Counted from the first letter of the stretch, positions 1 through 64,000 are shown. The stretch is DNA of 64,000 bases from a bacterium (GCA_022778545.1 JALFDW010000035.1:3816-67815), one strand, 5' to 3'. A program made the numbers and translations. Notes: a model not told the origin generated them from the letters alone.

Positions 1-1109
1 TTCATCGTGTCGGCATGATCCTCGCGCGTCTTACCCTTTCCGATGCCCTTATCCTTCAGACGGGACAGGGACGGCAGAACGTTGATCGGCGGCGTGATGC
101 CCTTGCGGTGCAGTTCGCGGGAAAGGATGATCTGCCCCTCGGTGATGTAACCGGTCAGGTCCGGAATCGGGTGGGTGATGTCATCCTCCGGCATGGAGAG
201 GATCGGGATCATCGTGATGGAACCGCTGTTGTCCCGGATGCGGCCCGCGCGCTCATACATCGTCGCAAGGTCGGTGTAGAGGTAGCCGGGGTAACCGCGG
301 CGGCCGGGAACTTCCTTGCGCGCGGCGGAAACCTCGCGCAGCGCCTCAGCGTAGTTGGTGATGTCCGTGATGATGACGAGCACGTGCATGCCAAGGTCAT
401 AGGCAAGGTACTCCGCGGCGGTGATCGCCATGCGCGGCGTTGCGATACGCTCGATGGCCGGGTCGTTTGCAAGGTTCACGAACGTGACCGTGCGGTCGAT
501 CGCGCCGGTGGCACGGAAATCGCTGATGAAGAAGTCCGCTTCTTCAAACGTGATGCCGACCGCGGCGAACACGACGGCGAAGCTTTCATCCTTGCCGCGC
601 ACGCGCGCCTGGCGGGCGATCTGCGCCGCAAGCTGGGCATGCGGCAGGCCGGAGCCGGAGAACACGGGCAGCTTCTGGCCGCGCACGAGCGTGTTCAGGC
701 CGTCGATAGCCGAAATGCCCGTCTGAATGAACTCGGAGGGGTAGTCGCGCGCAGCGGGGTTCATCGGGTTGCCGTTGATGTCGAGCCGCTTCTCCGGAAT
801 CAGCGCGGGGCCGCCGTCCTTCGGGCGTCCCATGCCGTCAAACACGCGGCCGAGCATGTCGGGCGCTACAGCCAGCTCGATGGAGCGGCCAAGGAAGCGT
901 GCCTTGGAATCGGAGATCCGAAGCCCCTGCGAACCCTCAAAGAGCTGCAGAAGCGCGCGGTCGCCATTGACCTCCAGCACGCGGCCGTGGCGGATCTCAC
1001 CGTTCTTCTGCTCGATCTCCACCAGCTCATCGTACTTGACGCCTTCCACATGCTCCACCATCATCAGCGGGCCTGCAACTTCCTGAATCGTGCGGTATTC
1101 CTTACGCAT
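1..1109 (-). CDS. ntpB: V-type ATP synthase subunit B (partial; 3' end beyond left window edge)
   Basis: Not in the ORF track because it has no stop inside the window. My translation of the minus strand from ATG 1109 gives [34 protein letters not shown]..., a V/A-ATPase B-type N-terminus. The ATG lies 2 nt upstream of the subunit A stop (1102-1104), so the two ORFs overlap by 8 nt. The 15..1151 + ORF is its antisense shadow. Confidence 0.9.
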
Positions 1110-2877
1110 CCTCGTTTCCTCCTTCGATCAGCGTGCGGATCTCGGCATTGAGCTCCTCCATGGCCGCCGCATAACGCGCCTCGCACTCGGCTTCCGGCAC
1201 ATACTTGAAGCGGCCGATCGCCTCGCGGACGGGCAGCGCGGCAAGCTTTGCGAACGATGCGTCCGCCTCAAGCGCTTCAACGCCCTTGTTGTAATAAGTA
1301 AGGATCAGCTTGAGCAGCATCTGCTGCTTCTTCGGCGAGGTATAGGTATCCACTTCATGGAACGCGTTCTGGTGGAGATAGTCCTCGCGGATGGAGCGGG
1401 CAGCCTCAAGGGTGAGCCTGTCGCGGAAGGACAGCGCATCGATACCAACAAGGCGCACGATCTCTTCAAGTTCGCTCTCCTCCTGCAGAAGGTTCATCGT
1501 CTCCTGCACCATTTCGGCCCAATCCTCGCTCACGTTCTCGTTGAACCAGCCTTCAAGCCTGTCGAGATACAGCGAATAGCTCTGCAGCCAGTCGATCGCC
1601 GGGAAATGGCGCGCATAGGCGAGCTTGCTCGAAAGGCCCCAGAACACCTTCACGGTGCGCAGCGTTGCCTGCGAAACAGGCTCGGAAATATCGCCGCCCG
1701 GAGGGGAGACGGCGCCGATGGCCGTGACCGCACCGGTGCGCCCTTCGGAGCCAAGCGCCACAACGACGCCCGCGCGCTCGTAGAACTCTGCAAGGCGGCT
1801 GCCCAGATATGCCGGGTAGCCTTCTTCACCGGGCATTTCCTCGAGGCGGCCGGACATTTCGCGCAGCGCCTCCGCCCAGCGGGAGGTGGAGTCCGCCATG
1901 ATGGCGACCTTGTAGCCCATGTCACGGAAGTATTCCGCAATGGTGATGCCGGTGTAAATGGAAGCCTCACGCGCCGCAACGGGCATGTCGGAGGTGTTGG
2001 CAATGAGCACCGTGCGCTTCATCAGCGAGAGGCCGGTGCGCGGGTCGCGGAGCTCCGGGAATTCCATGAGAACGTCCGTCATCTCGTTGCCGCGTTCGCC
2101 GCAGCCGACGTAAACGATGATGTCCGCATCCGCCCACTTGGCGAGCTGGTGCTGCACGACCGTCTTGCCGCTGCCAAATGGGCCGGGAACCGCTGCCACG
2201 CCGCCCTTGGCGACGGGGAAGAGCGTATCGATGACGCGCTGGCCGGTGATCATCGGCTCAGTCGGCGCAAGCTTTTGCTGATAGGGACGGCCGCGGCGGA
2301 CAGGCCACTTCTGCAGCATGGGCACTTCCACCTCGCCGTTTTCGCCCGCGATGCGGGCAATGGGCGTCACGATGTTCGCTTCGCCCTCGAAGATCCACGT
2401 CAGCTTGCCGGAAATGCCATAGGGCACCATCACGCGGTGCTCGACGGCCTCGGTCTCCTGCACGGTGCCGAGGATGTCGCCGGGAACGAGCTCGTCCCCG
2501 ACCTTTGCCACGGGTTTGAACGCCCAAAGGCGCTCATGGTCAAGCGCATCCACAACGATGCCGCGGGTGATGCGGTCGCCCGCCTGCTGGCGGATGACGT
2601 TCAGCGGGCGCTGGATGCCGTCGTAAATGGATTCGATGAGGCCCGGCGCAAGCTCCACGGAAAGCGGCGCGCCGGTGGATTCCACGGGCTCGCCGGGGCC
2701 GATGCCGCCGGTCTCTTCATAAACCTGGATGGACGCGCGGTCGCCGCGCAGCTCGATGACCTCGCCGATGAGCTTCTTCTCTGAAACGCGCACCACGTCG
2801 TACATCTGCACATCCGCCATGCCGTTTGCGACGATCAGGGGGCCGGAGACCTTAACGATCGTACCTTTCTCTGCCAT
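1102..2877 (-). CDS. ntpA: V-type ATP synthase catalytic subunit A
   Basis: ORF 1102..3039 trimmed to ATG 2877 ([19 protein letters not shown]...). Walker [18 protein letters not shown], about 590 aa. Confidence 0.95.
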
Positions 2878-2878
2878 A

Positions 2879-3211
2879 TTACTCCTCCGAAAATAGAATG
2901 TCCGCGCCGATCGCCTTCTCGACATTGGACTTGATCTGTGCCATCGCAACGCCCGAGCTCCCCTTGGAATCCGGGATCGGGATGATGGCCGGGAACGATT
3001 CATAGCGGTATTTGGAAACCGCCTCGCCGCATGCGGCATAGACGGGCTCGGTGAGGAAGATCACCTTGCAGCCCTCCCGCGCCAGGCGGTGAATGAGCTT
3101 TGAAGCCTTGTCCGCGTCCGTTTCATCGAACACGGCAAGCCCCGCAGCCTTTGCAAGAAGCACGCTGTCGCGATCGCCGATCATGGCGATCTCAGCCTGT
3201 TTATTCGCCAT
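2879..3211 (-). CDS. ntpG: V-type ATP synthase subunit F
   Basis: 110 aa, [25 protein letters not shown]...; F-subunit size and motif; sits directly upstream of subunit A as in ntp operons. Confidence 0.85.
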
Positions 3212-4190
3212 AAAGCACGCGCATCCTTTCTGTGATGATGGATTCGGGCAGGCCGTTACGCTTTGCCGTCAGAATGAGCCGGATGCAGCGCGCCTCCTGC
3301 TCGCGGGCAAGGAGATACCCCACAATGGGGGCAACGGTATCCTGATCGAACCGGCCTTGTTCCGCCAGGCGGATGAGATAATTGTCCCGCGCGCGTTCCA
3401 CAGCCTGAGGGCCGCTCTGCTGTGCCGCTTCCACGGCACGGCGCAGCACCTCGCCCGCAGGGCCCTGCTCCAGAGCCTTGCCGAGTTGATCCGCAGGCAG
3501 GGAAGCCGCCTTCAGGAACGTTTTCTCCGGGATATTGCCCGCCGGCATGAGCGCCGCAGCAAGCCGCTCCTCGGAGGCTCCCATCGCGCCGAGGCGCAGG
3601 AGCGCAAGCGCGTTCTCGAAATCGGCCTTCGCCTTAAAATACGCAACGGCAAACGCGTTTTTGCTCGCGTAGCCCATGCGGAAATACGCGCCGTCCAACG
3701 CCGCGCTCACGCGCACAGGGTCTGCCGCCTCGTGGGAAAACGCTTCATCAAGCCCGCGGAGCGCTTCCGCAAGCGGAGCCGGAAGGGCTTCATAATCCGC
3801 CTCGCGCACCATGCGCGCAAGCGCAGCCGGATCGAACGCACCGCCCTGCATCAGAGCCGGGCCGGCATCGCCGCCGCCCAGAAGGCGCAGCTTGTAGAGT
3901 GCCTTCAGGTTGTGTACATCCGCCTGCATCAGGAAAAGCTCCGTCAGCGCAGGCTCCGGCGAAACCTCCCGCACGAGCGCATAGGTACGCGCAAGCTCGG
4001 CCGCGATGAGCGCTTCCACATCCGCGGTGCCTTCGCCGGCAGCAGCGCCGCCATAGCCCGCGCCCGTAAGCACCTGCATCGCTTCCTCCGCCGTGCCCGC
4101 GATCATACGCGCCATGCGTTCGCGCCCAATGAGCCCGTTCTCGTGGCAGCGGATGCGCGCAACCGCATAGAGTGCGTTATCTTGTGCCAT
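3201..4190 (-). CDS. ntpC: V-type ATP synthase subunit C (d-like)
   Basis: 329 aa helical protein between the E and F subunit genes; canonical operon position; overlaps the F start. Confidence 0.8.
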   Translation of the reverse strand: MAQDNALYAVARIRCHENGLIGRERMARMIAGTAEEAMQVLTGAGYGGAAAGEGTADVEALIAAELARTYALVREVSPEPALTELFLMQADVHNLKALYKLRLLGGGDAGPALMQGGAFDPAALARMVREADYEALPAPLAEALRGLDEAFSHEAADPVRVSAALDGAYFRMGYASKNAFAVAYFKAKADFENALALLRLGAMGASEERLAAALMPAGNIPEKTFLKAASLPADQLGKALEQGPAGEVLRRAVEAAQQSGPQAVERARDNYLIRLAEQGRFDQDTVAPIVGYLLAREQEARCIRLILTAKRNGLPESIITERMRVLYGE

Positions 4191-4214
4191 GTTTCACCCT
4201 ACTTTCCGGGCGAA

Positions 4215-4817
4215 TCAGCCAAACAGCCGCTTCGCCACGCCACCTTCGAGCCTGTCGCGCGCTTCGCGCAGCATCGCCTCAAAGGAGCAGTCCTTTTCAT
4301 ATCCGCGGCCGACGAGCGTAAACCCGCCCGCAATGGATTCGTCCACAGCGCCGAGCGTGAGCGCAGCGCGGCCGTTTTCAGCCAGCTTCGCGTTCACCTT
4401 CTGCAGCACGGCCTTCATGCCCGCTTCGTCCGCCTTTGCGGGGCAAAGCGTTTCGCCGCCGTCCGCCTCTGCCGCCGCCATCGAAAGCAGCAGCGCTGCA
4501 CGCGCTTCGCCCTCCATGGCGCAAAGCTCCTTGAGCGCGGCCGCAAACGCCTCGTCCAGCACCATCCGGCGGGACGCAAGCGCCTGTTTGCGCGCTTCGA
4601 GCTGCGCGGCAGTCTCGGCGTGCTCAATGGCCTCATCATGCGCAGCTTTTGCGCGGGCCGAAGCCTCGGCCGCGATCGCCGCAGCCTCCTGCCCGGCACG
4701 CGCGTGGATCTCCTCCGCCTGCGCTGAAGCCTGCGCTCCGATTTTCGCGGCCTCGCCGCGCGCATCATCCAGAATGCGCGCGAGCAGCTTATCCGCGTTG
4801 TTGATCCCGTTTGCCAT
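4215..4817 (-). CDS. ntpE: V-type ATP synthase subunit E
   Basis: 200 aa with an Ala/Glu/Arg-rich N-terminal coiled coil and a globular C-terminus; lies between the K and C genes. Confidence 0.8.
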   Translation of the reverse strand: MANGINNADKLLARILDDARGEAAKIGAQASAQAEEIHARAGQEAAAIAAEASARAKAAHDEAIEHAETAAQLEARKQALASRRMVLDEAFAAALKELCAMEGEARAALLLSMAAAEADGGETLCPAKADEAGMKAVLQKVNAKLAENGRAALTLGAVDESIAGGFTLVGRGYEKDCSFEAMLREARDRLEGGVAKRLFG

Positions 4818-4832
4818 CAGCTGCCTCCCGCA

Positions 4833-5342
4833 TTACGCGAACAGCACGAGGAACACGGAGATGATCAGCGAAAGCAGAGCGTACGTTTCCACCATGAGGG
4901 TGAACATCATCGCGTTACCGAAGCCATCCGGACGCTTTGCCAGCATGTGGATGCCGCTGACCGCGACCTTGGACTGGTGCAGCGCGGAAAGAAGACCGCC
5001 AAACGCGATGGGCAGGCTCGCCGCAAAGTAGGAAAGACCCTTTTCAAGCGTAAGCGCGGAGGTGTCGCCGCCGAGCACGCCGGAGAAGATGAGGATCAGG
5101 ATCGCCACAGCGAAGCCGTAGATGCCCTGGGAACCCGGGAGCAGCTGGAGAACCATGCAGTTACCGAAGCGATCGGGCTGCTCGGCAACAACGCCCGCAG
5201 CCGCCTGGCCGGCTTTTCCGACGCCGATGGCCGAGCCGATGCCCGCGAGGACCGCGGCGAACGCGACGCCAAGCATGGTGAAGATGATGCCCCAATCGTT
5301 CGGGGTAAGGGACGCGAAGATGCTCTGAGATTCGGTTGGCAT
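4833..5342 (-). CDS. ntpK: V-type ATP synthase subunit K (proteolipid)
   Basis: 169 aa, four hydrophobic helices, duplicated GxGxGxAG-type glycine motifs (GSAIGVGKAGQAAAG). Confidence 0.9.
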   Translation of the reverse strand: MPTESQSIFASLTPNDWGIIFTMLGVAFAAVLAGIGSAIGVGKAGQAAAGVVAEQPDRFGNCMVLQLLPGSQGIYGFAVAILILIFSGVLGGDTSALTLEKGLSYFAASLPIAFGGLLSALHQSKVAVSGIHMLAKRPDGFGNAMMFTLMVETYALLSLIISVFLVLFA

Positions 5343-5405
5343 AGTTAAATTCCTCCTGAATTTAATTGTAAATCATTTTGTTATGTGCAGGATCCGGGAT
5401 TCGGA

Positions 5406-7310
5406 TCACTTGTCACGCAGGATCACGTTGCGCGTGTTGAAACGAAGAGGCTTGAATTCATGCCCGTCCGCCTCATAGAACTTGCCGAAGAATTCGATGA
5501 ACTGGAGCCTCGCGCAGTGCGCATAGGCGCCAAGCGTATTGATGAACAGGCTGAACACATGGAGCACAAGGAGAACCGCGCCCGCAAGGATGCAGCCGAG
5601 GATCGCGCCGACGACGCCGAGGCCGCCGAACGCATCGTACACCATGCCGCCGATGAGGTTGAACACCATGCCCATCGCGCCGGAAACGAGGCCGAGTGCA
5701 AAGATACGCACATAGGACAGGATGTCCGAAAGGTAGCCGGTGATGTTATACAACGCGCCAAGGCCGGAGCCGATGCGCATGAAGGGGTTCTTTTTGGAAC
5801 GACCGGAGAACAGCAACAGCATGCCGCCGCCAAGCGCCGTGAGCACGATGGCCACCGTTTTAAGCGCCGGCACTGCGAAGAGCAGGATGAGCCCCGTGAG
5901 CAGCAGGATCCAGGAAAGCTGATCGAAGATCGCGCTTTGCGGATCGCCGTCGCGGAAGCACATGTACATCTTCACGATGATGCCGGTGAACATGTGCACA
6001 AGGCCGAGCCCGCAGCTTAAGAGCATCATGGGCATAACGTCCACCATCGGGTCAAACAGAAGCGGGAAGATGTCCGTGTGGAAGATGTCGTTCCAGGCCA
6101 GGCCGAAGAATGTGCCGATGAACGGGCCGCAGATGAGCGCCGAAAGCCCGCCGAAGGTGATGACCCGCGCAAGCTTTGCCATGCCGCCCTGCGGTTTCAT
6201 GAATTTTGAGAACAGAAGCCCGCCGATGAACAGCGCAAGGCCGTACCCGGAATCGGAAAGCATCATGCCGAAGAACAGGAAATAGAACGGCGCCATCACC
6301 GCCGTTGCGTCCACGCCGCGGTAAGAGGGATAGGCATACATCGTGACGATGGATTCAAACGGTTCGATGAGCTTTTTGTTCTTCATCGCGGAAGGCGGCG
6401 TTTCCTCCTCGAGCGGATCGCGCGTTTCAAAGCTGAACACCTCCGCCGCGCCGGCAACGGCATTCTGCGCCTTCTCTTCTTCATCCGCGCGCACCCAGCC
6501 TTCCAGAATGAAGGCCGCGTTGGTCTTTTCCACGGCAGCCATGGAAAGCGCACGGTCGCGCTCGATCGTCGCGGCATCAAGCCCTTCAAGAAGCAGGCTG
6601 CGCCGTTTTGCAACCGCTTCAAGCGCGGCTACGGTCTCCGCCTCCTGCTCGCGCAGGGAAGCGATCTCCGCCTGGCGTGCGCGGATGTTTTCAAGCGGCG
6701 TACCCGTAATGGCCGGGAAGGTGAATTCCGCAAAGTCCAGCTCCTTGAGCACGCGCTGCATCTCCTCCGCTTCGGAAGCGGAAGCAGCCACAAGCACCGC
6801 AGCTTCCCGCGCGCCGGGGAACGCCTCCACGGCAAAGCCGGCTTCCTCCAGCTGTTCCACTGCGCCAAGGGGCAGGAAGCCCACAGCGTAGCGCACGTTG
6901 CGCGTCGCATGGATCATTTCGATGGGCGCGTCAAACTGCCGCCACGGCAGCAGCGTTTCGATCATGCTCTCGTTTCTGTCGATCTCCGCACGCACGGCGG
7001 CAAGCGCCTTGTCCAGCTCTTCCGTGCGCTCGAGTAGCTCCGCCGCCTCCGGCACGGAAGCGAACAGCTCCTCCGCGCTCATCTCGGGTTTCGGGCCCAT
7101 GGGCGGCTTTTCGCCGTACCGCTTCAGCAGCTGCGCCGCGCTTTCAAGGCGCTGTACCTCCGCAAGGAGATGCTCGTCCACTGCTTTTTCGTCCGTAACG
7201 TCCGCGCGGGAGATCACCTCGACTGTTCCGGCGCGCTGCAGCGCACGCAGGATGGCTTCCTCATCCGCCTTGAGCGCGACAAGGGTGAGCCGTTTCATTG
7301 GTACGATCAT
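5406..7310 (-). CDS. ntpI: V-type ATP synthase subunit I
   Basis: 634 aa; N-terminal soluble coiled-coil half plus multi-TM C-terminal half; lies upstream of K. Confidence 0.9.
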   Translation of the reverse strand: MIVPMKRLTLVALKADEEAILRALQRAGTVEVISRADVTDEKAVDEHLLAEVQRLESAAQLLKRYGEKPPMGPKPEMSAEELFASVPEAAELLERTEELDKALAAVRAEIDRNESMIETLLPWRQFDAPIEMIHATRNVRYAVGFLPLGAVEQLEEAGFAVEAFPGAREAAVLVAASASEAEEMQRVLKELDFAEFTFPAITGTPLENIRARQAEIASLREQEAETVAALEAVAKRRSLLLEGLDAATIERDRALSMAAVEKTNAAFILEGWVRADEEEKAQNAVAGAAEVFSFETRDPLEEETPPSAMKNKKLIEPFESIVTMYAYPSYRGVDATAVMAPFYFLFFGMMLSDSGYGLALFIGGLLFSKFMKPQGGMAKLARVITFGGLSALICGPFIGTFFGLAWNDIFHTDIFPLLFDPMVDVMPMMLLSCGLGLVHMFTGIIVKMYMCFRDGDPQSAIFDQLSWILLLTGLILLFAVPALKTVAIVLTALGGGMLLLFSGRSKKNPFMRIGSGLGALYNITGYLSDILSYVRIFALGLVSGAMGMVFNLIGGMVYDAFGGLGVVGAILGCILAGAVLLVLHVFSLFINTLGAYAHCARLQFIEFFGKFYEADGHEFKPLRFNTRNVILRDK

Positions 7311-7606
7311 TTTGTTACCTCGCTGAGAATATATGCCGCCGCATCCGGAATGCGCGCTCTTGCCGCCTCGCTTGAAGCTTCCGCGGCCGCCTCGCCTTCC
7401 GCGCGGATGCGCTGCATGCGTGCCTCGCCCTCCTGCCGGTCAGCCTCGGCGCCTGCACGCAGCATTTCCCGGGCGTTCTCCCGGGCGGCTGCCACGATTT
7501 CGCCGGCTTCCCGCTCCGCTTCCGCCACCGCCGTGCGCGCGTTTTCCGTCGCCTCCCGCACGATCTTCGCGGCTTCCGCCTCCGTTGCAGCTACCCTTTC
7601 GATCAT
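7307..7606 (-). CDS. ntpF: V-type ATP synthase subunit G/H-like (peripheral stalk)
   Basis: About 100 aa Ala/Glu/Arg coiled coil, first gene of the operon. Start is ambiguous: ATG 7606, or in-frame TTG 7615 lying 9 nt after the RBS GGAGGAGG. The track start at 7639 is a TTG. Confidence 0.65.
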   Translation of the reverse strand: MIERVAATEAEAAKIVREATENARTAVAEAEREAGEIVAAARENAREMLRAGAEADRQEGEARMQRIRAEGEAAAEASSEAARARIPDAAAYILSEVTK

Positions 7607-7746
7607 GGATGCCAAACTGCAACACCTCCTCCCAATCAAATTAGTTAGATTTAATCAGATGCGCATAAAATGCACTTATCCCTCCGCCTGGCGCATGCGT
7701 CATACGATGGGTTTTTCCAAAAAACCAAAAGTCTCCGATTATCAGT

Positions 7747-7776
7747 ATTATATCCTCTTTATCCCAAAAAAGGCAA
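7747..7776 (-). promoter_or_regulatory. Putative sigma-A promoter of the V-ATPase operon
   Basis: Minus strand reads TTGCCT - 18 nt - TATAAT (perfect -10) in the AT-rich gap upstream of ntpF. Confidence 0.45.
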
Positions 7777-7842
7777 GGTTTTATGCCTATTTTTCTGTGT
7801 TTTTATTTTATCGGCTTTGTGAAATAAGTATGCTGTTTGTTC

Positions 7843-7887
7843 AAAAAAAAGCAGGGGGGAAGCCCGAAAAGCTCCTCCCTGCTTTTT
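7843..7887 (-). terminator. Rho-independent terminator after upp (bidirectional shape)
   Basis: GCAGGGGGGA...TCCTCCCTGC stem flanked by A8 on the left and T5 on the right; on the minus strand the hairpin is followed by T8. Confidence 0.75.
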
Positions 7888-7916
7888 ACCGGTTTCTGCA
7901 AACTTATGCAATGGTT

Positions 7917-8546
7917 TTATTTTGTTCCGAACAGGCGGTCGCCCGCATCGCCGAGGCCGGGGACGATATAGCCGTGATCGTTGAGATATTCGTCCACATG
8001 CGCGACATAAATGTCAACGTCCGGGTGCGCCTCCTGAACGGCTTTCACACCCTCCGGCGCCGCGATCAGGCACACGAGCTTCACACGCTTGCAGCCGGCA
8101 CGCTTTACAACGTTGATGCCTTCCACCGCAGAGCCGCCCGTTGCGAGCATCGGGTCAACGACGATGATGTCGCGCTCGCTTACATCCGGCGGGAGCTTGC
8201 TGTAATAGTCCACCGGGTTGAGCGTCTGCGGATCGCGGTAAAGGCCGATATGGCCCACTTTTGCCGCCGGGATGAGGCTCAGCATACCATCCACCATGCC
8301 AAGGCCTGCGCGCAGGATCGGCACGATGCCAAGCTTGCGGCCCGCGAGGGTATAGGTCTTCGCCATGGCGACCGGCGTTTCCACCATGGTCTCCTCAAGC
8401 GGAAGGTCACGCGTCGCTTCGTAGGTCAAAAGCATTGCGATCTCCTCCACAAGCTCCCGGAATTCCTTGGAACCCGTATTCTTGTCCCGCAGATGGGAGA
8501 GCTTGTGCTGCACGAGCGGGTGGTCGATCACCGTCAGTTTACTCAT
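7917..8546 (-). CDS. upp: Uracil phosphoribosyltransferase
   Basis: [24 protein letters not shown]..., 209 aa, PRPP-binding loop [11 protein letters not shown]. Confidence 0.95.
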
Positions 8547-8629
8547 AAAAAACTCCTTTCGTATTTACAGCGCGGAATACACGCCTGGTTTTACAGGATA
8601 AAATATAATAGGAACATAAAAAATGAGGC

Positions 8630-9070
8630 TCACGCCTCATATTTTTCGATCTTGCCAATACGGCCGATATGACGGGTGCCCTTGGAGAACTCCGTCGTGA
8701 GCCAGGTGGAAACGATCGCCTTTGCAAGCTCCGTGCCGACAATGCGGCCGCCGAGCGCCAGCATGTTGGAATCGTTGTGCTCACGGGTGAGGCGCGCCAT
8801 GGTCTCATCCGTACAGAGCGCGCAGCGGATGCCGCGCACCTTGTTTGCGCAGATGGAAACGCCGATACCCGTGCCGCATACGACGATGCCGCGCGCAAAC
8901 CGGCCGTCCGCCACAGCCTCCGCAACGGGGAAAGCGATATCCGGATAATCCACGCTCTTTTCATCCGGGCAGCCGAAATCCGTCACCTCAAAGCCGAGCT
9001 TTTCAATGACGGGGATCAATTCCATTTTGAGCGCATAGCCGCCGTGATCCGAGCCGATCGCGATCTTCAT
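8630..9070 (-). CDS. rpiB: Ribose-5-phosphate isomerase B
   Basis: MKIAIGSDHGGYALK..., CGTGIG motif, 146 aa. Confidence 0.95.
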   Translation of the reverse strand: MKIAIGSDHGGYALKMELIPVIEKLGFEVTDFGCPDEKSVDYPDIAFPVAEAVADGRFARGIVVCGTGIGVSICANKVRGIRCALCTDETMARLTREHNDSNMLALGGRIVGTELAKAIVSTWLTTEFSKGTRHIGRIGKIEKYEA

Positions 9071-9095
9071 TCTGTTTCTCCTTTTCCGTTCCGGT

Positions 9096-10136
9096 TCATT
9101 CCGAGATCATATGGAACCCGGCCGCCCGCAGCAGGCGGTTCATGTAGGCAAGCCCCTCCCCCTGCTCCGGCAGCGCCTCGGCAAGGATGGTGTCCACATC
9201 GTCCGAATGCGCGCGCAGCTGCGCAAAGAGGTTCGCGCAGAGGGTCGCCGGTTGTTTCCTGTCGCCTATTATAACACATTGTCGGCCGCTGTAAAGCGCC
9301 CGCGTCTGCTCCGTGGCGAAAATAATGCAGCGTTCGCCCCGCTCCGTGCGCGCGTCATATTCCCGGGCAATGCGGGCGGCGGCCTGCTTTGGCGCGCCCT
9401 CTGCCACGAGCACCTCCGCATCCGGCGCGTAATGGCGGTATTTCATGCCGGGAGAAGCCGCAGTCTCCCCCTCCTTGAGCGGGGCCAGGATGGATGGCGC
9501 AAGCGCGACCGCGCCGATCACCGCCTCAAGCATCTCCTTTGTGACCGCACCCGGGCGCAGGATGGTGGGTTCGCCCACGAGCGAAAGCACCGTGGATTCC
9601 ACGCCGAAGCGGCACGGGCCACCGTCGATGATAAGGTCGATCTTTCCCTCCATATCCTGCCGCACATGCTCCGCCGTGGTGGGGCTCGGCTTGCCGGAGG
9701 TGTTTGCGCTCGGTGCCGCCACGGGCACACCGGCTGCGCGGATGAGCGCGAGCGCCGTTTTGTTGTCCGGCATGCGGACGGCGACGGTCTCGAGCCCTGC
9801 CGTGACCTCATCCGGCACGGCGGAGGAACGGTTGAAGATGAGCGTGAGCGGCCCCGGCCAGAACGCATCCATCAGCGTGCGCGCGGCATCCGGGATACGC
9901 GTCCAAAGCTGTTTCACATCGTTTTTCTTCGCGACATGCAGGATGAGCGGGTTGTCCCCCGGCCTGCCCTTGGCTTCAAAGATGCGGCGGACAGCCGCGC
10001 CGTCAAGCCCGTTCGCACCGAGGCCGTAAACGGTCTCCGTGGGGAAAGCTACAAGGCCCCCCGCCCGCAGGATGCTCCCGCCAAGGCGCGTGCCGTTTTC
10101 CTTTTGCGTTACTGCGTTTGCAAATTGCGTCTGCAT
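9096..10136 (-). CDS. tsaC: L-threonylcarbamoyladenylate synthase (Sua5/YwlC long form)
   Basis: FPTETVYGLGA motif plus a Sua5 C-terminal domain. Trimmed to ATG 10136 (MQTQFANAV...). Confidence 0.9.
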   Translation of the reverse strand: MQTQFANAVTQKENGTRLGGSILRAGGLVAFPTETVYGLGANGLDGAAVRRIFEAKGRPGDNPLILHVAKKNDVKQLWTRIPDAARTLMDAFWPGPLTLIFNRSSAVPDEVTAGLETVAVRMPDNKTALALIRAAGVPVAAPSANTSGKPSPTTAEHVRQDMEGKIDLIIDGGPCRFGVESTVLSLVGEPTILRPGAVTKEMLEAVIGAVALAPSILAPLKEGETAASPGMKYRHYAPDAEVLVAEGAPKQAAARIAREYDARTERGERCIIFATEQTRALYSGRQCVIIGDRKQPATLCANLFAQLRAHSDDVDTILAEALPEQGEGLAYMNRLLRAAGFHMISE

Positions 10137-10194
10137 GGTTTCCCTTCTTTCCTTCATTCCCATTCACAGCAATTGCTTTTTAAGAACCGACAAC

Positions 10195-10229
10195 TGTCCA
10201 TTGTCAATTGTCCATTGTCCATTATCGAT
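10195..10229. repeat. Five tandem heptamers TGTCCAT TGTCAAT TGTCCAT TGTCCAT TATCGAT
   Basis: Read directly in the 65-nt prfA-tsaC spacer. On the mRNA (minus) strand this is 3 x AUGGACA plus AUUGACA. Confidence 0.8.
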
Positions 10230-11302
10230 TACGAACCGCTTTCCCCCGAAAGCTGCGCCGTGCGCTCGGCGAGGATCAGCGCGTCGATCAGCTCATCCAT
10301 GTCGCCGTCCATAAACGCTTCAAGCTTATAAAGCGTAAGGCCGATGCGGTGATCGGTCACGCGGTTCTGCGGGAAGTTATAGGTGCGGATACGCTCGCTG
10401 CGGTCGCCTGAGCCCACCTGGCTCCTGCGGTTCGTGGCCTCGGCCTCCGCCGCCTCGTTCTGGTAAAGCTCGAGCAGGCGGCTTTTCAGCACGCGCATCG
10501 CCTTGTCCTTGTTTTTATGCTGGCTGCGCTCATCCTGACACTGCACTACAAGCCCCGTGGGCAGGTGCGTGATGCGGATAGCGCTTTCCGTCTTGTTCAC
10601 ATGCTGTCCGCCCGCGCCGCCGCTGCGGTAAGTGTCGATCTGAAGGTCGTTCGGGTTGATCTCCACCTCCACGTCATCCGCCTCCGGCAGAACGGCGACC
10701 GTTGCCGCGCTCGTGTGGATGCGCCCCTGCGATTCCGTTTCCGGCACACGCTGCACCCGGTGTACGCCGCTTTCAAACTTCATGCGCGAATACGCCCCGC
10801 GCCCGGAAAGCGAGAGTACGACCTCCTTCACGCCACCCATCTCCGTCATGTTCTCGCTCAGGAACTCAGCCTTGAAGCCGTGGCGTTCCGCATAGCGCTG
10901 ATACATTCTGAGAAGGTCTGCGCCGAAGAGCGCCGCCTCATCCCCGCCCGTGCCTGCGCGGATCTCGATGATAACGTTGCGTTCGTCGTTCGGGTCGCGC
11001 GGGAGCAGCATGAATTTCAGCTCCTCCGTGAGCTTCTCCTGCGCTTCCTCGAGTCCGGCAAGCTCCGCGTGGATCAGCTCGCGCATCTCCGCGTCGTGCT
11101 GCTCGGAGAGCATCGCGCGGCAATCCGCAAGCTCCTGCACGATGGCGGTATAGCGGTCATATGCCGCAACGATCTCCGAAAGCTGCGCGTGTTCCCGCGC
11201 AAGTTCCCGATATCGTTTCTGGTCGTTCATCGTTTCCGGCTGTGCCAGCAGCGTAGAAAGCTCCTCGTACCGGTTTTTCAGGCTTTTGAGCTTATTGAGC
11301 AT
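10229..11302 (-). CDS. prfA: Peptide chain release factor 1
   Basis: GGQ motif ([22 protein letters not shown]) and a PxT-type tripeptide (VPETES). Confidence 0.95.
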
Positions 11303-12626
11303 ATTCGCCGCTCCATTCGATCAGATTTGCTTGTTCCGTCCCCACAATGTCCATAACATGCTCGAAGCATGCATCCATTTTCCTGAGCGCACTCTCATCC
11401 GGCGGCATGGCCGTAATCGACAGCGCCGCGTCCCCATAGCAGGGCACGGTCTGATGCAGTGTCCTGCCATCCTCGAGCTTCTGTTTGAGACAAAGCACGG
11501 GCAGGTATTCCACCGCCGTGCAGGATACCGCGCCATTCGCGCCGCGCAGAAGGCAAAGGCGCGCGAACATGCCGTATTCCGTGTCCGGCTTGGACATGTT
11601 GGAAAGGAAGTTTCCCAACGAATAAACGATGGGCGCGCGCACGGTTTTCCCGTCCCGCTCCGTTTCGATCCATTCGATGGGCTGCACTACATGCGGGTGC
11701 GAGCCGATGACCGCATCCGCCCCGGCATCCACGAGCCATTGCGCCGTCTTTTCCTGGCGGCTGCTCTCCACAGCCTCAAACTCGCTGCCCCAGTGCACAA
11801 ACGCTATTATAAACTCCGCGCCCGCTTCCCTGCAAGATACGATCTCGCGTTGGAGCGCTTCCTCCCGGGAAAGGCGCGAAACGGCAAAGCTCCGGCTTTC
11901 CGAAGGGATCAGCCCGTCGTTGCTGTTCACGCTCTCTGTCGCACAGACGATGCCGATGTGGATGCCGTTTGCCGTAAGGATGCGCGGCGTAAAGCGATCC
12001 TCCTCGGAAAGATAGCAGCCGCCCTGCAAAAGCCCCGCCGCGCGCAGCGTTTCCGCCGTGCGGAGCAGACCCGCATAGCCCCGGTCCAGGCAGTGGTTGT
12101 TCGCCGTGGATGCGAAGTCCACCCCCGCCTCCACAAGGTCCTGCGCCAGCGCATCCGGCGCGTTGAAGGCCTGGAAGGGCTGCTTGGGCGTCGGGTCGGC
12201 CTCCGTGGCCGGCGGCGCAGTCGGCCGGGGCTCGGAATAGCCCGCTTCCGCGCCCGCCATCGCGCCCTCAAAGTTGACCGCGACAACATCCGTTTCCGCA
12301 AAGATGCGTTCCATGGGCGCAAAGCTGCCGGAAAAATCGTAGCTGCCATCCGCCTGTTTTGCGTTCTGCACCTGCGTCTGCATGATGAGGATATCCCCCG
12401 CAAAACCGATCAGCGCCGCCTGCGGCGTCGGCTCCGGCGTGGGCGTCAGGTCCGGCGTAGGTTTCTCCGTAGGAGAAGGCGTCTGCTCCGGCGCGGCGGA
12501 AGCCGCAGGCAAAAGCTCCTCCACAGGCGCGGGCGTAACCGTAACCGGAACAACCGCTTCGGCAGCACACCCTGCAAGCACCAGAGCGGCGCACAGCAGG
12601 AAGAACACGGCTGATTTTTTCAGCAT
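11292..12626 (-). CDS. CapA/PGA_cap-family metallophosphatase-like lipoprotein
   Basis: Trimmed to ATG 12626 ([20 protein letters not shown], lipobox). Pro/Thr-rich linker, then a CapA-like core ([14 protein letters not shown]). Overlaps the prmC stop and the prfA start. Confidence 0.7.
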
Positions 12627-13450
12627 ACTACGACCACCCTTTCCACGCCGCAAAGATCGCGCACGGCATATGCCGTTTTTCCGAACATGACGCATACGTC
12701 GGCCGCCTGCCCGAAACCGACCTCCATGAGCAGCACGCCGCCCGGAGCAATGTGCGCGGCATATTCCGCTGCGATGCGGCGGTAAAAATCAAGACCGTCC
12801 GCGCCGCCATAAAGCGCAAGCGCCGGTTCAAAGCGCACCTCCCGCTGGAGCGCATCCATGTCCGCATCGGAAAGATACGGTGGGTTGCAGGCGATGAGGT
12901 CAAAAGTATCTTTTATATTGGAAAACAGGTCTGTCTCCACAATGCGCGCACACACGCCGTTTTTCTCCGCGTTTTCCCGCGCAAGGGCAAGCGCGCCCGC
13001 ACTGATGTCCGCAAGCGTGGCCGAAACGCCGGAAAGCTTTGCAAGGCTGATGCCGATGCAGCCCGTGCCGCAGCAAAGGTCCAGCACCGCGCGGTATCCG
13101 CGTTCCCGGATGAGGCCGAGCGCCGTTTCGATCAGCGTCTCCGTATCCTGCCGCGGGATAAGCGCGCGGGCATCCACCGCAAAGGGCAGCCCCATCAGCT
13201 CCCATTCACCGAGGATATATTGCAGCGGTTCGCCCGCAAGCCGCCGTTTGAGCATGGCTTCGAGCTTTTTTTCATATTCCCCGGGAAATACGTCATTTTG
13301 GCGCGAAAGCAGACGCGCCGCGTCCCACCCGAACGCATGGCAGAAAAAAAGCCGCGCTTCCCGTGCGGCTTCCTCTGCAGCAACGGGCGCAAGCGCGGCC
13401 TGTGCCGCGCGAAGCGCCTCGCGTATGGTCTTTTGCTTTTGCTCAGTCAC
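12620..13450 (-). CDS. prmC: Release factor glutamine N5-methyltransferase
   Basis: NPPY motif (IACNPPYLSD), SAM motif LDLCCGTGCIG. Start proposed at GTG 13450, overlapping the upstream stop; the longer track ORF has an Arg-rich, non-protein-like N-terminus. Confidence 0.85.
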   Translation of the reverse strand: MTEQKQKTIREALRAAQAALAPVAAEEAAREARLFFCHAFGWDAARLLSRQNDVFPGEYEKKLEAMLKRRLAGEPLQYILGEWELMGLPFAVDARALIPRQDTETLIETALGLIRERGYRAVLDLCCGTGCIGISLAKLSGVSATLADISAGALALARENAEKNGVCARIVETDLFSNIKDTFDLIACNPPYLSDADMDALQREVRFEPALALYGGADGLDFYRRIAAEYAAHIAPGGVLLMEVGFGQAADVCVMFGKTAYAVRDLCGVERVVVVC

Positions 13451-14480
13451 TTGCCTTCGTTTCCTCCACCTGCCCGGCAGCCGCTTCCTCCGGCTCAGCC
13501 CCAGCCGGTTTTGCGGCGGTTTCCGCAGCCGCGGCTTCCGTTTTCTCCGCCTGCTTTGCGGCAAAACCCTCCGGATCCATCGCCAGCTCGAACGCGGTGA
13601 TCGCAACCTCGATCATGTCCGGCGTGGGCTCCTTTGTGGTGATGTACTGCAGCCCCATGCCCGGAGCGCGGATGATCCGCGTGAGAAGGTTATCGTGTTT
13701 TGCGGCAAAGCGCAGCACCTCGTAGGAAAGCCCCGCCACCACCGGCAGAAACACAAGACGCGTCGCAAGGCGCACGAAGAAGTTCGAATTCCAGCCCACC
13801 ACCGCGAAGAACAGGATAGACACCGCCATCACGAGGAACAGATAGTTCGTGCCGCAGCGCGGGTGCAGGCGGCTGTGCTTCATCGCGTTTTCCGGCGTGA
13901 GCGGCTCCTCCGCCTCGTAGCAGGCGATGGTCTTATGCTCCGCACCATGGTACATGAACACGCGCCGCACATCCTGCACGCGGGAGCAGAGCAGAATATA
14001 CCCAAGGAAGATCAGGAGGCGCACCAGCCCTTCCGTCAGGCTTTTCCAAACGGAGGCAACCTCGCTTGCGCCGAGCAGGAGCGAACTTATGAGCGTGGGG
14101 AGCACGAAAAACAGCCCCACGGCAAGGCAGACCGCCAGGATCACCGCAAAGCCCATGATCACGCTTTCCACGGACTTGCCGAGCTTCTCTGCCAGCCATT
14201 TTTCAAACTTTGTCGGCTCCTCATCGATCTCCTCGCCGATGAGCTTCGCGGATTCCGTAAGCGTCCCCATGCCCACGGAGAGCGATTCCACAAAAGTGAC
14301 CACGCCGCGCACGATAGGCAGGCCAAGGAAGGTGCCCTTCTGCGCACGGGACTTCTGCGGCTTATACTGCGTAGCGATCGTCCCATCCGGCTTGCGCACC
14401 GCCATCGCGATGCCCGTCGGAGATTTCATCATCACGCCTTCCATTACGGCCTGTCCGCCGACCGTACAAACCTTGCTCAT
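13443..14480 (-). CDS. DUF1385 family membrane protein (YqhQ-like)
   Basis: GGQAVMEGVMMKSP N-terminal motif, multi-TM. Trimmed to ATG 14480. Ala/Glu-rich C-terminal tail. Confidence 0.8.
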   Translation of the reverse strand: MSKVCTVGGQAVMEGVMMKSPTGIAMAVRKPDGTIATQYKPQKSRAQKGTFLGLPIVRGVVTFVESLSVGMGTLTESAKLIGEEIDEEPTKFEKWLAEKLGKSVESVIMGFAVILAVCLAVGLFFVLPTLISSLLLGASEVASVWKSLTEGLVRLLIFLGYILLCSRVQDVRRVFMYHGAEHKTIACYEAEEPLTPENAMKHSRLHPRCGTNYLFLVMAVSILFFAVVGWNSNFFVRLATRLVFLPVVAGLSYEVLRFAAKHDNLLTRIIRAPGMGLQYITTKEPTPDMIEVAITAFELAMDPEGFAAKQAEKTEAAAAETAAKPAGAEPEEAAAGQVEETKASD

Positions 14481-14705
14481 ACTGCCATATCCTCCGAACG
14501 CCCCGAAGGGCGCTTTCCTTTGCGATCGCCCGGCTGCCCGGGCTGTTTTCTTTATTATAGCATGAACGGAACATACCGTCAGCCGCACAATGTGAAAAAA
14601 GATTGAAAAAGCAAAAAAGCGGCAACACTATGAAAAAGCGGGATCGCCTGCCGCCGCGCGCGGCCCGGGTTCCCCTGCAATACACAAGATGGAGGTATTT
14701 GATCC

Positions 14706-15437
14706 ATGCAGAAATTCCGGCAGTCATTCAAAACATTCAAATTGAAAGCGGCGGCCTTTTTCCGCGCCCGCGGATATTACATCGCGCTGACTGCGTGCAT
14801 CGCAGTGCTGTGCACGGCGGCCATTGCCGCCTTCTCCGTCCCGGAGGAACCGGAGCCCACGCCCGGCCCCTCGGACGCACCCGTCGCCTATTCCAACGAT
14901 GAACGGCTCACCGAGGCGGCGCGCACGCCTGCGCCCGCACTTCCTTCGCCGTCTCCCTCGCCCACGCCCATCCCCGATTTCACGGAAGCGCCGAAGCCCA
15001 CAAAAGCCCCCGCGCGCACAAAGGCGTCGGCGCCCGTTTCCGGCGAAGTCATCTGGGGCTTTGCGGTAGATTCCCTGCTCTATTCCCGCACGCTCGATCA
15101 ATGGATGACGCACGCCGGCGTTGACGTGGCCTCCCCCAAGGGAACGGAAGTACATGCCGTGTTTGCAGGCACGGTGGAAGCCGTTTACACGGACGATGCG
15201 CTCGGCGTGACCGTTGAAGTGAAAAGCCGGGACGGCATGCTTGCCGTCTATGCCAACCTTGCGGCAGAGCCGCCTGTGCGGGAAGGCGCACGCCTGAACG
15301 CGGGCGACTGCATCGGCACAATAGGCAACACGGCCATTTCGGAATGCGGCGACAAGAGCCATCTGCATTTTGAGCTGCACCGGGATGGAAAGCCCGTTGA
15401 CCCCACGGAATATGTTCTGTTTGAGAAGGCGCGCTGA
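14706..15437 (+). CDS. M23 family metallopeptidase, membrane anchored
   Basis: N-terminal TM, Pro-rich linker, HLHFELH zinc motif; RBS GGAGG 10 nt upstream. Confidence 0.85.
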   Translation: MQKFRQSFKTFKLKAAAFFRARGYYIALTACIAVLCTAAIAAFSVPEEPEPTPGPSDAPVAYSNDERLTEAARTPAPALPSPSPSPTPIPDFTEAPKPTKAPARTKASAPVSGEVIWGFAVDSLLYSRTLDQWMTHAGVDVASPKGTEVHAVFAGTVEAVYTDDALGVTVEVKSRDGMLAVYANLAAEPPVREGARLNAGDCIGTIGNTAISECGDKSHLHFELHRDGKPVDPTEYVLFEKAR

Positions 15438-15447
15438 TGCGCGCCTT
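15426..15447. terminator. Bidirectional hairpin between the convergent M23 and TetR genes
   Basis: AAGGCGCGC-TGAT-GCGCGCCTT, a perfect 9-bp stem spanning the M23 stop codon. Confidence 0.6.
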
Positions 15448-15473
15448 TCTATATCATCAAAAAAGTGGAATCT

Positions 15474-16001
15474 TCACAAGCGCTTCGGCATATATTCCGC
15501 GCGCAGGATGCTCTCCATTTCCTCCGGCGTCTCCCGGCAGCCGTTCTTCAACCACATCCGGATGATCGCGTTGAGGCCGTTGCGGAAAAACTCCATATGA
15601 TACTCGATATAATTGGAATCATAAAACCGGGCGGCCTGCCCAACATCGTATTCCGTAATCTGAAACCTTCCATCCATCCCCAGTTTGAAATAGGTTTTGT
15701 AAAACAGCTGGTTTTCCCGGATATGCCGGAACAGCTTCAGGAAATCGTTGCTGTTGTATTTTCTCTCCCGCTCCTCCCGATACAGGTCGAACACCTGCGC
15801 CTCAAGGTTTTTCTGCACCGCATCCGCAAGGGCAAAGAGGTCGTCATAGTTCGCATAGAACGTGGTCCGGTTCACGCCCGCCTCCCTGCAAAGCTCTGTC
15901 ACCCGGATCTCATTGAATTCCTTATACTGCAGCAGCTTCACGAAAGCCATCTCGATCCGCTTTTGTGAATCCCGGCGGCGTTTGTTGTTCGGTGTATTCA
16001 T
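15474..16001 (-). CDS. TetR/AcrR family transcriptional regulator
   Basis: N-terminal HTH IRVTELCREAGVNRTTFYANY; 175 aa; divergent from the 16121 operon. Confidence 0.9.
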   Translation of the reverse strand: MNTPNNKRRRDSQKRIEMAFVKLLQYKEFNEIRVTELCREAGVNRTTFYANYDDLFALADAVQKNLEAQVFDLYREERERKYNSNDFLKLFRHIRENQLFYKTYFKLGMDGRFQITEYDVGQAARFYDSNYIEYHMEFFRNGLNAIIRMWLKNGCRETPEEMESILRAEYMPKRL

Positions 16002-16018
16002 ATATCCCCCTCATTATC

Positions 16019-16032
16019 ACAACACTTGTTGT
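16019..16032. promoter_or_regulatory. Candidate TetR operator, copy 1 (ACAACACTTGTTGT)
   Basis: Inverted arms ACAACA/TGTTGT. The same 14-15-mer recurs in opposite orientation at 16087..16102. Confidence 0.5.
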
Positions 16033-16086
16033 CAAATTGCTGATTGTTTTCTCTCTCCCCATACAGTATACTTCATAGCACAATAA

Positions 16087-16102
16087 ACAAACAAGTGTTG
16101 TT
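16087..16102. promoter_or_regulatory. Candidate TetR operator, copy 2 (reverse complement AACAACACTTGTTTGT)
   Basis: Near-identical to copy 1 with one extra T; lies about 20 nt upstream of the RBS of the 16121 gene. Confidence 0.5.
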
Positions 16103-16120
16103 TTAATTTGTGGAGGTGAA

Positions 16121-16366
16121 TTGAAAATGTCAAAGTTCAAAGAAGCGAACAAGAAGATCGAAGCAGCCGTCACCGACGGCTACAAAGCCATTGAAGATGG
16201 CGTTGTGGCAGGGTATAAGGCCATTGAAGAAGGCGTCGTAAGCGGTTACAAAAAAGTGGAGGACAAGTTCATTGACACCTTCCTGGCTGAGGAAGGCGAA
16301 ACGACGGAGCAGGCAAAAGAAAGAATCATGCACCAGCAGAAAAACAACGGAGGGCAAGCCAAATGA
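16121..16366 (+). CDS. Small soluble protein with three tandem 11-residue repeats
   Basis: DGYKAIEDGVV / AGYKAIEEGVV / SGYKKVEDKFI; RBS GGAGGTG; its stop overlaps the next start (ATGA). Confidence 0.7.
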   Translation: MKMSKFKEANKKIEAAVTDGYKAIEDGVVAGYKAIEEGVVSGYKKVEDKFIDTFLAEEGETTEQAKERIMHQQKNNGGQAK

Positions 16367-16731
16367 AGAAGGAAAACTTCGTATCCCTGATTCTCGGCAC
16401 CGTGGGCGGTATCCTTTTCGCGCTCGGGATGTGCATGTGCCTGCTTCCCGATTGGAACGCATTCAAGCTTGGGCTCGTCACCGGCGTGATCGGCCTTGCA
16501 GTGCTCCTTGCCATGCTGTTCGTGCGCAGGAAAATACAGGGAAAGCCGCCCGTGAAGCTCAACCGCAGGACCGTCGGCATCATCGTCCTTGCGGTGCTCG
16601 GCACGCTTGTGCTCGGCGCGGGCATGTGCCTTGTGATGGTATGGGAGCGCCTCGCGCTCGGCATTCTCGTGGGCATCATTGGCATCGTCATGCTCCTTTG
16701 CCTGATCCCGCTCACAAAAGGGATCAAATAA
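16363..16731 (+). CDS. 4-TM membrane protein with internal duplication
   Basis: Two halves share the pattern G(T)xxGxxLxxxGMC(M/L): LGTVGGILFALGMCMCL and LGTLVLGAGMCLVMVW. Confidence 0.7.
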   Translation: MKKENFVSLILGTVGGILFALGMCMCLLPDWNAFKLGLVTGVIGLAVLLAMLFVRRKIQGKPPVKLNRRTVGIIVLAVLGTLVLGAGMCLVMVWERLALGILVGIIGIVMLLCLIPLTKGIK

Positions 16732-16749
16732 AGCGATTCCGGCGGTTTT

Positions 16750-17652
16750 ATGAAACGCTTTCTGCAAAACTTGCGCGGCCTGTTCTATCCCAACGGTCTG
16801 CTGCTGACACTGCTCATGCTGGTGTCAGCAGCAGGCCTTGCCGCTGTTTTTTTGCTGGATGCTTCCGACACCGCGTTTGCCTATGCTGTTTTCCCCGTTT
16901 CAGCGTATACGCTCTCTGCCGCTGTGTTGCGCATTCCTCCACTCGCACGGGGTGCAAAAGCCCGGCTGCACCGGAACGCTTTCCTGCGCAGATATGCGGA
17001 AGAACTCCCTTTCCGCGCGGAGGTATCGCTTTGCTTTTCCTTTGCCGTAAACCTGCTCTATGCCCTGTTGAAAGCAGCCGCAGCGCTTCGTTTCCGTTCC
17101 GGGTGGTTCGGCGCTCTGGCGTTTTATTACGCATCGCTTGGCACAATGCGTTTTTTGCTGCTGCGCCGCGTCAGAAACGGCGCGCCAGATCCGCTTCGTT
17201 CTTTTCAGGCCTATCGCGCCGTTGGGTTTCTTCTCTTGACGCTTACGGCCGCGGTCGGCGCAATGGCGTTCACCATGCTCCGCTACAGAGCCGCGCCCGC
17301 ATACCCCGGCCACCTTATCTTTGCCGTGGCCGCCTACACCTTTTTCAGCCTTGGTTCTGCGATCACAAGCATCGTGCGCTACCGAAAGCTTGGCGACCCC
17401 ATCCATTCCGCCGGGAAGGCCATCGCGCTCGCGTCGGCGCTCGTCTCCCTGTTTTCGCTGCAAGCGGCGCTGCTTGCGGCTTTCGGGCACGGCGACGATG
17501 CCGCATGGCAAAGGAGCATGCATCTTGCGACAGGGCTTTCTGTTTTCCTGCTGATCTCCGGCATTGCATCTTACATGATCGCAACAGGCAGCCGCGCCAT
17601 TTCCGAATGCAGGGCCGCTCCTTCAGCTGCAAAAAAAAGGCTGACGGCTTAA
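16750..17652 (+). CDS. Polytopic membrane protein (about 8 TM), unknown family
   Basis: 300 aa, hydrophobic throughout, same strand as the two genes above; weak RBS. Confidence 0.6.
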   Translation: MKRFLQNLRGLFYPNGLLLTLLMLVSAAGLAAVFLLDASDTAFAYAVFPVSAYTLSAAVLRIPPLARGAKARLHRNAFLRRYAEELPFRAEVSLCFSFAVNLLYALLKAAAALRFRSGWFGALAFYYASLGTMRFLLLRRVRNGAPDPLRSFQAYRAVGFLLLTLTAAVGAMAFTMLRYRAAPAYPGHLIFAVAAYTFFSLGSAITSIVRYRKLGDPIHSAGKAIALASALVSLFSLQAALLAAFGHGDDAAWQRSMHLATGLSVFLLISGIASYMIATGSRAISECRAAPSAAKKRLTA

Positions 17653-17677
17653 TAGCAACTGTTCGTAAAACAGTTCC

Positions 17678-17710
17678 AGTCCCGGTAAGCATCACTGCCG
17701 GGACTTTTCT
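17678..17710 (+). terminator. Rho-independent terminator of the TetR-controlled operon
   Basis: AGTCCCGG - 12-nt loop - CCGGGACT followed by TTTTCTT. Confidence 0.6.
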
Positions 17711-17774
17711 TGCATATATTGAAGCCGTATGATAGGATTAAACAGGCCGATAAACTGGAATTTGGAGAGATATT

Positions 17775-18104
17775 ATGATGAAAATCAGCATTGCAGATTA
17801 TGAAGATTACCTATATGACCATTATAAGAGCCATGGTATTGATACCAGTTTGTTTATGAAATTAGTTGAAGAAGTAGGTGAAGTTGCAGATGTTCTAAAT
17901 AAACGGGACGGAAGGAAGGCTTCTGATAACGAAGATTTGAAATCTCAATTAGCAAATGAATTGGCGGATGTTATTCATTACGCCTTTGCGATTGCATCAT
18001 TAAACCAAATCAACTTGAATGATGTTATTATCGAGAAAGATAAAAGAACTTCAATAAAATATCATCACGAAAGAAACCTTGAGCAGTTTATGTCAGAACG
18101 ATAA
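17775..18104 (+). CDS. MazG-like nucleotide pyrophosphohydrolase domain protein
   Basis: EEVGEVADVL and ELADVIHY helices typical of the all-alpha NTP-PPase fold; 109 aa. About 32% G+C in a line I counted. The second ATG (17778) has better RBS spacing. Confidence 0.75.
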   Translation: MMKISIADYEDYLYDHYKSHGIDTSLFMKLVEEVGEVADVLNKRDGRKASDNEDLKSQLANELADVIHYAFAIASLNQINLNDVIIEKDKRTSIKYHHERNLEQFMSER

Positions 18105-18178
18105 ATTCCAATTTGTCGAACTGATAAAGGGCTCACTTCTATACACCTTTCGGTGTACTGTGCGATCTGCGATTTTGC

Positions 18179-18242
18179 GCAGCGCCAAAGCCTCCCTTGT
18201 GTAAAGGGAGGTGGCACGGCGTAAGCCGTGACGGAGGGATTG
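18179..18242. repeat. Left terminal inverted repeat of the DUF559 cassette (two hairpins + RBS)
   Basis: GCAGCGCC..CCTCCCTTgtgtaAAGGGAGG..CACGGCgtaaGCCGTG..GAGGGATTG; matches the reverse complement of 18590..18648. Confidence 0.85.
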
Positions 18243-18244
18243 TC

Positions 18245-18613
18245 ATGCAGCCAAAGCACAATAAGCAGTTGGTTCCTTTGGCAAAACAGCTGCGAAAAGA
18301 AATGACCAGGGAAGAATGGCACCTATGGTATGATTTTCTGCGTTCCTACCCGGTCCGTTTTTCCAGGCAAAAGGTGCTGAGAAAATATATCGCTGATTTC
18401 TATAGCGCAGAAGCAAAACTCGTCATTGAGCTGGACGGTTCTCAGCACTATGAGGATGGAAACGTCAAAAAAGATGCAGACCGCACCGCTTTTCTTGAGG
18501 GGTATGGTCTGAGAGTCATTCGTATCCCCAACAACGAAGTCGGCAGAAATTTCCGTGGAGTTTGTGCGTATATCGATGCTGCGGTAAAGCAATCCCTCAG
18601 TCAGCTTCGCTGA
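18245..18613 (+). CDS. DUF559 (Vsr-like) endonuclease domain protein
   Basis: Trimmed to ATG 18245 (MQPKHNKQL...). Motifs YIADFYSAEAKLVIELDGSQH and GYGLRVIRIPNNEV are typical of DUF559. Confidence 0.85.
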   Translation: MQPKHNKQLVPLAKQLRKEMTREEWHLWYDFLRSYPVRFSRQKVLRKYIADFYSAEAKLVIELDGSQHYEDGNVKKDADRTAFLEGYGLRVIRIPNNEVGRNFRGVCAYIDAAVKQSLSQLR

Positions 18614-18648
18614 CAGCTCCCTTTACACAAGGGAGCCCTGGGCGCTGC
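18590..18648. repeat. Right terminal inverted repeat of the DUF559 cassette
   Basis: The reverse complement reads GCAGCGCC..GCTCCCTTgtgtaAAGGGAGC..GTCAGCgaaGCTGAC..GAGGGATTG; it overlaps the last 8 codons of the DUF559 gene. Confidence 0.85.
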
Positions 18649-18670
18649 CACACCAGTACATAACATAAAA

Positions 18671-18700
18671 ACCGACCTATGATCGCAACCATAGGTCGGT
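18671..18700. terminator. Bidirectional rho-independent terminator
   Basis: ACCGACCTAT(G)-loop-(C)ATAGGTCGGT, a 10-11-bp perfect stem, flanked by AAAA on the left and TT..TTTT on the right, between convergent genes. Confidence 0.8.
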
Positions 18701-18750
18701 TTAACTGTTTTAAGACCCCCCGCCGAACTCCGTCAGTTTTCTTTTCTTTA

Positions 18751-20019
18751 TCAGTTTTTCTTTACCTTGTCCCGGTCAAAATATTTGTCGAGCTCTTTTT
18801 TCATGTTGTCCGGCATGACGGTATCAACGGGCAGGATCGCCGCGTTCGCCACCCGCGCAATGAAGCGCACCGCAAATTCCGCATCGCGGTACAGCTGCTC
18901 CGCGGAAAGGGGGAAGAGCACATCGCTGCGCACATGAATATCCGCGCTGTCCGCATAGCGGCTGATCGCAATGGCCGGTATCCCCTGATCGGCAAAGACC
19001 GCGGAATCACTTGACTGCACGCGCGCCCGCACGACCGAAGAGCGCCCATCCTCCCGGCAGAACTGCTCGGCAAGGTGTTTGAGCTCATCTCCGCCGGTGA
19101 CGGAGATATGGTTTTCCCCGAGTACCGTGCCGCACATATCAAAGTTGAAGCAGAGCCGGATCTGCGGCAGCAATTCCTTGTTGCGCTGAACGTAAGCCTG
19201 GCTGCCGAACAGCCCGCCTTCCTCCGCGCCGCACCAAACGAAGCGCAGCGTGCGCCTGGGCGGGTTTTTGAGGAAGCGGCGGTAGATATGCATCAATGCT
19301 GCAGAACCCGTTGCGTTATCGTGTGCGCCCATACCTACGGGGACGCTGTCATAATGCGCCGTGAGCACGATGGATTCCTCCGGGAACTCCGTGCCGGGGA
19401 TGACGGCAAGCACGTTGCGCGAGGTGGCCTCAAACTCGGTCTGCGTAAGCGTAAGGTGAATATGGTCCACGCCGCGGCGCACCATCTCGGTCGCATCCTT
19501 CGCGGAGATCATAAAGCCCGGAACACGGCCGAACTGCAGCTTTTCATCGCTCAGGTTCTTTCGATAAGCATCCGCCGTTTCAAGCGTATCATAATGCATG
19601 CCGCGCATGACGATGAACGCTGCCGCATGCTTTTCGCACAGCAGGCGATAGGTCTCAAACGAAGCGGAATTGACCATCACCGCCGTGCCGGACAGGTCGC
19701 CCACACCAGCATAATCGGCCTCCACGCCGCGCTCGGCATATAAGAATTTACAGGTGGCGCCGCCCTCCGGCAGCGAACCGGAGCGGCCGTAGGCGATCGT
19801 TTCGATCTCCTGCTCATAAGGAGAAACCACGCGCATTGCCTGCTCTGTGACCTCGCAGGCCGGGATCTGAAATTCCATCGCTTCGCCTTTTCCGCCTGCA
19901 TCTTCGATCTCGCGCAGAAGGATCTGCGCCGCTCTGCGCTCATCCTCCGTTCCGGCAACGCGGCGGAAACTCAGTTCTTTTACCAAAGAAAACGGGTATG
20001 CACGGTCATCCATATTCAT
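18751..20019 (-). CDS. M28 family metallopeptidase (aminopeptidase-like, with PA-type insert)
   Basis: HYDSVPVGMGAHDNATGSA and WCGAEEGGLFGSQAY zinc-ligand motifs; RBS GGGAGGAGA. Confidence 0.8.
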   Translation of the reverse strand: MNMDDRAYPFSLVKELSFRRVAGTEDERRAAQILLREIEDAGGKGEAMEFQIPACEVTEQAMRVVSPYEQEIETIAYGRSGSLPEGGATCKFLYAERGVEADYAGVGDLSGTAVMVNSASFETYRLLCEKHAAAFIVMRGMHYDTLETADAYRKNLSDEKLQFGRVPGFMISAKDATEMVRRGVDHIHLTLTQTEFEATSRNVLAVIPGTEFPEESIVLTAHYDSVPVGMGAHDNATGSAALMHIYRRFLKNPPRRTLRFVWCGAEEGGLFGSQAYVQRNKELLPQIRLCFNFDMCGTVLGENHISVTGGDELKHLAEQFCREDGRSSVVRARVQSSDSAVFADQGIPAIAISRYADSADIHVRSDVLFPLSAEQLYRDAEFAVRFIARVANAAILPVDTVMPDNMKKELDKYFDRDKVKKN

Positions 20020-20272
20020 GTCTCCTCCCTGCTGATTGACCTGAATGTAACGCCTTCATTTTACCATCCGTGCATATATGTAGCAAGCAAAGGTGCGTCA
20101 ATGCTTTTTCAGGCAGGCAAAAGTTTATTTTTCCCTTGCTTTTGGGCGCCGATATCACTATGATAGGGATAATTATTATTTTTGTTGTTTTATAAGTATA
20201 AATGCCGTCTGCGCCATGCCTTTGGGCATGCCGAAATATAAGTTTTCAAACTTTCAGAAAGGACTCCTATTT

Positions 20273-21454
20273 ATGGAAACCCTCACCCAACAGCTGCTCT
20301 CTAAAAACGTTAAAGCGCTCCCGCCTTCTTTCATCAAGGGAATGCTGAAGGTCACGCAGGATCCTGAGATCATATCCTTCTCGGGCGGCCTGCCCAGCCC
20401 GCTCTCCTTCCCCATGGAAGCGCTCGGCGAATCCATGGCACGCGCCACGGAGCGTTACGGCACAAAACTATTCCAGTATTCGCTCACTGCCGGCATCCCG
20501 GAATTGCGCGAATTCATCGCCGCCCGCTGCAATGAAAAATACGGCCTCTGCGTCACTGCAGCGGACATCCTCATCACAACGGGTTCGCAGCAGGCGCTCG
20601 ACCTCATCGCAAAGATCACGCTCGACCCGGGCGACGGCGTCATCGTGGAAGAGCCGGGCTACCTCGGTGCGCTCCAGACCTTCATGCAGTATGCCCCTAC
20701 ATTCCATCCCGTCGCGCTCAATGAAGATGGGCTCGACGTTGCCGGGCTTGCGGCTGCACTCGAAGCACCCCGGGTGAAGTTCATCTATACCGTCCCGAAC
20801 TTCCAGAACCCGACCGGCCTTACCTACTCCATTGAAAACCGCAACAAGGTTTACGAAACGATTAAGGACAAAAACGTAATCCTCATCGAGGACGACCCCT
20901 ACGGCGAACTGCGTTTTGACGGAAAAACGCTGCCCTACATCGCCGCCGGCCGGTACGACAACTGCATCCTGCTCGGCAGCTTCTCCAAAACGGCTACACC
21001 GGGCATGCGCGTGGGCTATCTCGTTTGCAAGAACGCGGAGCTCCTTGAGGCGATCGCCACCGCAAAGGAATCCTCGGACGTGCACACGAGCGTACTCTCC
21101 CAGTATGTGCTCTACGATTACCTCACCCACAACGATTATGACGGCCACATCGCGGAGATCCGCGCGCTGTATCAGAGCCAGTGCAGCATCATGCTCGACG
21201 CCATGGCGGAATGCTTCCCCGCCTCCGTTTCCTATACGAAGCCGGACGGCGGCATGTTCATCTGGTGCACGCTGCCGGAAGGCCGGACGGCGCTTGACTT
21301 CTTCTATCAGGCGGTGGAGCGCAAGGTAGCCGTAGCACCGGGCGACCCGTTCTACGTGGCGCCCAAAGCCGTGCGCACATTCCGCCTCAATTACACCAAC
21401 GCTTCACCGGATGAGATCCGCGAAGGCATCCGCCGCATCGGCGCGCTGCTGTAA
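20273..21454 (+). CDS. PLP-dependent aminotransferase, class I/II (2-aminoadipate/aromatic type)
   Basis: Trimmed to ATG 20273 (METLTQQLLSK...). PLP lysine motif GSFSKT, NPTG motif. Confidence 0.85.
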   Translation: METLTQQLLSKNVKALPPSFIKGMLKVTQDPEIISFSGGLPSPLSFPMEALGESMARATERYGTKLFQYSLTAGIPELREFIAARCNEKYGLCVTAADILITTGSQQALDLIAKITLDPGDGVIVEEPGYLGALQTFMQYAPTFHPVALNEDGLDVAGLAAALEAPRVKFIYTVPNFQNPTGLTYSIENRNKVYETIKDKNVILIEDDPYGELRFDGKTLPYIAAGRYDNCILLGSFSKTATPGMRVGYLVCKNAELLEAIATAKESSDVHTSVLSQYVLYDYLTHNDYDGHIAEIRALYQSQCSIMLDAMAECFPASVSYTKPDGGMFIWCTLPEGRTALDFFYQAVERKVAVAPGDPFYVAPKAVRTFRLNYTNASPDEIREGIRRIGALL

Positions 21455-21579
21455 GCTGCAATTTCAAACGAATTCAGCCGATTTCAAGGGGCGCTCAAAG
21501 CGAAGCGCCCCTTTACCATGCATGGAAAATATGTTAGGATGGGCAAAGAAAAAAGCGTTCTCACAACAGGAGGCTCCTC

Positions 21580-22638
21580 ATGCTCGTATCACAGTTGGAA
21601 ACCCCGGCTCTCATCGTAGATCTTGATGTGCTCGAACAAAACCAGCGGCGGATGATGGAATTGCTGCGCCCGCTCGGCGTGGCACTCCGCCCGCATTATA
21701 AATCCCACAAATGCACCGCCATCGCCCACATGCAGATTGCAGGCGGCGCAAAGGGCATCACCTGCGCCAAGCTGAGCGAAGCGGAAGACCTGATCCAATC
21801 CGGCATCGAGGATGTGCTCATCGCCAACCAGGTGGTCGAACCCGCAAAGGTCATGCGCCTTGGCTACCTTGCGGGCTGCTGCCGCCTTTCCGTCTGCGTG
21901 GACACGCTTGAAAACATCCGCCAGCTTGAAGCGGCGGCCGCCGCCTTCGGCAGCACCATCCACTGCCTCGTTGAATATGACATCGGCATGCGCCGCTGCG
22001 GCATCACAACGGTGGAAGAAGCGCTCGTGCTCACAAAGGCGATCCTCGACGCGCCGCACCTTTCGTTCATGGGCATCCAGGCCTATGCGGGCCAGCTTTC
22101 CCATGAGGAGGATTTCGGCGTCCGTTCCGGCGAGGCCGCAAAGTTTGAAGGCCAGCTGCGCGAACTGCTCTCTTTTTTCCGGGAAAACGGCGTGGAAGTT
22201 GCGGAAGTCAGCGGCGCAAGCACAGGCACCGTGGAGCTGCGCAAAGAAGGCACCGTATACACCGAGGTGCAGGCCGGTACCTACCTGTTTATGGACGGAG
22301 CATATGACCGCGTGGGCGCAGGGTTCGAGCACAGCCTCTTCCTGCTTTCCACCGTGGTGAGCACAACCGAAGGACGCGTCGTATGCGACGCGGGGCTCAA
22401 GACGCTCGGTACCGACCAGGGCGCTCCCGTTTTTGTGGACTTCCCCACAGCTCCCGTAAACATGAGCGAGGAGCACTGCACGGCGCACTGTGAAAGCCAT
22501 TGCAAAGTCGGCGAAAAGCTCATGCTGATTCCCGGCCACTGCTGCACCACCGTCAACCTGTTCGATCAGCTCTACCTCGTACGGGGCGGCCGCGTAGTGG
22601 ATCGTGTGCCGGTCACAAGCCGCGGCAAGAGCCGTTAA
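21580..22638 (+). CDS. DSD1-family PLP enzyme (D-serine dehydratase / D-threonine aldolase-like, alanine racemase N-domain fold)
   Basis: LRPHYKSHKC PLP-lysine motif; C-terminal HCCTTVNL motif; 352 aa. Confidence 0.75.
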   Translation: MLVSQLETPALIVDLDVLEQNQRRMMELLRPLGVALRPHYKSHKCTAIAHMQIAGGAKGITCAKLSEAEDLIQSGIEDVLIANQVVEPAKVMRLGYLAGCCRLSVCVDTLENIRQLEAAAAAFGSTIHCLVEYDIGMRRCGITTVEEALVLTKAILDAPHLSFMGIQAYAGQLSHEEDFGVRSGEAAKFEGQLRELLSFFRENGVEVAEVSGASTGTVELRKEGTVYTEVQAGTYLFMDGAYDRVGAGFEHSLFLLSTVVSTTEGRVVCDAGLKTLGTDQGAPVFVDFPTAPVNMSEEHCTAHCESHCKVGEKLMLIPGHCCTTVNLFDQLYLVRGGRVVDRVPVTSRGKSR

Positions 22639-22651
22639 ACCAGCTAAAAAT

Positions 22652-22677
22652 AAAAAAGCGGCGCTGCCGCTTTTTTT
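22652..22677 (+). terminator. Rho-independent terminator
   Basis: AAAAAGCGGC-GCT-GCCGCTTTTTTT. Confidence 0.8.
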
Positions 22678-22704
22678 GCTGCATGCGCATCCCACAAAAA
22701 CCGC

Positions 22705-22732
22705 TTGCATTTCGGGCGGAACATGCTATACT
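22705..22732 (+). promoter_or_regulatory. Sigma-A promoter for the MATE (and possibly polymerase) genes
   Basis: TTGCAT - 16 nt - TGcTATACT (extended -10). Confidence 0.55.
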
Positions 22733-22821
22733 TTGTTCGGTTTATTCCGGTATACTTTGTGCGCATTGCGCGCATGATATAAAAGTTTTTGTCTGCCGGG
22801 TTTCCGGCAAAAGAAGGGAAT

Positions 22822-24186
22822 ATGGAAACAAAGGAATTCACCTCGCGCAGGGTATTTATGATGTCCCTGCCGATCTTTTGCGAGCTCCTGCTTCAGCTCC
22901 TCGTCGGCAATGCCGACCAGGCCATGCTCAGCGGCTACTCGCAAAACGCCGTGGGCGCAGTCGGCAACGCAAACCAGATCATCAGCATCGCCATCCTTGT
23001 GCTCAGCATGCTCTGCACAGGCGCGACCGTGCTCGCGTCCCAGTCCATCGGCGCAGGGGACAAGCGCCGCGTCACCGTTGTAAGCTCCGTTTCCGCGCTG
23101 CTCGTGCTTTGCTCCGGCGTGCTGCTCTCGGCAGTGCTCCTGCTCTTCCCCGCGCCGCTGTTCCGCCTCATCAGCGTACCGGATGCGCTTCTCCCCGAAG
23201 CCGTCCGCTATACGCGCATCGTCGCATGCTGCCTTGCGGTGCAGGGCGCCTACATGCTCGTGTGCTCCATCCTGCGCAGCTACGGCCTTGTAAAGGAAGT
23301 GCTCTTTACCGCCGTCCTCATGAACACGCTCAACATCGGCCTCAACGCGCTCCTCATCAACGGGCTTTGCGGCTTCCCGCGCCTCGGCGCGACCGGCGCA
23401 GCCATTTCCACCAACATCAGCAAAGTGGCAGGCTTCGCATTTGCGCTCATCCTGCTTTATAAGCGTACGGATGCGCGCTTCCTCCCCCGTGCGCTCCACA
23501 AGCCCTTCCCGGCGCGAGAACTGCGGGAAACGCTCGCCATCAGCCTGCCTTGCGGCGCCGAGACCTTTTCCTACCAGTTCTCGCAGCTTACCATCATGAA
23601 GTTCATCAACCGCATGGGCACGGTCGCCATCAACACGAAGATCTACTGCTACATGATGGCCAACGCCATGTATCTTTACTCCGTTGCCATCGCCCAGGCG
23701 ACGCAGATCGTTGTGGGCTATCTCGTCGGGCGCAACGATCTTGGCGCCATACGCGGGCGCGTGTGGCGCTCGGTGATCGCATCCATTGCGGTATCGGAAA
23801 GCATCAACCTGCTTATCTATCTGTTTGCGGAGCCCATCTTCGGCATTTTCACCCGCGATCCAGCCGTGATCGCGCTCGCCCGGCAGATCATCCTCGTGGA
23901 ATTCGCTCTGGAGTTCGGCCGTTCCATCAACATCACGATGGTGCGCTGCCTCATCGCTGTGGGCGACGTGCGCTTCCCCGTGGGCGCGGCGCTGTTTTCC
24001 ACCTGGTTCATCGCGGTGGGTCTCGGCTGGCTGCTCGGCGTGCATTTCGGCATGGGGCTCGTGGGCCTCTGGATCGGCATGGCGGCGGACGAATGCTTCC
24101 GCGGCATTCTGTTCGTGTTCCGTTTCCGGGCCGGGCGCTGGCAGCGGTATGCGCAGGCTCCGCATGCGGCAGCGCAGGTGCAATAA
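22822..24186 (+). CDS. MATE family efflux transporter
   Basis: Trimmed to ATG 22822 (METKEFTSRRVFMMSLPIF...). 12 predicted TM, MATE N-terminal signature. Confidence 0.85.
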   Translation: METKEFTSRRVFMMSLPIFCELLLQLLVGNADQAMLSGYSQNAVGAVGNANQIISIAILVLSMLCTGATVLASQSIGAGDKRRVTVVSSVSALLVLCSGVLLSAVLLLFPAPLFRLISVPDALLPEAVRYTRIVACCLAVQGAYMLVCSILRSYGLVKEVLFTAVLMNTLNIGLNALLINGLCGFPRLGATGAAISTNISKVAGFAFALILLYKRTDARFLPRALHKPFPARELRETLAISLPCGAETFSYQFSQLTIMKFINRMGTVAINTKIYCYMMANAMYLYSVAIAQATQIVVGYLVGRNDLGAIRGRVWRSVIASIAVSESINLLIYLFAEPIFGIFTRDPAVIALARQIILVEFALEFGRSINITMVRCLIAVGDVRFPVGAALFSTWFIAVGLGWLLGVHFGMGLVGLWIGMAADECFRGILFVFRFRAGRWQRYAQAPHAAAQVQ

Positions 24187-24246
24187 CCAATTCCCAGTCA
24201 TCCTCCGGCGGCAGGCGGGACACGCGTTTGGAGGCAGGAGAATCCG

Positions 24247-25989
24247 ATGGAATATGCAATCATTCGCTCCCGGGAGCAGGCTTTGCCCTATGTTGACCGC
24301 CTGCTCGCCTCAAAGGTTATGGCCGTCGATCTCGAAACCACCGGCCTTGATCCGCATCGCGACAGGATACGGCTCATCCAGCTTGCCGTCCCGGATTCCC
24401 CGGTCATGATCTTCGATTGCTATTCTTTTCTTCCGTTTGGAGCGGAGCTGATGAAAACAGTTCTCGAAAGCCCATCAGTCAAGGTGCTCCACAACGCCAA
24501 ATTCGATATGCAGTTTCTGTTCCCGCTCGGCATCGAACTTCCAAAGGTGTTTGACACGATGCTGACTGCTCAGCTTCTGCGCTCCTCCGGCGGCCCGGCA
24601 CGTGCCGGACTTGGTGCCGTTGCCGCACATTATCTTGGCGAAACGCTCGACAAGACAGAGCAAAACGGGAACTGGGCAGCTTCCGAGCTGCGAAAAGAAC
24701 AGTTTGAATATGCCGCAAAAGATGCAGAAGTATTGGTGCGCCTCCGGGAAGAGATGCTCCCTTTGATCTATCAAAACAGGCTTGAACGCATTGCGAAGAT
24801 CGAATTTGACTGCGCAAAGGCCATAGCAAAGCTGGAGTACAACGGCATATATCTCGACAGCGCCCGTTGGCAGGAACTGTGTGCCGAAGCAGAGAAATCA
24901 CAGGCGCAGGCTTTGGAGCAGCTTCGCACATATGCCGGCCAGTCCTTTTACCAGCTTACCCTCTGGGGAGACGAGATCGCACTCAATGCGGCCAATTTCG
25001 ACAGCAACCCTTTTGTCCTCAGTTTGCTGAAGCGCAACGGTATCAACGTGCCTTCCACCGACAGGCGTCACCTTTCCGTCTATGCTGCGCATCCCCTCGT
25101 GCAGGCCCTGTCCGAATACCGTAAAAGCACAAAAGCGCTTTCTGCTTTCCTTCATCCGATCCCTTCCTTCATCAACCCCGCAACCGGCAGGCTGCACCCG
25201 AAATACGGGCAGATCGGCGCATCAAGCGGGCGAATGAGCTGCGGGAATCCCAACATTCAGCAAATTCCAAGAGAACCTGCTTTCCGCCGCTGCTTTTGCG
25301 CACCACCTGGAAAGAAGCTGATCATCGCCGATTACTCCCAGATCGAACTGCGCGTAGCAGCCTGCATTTCCAAGGACCGCAGAATGATGCAGGCATACCG
25401 GAACGGGGAGGACCTGCATGCCCTGACCGCCTCCCTCCTCTCCGGCGTCCAGGCCGGCGCCGTAACAAAAGCGCAGCGCCAGGCGGCAAAAGCGGTCAAT
25501 TTCGGGCTGATCTTTGGGATGGGCGCAGCGGGGCTTGCAGCTTATGCGCAGCAATCCTACGGCGTACAGATGACTTTGGAGGAAGCGGAGCAATTCCGGA
25601 ACGGCTTTTTCCGCGCTTATCCGGGGATTGCCCGGTGGCACAGGCAAATCCGGGAACTCAGCCCCACCGAAGAGCGATCGCTCACGGACAGAAAATTCGT
25701 TTTCCGGAAGAACGCAGGGCTTTCCGGGCTATGCAATACCCCCGTGCAGGGCTCTGCGGCAGACATTGCCAAAGCGGCGCTCGGCGAACTGAACGGGCGG
25801 CTGAACGGCACGGGAATAAAACTGATCGCGATCGTTCATGATGAAATACTCCTTGAGGCGGATGAAGCGGATGCCGCAGCGGCAGCAGCGCTTCTGCAAA
25901 GCACCATGGAACGCACTGGAGAAAGAATCCTGCAGGATATTCCCTGCGCCGCAGAAGTAAAGATCGCGGACGATTGGTCCGGCAAATAA
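24247..25989 (+). CDS. Family A DNA polymerase with 3'-5' exonuclease domain, lacking the 5' nuclease domain
   Basis: Exo I VDLETTGL, Exo II HNAKFDMQFL, Exo III YAAKDAEVL. Pol motif A DYSQIELRVAA, motif B QAAKAVNFGLIFGMG, motif C IVHDEILLE. 580 aa. Confidence 0.85.
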   Translation: MEYAIIRSREQALPYVDRLLASKVMAVDLETTGLDPHRDRIRLIQLAVPDSPVMIFDCYSFLPFGAELMKTVLESPSVKVLHNAKFDMQFLFPLGIELPKVFDTMLTAQLLRSSGGPARAGLGAVAAHYLGETLDKTEQNGNWAASELRKEQFEYAAKDAEVLVRLREEMLPLIYQNRLERIAKIEFDCAKAIAKLEYNGIYLDSARWQELCAEAEKSQAQALEQLRTYAGQSFYQLTLWGDEIALNAANFDSNPFVLSLLKRNGINVPSTDRRHLSVYAAHPLVQALSEYRKSTKALSAFLHPIPSFINPATGRLHPKYGQIGASSGRMSCGNPNIQQIPREPAFRRCFCAPPGKKLIIADYSQIELRVAACISKDRRMMQAYRNGEDLHALTASLLSGVQAGAVTKAQRQAAKAVNFGLIFGMGAAGLAAYAQQSYGVQMTLEEAEQFRNGFFRAYPGIARWHRQIRELSPTEERSLTDRKFVFRKNAGLSGLCNTPVQGSAADIAKAALGELNGRLNGTGIKLIAIVHDEILLEADEADAAAAAALLQSTMERTGERILQDIPCAAEVKIADDWSGK

Positions 25990-26062
25990 AAAAACGCGGG
26001 GCATCCCAGGTTTCCGGGCATCCCGCCGTTTTATTCCGCTTCGGTTTCCTGCGCCGAAGCCA

Positions 26063-26656
26063 TTACACAAGCTGGTACAGCAGCCCTTCCTTCGCGCTGT
26101 ACCAAAGGAGCATACCGTGCCCGCGCCGCTCGGTGCGCACCTGAAGGTTCCACTCCGGATACTGCTTCACAAGCTGCACCCGATCGCCCGTCTGGAACGC
26201 TACAAAGGAGATATAGTCCTCCTTCGTCATCGCATGCGAACTTGTGATGTACCAGTCGTTCTCCACCGTTTCCACGGTGAGCCGTTCCGCCGCTTCCGCC
26301 TTTTTCGGCACAAGTGCAGCGAGTTTCCTGCCGCAGCAGGATATGGATGCCTCACCCGTGCTGAGCGTTATGCTGCCGCACACGGGGCATACAAAGTATT
26401 TCGTCTTTTTCATATTTCCTCCCACAGGGCCATTTTCGCCCGGTTCGCCCGCAAGGAGGGTTTCAAGCTCCACGCCAAGGCAGCCGGAAAGCGCCGCAAG
26501 CAGCGAAACATCCGGGCAGCCGTTGCCGTTCTCCCATTTTGAGACTGTCTTCGGGCTGACGGAGAGCATTTCCGCAAGCTCCGCTTGTGTCATGCCGTGC
26601 TCAAGCCGCAGGGCGCGGATCATCTGCCCCGCCTTTCTGCAATCCATTTTTCTCAC
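26063..26656 (-). CDS. XRE-family HTH regulator fused to a desulfoferrodoxin-like module
   Basis: HTH MTQAELAEMLSVSPKTVSKWENG. Then a CPVCG...CCG desulforedoxin-type motif and a SOR-like beta domain (HAMTKEDYISFVAF) lacking most center II ligands. Confidence 0.7.
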   Translation of the reverse strand: MRKMDCRKAGQMIRALRLEHGMTQAELAEMLSVSPKTVSKWENGNGCPDVSLLAALSGCLGVELETLLAGEPGENGPVGGNMKKTKYFVCPVCGSITLSTGEASISCCGRKLAALVPKKAEAAERLTVETVENDWYITSSHAMTKEDYISFVAFQTGDRVQLVKQYPEWNLQVRTERRGHGMLLWYSAKEGLLYQLV

Positions 26657-26721
26657 CTCTTCGGGCAGTATACCATATGCATGCGCGCTGCGCTATCCAC
26701 GCTCCGTAGAGTCGGCACGGT

Positions 26722-27726
26722 TCAGCGAAACGCAAAGCGGTATTCCGTGCATTCGTCATACCGCGCGCCCGCGCGCAGCAGCGGGGATGGGAACAGAGCA
26801 TGGTGCATCGCGTCCGGAAAGCGCTGCGTCTCCAGGCACACGCCGGAATACGCCCCGTATCGCGTGCCGCCCTTGCCCGCGCGTGCAGAGAGGAAATTCG
26901 CCGTATAAAGCTGCAGGCCTTCCATCGTGGTATGCACCGCCATGGAAACCCCATTCTCCGGGCAGAAGAGCTGTGCCGCACGGTGCATACCCGTCCCCAG
27001 GAGGGCAAAGTTGTGGTCATAGCCGTGGGTGGGCGCAAGAAGCGCATCCTCGATGCGGCTTCCAAGCGGCATTGCCGCCCTGAAATCGAGCGCAGTCCCC
27101 GCAACGGGGGCATATACGCCAAGCGGCAGGTTCCCTGCACCTGCGGGCGTATACTCCTCCGCCGCGATGGCGAGCGTATGGCCGAGCACCGTGCCGTTCC
27201 CCTGCCCGGCCAGATTGAAATACGCATGGTTCGTGAGGCTCACATAGGTGTCGCGCGTGCTTTCGGCTTCATAGCGGATCCTGAGCCCGTCCGGCAGCAA
27301 CGAATAAGTCACCGTGACCGTGAGCGCGCCGGGGAAGCCCTCCTCCCCCTCCGGCGAAAGCCTCGAAAAGGCCACGCCCTCCGCAGTGGGCGCATAGTTC
27401 CAGACGCGCCGGTCAAACCCGCGCGCGCCGCCGTGGAGCAGATTTGTTCCCTCGTTCGCGGAGAGGCGGTATTTCTCCCCGTTTATCGTAAAGGCTGCGC
27501 CGCCGATGCGGTTGGCATAGCGCCCGATGGTCGCGCCCAAGCAGCCGTCCTGCTCCTGATATTCCGCGAGCGCGTCATAGCCGAGGCAGACATCAAGCCC
27601 GTTCGGCAGCACAAGGCTTTGGATCGCCGCACCATAGCTCAAAAGCGAAACGTGGTATCCATATGCCGAGAGCGTCAGCTGCGCAACGGGGCGGCCCTCC
27701 GCCTCCCCGAACGCCGTTTCCGTCAT
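26722..27726 (-). CDS. galM: Aldose 1-epimerase (galactose mutarotase family)
   Basis: Trimmed to ATG 27726 (MTETAFGE...). Motifs IGRYANRI, TNHAYFNL, CLETQ. Confidence 0.85.
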   Translation of the reverse strand: MTETAFGEAEGRPVAQLTLSAYGYHVSLLSYGAAIQSLVLPNGLDVCLGYDALAEYQEQDGCLGATIGRYANRIGGAAFTINGEKYRLSANEGTNLLHGGARGFDRRVWNYAPTAEGVAFSRLSPEGEEGFPGALTVTVTYSLLPDGLRIRYEAESTRDTYVSLTNHAYFNLAGQGNGTVLGHTLAIAAEEYTPAGAGNLPLGVYAPVAGTALDFRAAMPLGSRIEDALLAPTHGYDHNFALLGTGMHRAAQLFCPENGVSMAVHTTMEGLQLYTANFLSARAGKGGTRYGAYSGVCLETQRFPDAMHHALFPSPLLRAGARYDECTEYRFAFR

Positions 27727-27908
27727 GTTCAAACGCAGTTCCCTTCCGGCAGGCTGAAATAACCTCCCGTTTTTATGTATTCTATTATATTGTAGCCCAC
27801 TACCCTGTCCGGCGCAAGCGCGCTGCATGCCGCATGAAGCCGCGCCGCCCGGGGTATCCTGAAGAGGGGAAAGGCGCGTTTCCAAAGATGCGGAAGCCGC
27901 GCCGCCCA

Positions 27909-28415
27909 TTACCGTTCAATCAGCCCGCAGCCTATGCGGCTACCGGCGTCGCCCGCAGGCTGGGAAGTGAAGTCATCCCGCCGGCCATGCACGATCACCG
28001 TGCGGCCGATGATGTCTTGCACGGAAAAGCGTTCCGTATAAAATGCGGAGAACGCATACCCCCTGTTGGAAAAGAGCGGCGGAAGATCCCCCGCATGCGC
28101 CGGGTGCGGACAGCCGGAGGGGTTAAAATGCCCGCCCGCCGCGGAAAATGCGCCGCCATCCCCAACGCAGCTGCCGCCCGTGTGGATATGCATTGCGAAA
28201 ATGTTTTCTGCGCAATGCGCGGCGTCATACGGCAGGCCGCGGAATTCCGCCACCATGAGCGTTCCGCTGCCCGCAGGGTAAAACCGCACCGTGCCACGCA
28301 GAGCGGCATGCGCAGTATCCCCCACGACCCGCGCGACCGCGCCCGGGGTTGCGCCAAACCCGGGAAATAAATCCGGCATTCCTGCTTTCAGGCTGTTTTT
28401 TCGCATAGGTTTCAC
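27909..28415 (-). CDS. sodC: Cu/Zn superoxide dismutase family protein, no obvious signal peptide
   Basis: [39 protein letters not shown] motifs. The start could be M13 (28379). Confidence 0.8.
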
Positions 28416-28484
28416 CTCGTTTCTGGTTCATACTATGCGCAGGCCGGCCAAGAAGCAACTTTTTGCAGCCGAAAGGAACTCACA

Positions 28485-30413
28485 ATGAACCGTTTGCAGC
28501 ACGAGATCAGCCCCTATCTGCTCCAGCACGCGGAGAACCCCGTGGACTGGTACCCCTGGTGCGCGGAAGCGTTTGAATCCGCGCGGCGGGAGGGGAAGCC
28601 CGTTTTTCTGAGCATCGGGTATTCCACCTGCCACTGGTGCCATGTGATGGCACACGAAAGCTTTGAGGATGCGGAGATCGCCGCGCTCCTCAACGCGTAT
28701 TTCATCTGCATCAAGGTGGATAAGGAGGAACGGCCGGATGTGGACAGCGTGTACATGCGCGTATGCGAAGCCTATACCGGCAGCGGCGGCTGGCCGACGA
28801 GCATCTTCATGACCCCGGCGCAGATCCCGTTTTTCGCGGGCACCTATTTTCCAAAGGGCACATTGCTCGCGCTCCTAAAAAACATCGCCGCCCTTTGGCA
28901 GACGGACCGCGCCTCCCTCGAAAAAAGCGGAAACGCTGTCCTCAAGGCGCTGCAGCCGGATGCACGGCGCAGCACAGCGCCCGCCTCAGCGCTGACCGAA
29001 CGGGCCTTTTCGTATTTCCACGCAACGTTTGACAGCGCGTGCGGCGGCTTTGGCCATGCGCCGAAATTCCCCGCCGCGCACAACCTCATGTTTCTCCTTG
29101 CGCTCGACGCGTGGGAGGGGAACGCCGAAGCGCGTGCCATGGCGGAAAAGACGCTTCTTCAGCTTTACCGCGGCGGCATTTTCGACCACATCGGCGGTGG
29201 CTTTTCCCGCTATTCCACGGACCGGCGCTTCCTCGTTCCGCATTTTGAAAAGATGCTTTATGACAACGCGCTTCTGATCGCGGCTTACAGCATGGCATTC
29301 CGCCTTACGGGGAACGCGTTTTATAAAACCGTAGCCGAAAAAACCGCCGCCTATGTTCTCAGCGAGCTCACCGCGCCTTCCGGTGGTTTTTACAGTGCGC
29401 AGGATGCGGACAGCGACGGCGTGGAAGGAAAATACTATGTGTTCGGCGCGGAGGAGCTGCCCCGCCTGCTCGGCGCGGACATAGGCGCGCTGTTCAACCG
29501 CTATTACGGCATCACCCCCTCCGGCAACTTTGAGGGGAAAAATATCCCGAATCTGCTCGATGCGGAGGCTTTCACGGATGTGTTCGAACCGTACCTGCCC
29601 CGCGTGCGCGCATACCGGAAGGAGCGGGCAAGCCTGCACCTTGACGACAAGGTCCTGACCGCATGGAACGGCCTTATGATCGCCGCGCTCGCATCGCTTT
29701 TTGCCGCAACGGGCAATGTGGAATATCTCTCCGCCGCGGAACGCGCCTGCGCCTTTGCCGAAACAACGCTTATGCCCGGCGGAACGCTCCACACCGGCTG
29801 GCGGGATGGCCGCCTGCTCGGCTCCGCGTTTCTTGACGATTATGCCGCGCTTGCGCTTGCGCACCTTTCGCTGTACGGCGTCACCTTCCGGGAGGATCAC
29901 CTTGAAAAAGCAGCCGCGCTCGCCGAACGGGTAGAAGCGCTGTTTTTCGATGCAGAAGCAGGCGGCTATTTCCTTTCCGGCAAGGAAAACGAAACGCTCG
30001 TTCTCCGGCCGAAAGAGACCTATGACGGGGCGATGCCAAGCGGCAATTCCATGATGGCTTTCGTGCTCGTGAAGCTCAGCCTGCTTTATGACGAATCCCG
30101 TTTCGGCCCGCGGGCGGAAGCGCAGCTGCGCTTTCTTGCTGCCGAGGCGGAGCCGGCGCCCGCCGGGCACTGCTTCTTTTTGCTCGCGCTGCTGCTTTCG
30201 CAGCCCCGGAAAAAGCTCGTCTGTGTGCTGAAAAATGAAAAAGACGCAGAGGACATTGCCCTCCGCGTCCCGTTTGGAACCCTGGTACGCGTGCTGCATA
30301 AGGAGACGGAAACCTACCCGCTCCTGAATGAGCGCACAACATATTATGTTTGCACCGAGAACGCCTGCCTGCCGCCCACAAACAGCCTGGAAGAAGCGCT
30401 CGGGCAGCAATAG
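28485..30413 (+). CDS. Thioredoxin-domain protein, DUF255/YyaL family
   Basis: [28 protein letters not shown]; C-terminal alpha/alpha-toroid part; 642 aa. Confidence 0.9.
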
Positions 30414-30420
30414 CGCCGCG

Positions 30421-30708
30421 TTATTCTTCTTCCTCGCAGCCCTTCTTCTTTGCAAGCTCCATGATCGCGCCGAAATGCTGCATGACGTAGTCGTAGCCCG
30501 TGCCGCGCCGGTGCGGGATCATGCAGTTGCTGCAATCCTTGATGCCGTTTTCCGTGAAGGTAAAATTGCCGCCGCATTTGTCGCCCAGCGCATAAAGCGG
30601 GCAATAGCAGAACAGGCAGTTGAAGTTCTCCGGGTCGTTCGTCTTATGGCACGGAAAAAACTCGCATTCCGCATGGTGGAAAAAGGAATATGCCTTCTTT
30701 TCTTCCAT
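30421..30708 (-). CDS. Cysteine-rich small domain protein (putative metal-binding)
   Basis: 95 aa with CEFFPCH...CLFCYCPLY...C..NC pattern. Confidence 0.7.
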   Translation of the reverse strand: MEEKKAYSFFHHAECEFFPCHKTNDPENFNCLFCYCPLYALGDKCGGNFTFTENGIKDCSNCMIPHRRGTGYDYVMQHFGAIMELAKKKGCEEEE

Positions 30709-30743
30709 AATAAGTATCTCTCCTTTTCTGTTCCGCTTATATA

Positions 30744-31280
30744 TTATATTCCGCCGATCTTCTTAAGCGGCGCATCCAGCCGCCCGGTCAGGTAAGCCGC
30801 AAGGGCGATCTTGAGCGCATCCCCGATGAGGAACGGGAACACACAATACACAAGGCTCATCCAAAGCCCCATTCCCGTGACCGCCATGAACCACACTGTG
30901 CCGAACAGATAGCACGCTGCCGTGCCAAGCGCCATCGCAAGGCAGAGCTTCCAGAAATTCAATCCCCACCGCGCACGCAGGAGCCCGGCGATGAGCGCTG
31001 CGAGAAGATACCCGATGATGTAGCCGCCGGTTTTCCCCGCGATGATCTGCATGCCGCCCGCAAAGCCCGCGAACACCGGCGCACCCAGCGCGCCGAGCAG
31101 CACATAGGCCGCGATTGCCGCAGTGCCGAGCTTTGCGCCGAGCAGCGCGCCCGCAAGGTGCACCGCAAAGAGCGCGAGGTTGATGGGGACCATCGGCAGG
31201 GGGATCTGGATCTGCGCACACACAGCACAAAGCGCGGTGAACACCGCAGCAAAGCAGTATTTTCGGAGGTTGGTTTTCAA
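30744..31280 (-). CDS. bioY: Biotin transporter BioY (ECF S-component)
   Basis: 178 aa, 5-6 TM, PITLQ-like IPLPMVPINL and GGYIIGYLLAA motifs. Confidence 0.85.
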   Translation of the reverse strand: MKTNLRKYCFAAVFTALCAVCAQIQIPLPMVPINLALFAVHLAGALLGAKLGTAAIAAYVLLGALGAPVFAGFAGGMQIIAGKTGGYIIGYLLAALIAGLLRARWGLNFWKLCLAMALGTAACYLFGTVWFMAVTGMGLWMSLVYCVFPFLIGDALKIALAAYLTGRLDAPLKKIGGI

Positions 31281-31385
31281 TGCGGGACGCTCCTTTTTTA
31301 GCTTATCAGGCCATATTATATCGTTTCCGGCGGCGTACTGTCAAACCGGGCAGTGCATCACATCTTCCTAAAAATTTTTATGCTG

Positions 31386-31415
31386 TTGACAAAAACATTC
31401 TGCCGTATATATACT
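31386..31415 (+). promoter_or_regulatory. Sigma-A promoter upstream of carbamate kinase
   Basis: TTGACA - 16 to 18 nt - TATATA/TATACT. Followed at 31437..31458 by the perfect hairpin ATGCTGCA-atcccg-TGCAGCAT. Confidence 0.55.
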
Positions 31416-31503
31416 AAGGCCATACAAGCATTATATGCATGCTGCAATCCCGTGCAGCATAACCAAACCCTACATGAATGACCATGAAAAAGGAGACAGC
31501 CCT

Positions 31504-32442
31504 GTGAACAAAATCGTGATCGCCCTTGGTGGAAACGCGCTTCAGGAAGCCGGAAAGCCCGCGACTGCGCAGGCACAGCTTGAAGTGGTTGAAAGAACTT
31601 CCGTCTACATCGCCGACATCCTCGAAAAAGGCTACCGCATCGTGCTCGCGCACGGCAACGGACCTCAGGTCGGCCGTCTTGTGATCCAGAACGAATACGC
31701 GGAACCCGTCACCCCGGCCATGCCGTTTGACGTCTGCGGCGCAATGAGCCAGGGCATGATCGGCTATCACATTCAGCAGGGGCTTTCCAAGGTGCTGCAC
31801 AGCCGCGGCAACCGCACGCCTGTCGCTACGCTCGTGACGCAGGTCGTCGTCGACGCAAATGACCCGAAGTTCCAGAACCCCTCAAAGCCCATCGGCCCGT
31901 TTTATTCGGAAGAAGAAGCCGCAGCCATCGCTGCGGAAAAGGGTTATGTCATGAAGGAGGACGCTGGCCGCGGCTGGCGGCGCGTCGTCGCCTCCCCCAT
32001 GCCGGTCGAAATCGTTGAGCTTGACGCGGTGCGCTGTTTGGTGGATAATGGGTTTATCGTTGTGACCGTGGGCGGCGGCGGCATTCCCGTCGTGCGCAAC
32101 GCAGAAGGCGATCTCGAAGGCGTTGCCGCAGTGATCGACAAGGATCTTGCAAGCGAACGCCTGGCGGAGGATCTTGACGTGGATGCGCTCGTGATCCTCA
32201 CCGCCGTGGAAAAGGTGAGCATCAACTTCAAAAAGCCGGATCAGAAGGATCTTGACACGCTTTCCGTCGCGGAAGCAAAGCGTTACATGGCCGAAGGGCA
32301 TTTCGCCCCCGGCTCCATGCTGCCCAAGATCGAAGCGGCTGTGAAGTTCGTGGAGAGCAAGCCCGGCCGCAAGGCGATCATTACCTCGCTCGACAAAGCT
32401 GCCCTCGCGCTTGAAGGCAAAGCCGGCACAACGATCCAGTAA
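31504..32442 (+). CDS. arcC: Carbamate kinase
   Basis: GTG 31504 lies 6 nt after the RBS AAAGGAGA. VNKIVIALGGNAL, AHGNGPQVG motifs. Confidence 0.9.
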   Translation: MNKIVIALGGNALQEAGKPATAQAQLEVVERTSVYIADILEKGYRIVLAHGNGPQVGRLVIQNEYAEPVTPAMPFDVCGAMSQGMIGYHIQQGLSKVLHSRGNRTPVATLVTQVVVDANDPKFQNPSKPIGPFYSEEEAAAIAAEKGYVMKEDAGRGWRRVVASPMPVEIVELDAVRCLVDNGFIVVTVGGGGIPVVRNAEGDLEGVAAVIDKDLASERLAEDLDVDALVILTAVEKVSINFKKPDQKDLDTLSVAEAKRYMAEGHFAPGSMLPKIEAAVKFVESKPGRKAIITSLDKAALALEGKAGTTIQ

Positions 32443-32501
32443 CTGACTCTGGCGCAAACGCGCGCCCCTTCATTCTTTATTATTTTACGGAGGATAACCG
32501 C

Positions 32502-33839
32502 ATGTTCAACAACTCCATCGGCGTTCAGGTGCCTGACATCCTTCTCCCGCGCGAAGGCGTATCCATGGAAAAGTGGGCCGTCGTCGCCTGCGACCAGTTC
32601 ACTTCCCAGCCCGAATACTGGGAAGAGGCGGAACGCATCGTGGGGGACGCACCCTCCACCCTGCGCCTGATGCTGCCGGAAATGTACCTGGAAAAGCCCG
32701 GCGAAGCAGAACGCATCGCCGCGATCAACGCTACCATGGACCGTTACATGGCGGAAGGTACGCTTGAAAGCAAAGGCCAGGGCTTCGTGTTCGTGCGCCG
32801 CACTGTGGACGGCAAGACCCGCAGTGGCCTCATCGTGGCGCTCGACCTTGAGCAGTACGATTACAGCCGCGGCTCCGAAACGCTCATCCGCGCTTCGGAA
32901 GGCACGATCGTGGAGCGCATACCGCCCCGGCTGCGCATCCGCAAGGACGCGGCGCTCGAGCTGCCACACATCCTCGTTCTGATCGACGACCCGGAGCGCA
33001 CGGTCATCGAACCGCTCGCCGAAGCCGCAAACGCCGAAACGAAGCTCTATGATTTCGACCTCATGCTCGGCGGCGGCCACATCGAAGGCTATATGGTAAA
33101 CGATGCCGGGCGGATCGAAGGCGCGCTCCGCGCGCTCGAAGCGCTGGCCGACCCCGCGCGGTTTGCGGCGCAGTATGGCGAGGGCAAAGCGCCCATGCTC
33201 TTTGCAATGGGCGACGGCAACCACTCCTTTGCGACCGCAAAGGCCAACTGGGAAGCCCTGAAGCAGACGCTCACCCCCGCCGAGCAGGAGAACCACCCCG
33301 CGCGCTTTGCGCTCGTGGAGCTTGAGAACATCCATGACGAAGGCATCATCTTTGAGCCCATCCACCGGGTGCTCTTCAATCTTGATTCCGAAAAGGCACT
33401 GCGCTGGCTGTTGGAGCGCCTTGCCGCGGACAACGGCGCCTGCAAGATGAACCGCTTTGCCACGAAGGAAGAATGCGAAGCCTCCCTGAAGGTTGCCGCA
33501 ACCTGCGGCGGCCACCTGCTGCCCTTCGTTTCGGAGCAGGGCTACGGCTACCTCAAGGTCAACGCACCTGTGGCGCAGCTTGAAGTCGGCACGCTGCAAA
33601 ACGCGCTTGACGCCATGCTCAAGGCGTTCCCGGAGGCTACCATCGACTATATCCACGGCGCGGACGTGGTCTATGAACTCGGCGCAAAGCCCGGCAACCT
33701 GGGCTTCCTGCTGCCGCCGATGGCAAAGAGCGCCTTCTTCCCCACCGTGGTGTTCGACGGTGCGCTCCCGCGCAAGACGTTCTCCATGGGCGAAGCAAAC
33801 GAAAAGCGCTACTATCTCGAATGCCGCAAAATCAAATAA
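32502..33839 (+). CDS. DUF1015 domain-containing protein
   Basis: N-terminus ...VPDILLPREGVSMEKWAVVACDQFTSQPEYW is typical of DUF1015; 445 aa. Confidence 0.8.
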   Translation: MFNNSIGVQVPDILLPREGVSMEKWAVVACDQFTSQPEYWEEAERIVGDAPSTLRLMLPEMYLEKPGEAERIAAINATMDRYMAEGTLESKGQGFVFVRRTVDGKTRSGLIVALDLEQYDYSRGSETLIRASEGTIVERIPPRLRIRKDAALELPHILVLIDDPERTVIEPLAEAANAETKLYDFDLMLGGGHIEGYMVNDAGRIEGALRALEALADPARFAAQYGEGKAPMLFAMGDGNHSFATAKANWEALKQTLTPAEQENHPARFALVELENIHDEGIIFEPIHRVLFNLDSEKALRWLLERLAADNGACKMNRFATKEECEASLKVAATCGGHLLPFVSEQGYGYLKVNAPVAQLEVGTLQNALDAMLKAFPEATIDYIHGADVVYELGAKPGNLGFLLPPMAKSAFFPTVVFDGALPRKTFSMGEANEKRYYLECRKIK

Positions 33840-33948
33840 CGGCGTGCACCGCTTTCTTTCCCACGGCGCACGGCAATGCTGAACAAAAGGGGCGCACACG
33901 CGCCCCTTTTTACGCCGCTTCCCCGTTATAAGGACATGTGAACATTCC

Positions 33949-35178
33949 ATGAAACGCAAGCAAGCAAACAAACCCAAACCGCAGCCCGCCTTTTTCTATA
34001 CGCTGGTCTATCTGGCACTCCGGCCCTATCTCCGCCTGCGCTACGGATACCGGCGGCCGAAGTCGCTGCCCATCCGCGAGGAACGCGGGCCAGTCACCGT
34101 GCTTGGCAACCATGCCTCGAACATCGATTTTCTGTTTTCCATCGTGGCGCTCTATCCGAAGCGGATGAATTTCCTTGTTTCCGCGCACTTTTTCGACCAG
34201 AAGCCGCTGTGCTACCTGCTGCGCTTCGTGCAGTGTGTGCGCAAGGAACAGTTTGCAACGGATGTCGCTGCTATTCGGGATATGCGCTCACTCGTTGCCG
34301 CCGGCGGGAACATCCTGCTGTATCCGGAAGGTGAAGTCAACGGCACTGGCCGCACCGGAATGTTCCCGGAAAGCACAGCGCGCCTGTGCAAGCTGCTGCG
34401 CGTGCCTGTTTACGCCGTGCGCACAAAGGGCACCTACCTGACGCGCCCCAAATGGGGGCCGAGCCGCAGGCGCGGGCGCGTGGAAACGGATGTGACGCGT
34501 ATCGCCACGGCGGAAGAGCTTGCGGCGCTTTCCAACGAAGCGCTCGATGCGCGCATCCGGGAAGGCATCTTCCACGATGAATATGCCTGGCAGGCGCAGG
34601 CGCGCATCCCCTTCCATGCAAAGGCCCCCGCGGAAGGGCTGCACCGGATGCTTTACCGCTGCCCGAAATGCGGCGCGGAATTCACCATGCGCTCCACAAC
34701 GCATGAGATCTATTGTACATCCTGCGGCAACCGCGGCCGGATGGATGAATACGGTTTCCTTTCGCCCGCCGGTGCGGAGGATGTGATCCCCGCCTCGCCG
34801 CTTGCCTGGGTGGATCTGCAGCGCGCAGCCCTTCGCGATGCAATGCGGGATCCTGCCTACCGTCTCACCGCACGCTGCTGCCTGCAATACCATCTGGATG
34901 GGCACGCGCTTGACCATGTGGATGTGGGCGAAGGCACCGTCACGCTTGACCGCAGCGGCCTGTCCTATGAGGGCATGGCGGAAGGCGAGCAGGTCTCCCT
35001 GCACTTCCCGCTTTCCGACCTTTATAAGTTCCCCTTCTCGGCGGGCCTCCACTTCGAGATCCCACCCGCGACGCGCGTTACGGCCATCCGCCCTCTTGAG
35101 CCCGCCGCAGTGTGGAAATTCGTGCTTGCGCTGCCGCTGATGAAAGAGGCCGTACAGGCCGACGCGGAAGCACACTGA
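33949..35178 (+). CDS. Lysophospholipid (PlsC-type) acyltransferase with C-terminal zinc-ribbon-containing domain
   Basis: HX4D motif GNHASNID, YPEGE motif; C-terminal half has CPKCG...CTSCGN. Confidence 0.75.
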   Translation: MKRKQANKPKPQPAFFYTLVYLALRPYLRLRYGYRRPKSLPIREERGPVTVLGNHASNIDFLFSIVALYPKRMNFLVSAHFFDQKPLCYLLRFVQCVRKEQFATDVAAIRDMRSLVAAGGNILLYPEGEVNGTGRTGMFPESTARLCKLLRVPVYAVRTKGTYLTRPKWGPSRRRGRVETDVTRIATAEELAALSNEALDARIREGIFHDEYAWQAQARIPFHAKAPAEGLHRMLYRCPKCGAEFTMRSTTHEIYCTSCGNRGRMDEYGFLSPAGAEDVIPASPLAWVDLQRAALRDAMRDPAYRLTARCCLQYHLDGHALDHVDVGEGTVTLDRSGLSYEGMAEGEQVSLHFPLSDLYKFPFSAGLHFEIPPATRVTAIRPLEPAAVWKFVLALPLMKEAVQADAEAH

Positions 35179-35200
35179 ATTTTCATAGTCTAACAGACTG

Positions 35201-35228
35201 AAGAGGGCGGCCACCGGCCGCCCTCTTA
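35201..35228. terminator. Bidirectional terminator hairpin
   Basis: AAGAGGGCGGCC-ACC-GGCCGCCCTCTT, a perfect 12-bp stem between convergent genes. Confidence 0.75.
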
Positions 35229-35264
35229 TCCATGCCGTTTATTTCTTTGTCCTTCTCTGTTTTC

Positions 35265-36746
35265 TCAGAGCAGCAGCACCAGCTTCTGCCCGTCCGCAAG
35301 CGTTTCGGAAAGCCCGGGGTTCATCTCGAGCAGGCGCTTGCGCGGCAGGTTGAAGCGACGGCCCACATCAAAGAGCGTCTCCCCATTCCCCGCAAAGTAG
35401 ATCACCACGCCGCGCGGCCGCTCCGCCGGAGCGCATTCCTCCATGCCCGTCACAGCATGCGTTTTTACGACCGCATACGGCTGCGCCGTCACCTGCAGCG
35501 TATAGGAAAGCTCGATCCCGCGCCCCGCGCCCGAAGCTGCGGCGGAAACCACACGCACCTGTGCGCGTGCCTCCGTCAGCTTCCCTGCCCCGGCGTTCTC
35601 ACAGCGGAAGGGGATATCCTCCGTAAAGGCATAGAGCATGCCTCCCTCCGTCTGGTACAGCACGCGGGTAAACAAAAGGCCTTCCACGGTGAGCCGCCCG
35701 TCCTCTATGGAGGCGGACGTAACCACCGGGCGCGCCATGCAGTACGCCACGCGGTAACATTCCGGCATACCATCCGGGATGCCGAGGGTTTCTGATGCCC
35801 CAAAGCGGAAGCGCACCGTTTCGCCGCGCAGCAGAAGCTGTACCTCCTCCCGGACGCAGGAAAGCGGCAGCGACGGCGCATACGCATCCTGCGGCAGGGT
35901 GACGCTTTCCTTCCGCAGCGCTTCTACACGCACCGCAATGCGTGCCTCCACGCTCATCATTCCGCCATCCACTTCAGGAAGCGCAAGCCCGATCGCCTCC
36001 ACTTCCGCCTCCGCCACGGGAAGCACCGCATCCATTCCGGTTCCGTCGGCCTCCGTCTCCAGCGTCACCGGCACGTGCTGCACAAACTGCGCCAGCTTTC
36101 CATCCGCCCCTACGGTGAGTGCGGTGACGGTCAGCGTTCCCTCGGAAATGGCCGCCGCACCGCCGACATGGGTTTCACGCAGCTGGCACACGCCCGAAGC
36201 GCGCAGCACGGCGGCTGCGTTCGGCGCGCTGATCTCCTCGCGGATGCGCACCGTTTCCTGCCCAAGCACATCGGTGCGCACGGTCTCAAAGGTCTGCTCC
36301 CTGCGCTCGAGATCCTCCGCGCCCCGGATTCCCGCAAGCACGCGCAGCGGAGCCGCCTGCAGCACCATGCATTCCACATCCAGCACCGCCGAGAGCATCA
36401 GCGCCCCCGTCTGTTCCACGGAAATCGACTGAAGCGCCGCAAAGGCCTCCGCCGTCATTCCTTCCTTCGCCCCCGGCGCAGGGAGCGAATGGCGGAACGC
36501 AGCGCTGGATGCAAAGGCGAACACCTCGTCCCCATCGCGGCAGATCAACTCCACGCGCACGCGCCCTTCCACCGTGACCGCACCTTCGCCTGCGGCTGCG
36601 CCCGACACCGAAACGCTGCCGTCCACGCAGAGCACCTCCGCGCTTTTCCGCCCTTCCGGCAGAGGGAGCTCGCCCTCCACCAGCGCCTGCGATGTTGCCC
36701 GAAGCACAAGGCGCGCCGCGCCCAGGTCGCTAAATTGCAGTTCCAT
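35265..36746 (-). CDS. DUF3794 repeat protein with C-terminal LysM domain (sporulation/coat-associated type)
   Basis: Trimmed to ATG 36746 (RBS GGGAGGG). C-terminal LysM YFAGNGETLFDVGRRFNLPRKRLLEMNPGL. Confidence 0.7.
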   Translation of the reverse strand: MELQFSDLGAARLVLRATSQALVEGELPLPEGRKSAEVLCVDGSVSVSGAAAGEGAVTVEGRVRVELICRDGDEVFAFASSAAFRHSLPAPGAKEGMTAEAFAALQSISVEQTGALMLSAVLDVECMVLQAAPLRVLAGIRGAEDLERREQTFETVRTDVLGQETVRIREEISAPNAAAVLRASGVCQLRETHVGGAAAISEGTLTVTALTVGADGKLAQFVQHVPVTLETEADGTGMDAVLPVAEAEVEAIGLALPEVDGGMMSVEARIAVRVEALRKESVTLPQDAYAPSLPLSCVREEVQLLLRGETVRFRFGASETLGIPDGMPECYRVAYCMARPVVTSASIEDGRLTVEGLLFTRVLYQTEGGMLYAFTEDIPFRCENAGAGKLTEARAQVRVVSAAASGAGRGIELSYTLQVTAQPYAVVKTHAVTGMEECAPAERPRGVVIYFAGNGETLFDVGRRFNLPRKRLLEMNPGLSETLADGQKLVLLL

Positions 36747-36783
36747 CGTTTTCCCTCCCATATCGTATGGCTGTATCGCTCCA

Positions 36784-36812
36784 TATATATGAAAGCGGAA
36801 CATCATTTATAC
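36784..36812 (-). promoter_or_regulatory. Possible mother-cell (sigma-E/K-like) promoter of the DUF3794-LysM gene
   Basis: Minus strand reads GTATAAA - 14 nt - CATATATA, about 38 nt upstream of the ATG. Matches the kmATAww/CATAnnnTA style consensus only by eye. Confidence 0.3.
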
Positions 36813-36927
36813 ATGATGCAGGACTTGCAGCGCGTTCATGCAGCATACATACGGCTTTTGTCGTTTTCTTGAAATTAATCAAATATCTGCCCTGAAATGC
36901 ATCCAACTCACCCTATTCGGGAGCAAG

Positions 36928-36992
36928 TTATCCACACTCTCCACAGACTTATCCACAAACTGCCCATTTTAGGGGACATGCTGTGTGAATAA
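36928..36992. promoter_or_regulatory. DnaA-box cluster (2 perfect + 1 one-mismatch)
   Basis: TTATCCACA at 36928-36936 and at 36949-36957 (same orientation). TGTGAATAA at 36984-36992 (= TTATTCACA, inverted). Confidence 0.7.
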
Positions 36993-37173
36993 TCTGTGAA
37001 CCGTGTTCCCGGCGCGGTATATTACGCTGCATAGCGCGCATAAACGGGTACTGCCTGTAAATATTTCATATGAATCGCATTTCGGAACGGCTCTGCCGCC
37101 CTGCGCGCCCATGCGACACTTCCTGCAACGGGCAGAAACCGGGGCGGCAGATTGGGCTTTTGCCTGCAGGACG

Positions 37174-37977
37174 TCAGCCGGCGTCCCGGATCTCCTGGCG
37201 CGCACGCTCCCGCGCATCCTCCATGATGAGCTTATCCGCCACAAGCGCAATGAATTCGCCGTTTGTGGGCTTATCGTTTTTAGAATAGATATTGTAGCCG
37301 AAAAGCTGGTTGATGTTCTCGATTTTCCCGCGCGTCCAGGCGACTTCGATGGAATGGCGGATCGCCCGTTCCACCTTGGAAGCCGAGGTGTTGAAGCGCT
37401 TTGCGATGCCGGGGTACAGCTCCTTCGTGATGCGGTTGATGAGCTCCGGCTCAAAGTACACCATGCGGATGGCCTCGCGCAGATAATGGTAGCCCTTGAT
37501 ATGCGCCGGGATGCCGATCACAAGGAACACTGCCGTGATCTTTTCATCGAGCGTTTTCGGCTGTGCCGACGCCATGCAGATCTGGGAGCGTCCAATATAA
37601 GTGTTCTCCAGCATGTCGAGCAGCCGTTTTGCGAGCGTTTCCGGATCAGCCGGCTTCACCATGAAATACTTCGCCCCCATCGCGCAGGCCTGCCGCACCA
37701 TGTCCTCATGCCGCATAGCGCTCACGACCATCACCGCCGGCGGGTTTTCCACAAGGCCGCTGCCGAGCCGTTCCAGCAGTTCAAACCCGTCCACCCGCGG
37801 CATGATGAGCTCCGTGATGAGCGCATCATAATGCCCGGCGCGCAGCGCATCGATCGCTGCCTGGCCATCCGCCACCGCCTCGAACTGGGCCACCTGCTCC
37901 TGCGCTGCAAGGCAATCCCGCACCGCCGTCTGAAACTGAAGATTACCATCTGCCATAAGGATTCGATATTTTGTCAT
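37174..37977 (-). CDS. spo0A: Sporulation master regulator Spo0A
   Basis: Receiver domain [12 protein letters not shown]... plus Spo0A C-domain [18 protein letters not shown] and [15 protein letters not shown]; RBS AAAGGAGG. Confidence 0.95.
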
Positions 37978-38200
37978 TCGTATGCCTCCTTTTTGCAACC
38001 GAGATGCAGTTTTTGTCTGTGCTCTCATCATAACACCGCGATTTTCGCGGCGATAGAGCATGAATTTAGCCGGTATTGTCGTGTTTTGCTGCGCTTTTGG
38101 CGCGCATTGTCGCCCTGCGTATTCTGTTGGTGATTTTCACTTTAATTTGTCATTTTTTACCGTAAAGAATTGCGCCATTTCTTTATATATAAACTTATTG

Positions 38201-38229
38201 TTGACAGACAACATGGGCAGCGCTATAAT
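38201..38229 (+). promoter_or_regulatory. Consensus sigma-A promoter of the marR-ABC operon
   Basis: TTGACA - 17 nt - TATAAT, both hexamers perfect. Confidence 0.75.
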
Positions 38230-38234
38230 ATTAG

Positions 38235-38253
38235 CCGGTTAATTGTTAATCGG
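38235..38253. promoter_or_regulatory. Candidate MarR operator
   Basis: CCGGTTAA-TTG-TTAATCGG imperfect palindrome just downstream of the -10. CGGTTAAT also occurs as a direct repeat (38236, 38251). Confidence 0.5.
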
Positions 38254-38285
38254 TTAATATTATCTGAAAGAAAGGAGATGCCCGT

Positions 38286-38789
38286 ATGGCTTTTTCAAAG
38301 CAATACCATGAGATTATTGGCGCAATGCACCGGTTGGAGCTTTTGCGCCGCATCAGCATCCGGGATAAAGTGCGCGGGATCGAGATCCGCCGGGCGCAGA
38401 TGCCGATGCTTGAATACATCGCCGCGCATGAAGGCTGCACCCAGGCTGACATTTCAAAGTATCTGCACGTGTCCCCCGCTTCCGTTGCCTGCTCCGCCAA
38501 ACGGATGGAGGCTGCAGGGCTCATTGCCCGCGCGGCGGATGAATCCAACCTGCGCTGCAACCGGCTTTCCGCCACCGCGGAAGGGCTTGCGCGGCTCACG
38601 CAGATGCACGCCGTGTTCGATGCGCTGGATGAGCGCACGTTCGAAGGTTTTTCGGAAGCGGAACTCGCTACGCTTTCCGCCCTGCTGGAGCGCATGATCC
38701 GCAACGCCGCAAGCGGAGACACTGCAAAAAAAACAACGCACGAGCTGGTCTGTCAGCTCCATGACCTGGAAGGAGACGACCCATGCTGA
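38286..38789 (+). CDS. MarR family transcriptional regulator
   Basis: 167 aa; winged-helix region ...PMLEYIAAHEGCTQADISKYLHVSPASVA...; overlaps the next gene. Confidence 0.85.
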   Translation: MAFSKQYHEIIGAMHRLELLRRISIRDKVRGIEIRRAQMPMLEYIAAHEGCTQADISKYLHVSPASVACSAKRMEAAGLIARAADESNLRCNRLSATAEGLARLTQMHAVFDALDERTFEGFSEAELATLSALLERMIRNAASGDTAKKTTHELVCQLHDLEGDDPC

Positions 38790-40510
38790 AAAAACTGTTT
38801 CCCTTTGTTCGAGGATATTGGCTTCGCTCCGCGCTGGCTTCGCTCACAGTCATCTGCGAAGTCCTCCTTGAAGTTTACATTCCTTACCTGATGGCGGACA
38901 TCATCAACATCGGCATCGCCAACGGCGACGTTTCGTTCATTTTCCGCCGCGGACTGCTGATGATCGCCATGGCGTGCCTTTCCCTTTCCATGGGCGCGCT
39001 TTCCGGGTGGTTCGCCGCAGATGCAAGCGCGGGCTTCGCAAAGAACCTGCGCGCCGGCCTTTTCCGCAAGGTGCAGGACTTCTCGTTCGCCAACGTGGAT
39101 AAGTTCTCCACGGCCTCGCTCGTTACGCGCCTCACGACGGACGTTACGAACGTGCAGCAGTCCTTCATGATGGTCATCCGCACACTGGTGCGCGCTCCGC
39201 TGATGCTCATCGCGGCGACCGTCATGGCCGTCCGCCTGAACGCGGAACTTGCCACTGTGTTTGCCTTTGCCATCCCGCTGCTTGGAGCGTTTATCATCAT
39301 CCTCGGCTCGAAAGCGCTTCCCCGCTTCAAAGCCATGCTCAAAAAGTATGACGGGCTCAATGCCGAGGTGCAGGAAAACCTGATCGCCATCCGCGTGGTG
39401 AAGGCGTTTGTGCGCGAAAAGCATGAAAACGAGCGTTTCACATCCTCTGCGGAAGCCGTGCGCGAAGCGCAGGCCAAAGCGGAACGCCTGCTCGTTCTCG
39501 TCATGCCCGTTTCGCAGTATGCGCTCTATCTCTGCATGATCGCCGTGTGCTACATCGGCGGCCACCTTATCGTGGCGGGCGACATGCTCACGGGCGACCT
39601 GATGAGCTTCATCAGCTATATTTCGCAGATCCTCTCCTCGCTGCTGATGGTCTCTATGATGTTCGTTTCCCTCACCATGACGCGCGCGAGCATGACGCGC
39701 ATTCTCGAAGTTCTCGATGAGCAGAACGACATCACGGACGATGACGCTTCCGTTTCCCTTTCCGTGCCGGACGGCTCGATCGAATTCCGGGATGTGTGCT
39801 TCAGCTATGCGAAGGACCCCAACAACCTGACGCTCTCCCACATCAACCTCAAGATCCGGCGTGGGGAGACGATCGGCATCATCGGCGGCACGGGCTCCGC
39901 GAAATCCTCGCTCGTGCAGCTCATCCCGCGTCTTTACGACGTGCTTTCCGGCTCCGTGCTCGTAGGCGGGCACGATGTGCGGGAATATAAGATCAAGGCC
40001 CTGCGTGACAGCGTTTCCATGGTTCTGCAGAAGAACGTGCTCTTCTCCGGCACCATCCGTGACAATTTACGCTGGGGCGATGCGGAAGCCACGGACGCGG
40101 AAGTCGAAGACGCCTGCCGTGCCGCCGCCGCGCATGATTTCATCACCTCCTTCCCCGCAGGCTATGACACCGACCTCGGGCAGGGCGGCGTGAACGTATC
40201 CGGCGGGCAGAAGCAGCGCCTCTGCATCGCCCGGGCGCTGCTCAAGCGCCCAAAGATCATCATCCTCGATGACAGCACGAGCGCTGTCGACACAGCGACG
40301 GATGCCGCCATCCGCAAAGCGCTGCGGGAGGAGCTGGCCGGCACGACGACGCTCATCATCGCCCAGCGCATCGCCTCCGTGATGGATGCGGACCGCATCG
40401 TCGTCATGAATGAAGGCACGATCGCGGATATCGGCACGCATGAAGAGTTGCTTGAGCGCAGCGAGATCTACCGCGAAGTATTTGAATCTCAGCAGAAGGG
40501 GGTGGCCTGA
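38783..40510 (+). CDS. ABC exporter, fused permease/ATPase (heterodimer half 1)
   Basis: 6 TM + Walker A GGTGSAKSS, signature VSGGQKQR, Walker B IILDDSTS. Confidence 0.9.
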   Translation: MLKKLFPFVRGYWLRSALASLTVICEVLLEVYIPYLMADIINIGIANGDVSFIFRRGLLMIAMACLSLSMGALSGWFAADASAGFAKNLRAGLFRKVQDFSFANVDKFSTASLVTRLTTDVTNVQQSFMMVIRTLVRAPLMLIAATVMAVRLNAELATVFAFAIPLLGAFIIILGSKALPRFKAMLKKYDGLNAEVQENLIAIRVVKAFVREKHENERFTSSAEAVREAQAKAERLLVLVMPVSQYALYLCMIAVCYIGGHLIVAGDMLTGDLMSFISYISQILSSLLMVSMMFVSLTMTRASMTRILEVLDEQNDITDDDASVSLSVPDGSIEFRDVCFSYAKDPNNLTLSHINLKIRRGETIGIIGGTGSAKSSLVQLIPRLYDVLSGSVLVGGHDVREYKIKALRDSVSMVLQKNVLFSGTIRDNLRWGDAEATDAEVEDACRAAAAHDFITSFPAGYDTDLGQGGVNVSGGQKQRLCIARALLKRPKIIILDDSTSAVDTATDAAIRKALREELAGTTTLIIAQRIASVMDADRIVVMNEGTIADIGTHEELLERSEIYREVFESQQKGVA

Positions 40511-40511
40511 A

Positions 40512-42407
40512 ATGCCTCCGGTACCTCAAGGGAAAAACGCATTCCACCGTCCTAAGAACATGAAGCGCACCTTTGCGCGGCTGTTCTCCTACCTTCGCGC
40601 TTACCGCTTCCAGCTCGTGCTGGTACTCGTCGGCATCGTGCTGAGCGCAGGAGCGAACATTGCGGGCACTTATATGCTCAAGCCCATCATCAACGATTAT
40701 ATCGTGCCGTGGATCGGCAGCGCGGACCCGGACTTTTCCGGCCTCATCGGCCAGCTTGCCATCCTGTTCGCGATCTATACCACCGGCATCATCGGCGCGT
40801 ACCTCTATAACCGCCTGATGATCGGCATCTCCACGGGCACGCTTCTGCAGCTGCGCAACGAGCTTTTTACGCACATGCAGAAACTCTCCATCCGCTACTT
40901 CGATACGCGCACCCACGGCGAAATCATGTCCACCTATACGAACGACATCGACGCCATGCGCGAAATGATCAGCCAGGGCGTTCCGCAGTTCATCAGTACC
41001 ACCATCAGCATCGTGGGCACGTTCGTGATGATGGTCGTGCTAAGCCCCGTTCTCACGCTCGTTTCCATCGCCATGCTCGTGCTGATGCTCTTCATCACAA
41101 AGGCATTTGCAAAGCGCAGCGGGCGGTACTTCAAGGCGCGCCAGGCTTCGCTTTCCAAGGTGAACGGCTACATCGAAGAAATGATCGAAGGGCAGAAGGT
41201 CGTGAAGGTATTCTGCCATGAGGACGCCGTCAACAGCACGTTTGACGGGCTCAACGAAACGCTCACCAAAAACACCGTGCTGGCAAGCACGCTTGCGAAC
41301 ATCATGGGACCCATCATGAACAACCTCGGCCATGTGACCTATGCGCTCACCGCAGCGGCAGGCGGCCTGCTCGCAGTCGCCGGCAGGATCGACCTCGGCT
41401 CGATCGCTTCCTTCCTGCAATACACGCGCAAATTCTCCATGCCCATCGGCCAGCTTTCGCAGCAGATGAACAACGTGATGGGCGCGCTCGCAGGCGCAGA
41501 GCGCATCTTCGACATGATCGATGAACCCGCAGAGGAAGATGACGGCGACGTGACCATGGTCAATGCCCGCCGCAACGCCGAAGGCGCGCTGGAAGAGTGC
41601 ACGGAACGCACGGGCGTCTGGGCCTGGAAAGTTCCTTCCGAAACGGCGGAAAGCGGCTATGAGCTCGTTGAAGTGCGCGGAGACGTGCGTTTCCACGATG
41701 TAACGTTCAGCTATGACGGTGAAAAGACCGTGCTCAAGAACGTCTCGCTCTATGCACACCCGGGCCAGAAGATCGCCTTCGTAGGCTCCACCGGCGCAGG
41801 CAAGACGACCATTACGAACCTCATCAACCGCTTCTATGACGTGCAGGAAGGTGAGATCACCTATGACGGCATCCCCGTCAACCGCATCAAAAAAGCCGCG
41901 CTGCGCGGCTCGCTTGCGATGGTTCTGCAGGATACGCACCTGTTTACCGGCACGGTGCGCGAAAACATCCGTTACGGCAGGCTGGATGCGATGGATGAAG
42001 AAGTGGAGGCAGCTGCGAAGCTCGCCAACGCGCACTTCTTCATTTCCCACCTGCCCCAGGGATATGACACCGTGCTCACCGCGGACGGCGCAAACCTGAG
42101 CCAGGGCCAGCGGCAGCTGCTTGCCATCGCCCGCGCGGCAGTTGCGGACCCGCCGGTGCTGATCCTCGATGAAGCCACAAGCTCCGTCGACACGCGCACG
42201 GAAGCGCACATAGAGCGCGGCATGGATGAGCTGATGAAAGGGCGCACGGTGTTCGTCATCGCGCACAGGCTTTCCACCGTGCGCAATTCGGACGCCATCA
42301 TGGTGCTCGAACACGGCGAGATCATCGAGCGCGGCGACCATGACGACCTGATCGCCCAGAAGGGCAAGTACTACCAGCTTTACACGGGCATGTTCGAGCT
42401 GTCCTAA
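40512..42407 (+). CDS. ABC exporter, fused permease/ATPase (heterodimer half 2)
   Basis: Trimmed to ATG 40512, directly after the previous stop. GSTGAGKTT, LSQGQRQL, LILDEATS. Confidence 0.9.
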   Translation: MPPVPQGKNAFHRPKNMKRTFARLFSYLRAYRFQLVLVLVGIVLSAGANIAGTYMLKPIINDYIVPWIGSADPDFSGLIGQLAILFAIYTTGIIGAYLYNRLMIGISTGTLLQLRNELFTHMQKLSIRYFDTRTHGEIMSTYTNDIDAMREMISQGVPQFISTTISIVGTFVMMVVLSPVLTLVSIAMLVLMLFITKAFAKRSGRYFKARQASLSKVNGYIEEMIEGQKVVKVFCHEDAVNSTFDGLNETLTKNTVLASTLANIMGPIMNNLGHVTYALTAAAGGLLAVAGRIDLGSIASFLQYTRKFSMPIGQLSQQMNNVMGALAGAERIFDMIDEPAEEDDGDVTMVNARRNAEGALEECTERTGVWAWKVPSETAESGYELVEVRGDVRFHDVTFSYDGEKTVLKNVSLYAHPGQKIAFVGSTGAGKTTITNLINRFYDVQEGEITYDGIPVNRIKKAALRGSLAMVLQDTHLFTGTVRENIRYGRLDAMDEEVEAAAKLANAHFFISHLPQGYDTVLTADGANLSQGQRQLLAIARAAVADPPVLILDEATSSVDTRTEAHIERGMDELMKGRTVFVIAHRLSTVRNSDAIMVLEHGEIIERGDHDDLIAQKGKYYQLYTGMFELS

Positions 42408-42490
42408 TGCAGCGAAAGCCGGGAAGGTGGAACATCCACCTTCCCGCCATCCCGAAAAGCAAAGCGACATATTGCGAAAGGAATTACTCC

Positions 42491-42979
42491 ATGCCATTCA
42501 CATTCACTCCGGCCACACCGGCCGACCTCGATACCGTGATCTCTCTCGCGCGCTCCGCGTCCAGCGCCCCGTATTCCCATTGGGATGCGGATTACCCGAA
42601 CCGTGAGATCCTTTCGGAGGACATCGCGCACGGCGAACTGTACCTGCTGCGTGAAAACGGGCTTCCCATCGCCATGATCTCCATCCTGGATGAAGCGGAA
42701 GAGTGCGTCGAATTTCCCTGGCCGGAAGCGCGCAAACACACCTGCATGCTGGCACGGCTCGGCATCGTGCCCGAAGCGCAGGGGCGCGGCCTTGCAGCGG
42801 AAATCATGCGCCTTGCGGCGGATACCGCCCGTGCGTGCGGTTTTACCACGGCGCGGCTTCTCGCTTCCGAGGATAACCCGCTCACGAACCACATTTATCA
42901 AAAGCTGGGGTATCAGGCACGCGGCTGCGCCCGCCTTTGGGACTCCGAGGATTTCATAGGGTATGAGCTGGCGCTGTAA
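42491..42979 (+). CDS. GNAT family N-acetyltransferase
   Basis: Trimmed to ATG 42491. Acetyl-CoA motif PEAQGRGLAAEIM. Confidence 0.8.
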   Translation: MPFTFTPATPADLDTVISLARSASSAPYSHWDADYPNREILSEDIAHGELYLLRENGLPIAMISILDEAEECVEFPWPEARKHTCMLARLGIVPEAQGRGLAAEIMRLAADTARACGFTTARLLASEDNPLTNHIYQKLGYQARGCARLWDSEDFIGYELAL

Positions 42980-43047
42980 GCGCAGGAACGCAAAACACAA
43001 AGCGGGTGCGGCTTTCAACAGAAGCCACGCCCGCTTTTTCGACGTTT

Positions 43048-43752
43048 TCAGTATTCCTCTTCCCCTGCGATCCTGTCCCGATACGGTTCTGAGCAGGGCA
43101 GCGCCCGCAGGCGGGCAAACACGGAACGGTCTTTCCAGAAATGCATGGGATAAGCGCGCACCGTGTCCGTGCAGCGCATGAAGTAATCGAACCCCCGGGC
43201 AAAATCCACGCCCTGCCGCGGGTCAAGCACGAGGAACGCCGCATCGAGCCTACGCCCGGCAAGCCGGTCGACCTCCGCGCGAAAACGCACCGTCATGGCA
43301 TGGTTTTCCGCCGGGGCTTCCTCCTCCCACACCCAATCGTTCAGGTCGCCCGCGTGGAAGATCGTTTTCCCTTCCGCCGAAACGAGGAACGCCACGCCCT
43401 CATCCGTGGAGCGGAGCGTCTCCACGGAAAGCGCGCCGCACTGCAGCGTCTCATGCGCGCCGGGGAACAAGATCGCGTCATATGCCTCCTGCTCCACGCC
43501 GTGGCGCCGGAAGCCCGCTGCGCTCCATCTGCGCCGGATATCCCGGGAAAGGATATAGGTCACATTCGGGTGTGTTTCCCGCAGTTTGAAGATATCAAAA
43601 TTGAAATGGTCCCTGTGCGCATGGCTGGAAAACACATACAGCGGCTTTTCCGGAGCAAACGCCGACAGCGCACCCTCGAAATAATCGAACAGGAGCGTGC
43701 AGTGCGCAAGCTCTGTGGCAAATCCGCTGTGGCCGATGTAAATGACCCGCAT
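43048..43752 (-). CDS. MBL-fold metallo-hydrolase
   Basis: MRVIYIGHSGF..., SSHAHRDHF (HxHxDH). Confidence 0.8.
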   Translation of the reverse strand: MRVIYIGHSGFATELAHCTLLFDYFEGALSAFAPEKPLYVFSSHAHRDHFNFDIFKLRETHPNVTYILSRDIRRRWSAAGFRRHGVEQEAYDAILFPGAHETLQCGALSVETLRSTDEGVAFLVSAEGKTIFHAGDLNDWVWEEEAPAENHAMTVRFRAEVDRLAGRRLDAAFLVLDPRQGVDFARGFDYFMRCTDTVRAYPMHFWKDRSVFARLRALPCSEPYRDRIAGEEEY

Positions 43753-43760
43753 CGGCGGCC

Positions 43761-44291
43761 TCAGCGCTTCGCGACCTTATACTTTTTCGCTTCGACGCGC
43801 CCGCGCAGGTGCGCGGCAAGCGCTTCCGCCGTGCCCTGTTCAAAGCCCGCTTTGGAAACGATATAAGCCTGCCCTGCGTTCGCATACAGGTAAAACGCAT
43901 CCGGCGTTTCCCAAACGTCAAACAGGCGGTTATAATAGGCGCGATCTTCCTTGCCGTTCACGCACACGGTAAAGCAGTTTTTAAGGAACACATACCGCTG
44001 CGAAAGCCCGGCGAAGGAGGACTGATCGAACTTCTTTTCCGGCGCGATGAAGATCGCATAAAACCGCCGCCCGAACACATAAAGCGCCAGTGCGAGCACC
44101 ACAAGGTACAGCCATGCGTGGCTGCGCACGGCAAAATACGTGCCCGCAAGCACGGAAAGGATCAGGAATGCAAACAACGCATGTGTGCTCCAGGGGACGC
44201 GCTTTGCGATGCGGGCATTAAAGCGCTGAAAGCGCAGTACAGTGTCCTTGTCGTAATTGGTGGTGTTGATGATCTCCATACTCTGCTCCAT
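43761..44291 (-). CDS. YcxB-like membrane protein
   Basis: Two TM helices followed by a small C-terminal domain; 8 nt upstream of the MBL gene. The start may be M5 (44279). Family call is tentative. Confidence 0.5.
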   Translation of the reverse strand: MEQSMEIINTTNYDKDTVLRFQRFNARIAKRVPWSTHALFAFLILSVLAGTYFAVRSHAWLYLVVLALALYVFGRRFYAIFIAPEKKFDQSSFAGLSQRYVFLKNCFTVCVNGKEDRAYYNRLFDVWETPDAFYLYANAGQAYIVSKAGFEQGTAEALAAHLRGRVEAKKYKVAKR

Positions 44292-44370
44292 TCCGTAAGA
44301 TTTTTATAATTATATGATATCCGCCGGAACGCTTGCAGGAAGCGCTCCGGCCCTGACATTCCCAGGCAGC

Positions 44371-45765
44371 TCATTCCCGGATGTCGCCCCGTTCATGCAG
44401 TTCGCCCACGATCTTCCGGTACGTTTCCGCATCGATCTTATACTTGCTGCGGTAAACGAGATACCCCGCGAGGATGCAGAGAAGCGGCAGCACGAGCATG
44501 GCAAGCTTCATCACAAGCAGGCCCTCCGGCGTAACATCCGCCGCAGAATTCGCAGCGTTGATGCCGGAGATCACAAGCGTGACCGAAACGATGCCGCTTG
44601 CGATCGCCCCGCCGATCTTGTTGATGAGCGGCTGAATGGAGAACGTTACGCTCTCATTGCGCTTGCCCGTCTTCCATTGGCCGTATTCGATGGTGTCCGC
44701 AAGGAACATGAGCATCAGAAGCTGGATGAACGCCTGCCCCACGAAGATCAGCACACCCGCCGCGCCGATGAAGAGCATGTTCATCGGCGAAAAGAAGAAC
44801 ACAAGGTAACCGAGCACCACGAGCACTGTGGCGCCGAAATAAAGCTGCTTGCGCGCAAAGCGTGCGCTGAACTTCGGAAACACCGCAAGCGCGGAAAGCT
44901 GCGAAACGCCGAGCACCGCCGCAAACACGGAGTACATTCCCGCATCGCCGTATGCATAGATGAAATAATATGTTCCAAAGCTTGTAGTTGTGGAATAGCC
45001 GATCATGAACAGCGCCATTGCGATCGTCGTGAACAGCAGCTGATCGTTTTTGAAGATCACGCGCACGGTGTCGCGCAGCGTGGTCTTTTCTTCCTGTTTG
45101 AACATGCTGCGGTGCTCCTTCACGCCAAAGAGCGTGAAGCACTGGAAGCCGAGCATCACGAGCGCCACGATCACCGCAAAAGTGAACCATGCCTTCGTTC
45201 CGCTGCCCATGGCCTCCGTCATCGCCCCCGTAACGGGCAGGATGCCCACCACCACCGCGAACATGCCCACGTTCGCGCAGATGCGGGCAAACGCGCCGAT
45301 GCGCTCGCGTTCCTTCTGGTCAAGTGAAAGCGCCGGCATCATGGACCAGTAGGCGATGTCGTTTGCACCGTAAAACACATCCCAGGCGAGGTAGAACACC
45401 GCAAAAAGGATGACATACCAGGTGTCGCTCACATGCAGATCCGCAAACATCAGCACCATGAACACCGCGCCTATCACAGCTCCGCCAAGGATCAAAGGTT
45501 TGAACTTGCCCCAGCGGGTATTCATGTTGTCCACCAGCGTGCCCATGATGGGGTCGTTGAGCGCGTCGAACACGCGCAGCACCGTCAGCACAAAGCCGAT
45601 CTTTAAGAGCATCGCGTCGCTCACGGTGAGCACTTCGGTAATATAGGTGAGCAGGAACATGCTTACCATGGAATAAAACATGTCCCGGCCAATCGTGCCG
45701 AGCCCAAAGAAATATTTATTTCGCCGTGCCTGTGCGCTTTCACGGCCTGCCATACCCTGCTCCAT
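44371..45765 (-). CDS. Glycoside-pentoside-hexuronide (GPH):cation symporter
   Basis: Trimmed to ATG 45765 (RBS AAAGGAG). FGLGTIGRDMFY and DALNDPIMGTLVDNMNTRWGKFKP GPH signatures. Confidence 0.85.
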   Translation of the reverse strand: MEQGMAGRESAQARRNKYFFGLGTIGRDMFYSMVSMFLLTYITEVLTVSDAMLLKIGFVLTVLRVFDALNDPIMGTLVDNMNTRWGKFKPLILGGAVIGAVFMVLMFADLHVSDTWYVILFAVFYLAWDVFYGANDIAYWSMMPALSLDQKERERIGAFARICANVGMFAVVVGILPVTGAMTEAMGSGTKAWFTFAVIVALVMLGFQCFTLFGVKEHRSMFKQEEKTTLRDTVRVIFKNDQLLFTTIAMALFMIGYSTTTSFGTYYFIYAYGDAGMYSVFAAVLGVSQLSALAVFPKFSARFARKQLYFGATVLVVLGYLVFFFSPMNMLFIGAAGVLIFVGQAFIQLLMLMFLADTIEYGQWKTGKRNESVTFSIQPLINKIGGAIASGIVSVTLVISGINAANSAADVTPEGLLVMKLAMLVLPLLCILAGYLVYRSKYKIDAETYRKIVGELHERGDIRE

Positions 45766-45927
45766 GCTGCGCTCCTTTTGCGCTGTTTGCGCTTTGAATT
45801 TGAAAAAACAGAAAAGGATCTTCCCTTTTATTTTAGCGGCAGCGCCCGGAGATTGCAATCGGCAATTGCAGAGTGTTGCCGAATGCGGTACGATAATACC
45901 ATGAAGGACGGATATTTGAAATTCGAT

Positions 45928-46737
45928 ATGCGCGGCGTGTTCCGCTGCCCGCTCTGCGCATCCCCGCTTGCGCTTGCCGGGCAAAGCCTCACCTGCGCAA
46001 ACGGCCACTGTTTTGATGTTTCCGCGAAAGGCTATGTGAACCTTGCCGCCGGGCGCGGGCAAAGCGCAAAATACGACAAGGCGCTGTTTGAAAGCCGCGG
46101 CGCGCTGCTTCGCGCCGGGTTTTATGCCCATGTACTCGATGCTGCGGCCGAGGTGCTCGCTGCGGAAGCGCCCGTGCGCATACTCGATGCCGGCTGCGGC
46201 GAAGGGTATTATGCCCGAGCCCTTGCAGAACGCCTCGGTGCGGAGCTTTACGCGTTCGATCTTTCGCGGGATGCGATCCTGCTCGCCGCGCGGGGCGGCA
46301 CGCCGGTGCGCCTGATGGTGGCGGACATGACGAACATTCCGTTGCAAACAGGAACGATGGACGCCGTGCTCGATGCGTTTTCCCCCGCGCATTACGGCGA
46401 ATATGCACGAGTACTCAAGCCGGATGGCCTGCTCCTGAAAATCGTGCCCGCGCCGGAGCATCTGCATGAGCTTCGGCAAATCGCAAAAGAACAGCTTTCC
46501 CACGCAGCCTACGAAAGCGGAGCCGATGTGGAAGCCCGCTTTGCCGCCGGGTTCCGCCTGCTCGAAACGCGGGAGGTCTCCCGCACACTGCCGCTTGATG
46601 CAGGAACGCGCGCGCATCTCGTGCGCATGACGCCCCTGCTTTTCGGCGTGGATATTTCTGCATTGCCTTTGGCGTCACTCACCGAAATTACCATCGCCGC
46701 GCGCCTGCTCATCGGCCGGGCGCGAGCGGAAAGCTGA
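45928..46737 (+). CDS. rlmA: 23S rRNA (guanine-N1)-methyltransferase RlmA-like
   Basis: Zn-finger FRCPLC...LTCANGHCFDVSAKGYVNL, SAM motif ILDAGCGEGYY. Start ambiguous (45901 or 45928). Confidence 0.8.
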   Translation: MRGVFRCPLCASPLALAGQSLTCANGHCFDVSAKGYVNLAAGRGQSAKYDKALFESRGALLRAGFYAHVLDAAAEVLAAEAPVRILDAGCGEGYYARALAERLGAELYAFDLSRDAILLAARGGTPVRLMVADMTNIPLQTGTMDAVLDAFSPAHYGEYARVLKPDGLLLKIVPAPEHLHELRQIAKEQLSHAAYESGADVEARFAAGFRLLETREVSRTLPLDAGTRAHLVRMTPLLFGVDISALPLASLTEITIAARLLIGRARAES

Positions 46738-46760
46738 TGGAAAACGAGCTAATAAATAAA

Positions 46761-46783
46761 AGAAGCGCACAAAATGCGCTTCT
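46761..46783. terminator. Bidirectional terminator
   Basis: AGAAGCGCA-CAAAA-TGCGCTTCT, then ATTTGTTTTT; A-rich on the left. Confidence 0.75.
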
Positions 46784-46817
46784 ATTTGTTTTTGTATCAA
46801 TTGGTGGCTGCAGCGTT

Positions 46818-47162
46818 TTACGGTTGGAGTTTCCGCAGCTTCGGGTTTGCGTTTGCGATATTATCCACCCACTCCGCCACATAGTTCGTGGCTTCACGCA
46901 CTTCATGTACTTCTTCCTGCACTTCCGCAAGCGACGTTTCTACCGCACTCAGGCGTCCTTCCACCGCGTCAAGACGCTTATCGACTGTATCAAGACGCAC
47001 TTCTACCGCGTCAAGGCGCTTATCGACTGTGTCAAGACGCACTTCTACCACATCGAAGCGCTTGTCTACCGCATCGAAGCGCTTGTCCATGTCAGCCTGC
47101 ATCTGCGCCATGTTCGCCTGCATCTGCGCAAGCATCGCAAGAATCTTATCCTCGTTGTTCAT
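46818..47162 (-). CDS. Small coiled-coil protein built of heptad repeats
   Basis: 114 aa: ...DKRFDAV DKRFDVV EVRLDTV DKRLDAV EVRLDTV DKRLDAV EGRLSAV ETSLAEV... Confidence 0.65.
   Translation of the reverse strand: MNNEDKILAMLAQMQANMAQMQADMDKRFDAVDKRFDVVEVRLDTVDKRLDAVEVRLDTVDKRLDAVEGRLSAVETSLAEVQEEVHEVREATNYVAEWVDNIANANPKLRKLQP
46943..47087. repeat. 21-bp periodic coding repeat, including a 42-bp tandem duplication
   Basis: Units 46964..47005 and 47006..47047 are identical at 40 of 42 positions; flanking 21-bp units are more diverged. Confidence 0.9.
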
Positions 47163-47361
47163 GCTGCACCTCCACCAGTTATATCAGTATATACCAGCCG
47201 CAAAAAAACAGCAATGGGCATTTTCCTGCATAATCGGGTGATTTTGAGCATCACAGCAGTCTCTGCCTTGCAAACGTTTTCAGGCAAATCAAACAAAGAG
47301 CCGCGCCTGCTCAGCCCGGGCGCAGCTTGCCATTATCCCGTGTTCCGCAGATCTGCCGCGT

Positions 47362-47766
47362 TCAGCTCCCGGTGTCCACCACATCGAACTCCACACCCGG
47401 GAGCCGCCTTTGCAGGCGCAGATTGATGGGTTCGCGGTTTGCGCCCCCGGGTGCGCCCGCGCCAAGGATGATGAGCTGCACGCCATGCTGCTCCGCGTAT
47501 TCCACAAGTGCATCGTCCACATCGTCCGCACGCACGAGCGAAAGATCCGCCCCCGCAAGCTGCGCGGCCGTAAACAGGTATTCGATCGCATCCGCCTCAT
47601 ACGGTGTGTTCATGAAGTTGCGCCCCGTTTCCACGCAGTGCACCACATGGAGGAAGGCCGGCGCCTGCCCTGCGCCCGCACGCTCAATCCCCCGCGCGAT
47701 CAGTCTGTCGCAGGAGCGCTGGGACGTAACGCAGACCATGATGTTAAGTTGCCGCTTCTTTGTCAT
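47362..47766 (-). CDS. Universal stress protein-like (KdpD Usp-type) domain protein
   Basis: Trimmed to ATG 47766 (MTKKRQLNIMVCVTSQRSCDRLIARG...). Overlaps the LOG gene end by 23 nt. Confidence 0.5.
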   Translation of the reverse strand: MTKKRQLNIMVCVTSQRSCDRLIARGIERAGAGQAPAFLHVVHCVETGRNFMNTPYEADAIEYLFTAAQLAGADLSLVRADDVDDALVEYAEQHGVQLIILGAGAPGGANREPINLRLQRRLPGVEFDVVDTGS

Positions 47767-48346
47767 ACTTGATCGCATCCTTAATCTTATTTGGGAGCTC
47801 CGGCAGTTCAAACGTCAGCAGCGCACGCACCGCTTCCTCCGGCGTGGCCGCAACGGCAAAAAGGCGAAGGCATGAGGCATCCGCAAACTCCTCTTCCACA
47901 GAGGTGCGAAGCTGCCCGATCAGCGCGTCATAATATCCATTCTGGTTGAAGATGACGACGGGCGTACGCAGATACCCGAGCTGGTTGAGCGTGAGCACTT
48001 CAAGAAGCTCCTCCAGCGTTCCGACCCCACCCGGCAGGGCGATGTATGCGTCGCTCAGGCGTTCCATGGTGGCCTTTCTCGTGTGCATATCCGGCGTTAC
48101 GATCAGCTCGCTGCAATGCTCAAAGGCAATGCCCGGCACGTTCAGCTTTTCCGGGATCACGCCCGTGATGCGGCCGTCTTTTGCGCGCACGCCGCGCGCA
48201 CAGGCCCCCATAAGCCCCGTCCGGCCTCCGCCGAACACAAGGCCGATGCCGTTTTCCGCAAGCGCTGCGCCGAGCGCATAGGCCGCGTCGATATAATGCT
48301 GCGCAAGCTTCGAAGAGGAAGCCGCAAAGATACATACGTTCTGCAT
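47744..48346 (-). CDS. LOG family protein (TIGR00730, nucleotide 5'-monophosphate nucleosidase type)
   Basis: GGGRTGLMG and PGGVGTLEEL motifs, 200 aa. Confidence 0.85.
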   Translation of the reverse strand: MQNVCIFAASSSKLAQHYIDAAYALGAALAENGIGLVFGGGRTGLMGACARGVRAKDGRITGVIPEKLNVPGIAFEHCSELIVTPDMHTRKATMERLSDAYIALPGGVGTLEELLEVLTLNQLGYLRTPVVIFNQNGYYDALIGQLRTSVEEEFADASCLRLFAVAATPEEAVRALLTFELPELPNKIKDAIKYDKEAAT

Positions 48347-48451
48347 AAGCGATCACCATCCGGTCCGGGATGGTCACCCACCCCGTTTTTTCCATTATAA
48401 ACGCCCGGAATGGATTTTTGAATACGCAATTCGCCGGGAACTCAAAATCTT

Positions 48452-50209
48452 TTAGGAAATGCGCGCCACGATCACGCTCATATCGTCTGCGCCGCTCCGC
48501 TCCCTTCCCGCCGCAAGGAGCGCTTCCGCCGCGTCATCCACCGTGTTCGCGCCGCCCACGCGTTCAATGATCGCCGCAAACAGCTCCGTGCCGAGCGCAT
48601 CGAACAGGCCGTCCGTCATCAGGATCACCGCATCCCCCCGGCGAAGGGCGCATTCATGCACGGAAGCCTGTGCCTCCGGCAGGATGCCGATGGGCAGCGC
48701 CTCCGCATACACCGTGTGGATCCGCCCGCCGCGCAGAATGTAAGCGGGCGGCGCTCCGTATTTTATGAAGCGGGCGCGGCCGTTTTCCAGGTCGATCAGC
48801 AGCGCATCCAGCGTGGCGTACATCTCCCGCTCCCCCTTGAGCATCAAAAGGCGGTTCACGCACTCCTGCGCCTCCTCCGGCGCGAACCCCACAGAGAGAA
48901 GATCCCCGAAGATCGCCACGGCAGCAGAGCTTTCCCTGCGGGCGCAGACGCCCGTCCCCATGCCGTCGCTCATCAGCAGGAGCAGTTCTCCGCCGATGCG
49001 CCGCATCGCCATGGAGTCCCCCGTTTCCGCATTGCCGGCTTTCGGGCAGCCCGCCACGCCCACATGCGCCGCAAAGCGGCAGCGTTTTTCCTGCGGCGCC
49101 TCCTCCGCGAGGCGCTCGATCACGCCGCTCACGCCTTGGAGCTGCCTGTGCGTAAACGCCGCATTTTCGTCTTCATCCGGCAAAAACAGCTCCGATACCG
49201 CGCGGATCACATCCGCCGCGCCCCGCAACTGCGCCCGCGTCAGGGCAAGAGCGCGTTCCGCTTCGCTGCGCGCCCGCCGGGTGGAATAGGCCGCAAGCCG
49301 CGCGAAACACCGGCCGGGCAGCAGCGCAAAGCCAAGCGCGCCAAGCCCCGCTTCCAAAAAAGCCGGGGCAGGAAGCGCAAACGTAGCCGCCGCAGCGGCC
49401 CACGCCGCGAGAAAGCTGCCTGCGATCCCCCATTTTCCGCTGCGCTGAAATATGGATGCAAAAAGCACCGCCAGGGAAAGCGCCCCCGTGCGCGCAATCT
49501 CCATGCCCCGCAGCATGCAGGCCGCGCCAAGCAGCACCGCAGCAGCAACGCCCTCTGCACCCCGCGCCCGCACGGCGCACAGCGCCGCAAACGCCGCAAA
49601 TGCCGCGCCAAAGGAGATGCATACCTCCGTGCCAAACGGGCTTGCAGAGGAGACCGAAAAGCGCAGGCAGGGCAGCGCAAACGAAAAAAGCGCCGCAAAA
49701 AACAGGAGCGCTGCCTGATCCGCCCCGCGCAAACGCCGGCCTGCCGCAAACGCGGAAAGAGCGGCCGCCCCGCGCGCTATAACGACTGCCGCAAGGCAGG
49801 AAAGCACCAGTTCCGCTATGCCGATGAGGCAATTTTCGGCGCTGCCGCCATGGAAAAACGGGAGCAGCACAAGATATGCAGCGCCAAGCAGCGCAAGCTT
49901 TTCCGGCGCGCGCAGCCGCCCGCGCCAAAGCCCGACAAGAAGCCCGCCGCCAACATAGAGCACAGAGGCCGCAAGCGCGGCAATGTTTCCGGCGAGGAGC
50001 GCCCCTGCCGCCGCACCCAAAAGCGCCGGGAAGGGTGGAGAGCCCATCAGCCAGGCTCCCGCCACGGCAGCCGGCCCGAGCGGCGCAAACCCGGTCTGCC
50101 CGGCAGCCGCAAACAGGAACGCAAGCGCGGTCTCAAGCGCGCGCAAAACGCCAAATGCCCGCAGGCGCGGCAGCACCACCGCGCGCAGCCTTTGCAGCGT
50201 CTCCGTCAT
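48452..50209 (-). CDS. spoIIE: Stage II sporulation protein E-type membrane PP2C phosphatase
   Basis: Trimmed to ATG 50209 (RBS GGGGAGGGA). About 10 TM N-terminal half; C-terminal PP2C motifs LLLMSDGMG, ILMTDGLFD, DDMSVIVARI. Confidence 0.8.
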   Translation of the reverse strand: MTETLQRLRAVVLPRLRAFGVLRALETALAFLFAAAGQTGFAPLGPAAVAGAWLMGSPPFPALLGAAAGALLAGNIAALAASVLYVGGGLLVGLWRGRLRAPEKLALLGAAYLVLLPFFHGGSAENCLIGIAELVLSCLAAVVIARGAAALSAFAAGRRLRGADQAALLFFAALFSFALPCLRFSVSSASPFGTEVCISFGAAFAAFAALCAVRARGAEGVAAAVLLGAACMLRGMEIARTGALSLAVLFASIFQRSGKWGIAGSFLAAWAAAAATFALPAPAFLEAGLGALGFALLPGRCFARLAAYSTRRARSEAERALALTRAQLRGAADVIRAVSELFLPDEDENAAFTHRQLQGVSGVIERLAEEAPQEKRCRFAAHVGVAGCPKAGNAETGDSMAMRRIGGELLLLMSDGMGTGVCARRESSAAVAIFGDLLSVGFAPEEAQECVNRLLMLKGEREMYATLDALLIDLENGRARFIKYGAPPAYILRGGRIHTVYAEALPIGILPEAQASVHECALRRGDAVILMTDGLFDALGTELFAAIIERVGGANTVDDAAEALLAAGRERSGADDMSVIVARIS

Positions 50210-50315
50210 GATCCATCCCTCCCCAATGCGCTGTGTAAGGCTCATGATACATGCTTGTCCACAAAAAGGATGCCGAACAAATGTGATAAAAATGCGCGAA
50301 TCCTGCAATACTCTG

Positions 50316-50334
50316 CCGGATATATCCGGATATA
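50316..50334. promoter_or_regulatory. Perfect 14-bp palindrome / 10-bp tandem repeat in the spoIIE-nadE divergent region
   Basis: CCGGATATATCCGG (50316-50329); can also be read as CCGGATATAT CCGGATATA. Confidence 0.4.
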
Positions 50335-50499
50335 CCCTGAGAAGCAAAGCGTTTGCGGTGTTCTTCACTTTGTGGTATTCTTTTATTGTTGTATCGTCGG
50401 CCTAAAAAGCCGATTCACAGGAATCACTTCGCCCGCAGCCCATGCGGCGCAAGCCATTTTATTCAAGCAAAAAAACATGCAGTTCCGGAGGTTTCTTCC

Positions 50500-52278
50500 A
50501 TGCCGAACGTTCTTCGCGCCGTTGGCCTCTCCGCGCCCGTGCGGCTTGCCGCCGCATCCCCCGCCATCGTGCTGTGCGACCCCATGCGCAACGCGGATGC
50601 GGTCATTCGCGCCATTCTCCATGCGGAAGAGCAGAAAGTCGATTATCTTGCCCTGCCCGAGCTTTGCCTGACCGGAGCAACGGCGGGCGCACTGCTGCGC
50701 CATCCTCTCATTTTGCAGGAATCCCGCGCCGCGCTCCACAAGATCTGCGATGCGACCGCCCGCTGCGGCGTCACGGCCGGCATCGGCCTGCCATACCTGA
50801 TCAACGGGCGCGTCATGAGCTGCACGGCGCTCGTGCGCGGCGCGCGCATCTATGCCATTCTCCCCGCAGTCTCCCCGGAAAACCCTTACGGCTTTCTGCC
50901 GGAAACCGACCACTGCCTCCACCGGCGGCAGCCTCTCACACCCGTCCCGCGCCTCACGGTAGCGTTTGGAAACGAGCTGTTTGAGCAGGAAGCAGATGTG
51001 CGGGAAGGGTATATGCAGCTCATGCCTTCCTCCCTCAACGCAACGGCTTCGAGCTTCCATGAAGTGAAGGCCGCACTCGCCCAACGCAGCGCGCGCACGG
51101 GCATGGCCATTGCCTATGCTGCGGCAGGCACAGGGGAAAGCGGCGGCGCTTTCGTGTTCGATGGCGTATGCGCCATTGCGGCGCGCGGCGAGTTGCTCGC
51201 CTGCAGTGAGCCGCTTGCGGAGGAGCCCTTCGTATATGCCGATGTGCGCCCGGATCAGCTCACCGCCTTTGAGCCTTATGCCGCCGCGCAGCCCGATTCC
51301 GGCCGCTACATCAGCGCAGACCCAGCGCTTGCTTCAGAGGAACTCTCCCGCCTGTTGGATCTGCAGGCGGCCGCACTGTGCAGGCGGCTCACGCACATCC
51401 GCGGCCGCGGTTTTGTGGTCGGCGTGTCCGGCGGGCTGGACAGCGCGCTGGCTCTGCTTGCCTCCGCCGCCGCGGCGGACAGGCTCAGGCTGCCGCGCAC
51501 AAGCGTCGTAGGCGTTTCCATGCCGGGGTTTGGCACATCGGGCCGCACGAAAAACAACGCGGCGCTCCTTGTGCGCGCGCTTGGCTGCGAATACCGGGAG
51601 ATCAGCGTTGTTCCCGCCTGCCGGCAGCACTTTGCGGATATCGGGCACGCGGAAAGCGACCACAGCGTCGTATACGAAAACGCGCAGGCGCGTGAACGCA
51701 CACAGATCCTGCTCTCCATCGCCAACGCCGAAGGCCTGCTCGATGTGGGCACAGGCGACCTTTCCGAAGCCGCGCTCGGCTGGACGACCTTCGGCGGCGA
51801 CCATCTCGCGCAGTATGGCATCAATGCCTCCATCCCCAAAACGGTCGTGCGCCGCGCCGTGGCCGCAGCGAAATCCCGCTTCCCCGCAGCGGCGGACGTG
51901 CTGCAGGATATTCTCGACACGCCGGTAAGCCCGGAGCTTCTGCCCGCGGAAAACGGGGAGATCGCCCAGAGGACGGAGGAGCTCGTCGGCTCCTACGAGC
52001 TGCATGATTTCTTCCTCTGGCATCTGCTCCGGGGAAAGAGCCCCCGCGCGCTGTTCGAGCTTGCCCGGGAGCAGCTCGACTTCCCGCCGAAAGAGATCCA
52101 CCGGGTGCTCGGCATCTTTTTAAAGCGCTTCTTCTCGCAGCAGTATAAGCGCAGCTGCGCTCCAGAAGCGCCAAAGCTTCTCGTCTCCATCGCGCCCGCC
52201 GCGCTGCCCCTGCCTTCGGATCTTTCGGCAGCGCCGTTCCTGCGCGAGTACGAATCGCTCTCCATCGATGAAAAATAA
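50500..52278 (+). CDS. nadE: NAD+ synthase (two-domain form)
   Basis: Trimmed to ATG 50500 (RBS GGAGG). PP-loop VGVSGGLDSAL; N-terminal CN-hydrolase-like domain. Confidence 0.85.
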   Translation: MPNVLRAVGLSAPVRLAAASPAIVLCDPMRNADAVIRAILHAEEQKVDYLALPELCLTGATAGALLRHPLILQESRAALHKICDATARCGVTAGIGLPYLINGRVMSCTALVRGARIYAILPAVSPENPYGFLPETDHCLHRRQPLTPVPRLTVAFGNELFEQEADVREGYMQLMPSSLNATASSFHEVKAALAQRSARTGMAIAYAAAGTGESGGAFVFDGVCAIAARGELLACSEPLAEEPFVYADVRPDQLTAFEPYAAAQPDSGRYISADPALASEELSRLLDLQAAALCRRLTHIRGRGFVVGVSGGLDSALALLASAAAADRLRLPRTSVVGVSMPGFGTSGRTKNNAALLVRALGCEYREISVVPACRQHFADIGHAESDHSVVYENAQARERTQILLSIANAEGLLDVGTGDLSEAALGWTTFGGDHLAQYGINASIPKTVVRRAVAAAKSRFPAAADVLQDILDTPVSPELLPAENGEIAQRTEELVGSYELHDFFLWHLLRGKSPRALFELAREQLDFPPKEIHRVLGIFLKRFFSQQYKRSCAPEAPKLLVSIAPAALPLPSDLSAAPFLREYESLSIDEK

Positions 52279-52380
52279 AGAAGAGTCGCCGCACAGCCTT
52301 GCCTTTCCGCCGCGGTTGTGTTATCGTAAGGAAGCGCCGAAAATGGCGCGGAAATTTCAGGAAAGGAAACGTGAAACGCA

Positions 52381-53610
52381 ATGAGAAACGCATACGACGT
52401 ACTCACAGAGCGCGGCTTCATCAAGCAGTCGTCGCACCCCGAGGAACTTCATGAGCTTTTGGGAAAGGAGCGTGTCACTTTCTATATCGGCTTTGACCCC
52501 ACTGCGGACAGCCTGCACATCGGCCACTATGTTGCGCTCATGACCATGGCGCACATGCAGCGCTGCGGCCACAGGCCCATTGTGCTGCTCGGCGGCGGCA
52601 CGGCCGCTATCGGCGATCCTTCCGGCAAAACGGACATGCGCCGCATGATGACCCGGGAAGAGCTCGACCACAACGCCTCCTGTTTCCAGAAGCAGATGGC
52701 GCGCCTTGTTTCTTTTGAAGGCGAAAACGCCGCCATCCTCGCCAACAACGCGGAATGGCTCCGGAACCTCAACTTCCTCGATTTCATGCGCGACATCGGC
52801 GTGCATTTCTCCGTGAACCAGATGCTCCGCGCGGAATGCTACAAGCAGCGCATGGAGCGCGGGCTCACCTTCTTTGAGATGGGCTATATGCTCATGCAGA
52901 GCTACGACTTTCTCATGCTCAACCGCAAATACGGCTGCTGTCTCCAAATGGGCGGCGACGACCAGTGGAGCAACATCCTTGGCGGCGCAGACCTCATCCG
53001 CCGCAAGGAGCAGAAGCCCGCTTACGCGCTCACGACAGCCCTCCTCACCACAAGCGAAGGCAAGAAGATGGGCAAGACCGAAAAGGGCGCACTCTGGCTC
53101 GACCCGGAAAAGACCAGCGTCTACGACTTCTATCAATACTGGCGCAATGTGGACGATGCGGATGTAAAGAAGTGCCTCTCGCTCCTCACGTTCATTCCCA
53201 TGGATGAAGTCAACGCCATGACGGCGGAGGGCGGCGCGGCGCTCAACGCGGCGAAGCGCACGCTTGCATACACGCTCACCGCGCAGGTGCACGGCGAAGA
53301 AGAAGCCAGGAAAGCCCAACAGGCCGCCGAAGCGCTCTTTGGCGGCGGCGGCAGCCTCGAAAACATCCCGACGGTGGCGCTCACCCCGGCGGATGTGGAA
53401 GCGACCGGCCTGCGCGTGGTGGATCTTCTTGTCGCAGGCAAGCTCTGCAAGAGCAAAAGCGACGCGCGGCGCATGATCGAAAGCGGCGCGGTGCTGATGA
53501 ATGATGTGAAGGTCACAGACGTGGCCGCGGCAGCCGATCCGGCGAAGCTTGCGGATGGCATCGTGCTCAAAAAGGGCAAGAAGAGTTATGTCCGCGTGAT
53601 CGGCGGTTGA
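52381..53610 (+). CDS. tyrS: Tyrosine--tRNA ligase
   Basis: HIGH motif (SLHIGHY), KMSKS variant KMGKT, C-terminal S4 domain. Confidence 0.95.
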
Positions 53611-53683
53611 CAAACGGGCATTTCCCGGTGAAAATGAATGGAAGGGCGTATACCCTTCCATTTTCCTTATGAAAGGAGCCTCC

Positions 53684-54322
53684 ATGGACGCATTCAGGAC
53701 CATCGCCCATGCCTCGGAAGAGGAATTTGTCATCAACCGCTCGCGCTTCATCGGGCGGTGCTTTCCGGTACAAACGGAAGAGGAAGCGCTTGCCCACCTT
53801 GCCGCGCTCCGCAAGCAGCATTATGACGCCACGCATAACTGCTATGCTTACCGCATCGGCACCCGCGGCGAAACGGCGCGTTTCTCGGATGACGGCGAAC
53901 CCTCCGGCACTGCAGGCATGCCCATGATGGAAGTGCTCACGGCCAACGACGTGACCAACGTGCTCTGCGTTGTGACCCGCTATTTCGGCGGCATCCTGCT
54001 CGGCGCGGGCGGGCTTGTGCGCGCCTATTCACGGGGTGCGGCGGAGGCGGTACGCGCAGCGGGCGTGGTGCACTATACGCCCGGCACGGCGCTTGAATTC
54101 ACCGTGGATTACGCGCGCTACGGCGCGGTGGAAGCTTTTGTGCGCGCAAACGCTGAGATCGACACGCTGGATTTCGCGGAAGCCGTCCATCTCCGCGTGC
54201 TTGTGGAAAACGCCGAGGCGGATGCATTCACGGCCGAGATCGTGGAGCGCACGGACGGCCGTTCCGTTCCCGCACACTGCGGCGAAGGATATCTCATCCG
54301 CCCGGAAACGCCGAAATCGTAA
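53684..54322 (+). CDS. yigZ: YigZ/IMPACT family protein
   Basis: Trimmed to ATG 53684 (RBS AAAGGAG). NCYAYRIG...FSDDGEPSGTAGMPM motif. Confidence 0.85.
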   Translation: MDAFRTIAHASEEEFVINRSRFIGRCFPVQTEEEALAHLAALRKQHYDATHNCYAYRIGTRGETARFSDDGEPSGTAGMPMMEVLTANDVTNVLCVVTRYFGGILLGAGGLVRAYSRGAAEAVRAAGVVHYTPGTALEFTVDYARYGAVEAFVRANAEIDTLDFAEAVHLRVLVENAEADAFTAEIVERTDGRSVPAHCGEGYLIRPETPKS

Positions 54323-54407
54323 ACAATTTGTACGCTTATTCCCTTGCGGGCGCTTTTGCGGTATAATGATGCTGAATCAGAATGGAAACCTCAAGGAGTT
54401 GCAATAG

Positions 54408-56039
54408 ATGATGCGAAACCTGAAACAACGCTTCCTGGCCATCGTGGCCGCCGCGCTTTGCCTTTTCCTGTGCTCAAGCGCTTTTGCTGCGGAGATCACG
54501 GGGAGCTCCAACCCGGAATCGCTTTCTGCTTCCGGCAACGTAACGTTCAACTTCACGATGCGCAACGACAGCGATGCCGCGATGACGGATATCCGGATTC
54601 TCTACAACGGCAGCGAGTTTTTCACGACCTCCGGCGTTTCGATCGCCCCCGGCGAAAGCCATTCCTTCACAAGCTCGCCCCTCACCGTGCCGGACGCGCT
54701 CATCGGCCAGCCCATTACCTTTGATGTGACCTGGTTTGAAGATGGCGAAGCAAAGAGCGCGCAGCCTTCCATCACCGTGAAAAGCGCCGTGAACGACCCT
54801 TCCGCCCAGCTGCCGCAGACCGTTTCCATAACGGCGCAGCGCTCGGTCAGCACTTCGCAGGCCTCCACGGGTGAAGTCATCACGCTCACCTATACCATCA
54901 CCAACAGCGGCGTGGCTCCCATCACGGGCGTCTCCATCACCGATAAGGAGATCGGCGGCCGCGACCCGATGGTGAAGGACATTACCGTGCAGCCCGGCGT
55001 CCCCTATGTGTTTACTTATGAATACACAATGGGGCGTACCACCGTCACAAGCTCCCCCGTCATCTCCTATCTGCTGCCGGACGGCACGGAAGGCAAGGTG
55101 ACGGTTGCGGACAAGGTGCTCGGCATGATCAATTCCCGCCTGAGCGTTGCGGTGACGCAGGGCGTTGCGTCAGCGGAAGGCCAGACCTTTACGCTCACGC
55201 TCACCAACGACGGCAACCAGCGCATCAGCAAGCTCAAGGTCACGGATGAGCTTGGCAACGCTGTTGCGGATGCTTTCCAGCTCGCCATCGGCGAGAGCAA
55301 AACGCTCACCTATACCGTTCCCACTGCTGAAGCGCGCAACGTTGTGTTCTACATCGAGGGCGTGGACGGCGTCGGCCAGCAGTATTCCGACAAAACGGAA
55401 AGCTATGCCGTGCGCAAATACATCGACCCTTCGCTCATCGGCATAAACTTCTCCGCGGCCGTGGTGGAAACGCTCAACAGCGCAGGCTCGATCACGGTCA
55501 ATTTTACCGTGGAGAACACGGGCAGCCTCACGATGCACGACCTTGTCCTCCGGGAGAGCGAATACGGAGAGATCTACCGGCTCGATACCTTTGAACCCGG
55601 CACGCAGTCCATCAACCAGAAGGTCAATGTCGGCGCTCCGCGGAACCTCACCTTTACGCTTGAAATCTCCGACCCTTCCGGCAATCCTTACACCTATACC
55701 ACCTATATCACGGCGGATTATGTCGGCACAGCTGCCGCAACGGATAACACGCCCACGATCGAAACGCCCACGGATCTTGTTGCGGAAGTTGGCTCTTCCG
55801 TAAGCTCCGCACTGCGCACGGTGCTCATCGTGCTGGCCGTGCTTACCGTGCTGGCGGGAATCGCCCTCATCATCCTCTCCTCGCTGGAGAAGAAAGAGCG
55901 GCAGCGCATCGCGCGCCGCCGTGCCGCCCGGGAGCGCAGGCTGCGCGAGCAGGCGCTCGAAGCGGCCGGCATGCTGCCCCGCAGCGGAGGCAATGCTCCG
56001 GCAGATGGCTCCACGCGCGTGCCCCGTTCCAGAGAATGA
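54408..56039 (+). CDS. Surface protein with about five CARDB/DUF11-like Ig repeats, signal peptide and C-terminal TM anchor
   Basis: Signal peptide MMRNLKQRFLAIVAAALCLFLCSSAFA. Repeat cores VTFNFTMRNDS, ITLTYTITNSG, FTLTLTNDGN, VNFTVENTGS. TM followed by an Arg-rich tail. Confidence 0.7.
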   Translation: MMRNLKQRFLAIVAAALCLFLCSSAFAAEITGSSNPESLSASGNVTFNFTMRNDSDAAMTDIRILYNGSEFFTTSGVSIAPGESHSFTSSPLTVPDALIGQPITFDVTWFEDGEAKSAQPSITVKSAVNDPSAQLPQTVSITAQRSVSTSQASTGEVITLTYTITNSGVAPITGVSITDKEIGGRDPMVKDITVQPGVPYVFTYEYTMGRTTVTSSPVISYLLPDGTEGKVTVADKVLGMINSRLSVAVTQGVASAEGQTFTLTLTNDGNQRISKLKVTDELGNAVADAFQLAIGESKTLTYTVPTAEARNVVFYIEGVDGVGQQYSDKTESYAVRKYIDPSLIGINFSAAVVETLNSAGSITVNFTVENTGSLTMHDLVLRESEYGEIYRLDTFEPGTQSINQKVNVGAPRNLTFTLEISDPSGNPYTYTTYITADYVGTAAATDNTPTIETPTDLVAEVGSSVSSALRTVLIVLAVLTVLAGIALIILSSLEKKERQRIARRRAARERRLREQALEAAGMLPRSGGNAPADGSTRVPRSRE

Positions 56040-56065
56040 GGAAAGCCTGAATCATAAGCCACATC

Positions 56066-56102
56066 AAAAGTCCCCCTGCTTAATGGGCAGGAGGACTTTT
56101 TC
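56066..56102. terminator. Bidirectional rho-independent terminator
   Basis: AAAAGTCCCCCTGC-loop-GCAGGAGGACTTTT (one mismatch), followed by TTTTTCT. Confidence 0.8.
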
Positions 56103-56131
56103 TACAGCTTTCTCAGTTTTCTTTACGCTTC

Positions 56132-56920
56132 TTACTCCGCCTCCCATGCGGGAATGTCCGCAAGGGCAAGCGTGATCTCACGCATGGCGCGCTCTGCCTC
56201 GGGCACGTTCGTGCGGTTCGTAGCAAAGCAGATCACAAACGGCTCTTTGGCATACACCACGCCCACGTCGTTCGTGATGCCGCTGTCCTCGCCCGTCTTG
56301 TGCGCTACCTCCAGCTCCCCACGCAGATAGCCGGGGATCTTGTGGTTGATCTGCTGATCGAGCAGCGTGTCTTCCACGATCCGGGAGGTTGCTTCATCCA
56401 CAAACGTATGCCGGTAAATGCGCTCGAGCAGGCCGCCCATCTCGCGCGGGACGATCTTGTTCTGCTTTCCCAAAGCGTCCCCAGCGCTGTCAAACAGCAG
56501 CCGCTCGATGTGCGTGTCCTGAAGGCCGATCTCCCGGAATTCCCGGTTGAGCGTTTCAATGCCAAAGTGGCGCATGATCATGTTGGTGGCCATGTTGTCG
56601 CTGATGGTGATCATCAGCCCGCAAAGCGTCTTGAGCCGCACGGAAGGTTCGTCCTCGAAGAAACGCAGTGCGCCGCAGGAGGGGACGCGTTCCTCGTTGC
56701 GCGCGATGAGCCTGTCCTCCCAGGAAGCCTTGCCTTCCGCCACGAGCTTTGCAACCGCGGCGAACATGGGTAGCTTGATGACGCTTGCCGCCATAAACAT
56801 TTCGTTTTCATTCAGCCCCAGCTCTTCACCCGTGGTGAGGTCCTTGAAATAGAAGCCGACTTTGCCGGGCACTTGGGCAAGTCGTTCCAAGATGAAGCTT
56901 TTATCCAGTTTTCGTGCCAT
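56132..56920 (-). CDS. Class A beta-lactamase-related serine hydrolase
   Basis: SxxK (ASVIKL), SDN (ISDNMA), KTG (HKTGED) motifs; no signal peptide seen. Confidence 0.75.
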   Translation of the reverse strand: MARKLDKSFILERLAQVPGKVGFYFKDLTTGEELGLNENEMFMAASVIKLPMFAAVAKLVAEGKASWEDRLIARNEERVPSCGALRFFEDEPSVRLKTLCGLMITISDNMATNMIMRHFGIETLNREFREIGLQDTHIERLLFDSAGDALGKQNKIVPREMGGLLERIYRHTFVDEATSRIVEDTLLDQQINHKIPGYLRGELEVAHKTGEDSGITNDVGVVYAKEPFVICFATNRTNVPEAERAMREITLALADIPAWEAE

Positions 56921-57137
56921 TGCGCGTTCCTCCGATTCGCTTGAAATGTCCTTTGGGTTCGCTTTTGATTATATCGCCTCAGACCCATTTCGGCAACCGG
57001 TCGATTGATTTCCTTCCAGGCAGAGTTTGCGCCGTTCCCCGTGCAGCTTCGCAAATCTACAATCTTTTCGGTTGAATTGGCGCTCCGTTTATGTTACTTT
57101 GAATATATCTCACCGTTTGACCCGGAGGTGAACCCAC

Positions 57138-58421
57138 ATGATAAAGCGCAGGAGCCTTCCCATCCTGCTTGCAGCGCTGTTCCTCCTCTCTGCCGGCTGC
57201 GACAGTCCTTCTGGCGCGCCCGCTGCGCAGACGCCCGGCACGGCGGACAAGCCCGGCACAGAACTCCCTGCCACGCAAACGCCCGGTGAAACGCCGGCGT
57301 CTTCGGATGCGCTCTTTTATGCGGATCGGACGAACACTATATATTTCCCGGAAGGCACGGGCGATGCGGATGCAGAATACGTCCTGACTTACAGGCTGCC
57401 CGTGTTCATGCCGGAAGAGCTCAACTGTGCGGCGCTCAACGCAGCGCTTTCACTCTATGAGGAGGAACTGACCGAGCGCGTGCGCACGGAACGCCTTCCG
57501 CTTGCCGACCGCGTTGCGGGGGAAGCAGCGCCCTCCACGAGCGTGGATTTTGAAGCCTCCTTCGCAGGCGGTTATTGGAACATTCTCCTGTTTGAGACCG
57601 TATCATACGGTGCCGAAAGCGAAACGCTCCCGTTTGCCCTTGTGCTGGATGGAAGCGGAAACGAGCAGAGTTTTGCCGCAGTATCCGGGCAATACGAGCC
57701 GGAGCCACTCGTGGCACAGCAGGTGTACAACGCCATCGACCAGAATCCGGATGCTTACTTCGGCGACATCACGCCGGAGGATGTGCGCCTTGTGCTTGAC
57801 CTCATGAACGGTTTCGCAGTTACGGATGCAGGGTATGAGATTTTCATCCGCTCCGGCGCGCTTGCTCCCGCAGAGGCCGGCATCCTCACGTTTTCCATTC
57901 CACGCGCGGCACTCTACCCGGATTGCGTTGGGGAATCGCTTTCCATCGCGGAATATGAAACACTCCTTCCCGCATTCCATGCAATCGCCGCAGCCTGCGC
58001 GCCGAATTATGAAGGCTTTACGGACGGTTCTCCCTCCGCTTATACCGCAAGCGCATTCCTGACGCAAATGCTCACCACCGGCAGCGAGGATGCGCTCTGG
58101 AAGGATATCCCGGAAGACGCGTACAAAGCATCCTTTGCGGATTATTTCACCGGCATTTTCCCGGCAGATCTCACAGAATGGGGCGACGGAACGCTCCTGC
58201 AAGACGGCGCATACCGTGTTCCGGTGCGCCCGCGTGCCGCTTATGCCCTGCGCGTGGATGAAGCCGTACGCACGGAGAAAACGCTTGTAATTTACGGCAT
58301 GCTTCTCTATGGCATTCCCGGCACCGAGGAGGCCGGTGAACTCGCCGCGCTCGTGCTCACGCTCACCATAGATGCAGCTGCGCCGCTCGGGTTCCGCTTC
58401 CTTTCAGCAGAGCTTGCCTGA
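57138..58421 (+). CDS. Lipoprotein of unknown function
   Basis: MIKRRSLPILLAALFLLSAGC lipobox, Pro/Thr-rich linker, 427 aa. Possible DUF3298/RsiV-like fold (not verified). Confidence 0.6.
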   Translation: MIKRRSLPILLAALFLLSAGCDSPSGAPAAQTPGTADKPGTELPATQTPGETPASSDALFYADRTNTIYFPEGTGDADAEYVLTYRLPVFMPEELNCAALNAALSLYEEELTERVRTERLPLADRVAGEAAPSTSVDFEASFAGGYWNILLFETVSYGAESETLPFALVLDGSGNEQSFAAVSGQYEPEPLVAQQVYNAIDQNPDAYFGDITPEDVRLVLDLMNGFAVTDAGYEIFIRSGALAPAEAGILTFSIPRAALYPDCVGESLSIAEYETLLPAFHAIAAACAPNYEGFTDGSPSAYTASAFLTQMLTTGSEDALWKDIPEDAYKASFADYFTGIFPADLTEWGDGTLLQDGAYRVPVRPRAAYALRVDEAVRTEKTLVIYGMLLYGIPGTEEAGELAALVLTLTIDAAAPLGFRFLSAELA

Positions 58422-58445
58422 GGCTCCACACCCGCAGAGTTATCA

Positions 58446-58484
58446 CAAAAAACAGCCGCGCGGCGGGAAACCCGCCGCGCGATT
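58446..58484 (-). terminator. Hairpin terminator, copy 1 of a duplicated 36-39-bp element
   Basis: CAAAAAACAGCCGCGCGGCGGGAAACCCGCCGCGCGATT; 10-bp GC stem; on the minus strand it is followed by CTGTTTTTTG. Confidence 0.75.
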
Positions 58485-58495
58485 CGCTTCTGCGT

Positions 58496-58981
58496 TTATT
58501 CCACATAATCCGGAGAAATGACCTGGATGGGAAAGGAGCATTGCATTCCGTTTGGGCCTGATAGCACGACATTATAAATTCCCGCTTTCGTAAAATCAAG
58601 TTCAGGCAAAAAGAATGCATATTCAAATTCATCTTTCGGTGCATATCTCTCCATATCGCACACTGACTCGCACGAATCGTCCTCATCGTTCCACTCACAT
58701 GAGAATCCATGCAGATCCTTTGGGTCAACACTAAAACATATCTTTCCACCCGACAAATCGAGCTCGGTATCCTTTCCAATAACATAAACCAATTGATTGG
58801 GATACGCATGCACATGCATATGCTGATAATGTTGAGCGTCTATCCCTTTCGTAGAAAGCATATCCTGTGAGAAGTTCCAACAGCCTCGCACTCCAAAGAG
58901 AACCGCTATTAAAAGTAAAATAGAATTCTCGACTATGAGCAATACAAATAACCAGTTTTTAGGTTTTCTCACTTTTTCCAT
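58496..58981 (-). CDS. Membrane-anchored protein with Ig-like (Big_3-like) ectodomain, AT-rich
   Basis: RBS AAGGAGGAAAGAG; TM WLFVLLIVENSILLLIAVLFGV; YPNQLVYVIGKDTELDLSGGKI pattern. Confidence 0.6.
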   Translation of the reverse strand: MEKVRKPKNWLFVLLIVENSILLLIAVLFGVRGCWNFSQDMLSTKGIDAQHYQHMHVHAYPNQLVYVIGKDTELDLSGGKICFSVDPKDLHGFSCEWNDEDDSCESVCDMERYAPKDEFEYAFFLPELDFTKAGIYNVVLSGPNGMQCSFPIQVISPDYVE

Positions 58982-58999
58982 CTCTTTCCTCCTTTGCTC

Positions 59000-59293
59000 T
59001 CAAGATAGATCGCCTGTACCATAGGCGCGTGCATTCACCGTTTCGAAATTTCTTCCATTTGCAGCAGCATCATGCTGTTGAATCTTAGGCCAATAAACCT
59101 TCAGCCACTGTGGATAATCATTCCAGTCCACGCCCTGAGAAATCAAATAATTTGAATACAACACAGCAACGTCCCGAATAAGCCCCGACAGAATAAGCGG
59201 ATCAGCTTTATCCCTGTTTAAAGCATACATGCTGCCATCCTGCGTCGTCAACCAGATTTTTCCAAACGCACCACCGCACAACGCCTGCCCCAC
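59000..59293 (-). CDS. Small hypothetical protein, or orphan 3' gene fragment
   Basis: The track start is a GTG 4 nt after the terminator T-run. The only ATG is at 59230 (MYALNRDK..., 76 aa). The reading frame stays open upstream through the hairpin. No recognisable family. Confidence 0.35.
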   Translation of the reverse strand: MGQALCGGAFGKIWLTTQDGSMYALNRDKADPLILSGLIRDVAVLYSNYLISQGVDWNDYPQWLKVYWPKIQQHDAAANGRNFETVNARAYGTGDLS

Positions 59294-59297
59294 GCCG

Positions 59298-59335
59298 TCA
59301 AAACAGCCGCGCGGCAGGAAACCCGCCGCGCGATT
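59298..59335 (-). terminator. Hairpin terminator, copy 2 of the duplicated element
   Basis: TCAAAACAGCCGCGCGGCAGGAAACCCGCCGCGCGATT. Relative to copy 1 it has one substitution (G to A, weakening the stem) and one fewer A. Confidence 0.7.
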
Positions 59336-59337
59336 TG

Positions 59338-59694
59338 TTATTGTTTCGTTTTCTCTCCCTGCTCCCCGGCAGGCGTTTCGCCTTCTTTCGGCGCTTCCGG
59401 CTCCGCATTTTCCTCCTGCGGTTCGATCGGCGTTCCATCCGGGTTGCGGATGCGGTTTCCACGGTCATCATATAGGCAGGGCTTTGCCTTGTCTCCCATG
59501 ATGCGTTTGTATAGCCTTGTTTCCCGGTAGTAGCCGTAGGACAAGTAAACAATAAGCAGGATAAAACTCACAAAGCCTGCTAAATACAATCCACCCCATT
59601 CTCCGAATGCATCCTCTGCCATGTCCCAGAAAAAGGAGAGAGCACCGGGAAAATACAAGCTAACATGCATAACTTCCGATTCCTCCTGCATCAT
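59338..59694 (-). CDS. Single-TM small protein translationally coupled to the 579-aa ORF
   Basis: ATGA overlap at 59691-59694. Alternative ATG 59670 follows AGGAGG. TM GGLYLAGFVSFILLIVYLSYGYY; acidic Pro/Glu-rich C-terminal tail. Confidence 0.6.
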   Translation of the reverse strand: MMQEESEVMHVSLYFPGALSFFWDMAEDAFGEWGGLYLAGFVSFILLIVYLSYGYYRETRLYKRIMGDKAKPCLYDDRGNRIRNPDGTPIEPQEENAEPEAPKEGETPAGEQGEKTKQ

Positions 59695-61430
59695 TGTTCA
59701 TCCGACATCAGATACTTCTTGCCAGCAGCAACAATAAGTTCAGGCATCCATTCATTAATCAAAACTTTTACCAGTTCCCTGATAGGCTGCTCTGCACTCA
59801 TAATTTTAGGAATCATCTCTGGCAGCGAAAGCACACTTTTTAACAGTCCCGTCACATTCCCTGTTCCTTTAAACCATTTCGGATTTGCTTTCTTGACTGC
59901 TTCAGTTGAACTGAAATATGCATACTGCCTGTGATAATCGTCATAGCCCGACGCAAACACTGAGAAGTCCAAATCCTGCGTGTCCATCAGCAATTCATTC
60001 ATAACCGCCGGGCCTGTCGTTGCTTCGGGTATTTTACACATAAGTGCACCGCGTACTTGCGCCGCCCATGTTCTTACCTGAAAGTCATCACTTTCGCTGA
60101 CAATTCTGCTCAGAACGTGCACGCTTTCCTTAATTTGCTTCACTTCCGTCTGATTCGTAATCGCACGTAAGCTCAGTAAATCTGCACATGGTATGGCAAA
60201 TGGATTTGTCAACGTTTCCTCCGTCAATAGAATCGGAATCGCTGCATATTCTTTCCATGCTGATTGTACCATTTCATCCGAATATCGTCCAGTATTTGCA
60301 ATTGATAAATATCTTTCCAATTTTTCATTCGCAATTGGTAACAATGGATCATATGAAGGGCCGTCACATTGTTTCACAGTACTTTCCCACTCTTTTTCTT
60401 GCTTCTCCAATATATCAACAGCATATTGAATATGTTCCTTTGTTGTGTGTTCGACAGATGGCGGCAGTGCATTTCGGGAAATTTCCATTGCACCAGCACG
60501 GTTTTTTCTTGGGTCATTTGTTTTACTCCCGTCTTTTTTTAGTATCTCCGCTCTCTGTTGCAATGTAATTTCAGCAGCCATTTTTTCCGCCGCTTTCATA
60601 CAATCAAAGCTTCCCCATGCTTTTACGGTATCGCGTGCAATTAGCCTGTCTCGATGTCCTTCCAACGCTGGAAGGACATGATGCATCCATTTTTGTCTCT
60701 GTATTGCCTCTTCACGCGTCGCTATATTATCCCGTCTTGAAAGGATTCTTCCGTCCTCAGCCGTATATGCCTTTACAAGTTCAATTGCCGTCTGTGTTTC
60801 CTCCAGCGTAAACCTGCGGAATGGTGCAAGCCGGCCACCTGCTTCCCGCAGTTCCATATCTCTCTCTTTTTCAAGCCGGTCGATTTTTGCATGCAGTTCT
60901 TCAATGCGTCGCCGGGTATATTGAATATACTGTGCATCATATTTTCCATCCGCTGCTAAGTCCGGCATTACCTTTACTCTCTTGAAAAACTTGGTTTCCG
61001 GATCATACACATTCGTATATATTGGACCAAGTTCCTGATACGCTTTATAGCTGATCCCATTCTCAATTACATCGTTAACAATTTCGTTGATCTCTTGCTG
61101 GTTCTTTAGTATTTCATTTTCATAAAACTCTCCTATTCTCTTTTTCTCCGCAGTCTGTGCGTCCATTAGGTCAGTTATATATTCTACAGTAATTCTCGGT
61201 GTGCCAGCCATTTTCCCCGCATTTTTTGGTATTATATCTGTCTCTGCGCGCATGCCGATCATCCCCTGCTGCATGTCTCTCCCGGCGCGTACCTCCTGCC
61301 GTGCCTGCTGCAAAAGCTGCGCGCGCCTTTCCGGAAGCGCCCATGGTGCAAGGTTCGTCCCCACGTCCGTTTCCCGCTGCATGCCGTAAGCCTCCGCTTT
61401 TCTTCCTTTCGCTGCGTTGATCGCCTCCAT
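59691..61430 (-). CDS. Chimeric 579-aa protein of unknown function (high-GC N-terminus, low-GC body)
   Basis: RBS AGGAGGA 7 nt upstream of ATG 61430. Long uninterrupted ORF, helix-rich, no TM; I recognise no motif. Confidence 0.7.
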   Translation of the reverse strand: MEAINAAKGRKAEAYGMQRETDVGTNLAPWALPERRAQLLQQARQEVRAGRDMQQGMIGMRAETDIIPKNAGKMAGTPRITVEYITDLMDAQTAEKKRIGEFYENEILKNQQEINEIVNDVIENGISYKAYQELGPIYTNVYDPETKFFKRVKVMPDLAADGKYDAQYIQYTRRRIEELHAKIDRLEKERDMELREAGGRLAPFRRFTLEETQTAIELVKAYTAEDGRILSRRDNIATREEAIQRQKWMHHVLPALEGHRDRLIARDTVKAWGSFDCMKAAEKMAAEITLQQRAEILKKDGSKTNDPRKNRAGAMEISRNALPPSVEHTTKEHIQYAVDILEKQEKEWESTVKQCDGPSYDPLLPIANEKLERYLSIANTGRYSDEMVQSAWKEYAAIPILLTEETLTNPFAIPCADLLSLRAITNQTEVKQIKESVHVLSRIVSESDDFQVRTWAAQVRGALMCKIPEATTGPAVMNELLMDTQDLDFSVFASGYDDYHRQYAYFSSTEAVKKANPKWFKGTGNVTGLLKSVLSLPEMIPKIMSAEQPIRELVKVLINEWMPELIVAAGKKYLMSDEQ

Positions 61431-61466
61431 AAGCCTGTCCTCCTGTTCCTCGTTGCGCTGCGAGGC

Positions 61467-61919
61467 CTATATCCGCCTGATCTCCGCCACAGCGTCCGCT
61501 TCCTCCTGCGCAAGCCGCGCGCGGAATGCCCGCTCCGTTTCCGGCCCCCACACGCCATCTTCCCTGATCCCAAGCGCTCCCTGCATCGACCGCACGCTCG
61601 TGTTCGTTTGGATGAAGGCCGGCGCATTGATCCCTGGCGTCATAATTTCGTTTATGTGATGCGTTTCCATATTCTGCCAGCGCTTTACCGCCGCAAGGTG
61701 CTCCTGTGCCTTTTCTGCCCCAGGCACCGCGGCGTTCATCCACGCGTCGCTCTCAATGCGCATGCCTTTCTGCTGCTCCTGTTCCCATCTCGCGTTGCGC
61801 TTGCGGGCCTCCGTTTCCGCGTTCGCATATGCGGGGGGCTGTACGCCCCCGCTCCATCCCTGCGGCTGCTTCCGCAGCGTCCCCACGTCCGTCATCTGCC
61901 TGTAATCCGTCATTGCCAT
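61467..61919 (-). CDS. Phage-region protein with C-terminal peptidoglycan-binding-like motif
   Basis: RBS AAGGAGGA. VRSMQGALGIREDGVWGPETERAF resembles the PG_binding_1 repeat. Confidence 0.55.
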   Translation of the reverse strand: MAMTDYRQMTDVGTLRKQPQGWSGGVQPPAYANAETEARKRNARWEQEQQKGMRIESDAWMNAAVPGAEKAQEHLAAVKRWQNMETHHINEIMTPGINAPAFIQTNTSVRSMQGALGIREDGVWGPETERAFRARLAQEEADAVAEIRRI

Positions 61920-61969
61920 GTTGTTTTCCTCCTTAAATCAAATTGAATTTCCTCTGCTTCTTCCGGCTT

Positions 61970-62176
61970 TCAGACAAGGAACTCCTTCGGCACGCCCTCG
62001 AGCACCACGCGAACCGCTCCTCCGTCAAGAGCCTCCGCTTTTCGGCCGTATTCCACAAGCGCCTTTGCGGCGGAGATCCTGTCCGCCGCTTTCTGCCCTT
62101 CATCCCGGCAGATGGCAAGCAGGCATTCAAATCCGGCCTCAGCACCCTGCTTTGCTATGCGTTCCAGCTTTTTCAT
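61970..62176 (-). CDS. Small phage protein (68 aa), coupled to portal
   Basis: ATGA overlap with the portal stop; RBS GGAGGTGA; helical, DRISAAKALVEYG motif. Confidence 0.5.
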   Translation of the reverse strand: MKKLERIAKQGAEAGFECLLAICRDEGQKAADRISAAKALVEYGRKAEALDGGAVRVVLEGVPKEFLV

Positions 62177-63798
62177 ACGTTCACCTCCGCGCCCTGCCCG
62201 TAAGCCGCGGGGCTCGAGAGCGCTATGCCGTCCTGCTCCGCCGCCGGCTGCTGTGCCCGCGCACGCATCATGGCCTGCGCCTCACGTTTTCCATCGAACA
62301 GCATCAGTTCAAGGCCGATGTCCGGCGTGACCATGCCCATCTGCACCAGCTTGAGCACAAGCTCGTTGTGTGCCGCCACCGTGAAGCGGTTCTCCCGCTG
62401 TGCGCGCACGCTCACCGTGAACTCCAGCGGCAGGCGGTTGTTCCGTGCCGTCAGCTCAAACATATCCTCCCCCGTGAAGGCGGCATGCTCCGCTTTCCCG
62501 CCCGCAGCGTTCTGCAGGGCCACCTTGCGCGGGAAGATGCAGAACTCGCGCTCCACCTCGATCTCCTGCCGCACGGCTTCCTCAAACGCACCGTGCACCG
62601 TGCGCGCCACCATGCGGCTTCGCTTGCTGCCCGCCTCCTGCAGCGCGGCAATCGCGGAAGCCGCCGTAACGCCGCCATAAGTCTGCCCGCGCACAAAATC
62701 GTTGCTGCCGGATTCCTCCCGGATGCTCTGGCGAATGCCTTGGCTGTAATTGAGGATATAGCCCGGCAGCGGCGCAGTCGGGAACCAGGTCACGCCGTTC
62801 AGGTTTTCCCCGCGGTGCACCTCCTTGGACCAATCCCTGAGGTCGTCCGGATCAAAGCCGGAAGCGCCCGTCACAAGGAGCTTGTTGTGCGAAGCCATCA
62901 GCGCGTTTTTCAGGATGATCTGATCGAGCTTGTCCGCATAGCGCTGCTGCGTCTCAAACATATCCACAAACCCGTAGCCGAGTGCAGTGCCCTTGCGCGC
63001 AAATAGCGGCGTCACAACGAACGGATACTGCCCGTGCACAAAATAGCCCTCCGGCTTTTCCACCCGGCTGTCCTCAAGCAGCTGCCGCCCCGCGAGCTTG
63101 CACATGTGCACGCGGAAGCGCCCGGCTTCGGGATCGTATTCCCGCTGCCAGCATTCGATGAGAAGGAGCGTATCCCCATTGCCCCGGGAAAGATAATTGT
63201 CCTCCATGCGCAGCACACGGTTCATGTCCTCGCGCATATCGGCAGCCTGCTTCGGATAGCGCGCCTCAAACCATGCCCGCGGATACGGCGCAAACTTGAA
63301 TATGGCGCGGGAATCCTGAATGTCCGTGCAGAGCGGGTCGAACATGATGTTGTGCGCGTCCACCGCCCGCAGGAACGCCGCGCCGAAGCCGCCCATCGCC
63401 TCCGCATCAAAGCCCGTTTCCTGCACCATGTAGCCGCCCACGAGCAGGTCGTGCAGCAGCCGGGCATATTCCCTGTCGAACCGGCCCAGCCGATGGTTTT
63501 CGCGCAGCACCGCCGTCAGCATTTCCGCCACGCGCTCATGCCCCGGCGCATCCGCAAGGACGATCGCTTCCGGCATCTGATCCATCAGGTCAGCGCGGAC
63601 GTTTTCAATGGTGGACTGGATCACAGGCGTCATGGGGCGCGGTTCGTTTTCATCCTGCACCGGCACATCCTGCCAGTGCTCCCCGCGGTAAACGCGCTCG
63701 CAGCGGTCAAGCCGCTCCCATTCTGCGGCATATGCGCTGCGGTACTCGTTGAAAAGGGTATAAAGCTGTTCCACATTCTCGTTCTGTTTTGCGTTCAT
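62173..63798 (-). CDS. Phage portal protein
   Basis: Trimmed to ATG 63798 (the track start is a TTG inside the RBS GGAGGAAAA). About 540 aa, directly downstream of the terminase. N-terminal ...YRGEHWQD... and overall acidic profile are typical of SPP1-type portals; called from context and by eye. Confidence 0.7.
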   Translation of the reverse strand: MNAKQNENVEQLYTLFNEYRSAYAAEWERLDRCERVYRGEHWQDVPVQDENEPRPMTPVIQSTIENVRADLMDQMPEAIVLADAPGHERVAEMLTAVLRENHRLGRFDREYARLLHDLLVGGYMVQETGFDAEAMGGFGAAFLRAVDAHNIMFDPLCTDIQDSRAIFKFAPYPRAWFEARYPKQAADMREDMNRVLRMEDNYLSRGNGDTLLLIECWQREYDPEAGRFRVHMCKLAGRQLLEDSRVEKPEGYFVHGQYPFVVTPLFARKGTALGYGFVDMFETQQRYADKLDQIILKNALMASHNKLLVTGASGFDPDDLRDWSKEVHRGENLNGVTWFPTAPLPGYILNYSQGIRQSIREESGSNDFVRGQTYGGVTAASAIAALQEAGSKRSRMVARTVHGAFEEAVRQEIEVEREFCIFPRKVALQNAAGGKAEHAAFTGEDMFELTARNNRLPLEFTVSVRAQRENRFTVAAHNELVLKLVQMGMVTPDIGLELMLFDGKREAQAMMRARAQQPAAEQDGIALSSPAAYGQGAEVNV

Positions 63799-63837
63799 TT
63801 CATTTTCCTCCAATTGAATTATGATCTTTCGTTTGTT

Positions 63838-64000
63838 TCACTTTTCCAGGAAGCCGACACGCGGCTTCGGTGTGGAAAGCGGGTCGTAACGCCGGCGCGC
63901 GGGCGCAGCCGCCTCCCTGCTGCCGCATGGCCGGGACATGAGGCCATAGCGCAGCGCCTCCGGCGCGTGATCCTCCCCATCCGCCGCATCCTCGCGGTCA
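63838..64000 (-). CDS. Terminase large subunit, C-terminal end (partial)
   Basis: My translation of the minus strand gives ...DREDAADGEDHAPEALRYGLMSRP...GFLEK*. The D-H-A-x-(D/E)-A-L-R-Y motif is the conserved C-terminal nuclease-domain signature of TerL. Confidence 0.6.
   Translation of the reverse strand, partial: DREDAADGEDHAPEALRYGLMSRPCGSREAAAPARRRYDPLSTPKPRVGFLEK

Follow-up and report, generated by a model that had tools for sequence, protein, structure and literature searches.

A candidate polymorphic toxin/immunity-type locus beside a capsid-less terminase-portal remnant in uncultured Clostridia

Introduction

What does a low-GC gene cassette do next to a phage terminase and portal that have no capsid genes around them? 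The question is raised by a 64-kb stretch of clostridial DNA ("the window" below means this whole stretch), in which a 579-aa ORF, o579, changes composition abruptly within its own reading frame and runs into the gene of a small membrane protein. An earlier note had seen here a conserved N-terminal plug joined to a swapped C-terminal effector with a membrane partner, either MuF-type head cargo or a prophage-borne defence module, and every feature it listed lies where it had placed it. Comparison with related loci suggests that positions 58,445-61,919 are probably a locus of the polymorphic toxin/immunity type, evolving through the displacement of C-terminal cassettes.

The locus and its setting

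On the minus strand the genes run portal-o68-o150-o579, followed by o118, o97 and o161 (Table 1). Between window positions 58,450 and 61,205, GC3 is 0.36-0.46, as against ~0.78 in the portal and host genes, and the change lies inside o579: codons 1-75 have a GC of 0.59 and a GC3 of 0.65, codons 76-579 a GC of 0.43 and a GC3 of 0.38. The smaller ORFs have GC3 values of 0.56 (o118), 0.46 (o97) and 0.41 (o161); portal, o150 and host genes lie at 0.64-0.79. Across the 64 kb, GC in 1.5-kb segments averages 0.589 (SD 0.042); its minimum, 0.429 at 59,751, is 3.8 SD under the mean, and the only other patch with GC below 0.5 is around 17-19 kb. These values and the sliding minimum bear out the abrupt fall after the first ~75 codons that the earlier note had described. 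Its other structural observations were also accurate: a strong ribosome-binding site (RBS) ahead of o579, an ATGA overlap between the o579 stop and the o118 start (59691-59694), and ORFs of 118 aa (with a single TM segment), 97 aa and 161 aa. Two points of context did not survive. The gene is not just behind the portal, as o68 and o150 intervene, and the setting is not a complete prophage: there is no capsid or tail gene, and host genes adjoin the island directly at its end, ~58,445, with GC back at about 0.6 by ~58,400.

Table 1. Features of the island and its borders (positions in the window)
Feature	Position	Strand	Description
Portal, 546 aa	62173-63813	-	Part of an orphan terS-like/terL/portal remnant; terL lies past the window end
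o68	61970-62176	-	Small conserved ORF; start overlaps portal stop
o150, 150 aa	61467-61919	-	PG_binding_1-like N-terminal module; stop TAG 61467-61469
o579, 579 aa	59691-61430	-	ORF call; AGGAGG 8 nt before ATG
o579 codons 1-75	61206-61430	-	Host-like GC, own RBS and ATG
o579 codons 76-579	59694-61205	-	Low-GC helical body
o579 variable tip, ~residues 509-579	59694-59906	-	Swapped together with o118
o118	59338-59694	-	Single-pass membrane protein; start overlaps o579 stop as ATGA
T1	59300-59335	-	Intrinsic terminator; 36-nt hairpin repeat, 12-bp stem and T run
o97	59000-59293	-	5'-truncated remnant, Tox-JAB-2/DUF4329-like C-terminal domain; begins directly after T1
o161	58496-58981	-	Membrane-anchored Ig-like protein; TM residues 11-29
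T2	58449-58484	-	Intrinsic terminator; second hairpin-repeat copy, outer edge of island
lipo427	57138-58421		Host gene; syntenic in L005, L007, L020

The portal matches Pfam P22_portal (5e-21) and PHROG 156 (7e-50) and is 51-89% identical across 17 Clostridia genomes, with at most 32% identity to the portals of deposited phage genomes. For terL and portal dN/dS is about 0.1 (portal 0.08-0.17), a sign of strong purifying selection without nearby capsid genes: scaffold, major capsid protein (MCP) and tail genes are found neither in the window nor within ±10 kb of L003-L007, L010-L013 and L018. The downstream flank of the terL-portal locus is syntenic among the window, L005 and L007. Elsewhere in the lineage, L015, L017 and L019 have MCP and scaffold genes in a permuted compact cluster, and L010, L012, L013 and L018, from other branches, carry variable low-GC envelope genes behind the portal. 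In complete phages with the same portal lineage, an acidic scaffold-like protein and the MCP follow the portal, and peptidoglycan (PG)-binding proteins, which are not polymorphic, lie ~5 kb farther downstream of the portal slot. The o68 ORF is 72-84% identical and in the same position in L003-L006, L023, L025 and L026, and the viral contigs of the portal lineage contain no homolog of it.

A conserved front end and a rare helical body

The conserved front end in the window is o150, by its profile matches a PG_binding_1-like module of apparent phage descent. With Pfam PG_binding_1 (PF01471; cut-off 23 bits) it scores 20.0 bits, its counterpart in L003 19.8 and that in L004 23.9, and a further protein, P0014, has a precomputed PF01471 annotation. 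Profile alignment (hhalign) of o150 with PG-binding virion-module proteins of related phages gives a probability of 97% (E 8e-11), and against PHROG it has weak endolysin matches. L003-L006, L023 and L026 have single ORFs of 451-623 aa in which the counterpart of o150 continues into the variable part. Homology between o150 and these relatives stops at '...EIRRI' and its stop codon; this TAG is in frame with the o579 ATG, which lies 13 codons downstream. Because of the in-frame TAG and the new RBS and ATG, front end and effector would be separate polypeptides in the window strain, and given the TAG this strain's copy may be disabled. The first 75 codons of o579, which the earlier note took for the conserved plug, have no homolog in any relative by tblastn (residues 1-85 match in L001 and L002 only). 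They are weakly similar to the 5' end of o150, and a 15-nt exact repeat joins the two (61356-61370 and 61878-61892). The proposed architecture of conserved N-terminus, swapped C-terminus and membrane partner stands in its core, with o150 in place of codons 1-75 as its conserved part. Secretion-linked N-terminal domains (LXG/WXG, RHS, MuF and the like) had no Pfam or NCBIfam match, and no signal peptide or hydrophobic N-terminus was found.

Residues ~298-579 of o579 belong to a very rare family (11 matches among 1.84 billion representative proteins) with the motif IPILLTEETLxNPYAxxYAxLLSxR, whose core is at about 60021-60278. Prediction makes the protein nearly all helical, without a TM segment (maximum KD19 = 1.0); the AF2 model is all-helical, with a pLDDT of 82-95 at residues 330-470. 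The body has no match in Pfam, PHROG, NCBIfam or PADLOC, and Foldseek against PDB and BFVD found no similar structure; nor was a recognisable catalytic domain or motif found, in agreement with the earlier description of a helix-rich body with no catalytic motif, known family or TM segment. A full-length homolog of uniform composition, which by the same account would have spoken against a chimeric origin, was looked for in phages, and none was found. Even distant members remain weakly alignable in their C-terminal region, so this region is divergent and not replaced by unrelated folds. One member, P0011, lies among housekeeping genes with no portal nearby and is followed by a non-TM 100-aa ORF. 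The family is a candidate new helical effector family, and o579 a presumed toxin.

Exchange of C-terminal cassettes

The comparison set consists of 8 related loci from ~5 species in one narrow clade of uncultured Clostridia, and the linkage to the portal thus reflects essentially one evolutionary event. By tblastn and ORF maps, a conserved N-module precedes a variable body in L003-L006, L023, L025 and L026; as the earlier note had anticipated for such a search, the N-terminal module is conserved and the C-terminus varies as a unit with the downstream ORF. The junctions are sharp. Window and L002 DNA are 98-100% identical for ~1500 nt and then 46-56% identical, the divergence extending into the o118-like gene, with residues 521-579 of o579 only 32-38% identical. 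L003 and L023 go from 98-100% to ~50%, and L004 and L026 from 96-100% to 35-47%, immediately after '...EELRR', a position that corresponds to the site of the window's TAG. A switch from near-identity to non-homology inside the ORF is thus seen in three independent strain pairs.

Each C-terminal type keeps its own partner: in all loci, both cassette types have a fixed pairing of toxin type and partner. An o579-type C-terminus is always followed by an o118-like gene (window, L002, L003 and, twice, L023), and L022 has an analogous 119-aa TM ORF in the o118 position. What varies in o118 (TM residues 34-52, predicted N-out, C-in) is the N-terminal region with the TM segment, whereas the cytoplasmic tail hardly changes, a pattern that fits a specificity determinant (ectodomain and TM) plus a recombination arm (tail). 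It is a candidate cognate immunity or partner protein, translationally coupled to o579.

The second type ends in a JAB-like domain. The order E...H[ST]H...S..D is found in the C-termini of proteins from L003, L005, L006, L023 and L026, and Zhang et al. list the signature E, HSH, S, D for Tox-JAB-2 (= DUF4329) (PMC3482391). DUF4329 is the recurrent Pfam match of these C-termini, below threshold: 6 of the 8 full copies in relatives match, at 14-20 bits against a cut-off of 28.6 (best 5e-4). The window's o97 aligns with the C-termini of long ORFs in L003, L005 and L006, beginning just past E...HSHP...SxGD. It therefore has none of the four catalytic positions (E, H[ST]H, S, D), gives no match to DUF4329 (PF14220) in the Pfam scan, and is probably a catalytically dead orphan toxin-domain fragment. 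Every JAB-type C-terminus is followed by an o161-like gene. The o161 protein is predicted to lie N-in, C-out, and its family profile matches the Ig-like domains of Listeria InlK (4l3a; E 3.8e-9); it is a candidate immunity protein of the JAB-type cassette, here an intact orphan.

Stand-alone cassettes also occur downstream of the main gene, as arrays in L003, L005, L006 and L023 and as o97+o161 in the window. These orphan modules consist of 5'-truncated C-terminal fragments that vary in length; behind each lie an intact partner gene and a GC-rich hairpin. L003 and L023 carry orphan fragments matching o579 residues 464-574 and 477-560, each then followed by an o118-like gene, and in both loci the main gene's middle portion is duplicated and displaced (221 nt at 95% in L003). 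Partner genes are in surplus: L003, L005, L006, L023 and L026 have 1-8 o161 paralogs each, and L005 has 8 o161-like matches by tblastn versus 3 JAB-type ones, of which one is the main gene's own C-terminus. In all, 18 o161-like ORFs (128-177 aa, with a conserved family profile) were recovered intact from related loci. In the window, T1 and T2 are 97% identical and bracket o97+o161; T1 probably lies where the expressed unit ends and the orphan cassette begins, and a promoter-like site lies within o97 (59251-59222).

A model of cassette displacement

Comparison of the loci shows a conserved phage-derived N-module (here o150) ahead of low-GC bodies that are exchanged, and each C-terminal type moves with its own membrane protein: the helical o579-type tip with o118, the Tox-JAB-2-type with o161. 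Incoming cassettes recombine at the conserved junctions and displace the previous C-terminus and its partner downstream, behind a terminator, where the toxin fragment decays (o97) and the partner gene remains intact (o161); the operon would be read through from the portal. We infer that the C-terminal domains are antibacterial effectors and the membrane proteins their cognate immunity proteins. Three features suggest that the effectors act at the cell envelope: a front end of PG-binding type, an Ig domain in o161 that lies outside the cytoplasm, and variation in o118 that falls in its outer segment and TM. The foreign composition of the cassettes (GC3 0.36-0.46 versus 0.78) speaks for this model. 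Against it, the sole named toxin domain is sub-threshold in the relatives and represented in the window by a dead fragment only, o579 has no recognisable catalytic domain, and neither a signal peptide nor a known trafficking domain was found. The weak alignability of the C-terminal region across the o579 family, the non-TM ORF behind P0011, the TAG that may disable this strain's copy and the origin of all examples in one narrow clade count against it too.

Alternative explanations

The same co-variation of the o579 tip with the o118 ectodomain and TM could be read as a non-toxic polymorphic surface or recognition system (kin discrimination or adhesion, comparable to Ids-type self-recognition pairs) in which a wall-bound helical tip meets a variable membrane protein. 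The missing catalytic motif of o579, the PG-binding front end and the Ig-like ectodomain of o161 would suit such a role. We consider it unlikely: alternative cassettes at the same locus bear the metal-site signature of a JAB domain classed among toxins, decaying toxin fragments beside intact partner genes point to protection, and surface display would have to proceed without a signal peptide.

It is quite unlikely that the protein is MuF-like capsid cargo, bound to the portal, packaged in a phage- or GTA-like head and injected, the terS-like gene, terL and portal being retained for that purpose. The gene does lie two ORFs behind the portal, in the same orientation, in 8 of 8 loci, but this linkage traces to one clade and P0011 stands without a portal. 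Selection on terL and portal in the absence of capsid genes would agree with such a role; with scaffold, MCP and tail genes missing from the window and from ±10 kb of 10 related loci, however, the route would have no machinery in cis. Similarly, the N-module is akin to a protein from the virion module of related phages, yet complete phages of the lineage have scaffold and MCP behind the portal and PG-binding proteins that are not polymorphic, and partners with variable or Ig parts outside the membrane are easier to reconcile with action at the envelope than with injection. Precedents are the MuF toxins and the "phage-derived secretory mechanism" for prophage remnants (PMC3482391; PMC5576092), and split-locus GTAs in gut Clostridia (bioRxiv 10.1101/2024.11.15.623857). 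When o150, o579 and the long L003-L006 ORFs were scanned with Pfam (E<=0.1), MuF1 (PF04233) and MuF2 (PF06152), two of the MuF domains (MuF3 and MuF4 are those of Jamet et al.), gave no match. The MuF-type identity put forward earlier accordingly gives way to a PG_binding_1-like N-module, and a MuF capsid-cargo protein was rejected: no MuF1 or MuF2 domain was found, there are no capsid or tail genes here, and in complete phages of this portal lineage the slot behind the portal holds scaffold and capsid genes.

Very little weight can be given to a related possibility, that the capsid-less terS-like/terL/portal/o68 set is a domesticated machine exporting or loading the adjacent polymorphic effectors. 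Such a machine may be a stand-alone portal-terminase translocase or a split GTA's packaging half that delivers protein toxins, and in either form it would be the "phage-derived secretory mechanism" proposed by Zhang et al. (2012; PMC3482391). Its alternative cargo would in that case be the envelope genes that L010, L012, L013 and L018, of other branches, carry behind the portal. We know of no demonstration of such a secretory mechanism.

Intact ORFs of 451-623 aa kept in ~5 species, although dS of neighbouring genes is 0.6-1.3, make it very improbable that the locus is decaying prophage debris, that is, leftover virion PG-binding or lysis genes and holin-like membrane proteins, duplicated and now functionless. 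The in-frame stop between o150 and o579, the truncated and frameshifted fragments, the position at the edge of a phage remnant and the weak endolysin matches of o150 are what debris would leave. The 18 intact o161-like ORFs with their conserved profile, the strong RBSs and the translational coupling are not, and alleles that are nearly identical up to a sharply swapped tip imply that recombination was recent and its product retained. Anti-phage defence or superinfection exclusion, in which the membrane proteins block phage entry and o579 is an abortive-infection effector, was the earlier note's other option and can be set aside as most improbable: the moron-like position at a prophage edge, small membrane-protein ORFs and foreign composition would fit it, but PADLOC returned no family for any of the 7 ORFs (E<=0.1), nuclease, NTPase and sensor domains were not found, and a conserved N-terminus with swapped C-terminus and orphan fragments is unlike known defence architecture.

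Relation to known systems and significance

In Rhs, CdiA-CT and MafB arrays, a sharp junction separates conserved from variable parts, the main gene is followed by displaced 5'-truncated CTs with intact immunity genes, there are more immunity genes than toxins, and cassette GC is foreign. All of this is present here: the junction, the displaced 5'-truncated CTs, the surplus of partners and the foreign GC. The locus differs in that RHS and filamentous haemagglutinin repeats, a demarcation motif of the VENN or PxxxxDPxGL type, a signal peptide and markers of a T5SS, T6SS or T7SS are all lacking, and in its Gram-positive Clostridia host and the GC-rich terminator hairpins between cassettes. Of the traits of polymorphic toxin systems (Zhang et al., 2012; PMC3482391), the locus shows the sharp conserved/variable junction (in three strain pairs), a co-varying downstream small ORF (candidate immunity by pairing), and orphan C-terminal cassettes with immunity-type genes downstream of the main gene; an N-terminal domain of known secretion route is lacking. 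As for a recognised toxin domain, the relatives have the Tox-JAB-2 motif with sub-threshold DUF4329 matches, and the C-terminus of o579 has no known domain or fold match. The likeness to Tox-JAB-2/DUF4329 (PF14220) consists in the order of the E...H[ST]H...S..D residues in relatives and in o97 as the 3' part of such a domain; all matches fall under the Pfam gathering score, however, the window copy is without catalytic residues, and the place of Imm-NTF2-2 as partner is taken by an Ig-like protein with a TM anchor.

With MuF polymorphic toxins (PMC3482391; PMC5576092) the locus shares a phage-derived N-module, exchangeable C-terminal domains, small candidate immunity ORFs and a packaging neighbourhood (terminase, portal), which there includes prophage remnants, and it is a "remnant near portal/terminase" in the looser sense of Jamet et al. 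(PMC5576092). Unlike them, it has a PG_binding_1-like N-module with no MuF1 or MuF2, o68 between portal and module, no capsid genes in the remnant, candidate immunity proteins that are membrane proteins with extracytoplasmic parts, and long orphan-cassette arrays (the word "orphan" is absent from the text of Jamet et al.). Faecalibacterium GTA I/II (bioRxiv 10.1101/2024.11.15.623857) likewise have a podovirus-type terL and portal, chromosomal, under selection and without replication genes, and as in split-locus GTAs other structural genes could lie elsewhere in the genome; in GTA I, unlike here, the operon of the portal continues with scaffold and MCP. A terL-portal pair kept without capsid genes in cis offers a tractable case for the role of packaging genes after domestication.

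The effector and front-end modules of this locus have not been described before. The locus provides natural pairs of alleles on which specificity could be mapped: the window and L002 are distinguished by no more than the final ~70 residues of o579 together with o118. Should the cassettes be toxins, they would constitute a new branch of polymorphic toxins in strictly anaerobic gut and rumen Clostridia, with a front end taken over from a PG-binding protein of a phage virion module, a helical effector family with 11 detectable relatives among 1.84 billion representatives, and membrane-embedded candidate immunity proteins that would point to a target in the envelope.

Layout and composition of the locus

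Behind the portal gene lies a series of minus-strand ORFs, named here by their length in amino acids (table), followed directly by host genes: a DUF3298-like lipoprotein, a class-A beta-lactamase-like gene, a CARDB surface protein, yigZ and tyrS. The window's ORFs beyond o161 include neither capsid nor tail genes, which places the region at the border of a phage remnant and not inside a prophage. An earlier note had described a low-GC region behind the portal, and this is confirmed by GC3 per ORF (0.64-0.79 in the host genes) and by a 1.5-kb GC scan, in which the window's minimum falls here, 3.8 SD under the mean. Its reading of individual ORFs also stands: a ribosome-binding site before o579, start-stop coupling of o579 and o118, one TM helix in o118, and a helix-rich o579 without TM helices. 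A single TM helix is likewise present in o161.

Features of the portal-proximal region (window coordinates) and one structural cluster of a related locus (coordinates of that locus)
Feature	Position	Strand	GC3	Remarks
portal	62173-63813	minus	0.78	P22_portal 5e-21, PHROG 156 7e-50
o68	61970-62176	minus		next after portal
o150	61467-61919	minus	0.76	between o68 and o579
o579	59691-61430	minus	0.65 (codons 1-75), 0.38 (codons 76-579)	between o150 and o118
o118	59338-59694	minus	0.56	single TM; ATGA coupling with o579
T1	59300-59335			terminator hairpin
o97	59000-59293	minus	0.46	between o118 and o161
o161	58496-58981	minus	0.41	single TM; last ORF before host genes
T2	58449-58484			terminator hairpin
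L019 cluster	e.g. 1913-11596			201-aa ORF at scaffold position, MCP, 491-aa protein, 262-aa protein

Besides this lack of capsid and tail genes, two features had been overlooked. First, the TAG stop of o150 is in frame with the start of o579, which follows 13 codons further on. Second, two 36-nt terminator hairpins (T1 and T2, 97% identical) flank o97 and o161. An integron-like reading of these hairpins as attC sites was abandoned, since a stem followed by a T run is canonical for a terminator and the cassettes open with fragments of genes, not with complete promoterless ORFs. Recoding of TAG was ruled out: other ORFs of the window also terminate at TAG, an ordinary stop in this genome.

The host-like GC of the first 75 codons of o579 has no explanation apart from a possible duplicated gene start. 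An exact 15-nt repeat (encoding TDVGT) occurs near the 5′ ends of o579 (61356-61370) and o150 (61878-61892), and these ends show a weak wider similarity (BLASTP E 0.044); both could be the trace of a gene start that was duplicated and used when the o579 body was installed. Elsewhere, the whole 64 kb contains no tRNA genes and no Rfam families at the gathering threshold, at which no T-box leader was found upstream of tyrS (52381) either. The window's only other low-GC patch (17775-18613, GC 0.47-0.49) may be a small islet: by eye, its 109-aa ORF is MazG-like (EVGEVAD...ELADVIHY) and its 138-aa ORF DUF559/Vsr-like.

A conserved front end with displaced C-termini

Related loci were collected from Clostridia MAGs via the portal (17 loci) and, in addition, from metagenomes via a profile of the N-domain. 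Loci L003-L006, L023, L025 and L026 have portals 76-89% identical to that of the window and share one gene order: a terS-like HTH gene, terL, portal, o68 and a single long ORF of 451-623 aa, which joins an o150-homologous N-terminus to a low-GC C-terminal part and is followed by arrays of small genes. The C-terminal domain in L003, L005, L006, L023 and L026 carries the signature E...HSHP...SxGD, which is listed as Tox-JAB-2 (= DUF4329), a polymorphic-toxin domain (Zhang et al., PMC3482391). DUF4329 is a recurrent Pfam match of this domain, at sub-threshold level, and a profile of the domain found nothing among PDB sequences. The C-terminus of L004 and L025 is a third type, unrelated to the other two. 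In the linkers of the long proteins of L005 (10209-12080) and L006 (11857-13695), the short motifs Y[ND]RTxxTAD and TADGxRTNVxG recur, and a similar 'TRNTNRTYKVNG' stretch is present in a phage PG-binding protein (L039, 10468-11478).

The JAB and o579 types of C-terminus each have their own companion, and both types also occur as orphan fragments. Behind every JAB-type C-terminus comes an o161-like gene, whose product has an N-terminal TM helix and an ectodomain; the family profile matches the Ig-like D3/D4 domains of Listeria InlK (E 3.8e-9), and the positive-inside rule predicts that the Ig domain of o161 lies outside. In the window, o97 aligns with the final ~95 residues of JAB-type domains. 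Because it starts just past the SxGD motif and immediately after T1, it is a 5′-truncated, catalytically dead orphan, of which o161 is the intact partner. The reverse holds for L003 and L023: at their distal end the arrays carry orphan fragments of the o579 C-terminus (residues 464-574, 477-560 and 382-494), and an o118-like gene follows each. A search of the other loci did not recover the 36-nt hairpin sequence of the window; their analogous hairpins differ in sequence.

Junctions between conserved and exchanged DNA are sharp. Between the window and L002, ~1,500 nt of o579 are 98-100% identical, and identity over the last ~200 nt into the o118-like gene is 46-56% (protein level: 32-38% for aa 521-579 of o579, 47% for the o118 homologs). 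L003 and L023 match at 98-100% for ~600 nt from o68 on and then at about 50%, while L004 and L026 go from 96-100% to 35-47%, with the break right after '...EELRR', the site of the window's TAG. Displaced copies of the main gene's middle portion are found in L003 (221 nt, 95%) and in L023. Within the o118 family the cytoplasmic tail (GYYRETxLYKRIMGDKAKPCLYD...) is nearly invariant and the ectodomain and TM helix vary, which suggests that the tail serves as a downstream homology arm and that specificity is located at the membrane.

Taken together, the conserved N-module, sharp junctions, paired partners and orphans argue with high confidence for a polymorphic toxin/immunity locus architecture that evolves by C-terminal displacement. 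Co-variation of the C-terminus and downstream ORF behind a constant N-terminus had been proposed in the earlier note and was found. The note had located the constant part in the first 75 codons of o579, which are without a homolog in any relative; the conserved part is o150.

The o579 family

Proteins like o579 are rare. A word-indexed search of a 5.8-billion-protein index returned a single close homolog cluster (92% identity), and 11 relatives were detectable among 1.84 billion representatives, all covering residues ~298-579 and aligning over a common motif, IPILLTEETLxNPYAxxYAxLLSxR. No family in Pfam, PHROGs, NCBIfam or PADLOC matched o579, and the same databases gave nothing informative for o118, o97, o161, o150 and o68 except a weak PG_binding_1; tblastn against 50,697 phage genomes found no match to o579. 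An AF2 model of o579 (10-sequence alignment, pLDDT 62) is confident only at residues 90-200 and 330-470, and Foldseek searches of PDB and BFVD returned nothing at E<0.02, with low TM-scores.

Two other family members show different settings. In one (P0010), a 119-aa TM ORF comes next downstream. The other (P0011; L021, 10001-11452) combines a PG_binding-like N-terminus with the IPILLTE module, both as in the polymorphic proteins, and is a solitary low-GC gene (0.45, with 0.58 for its locus), surrounded by housekeeping genes and placed between PEPCK and ThiT; phage genes are lacking in its vicinity, and the 100-aa ORF that comes after it does not encode a TM protein. The family is thus linked to the portal in a lineage-specific way.

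Origin of the front end

A MuF-type head protein had been suggested for the slot behind the portal, and no MuF domain was detected with Pfam. IMG/VR contigs of 35-39 kb with portals 44-58% identical to the window's have the order terS, terL, portal, acidic scaffold-like protein, major capsid protein (PHROG 1357), two small proteins, virion structural protein (PHROG 3287), a ~65-aa protein and then one or two proteins that carry a PG_binding_1-like domain at the N-terminus. Profile-profile comparison matches the N-module to this domain (probability 97%, E 8e-11, 46 columns), so a virion-module protein of this phage lineage is the probable source of the polymorphic front end; in those phages the protein is neither behind the portal nor polymorphic. 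Other searches were less productive: an N-domain scan of viral contigs gave generic PG_binding matches only, word-indexed searches returned nothing for o150 and two fragments for the N-domain profile, and the AF2 model of o150 (pLDDT 52) was unusable.

The terL-portal remnant

Neither the window nor the ±10 kb examined in L003-L007, L010-L013 and L018 contains a homolog of MCP or scaffold. Both terL and portal are intact everywhere, including at least 10 Clostridia genomes that lack capsid and tail genes over ±10 kb, and have dN/dS of 0.07-0.17 at dS 0.6-3.4. The window, L005 and L007 share the order of host genes downstream (lipoprotein, CARDB protein, yigZ, tyrS), and this synteny persists down to 62% portal identity in L007, whose host genes are 42-74% identical and which has no cassette between portal and lipoprotein. 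Genome-derived portals form one clade, sister to viral contigs, in a rough NJ tree without support values, and portals of deposited phage genomes are at most 32% identical to the window's. These observations indicate conservation under selection and suggest that the packaging pair is domesticated or GTA-like; split podovirus-like GTAs have been reported from gut Ruminococcaceae and Oscillospiraceae (bioRxiv 10.1101/2024.11.15.623857). L015, L017 and L019 carry structural genes upstream of terL-portal, grouped into a compact, permuted cluster of ~12 kb, most fully in L019 (table), with subsets in L017 and L015 and MCP in L017 and L019. The cluster is similar to a small GTA-like operon.

Different low-GC cargo occupies the slot behind the portal in other branches (L010, 11838-13484; L011, 10627-14076; L012, 11952-14548; L013, 11647-13685; L018, 13036-15278), including two to three paralogous lipoproteins (MKKRxxFPRF...SGC), small membrane proteins, an M10-like lipoprotein and a 1149-aa LTD/CotH protein; the slot appears to be a general cargo hotspot. 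The ~190-aa "terS-like" protein has a C-terminal HTH/sigma-70 region-4-like motif, its gene is oriented divergently to terL in L007 (7709-8242, minus) and L038 (2178-2705, minus), and the protein may be a regulator, not a small terminase. Three IMG/VR contigs of 4-6 kb catalogued as viral (L020, L037, L038) have portals that group with the genome-derived remnants in the tree; L020 at least is probably a chromosomal remnant and not a virus, since a homolog of the host lipoprotein lipo427 directly follows its portal.

A model for the locus

The comparison of loci shows that cassettes exchange at conserved junctions, that each C-terminus type keeps a fixed partner, and that orphans, isolated by terminators, decay while their partner genes are retained. 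The cassettes would be expressed from the portal operon as far as T1, and o161 from a promoter-like site within o97. Given the PG-binding front end, the outside Ig domain of o161 and the outer and TM variability of o118, the products may be envelope-acting antibacterial effectors neutralised by cognate membrane proteins. In the window strain, the TAG, a new RBS and an ATG would split front end and effector into separate proteins, which may either disable the system or turn it into a two-part one.

The earlier interpretation was thus right in kind (swapped back ends with membrane partners) and wrong in its particulars. A toxin/immunity function of the cassettes is somewhat favoured by these sequence comparisons, and a functional link to the portal is quite improbable. 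The locus represents a novel form of polymorphic toxin system that adjoins an unusual orphan terL-portal remnant.
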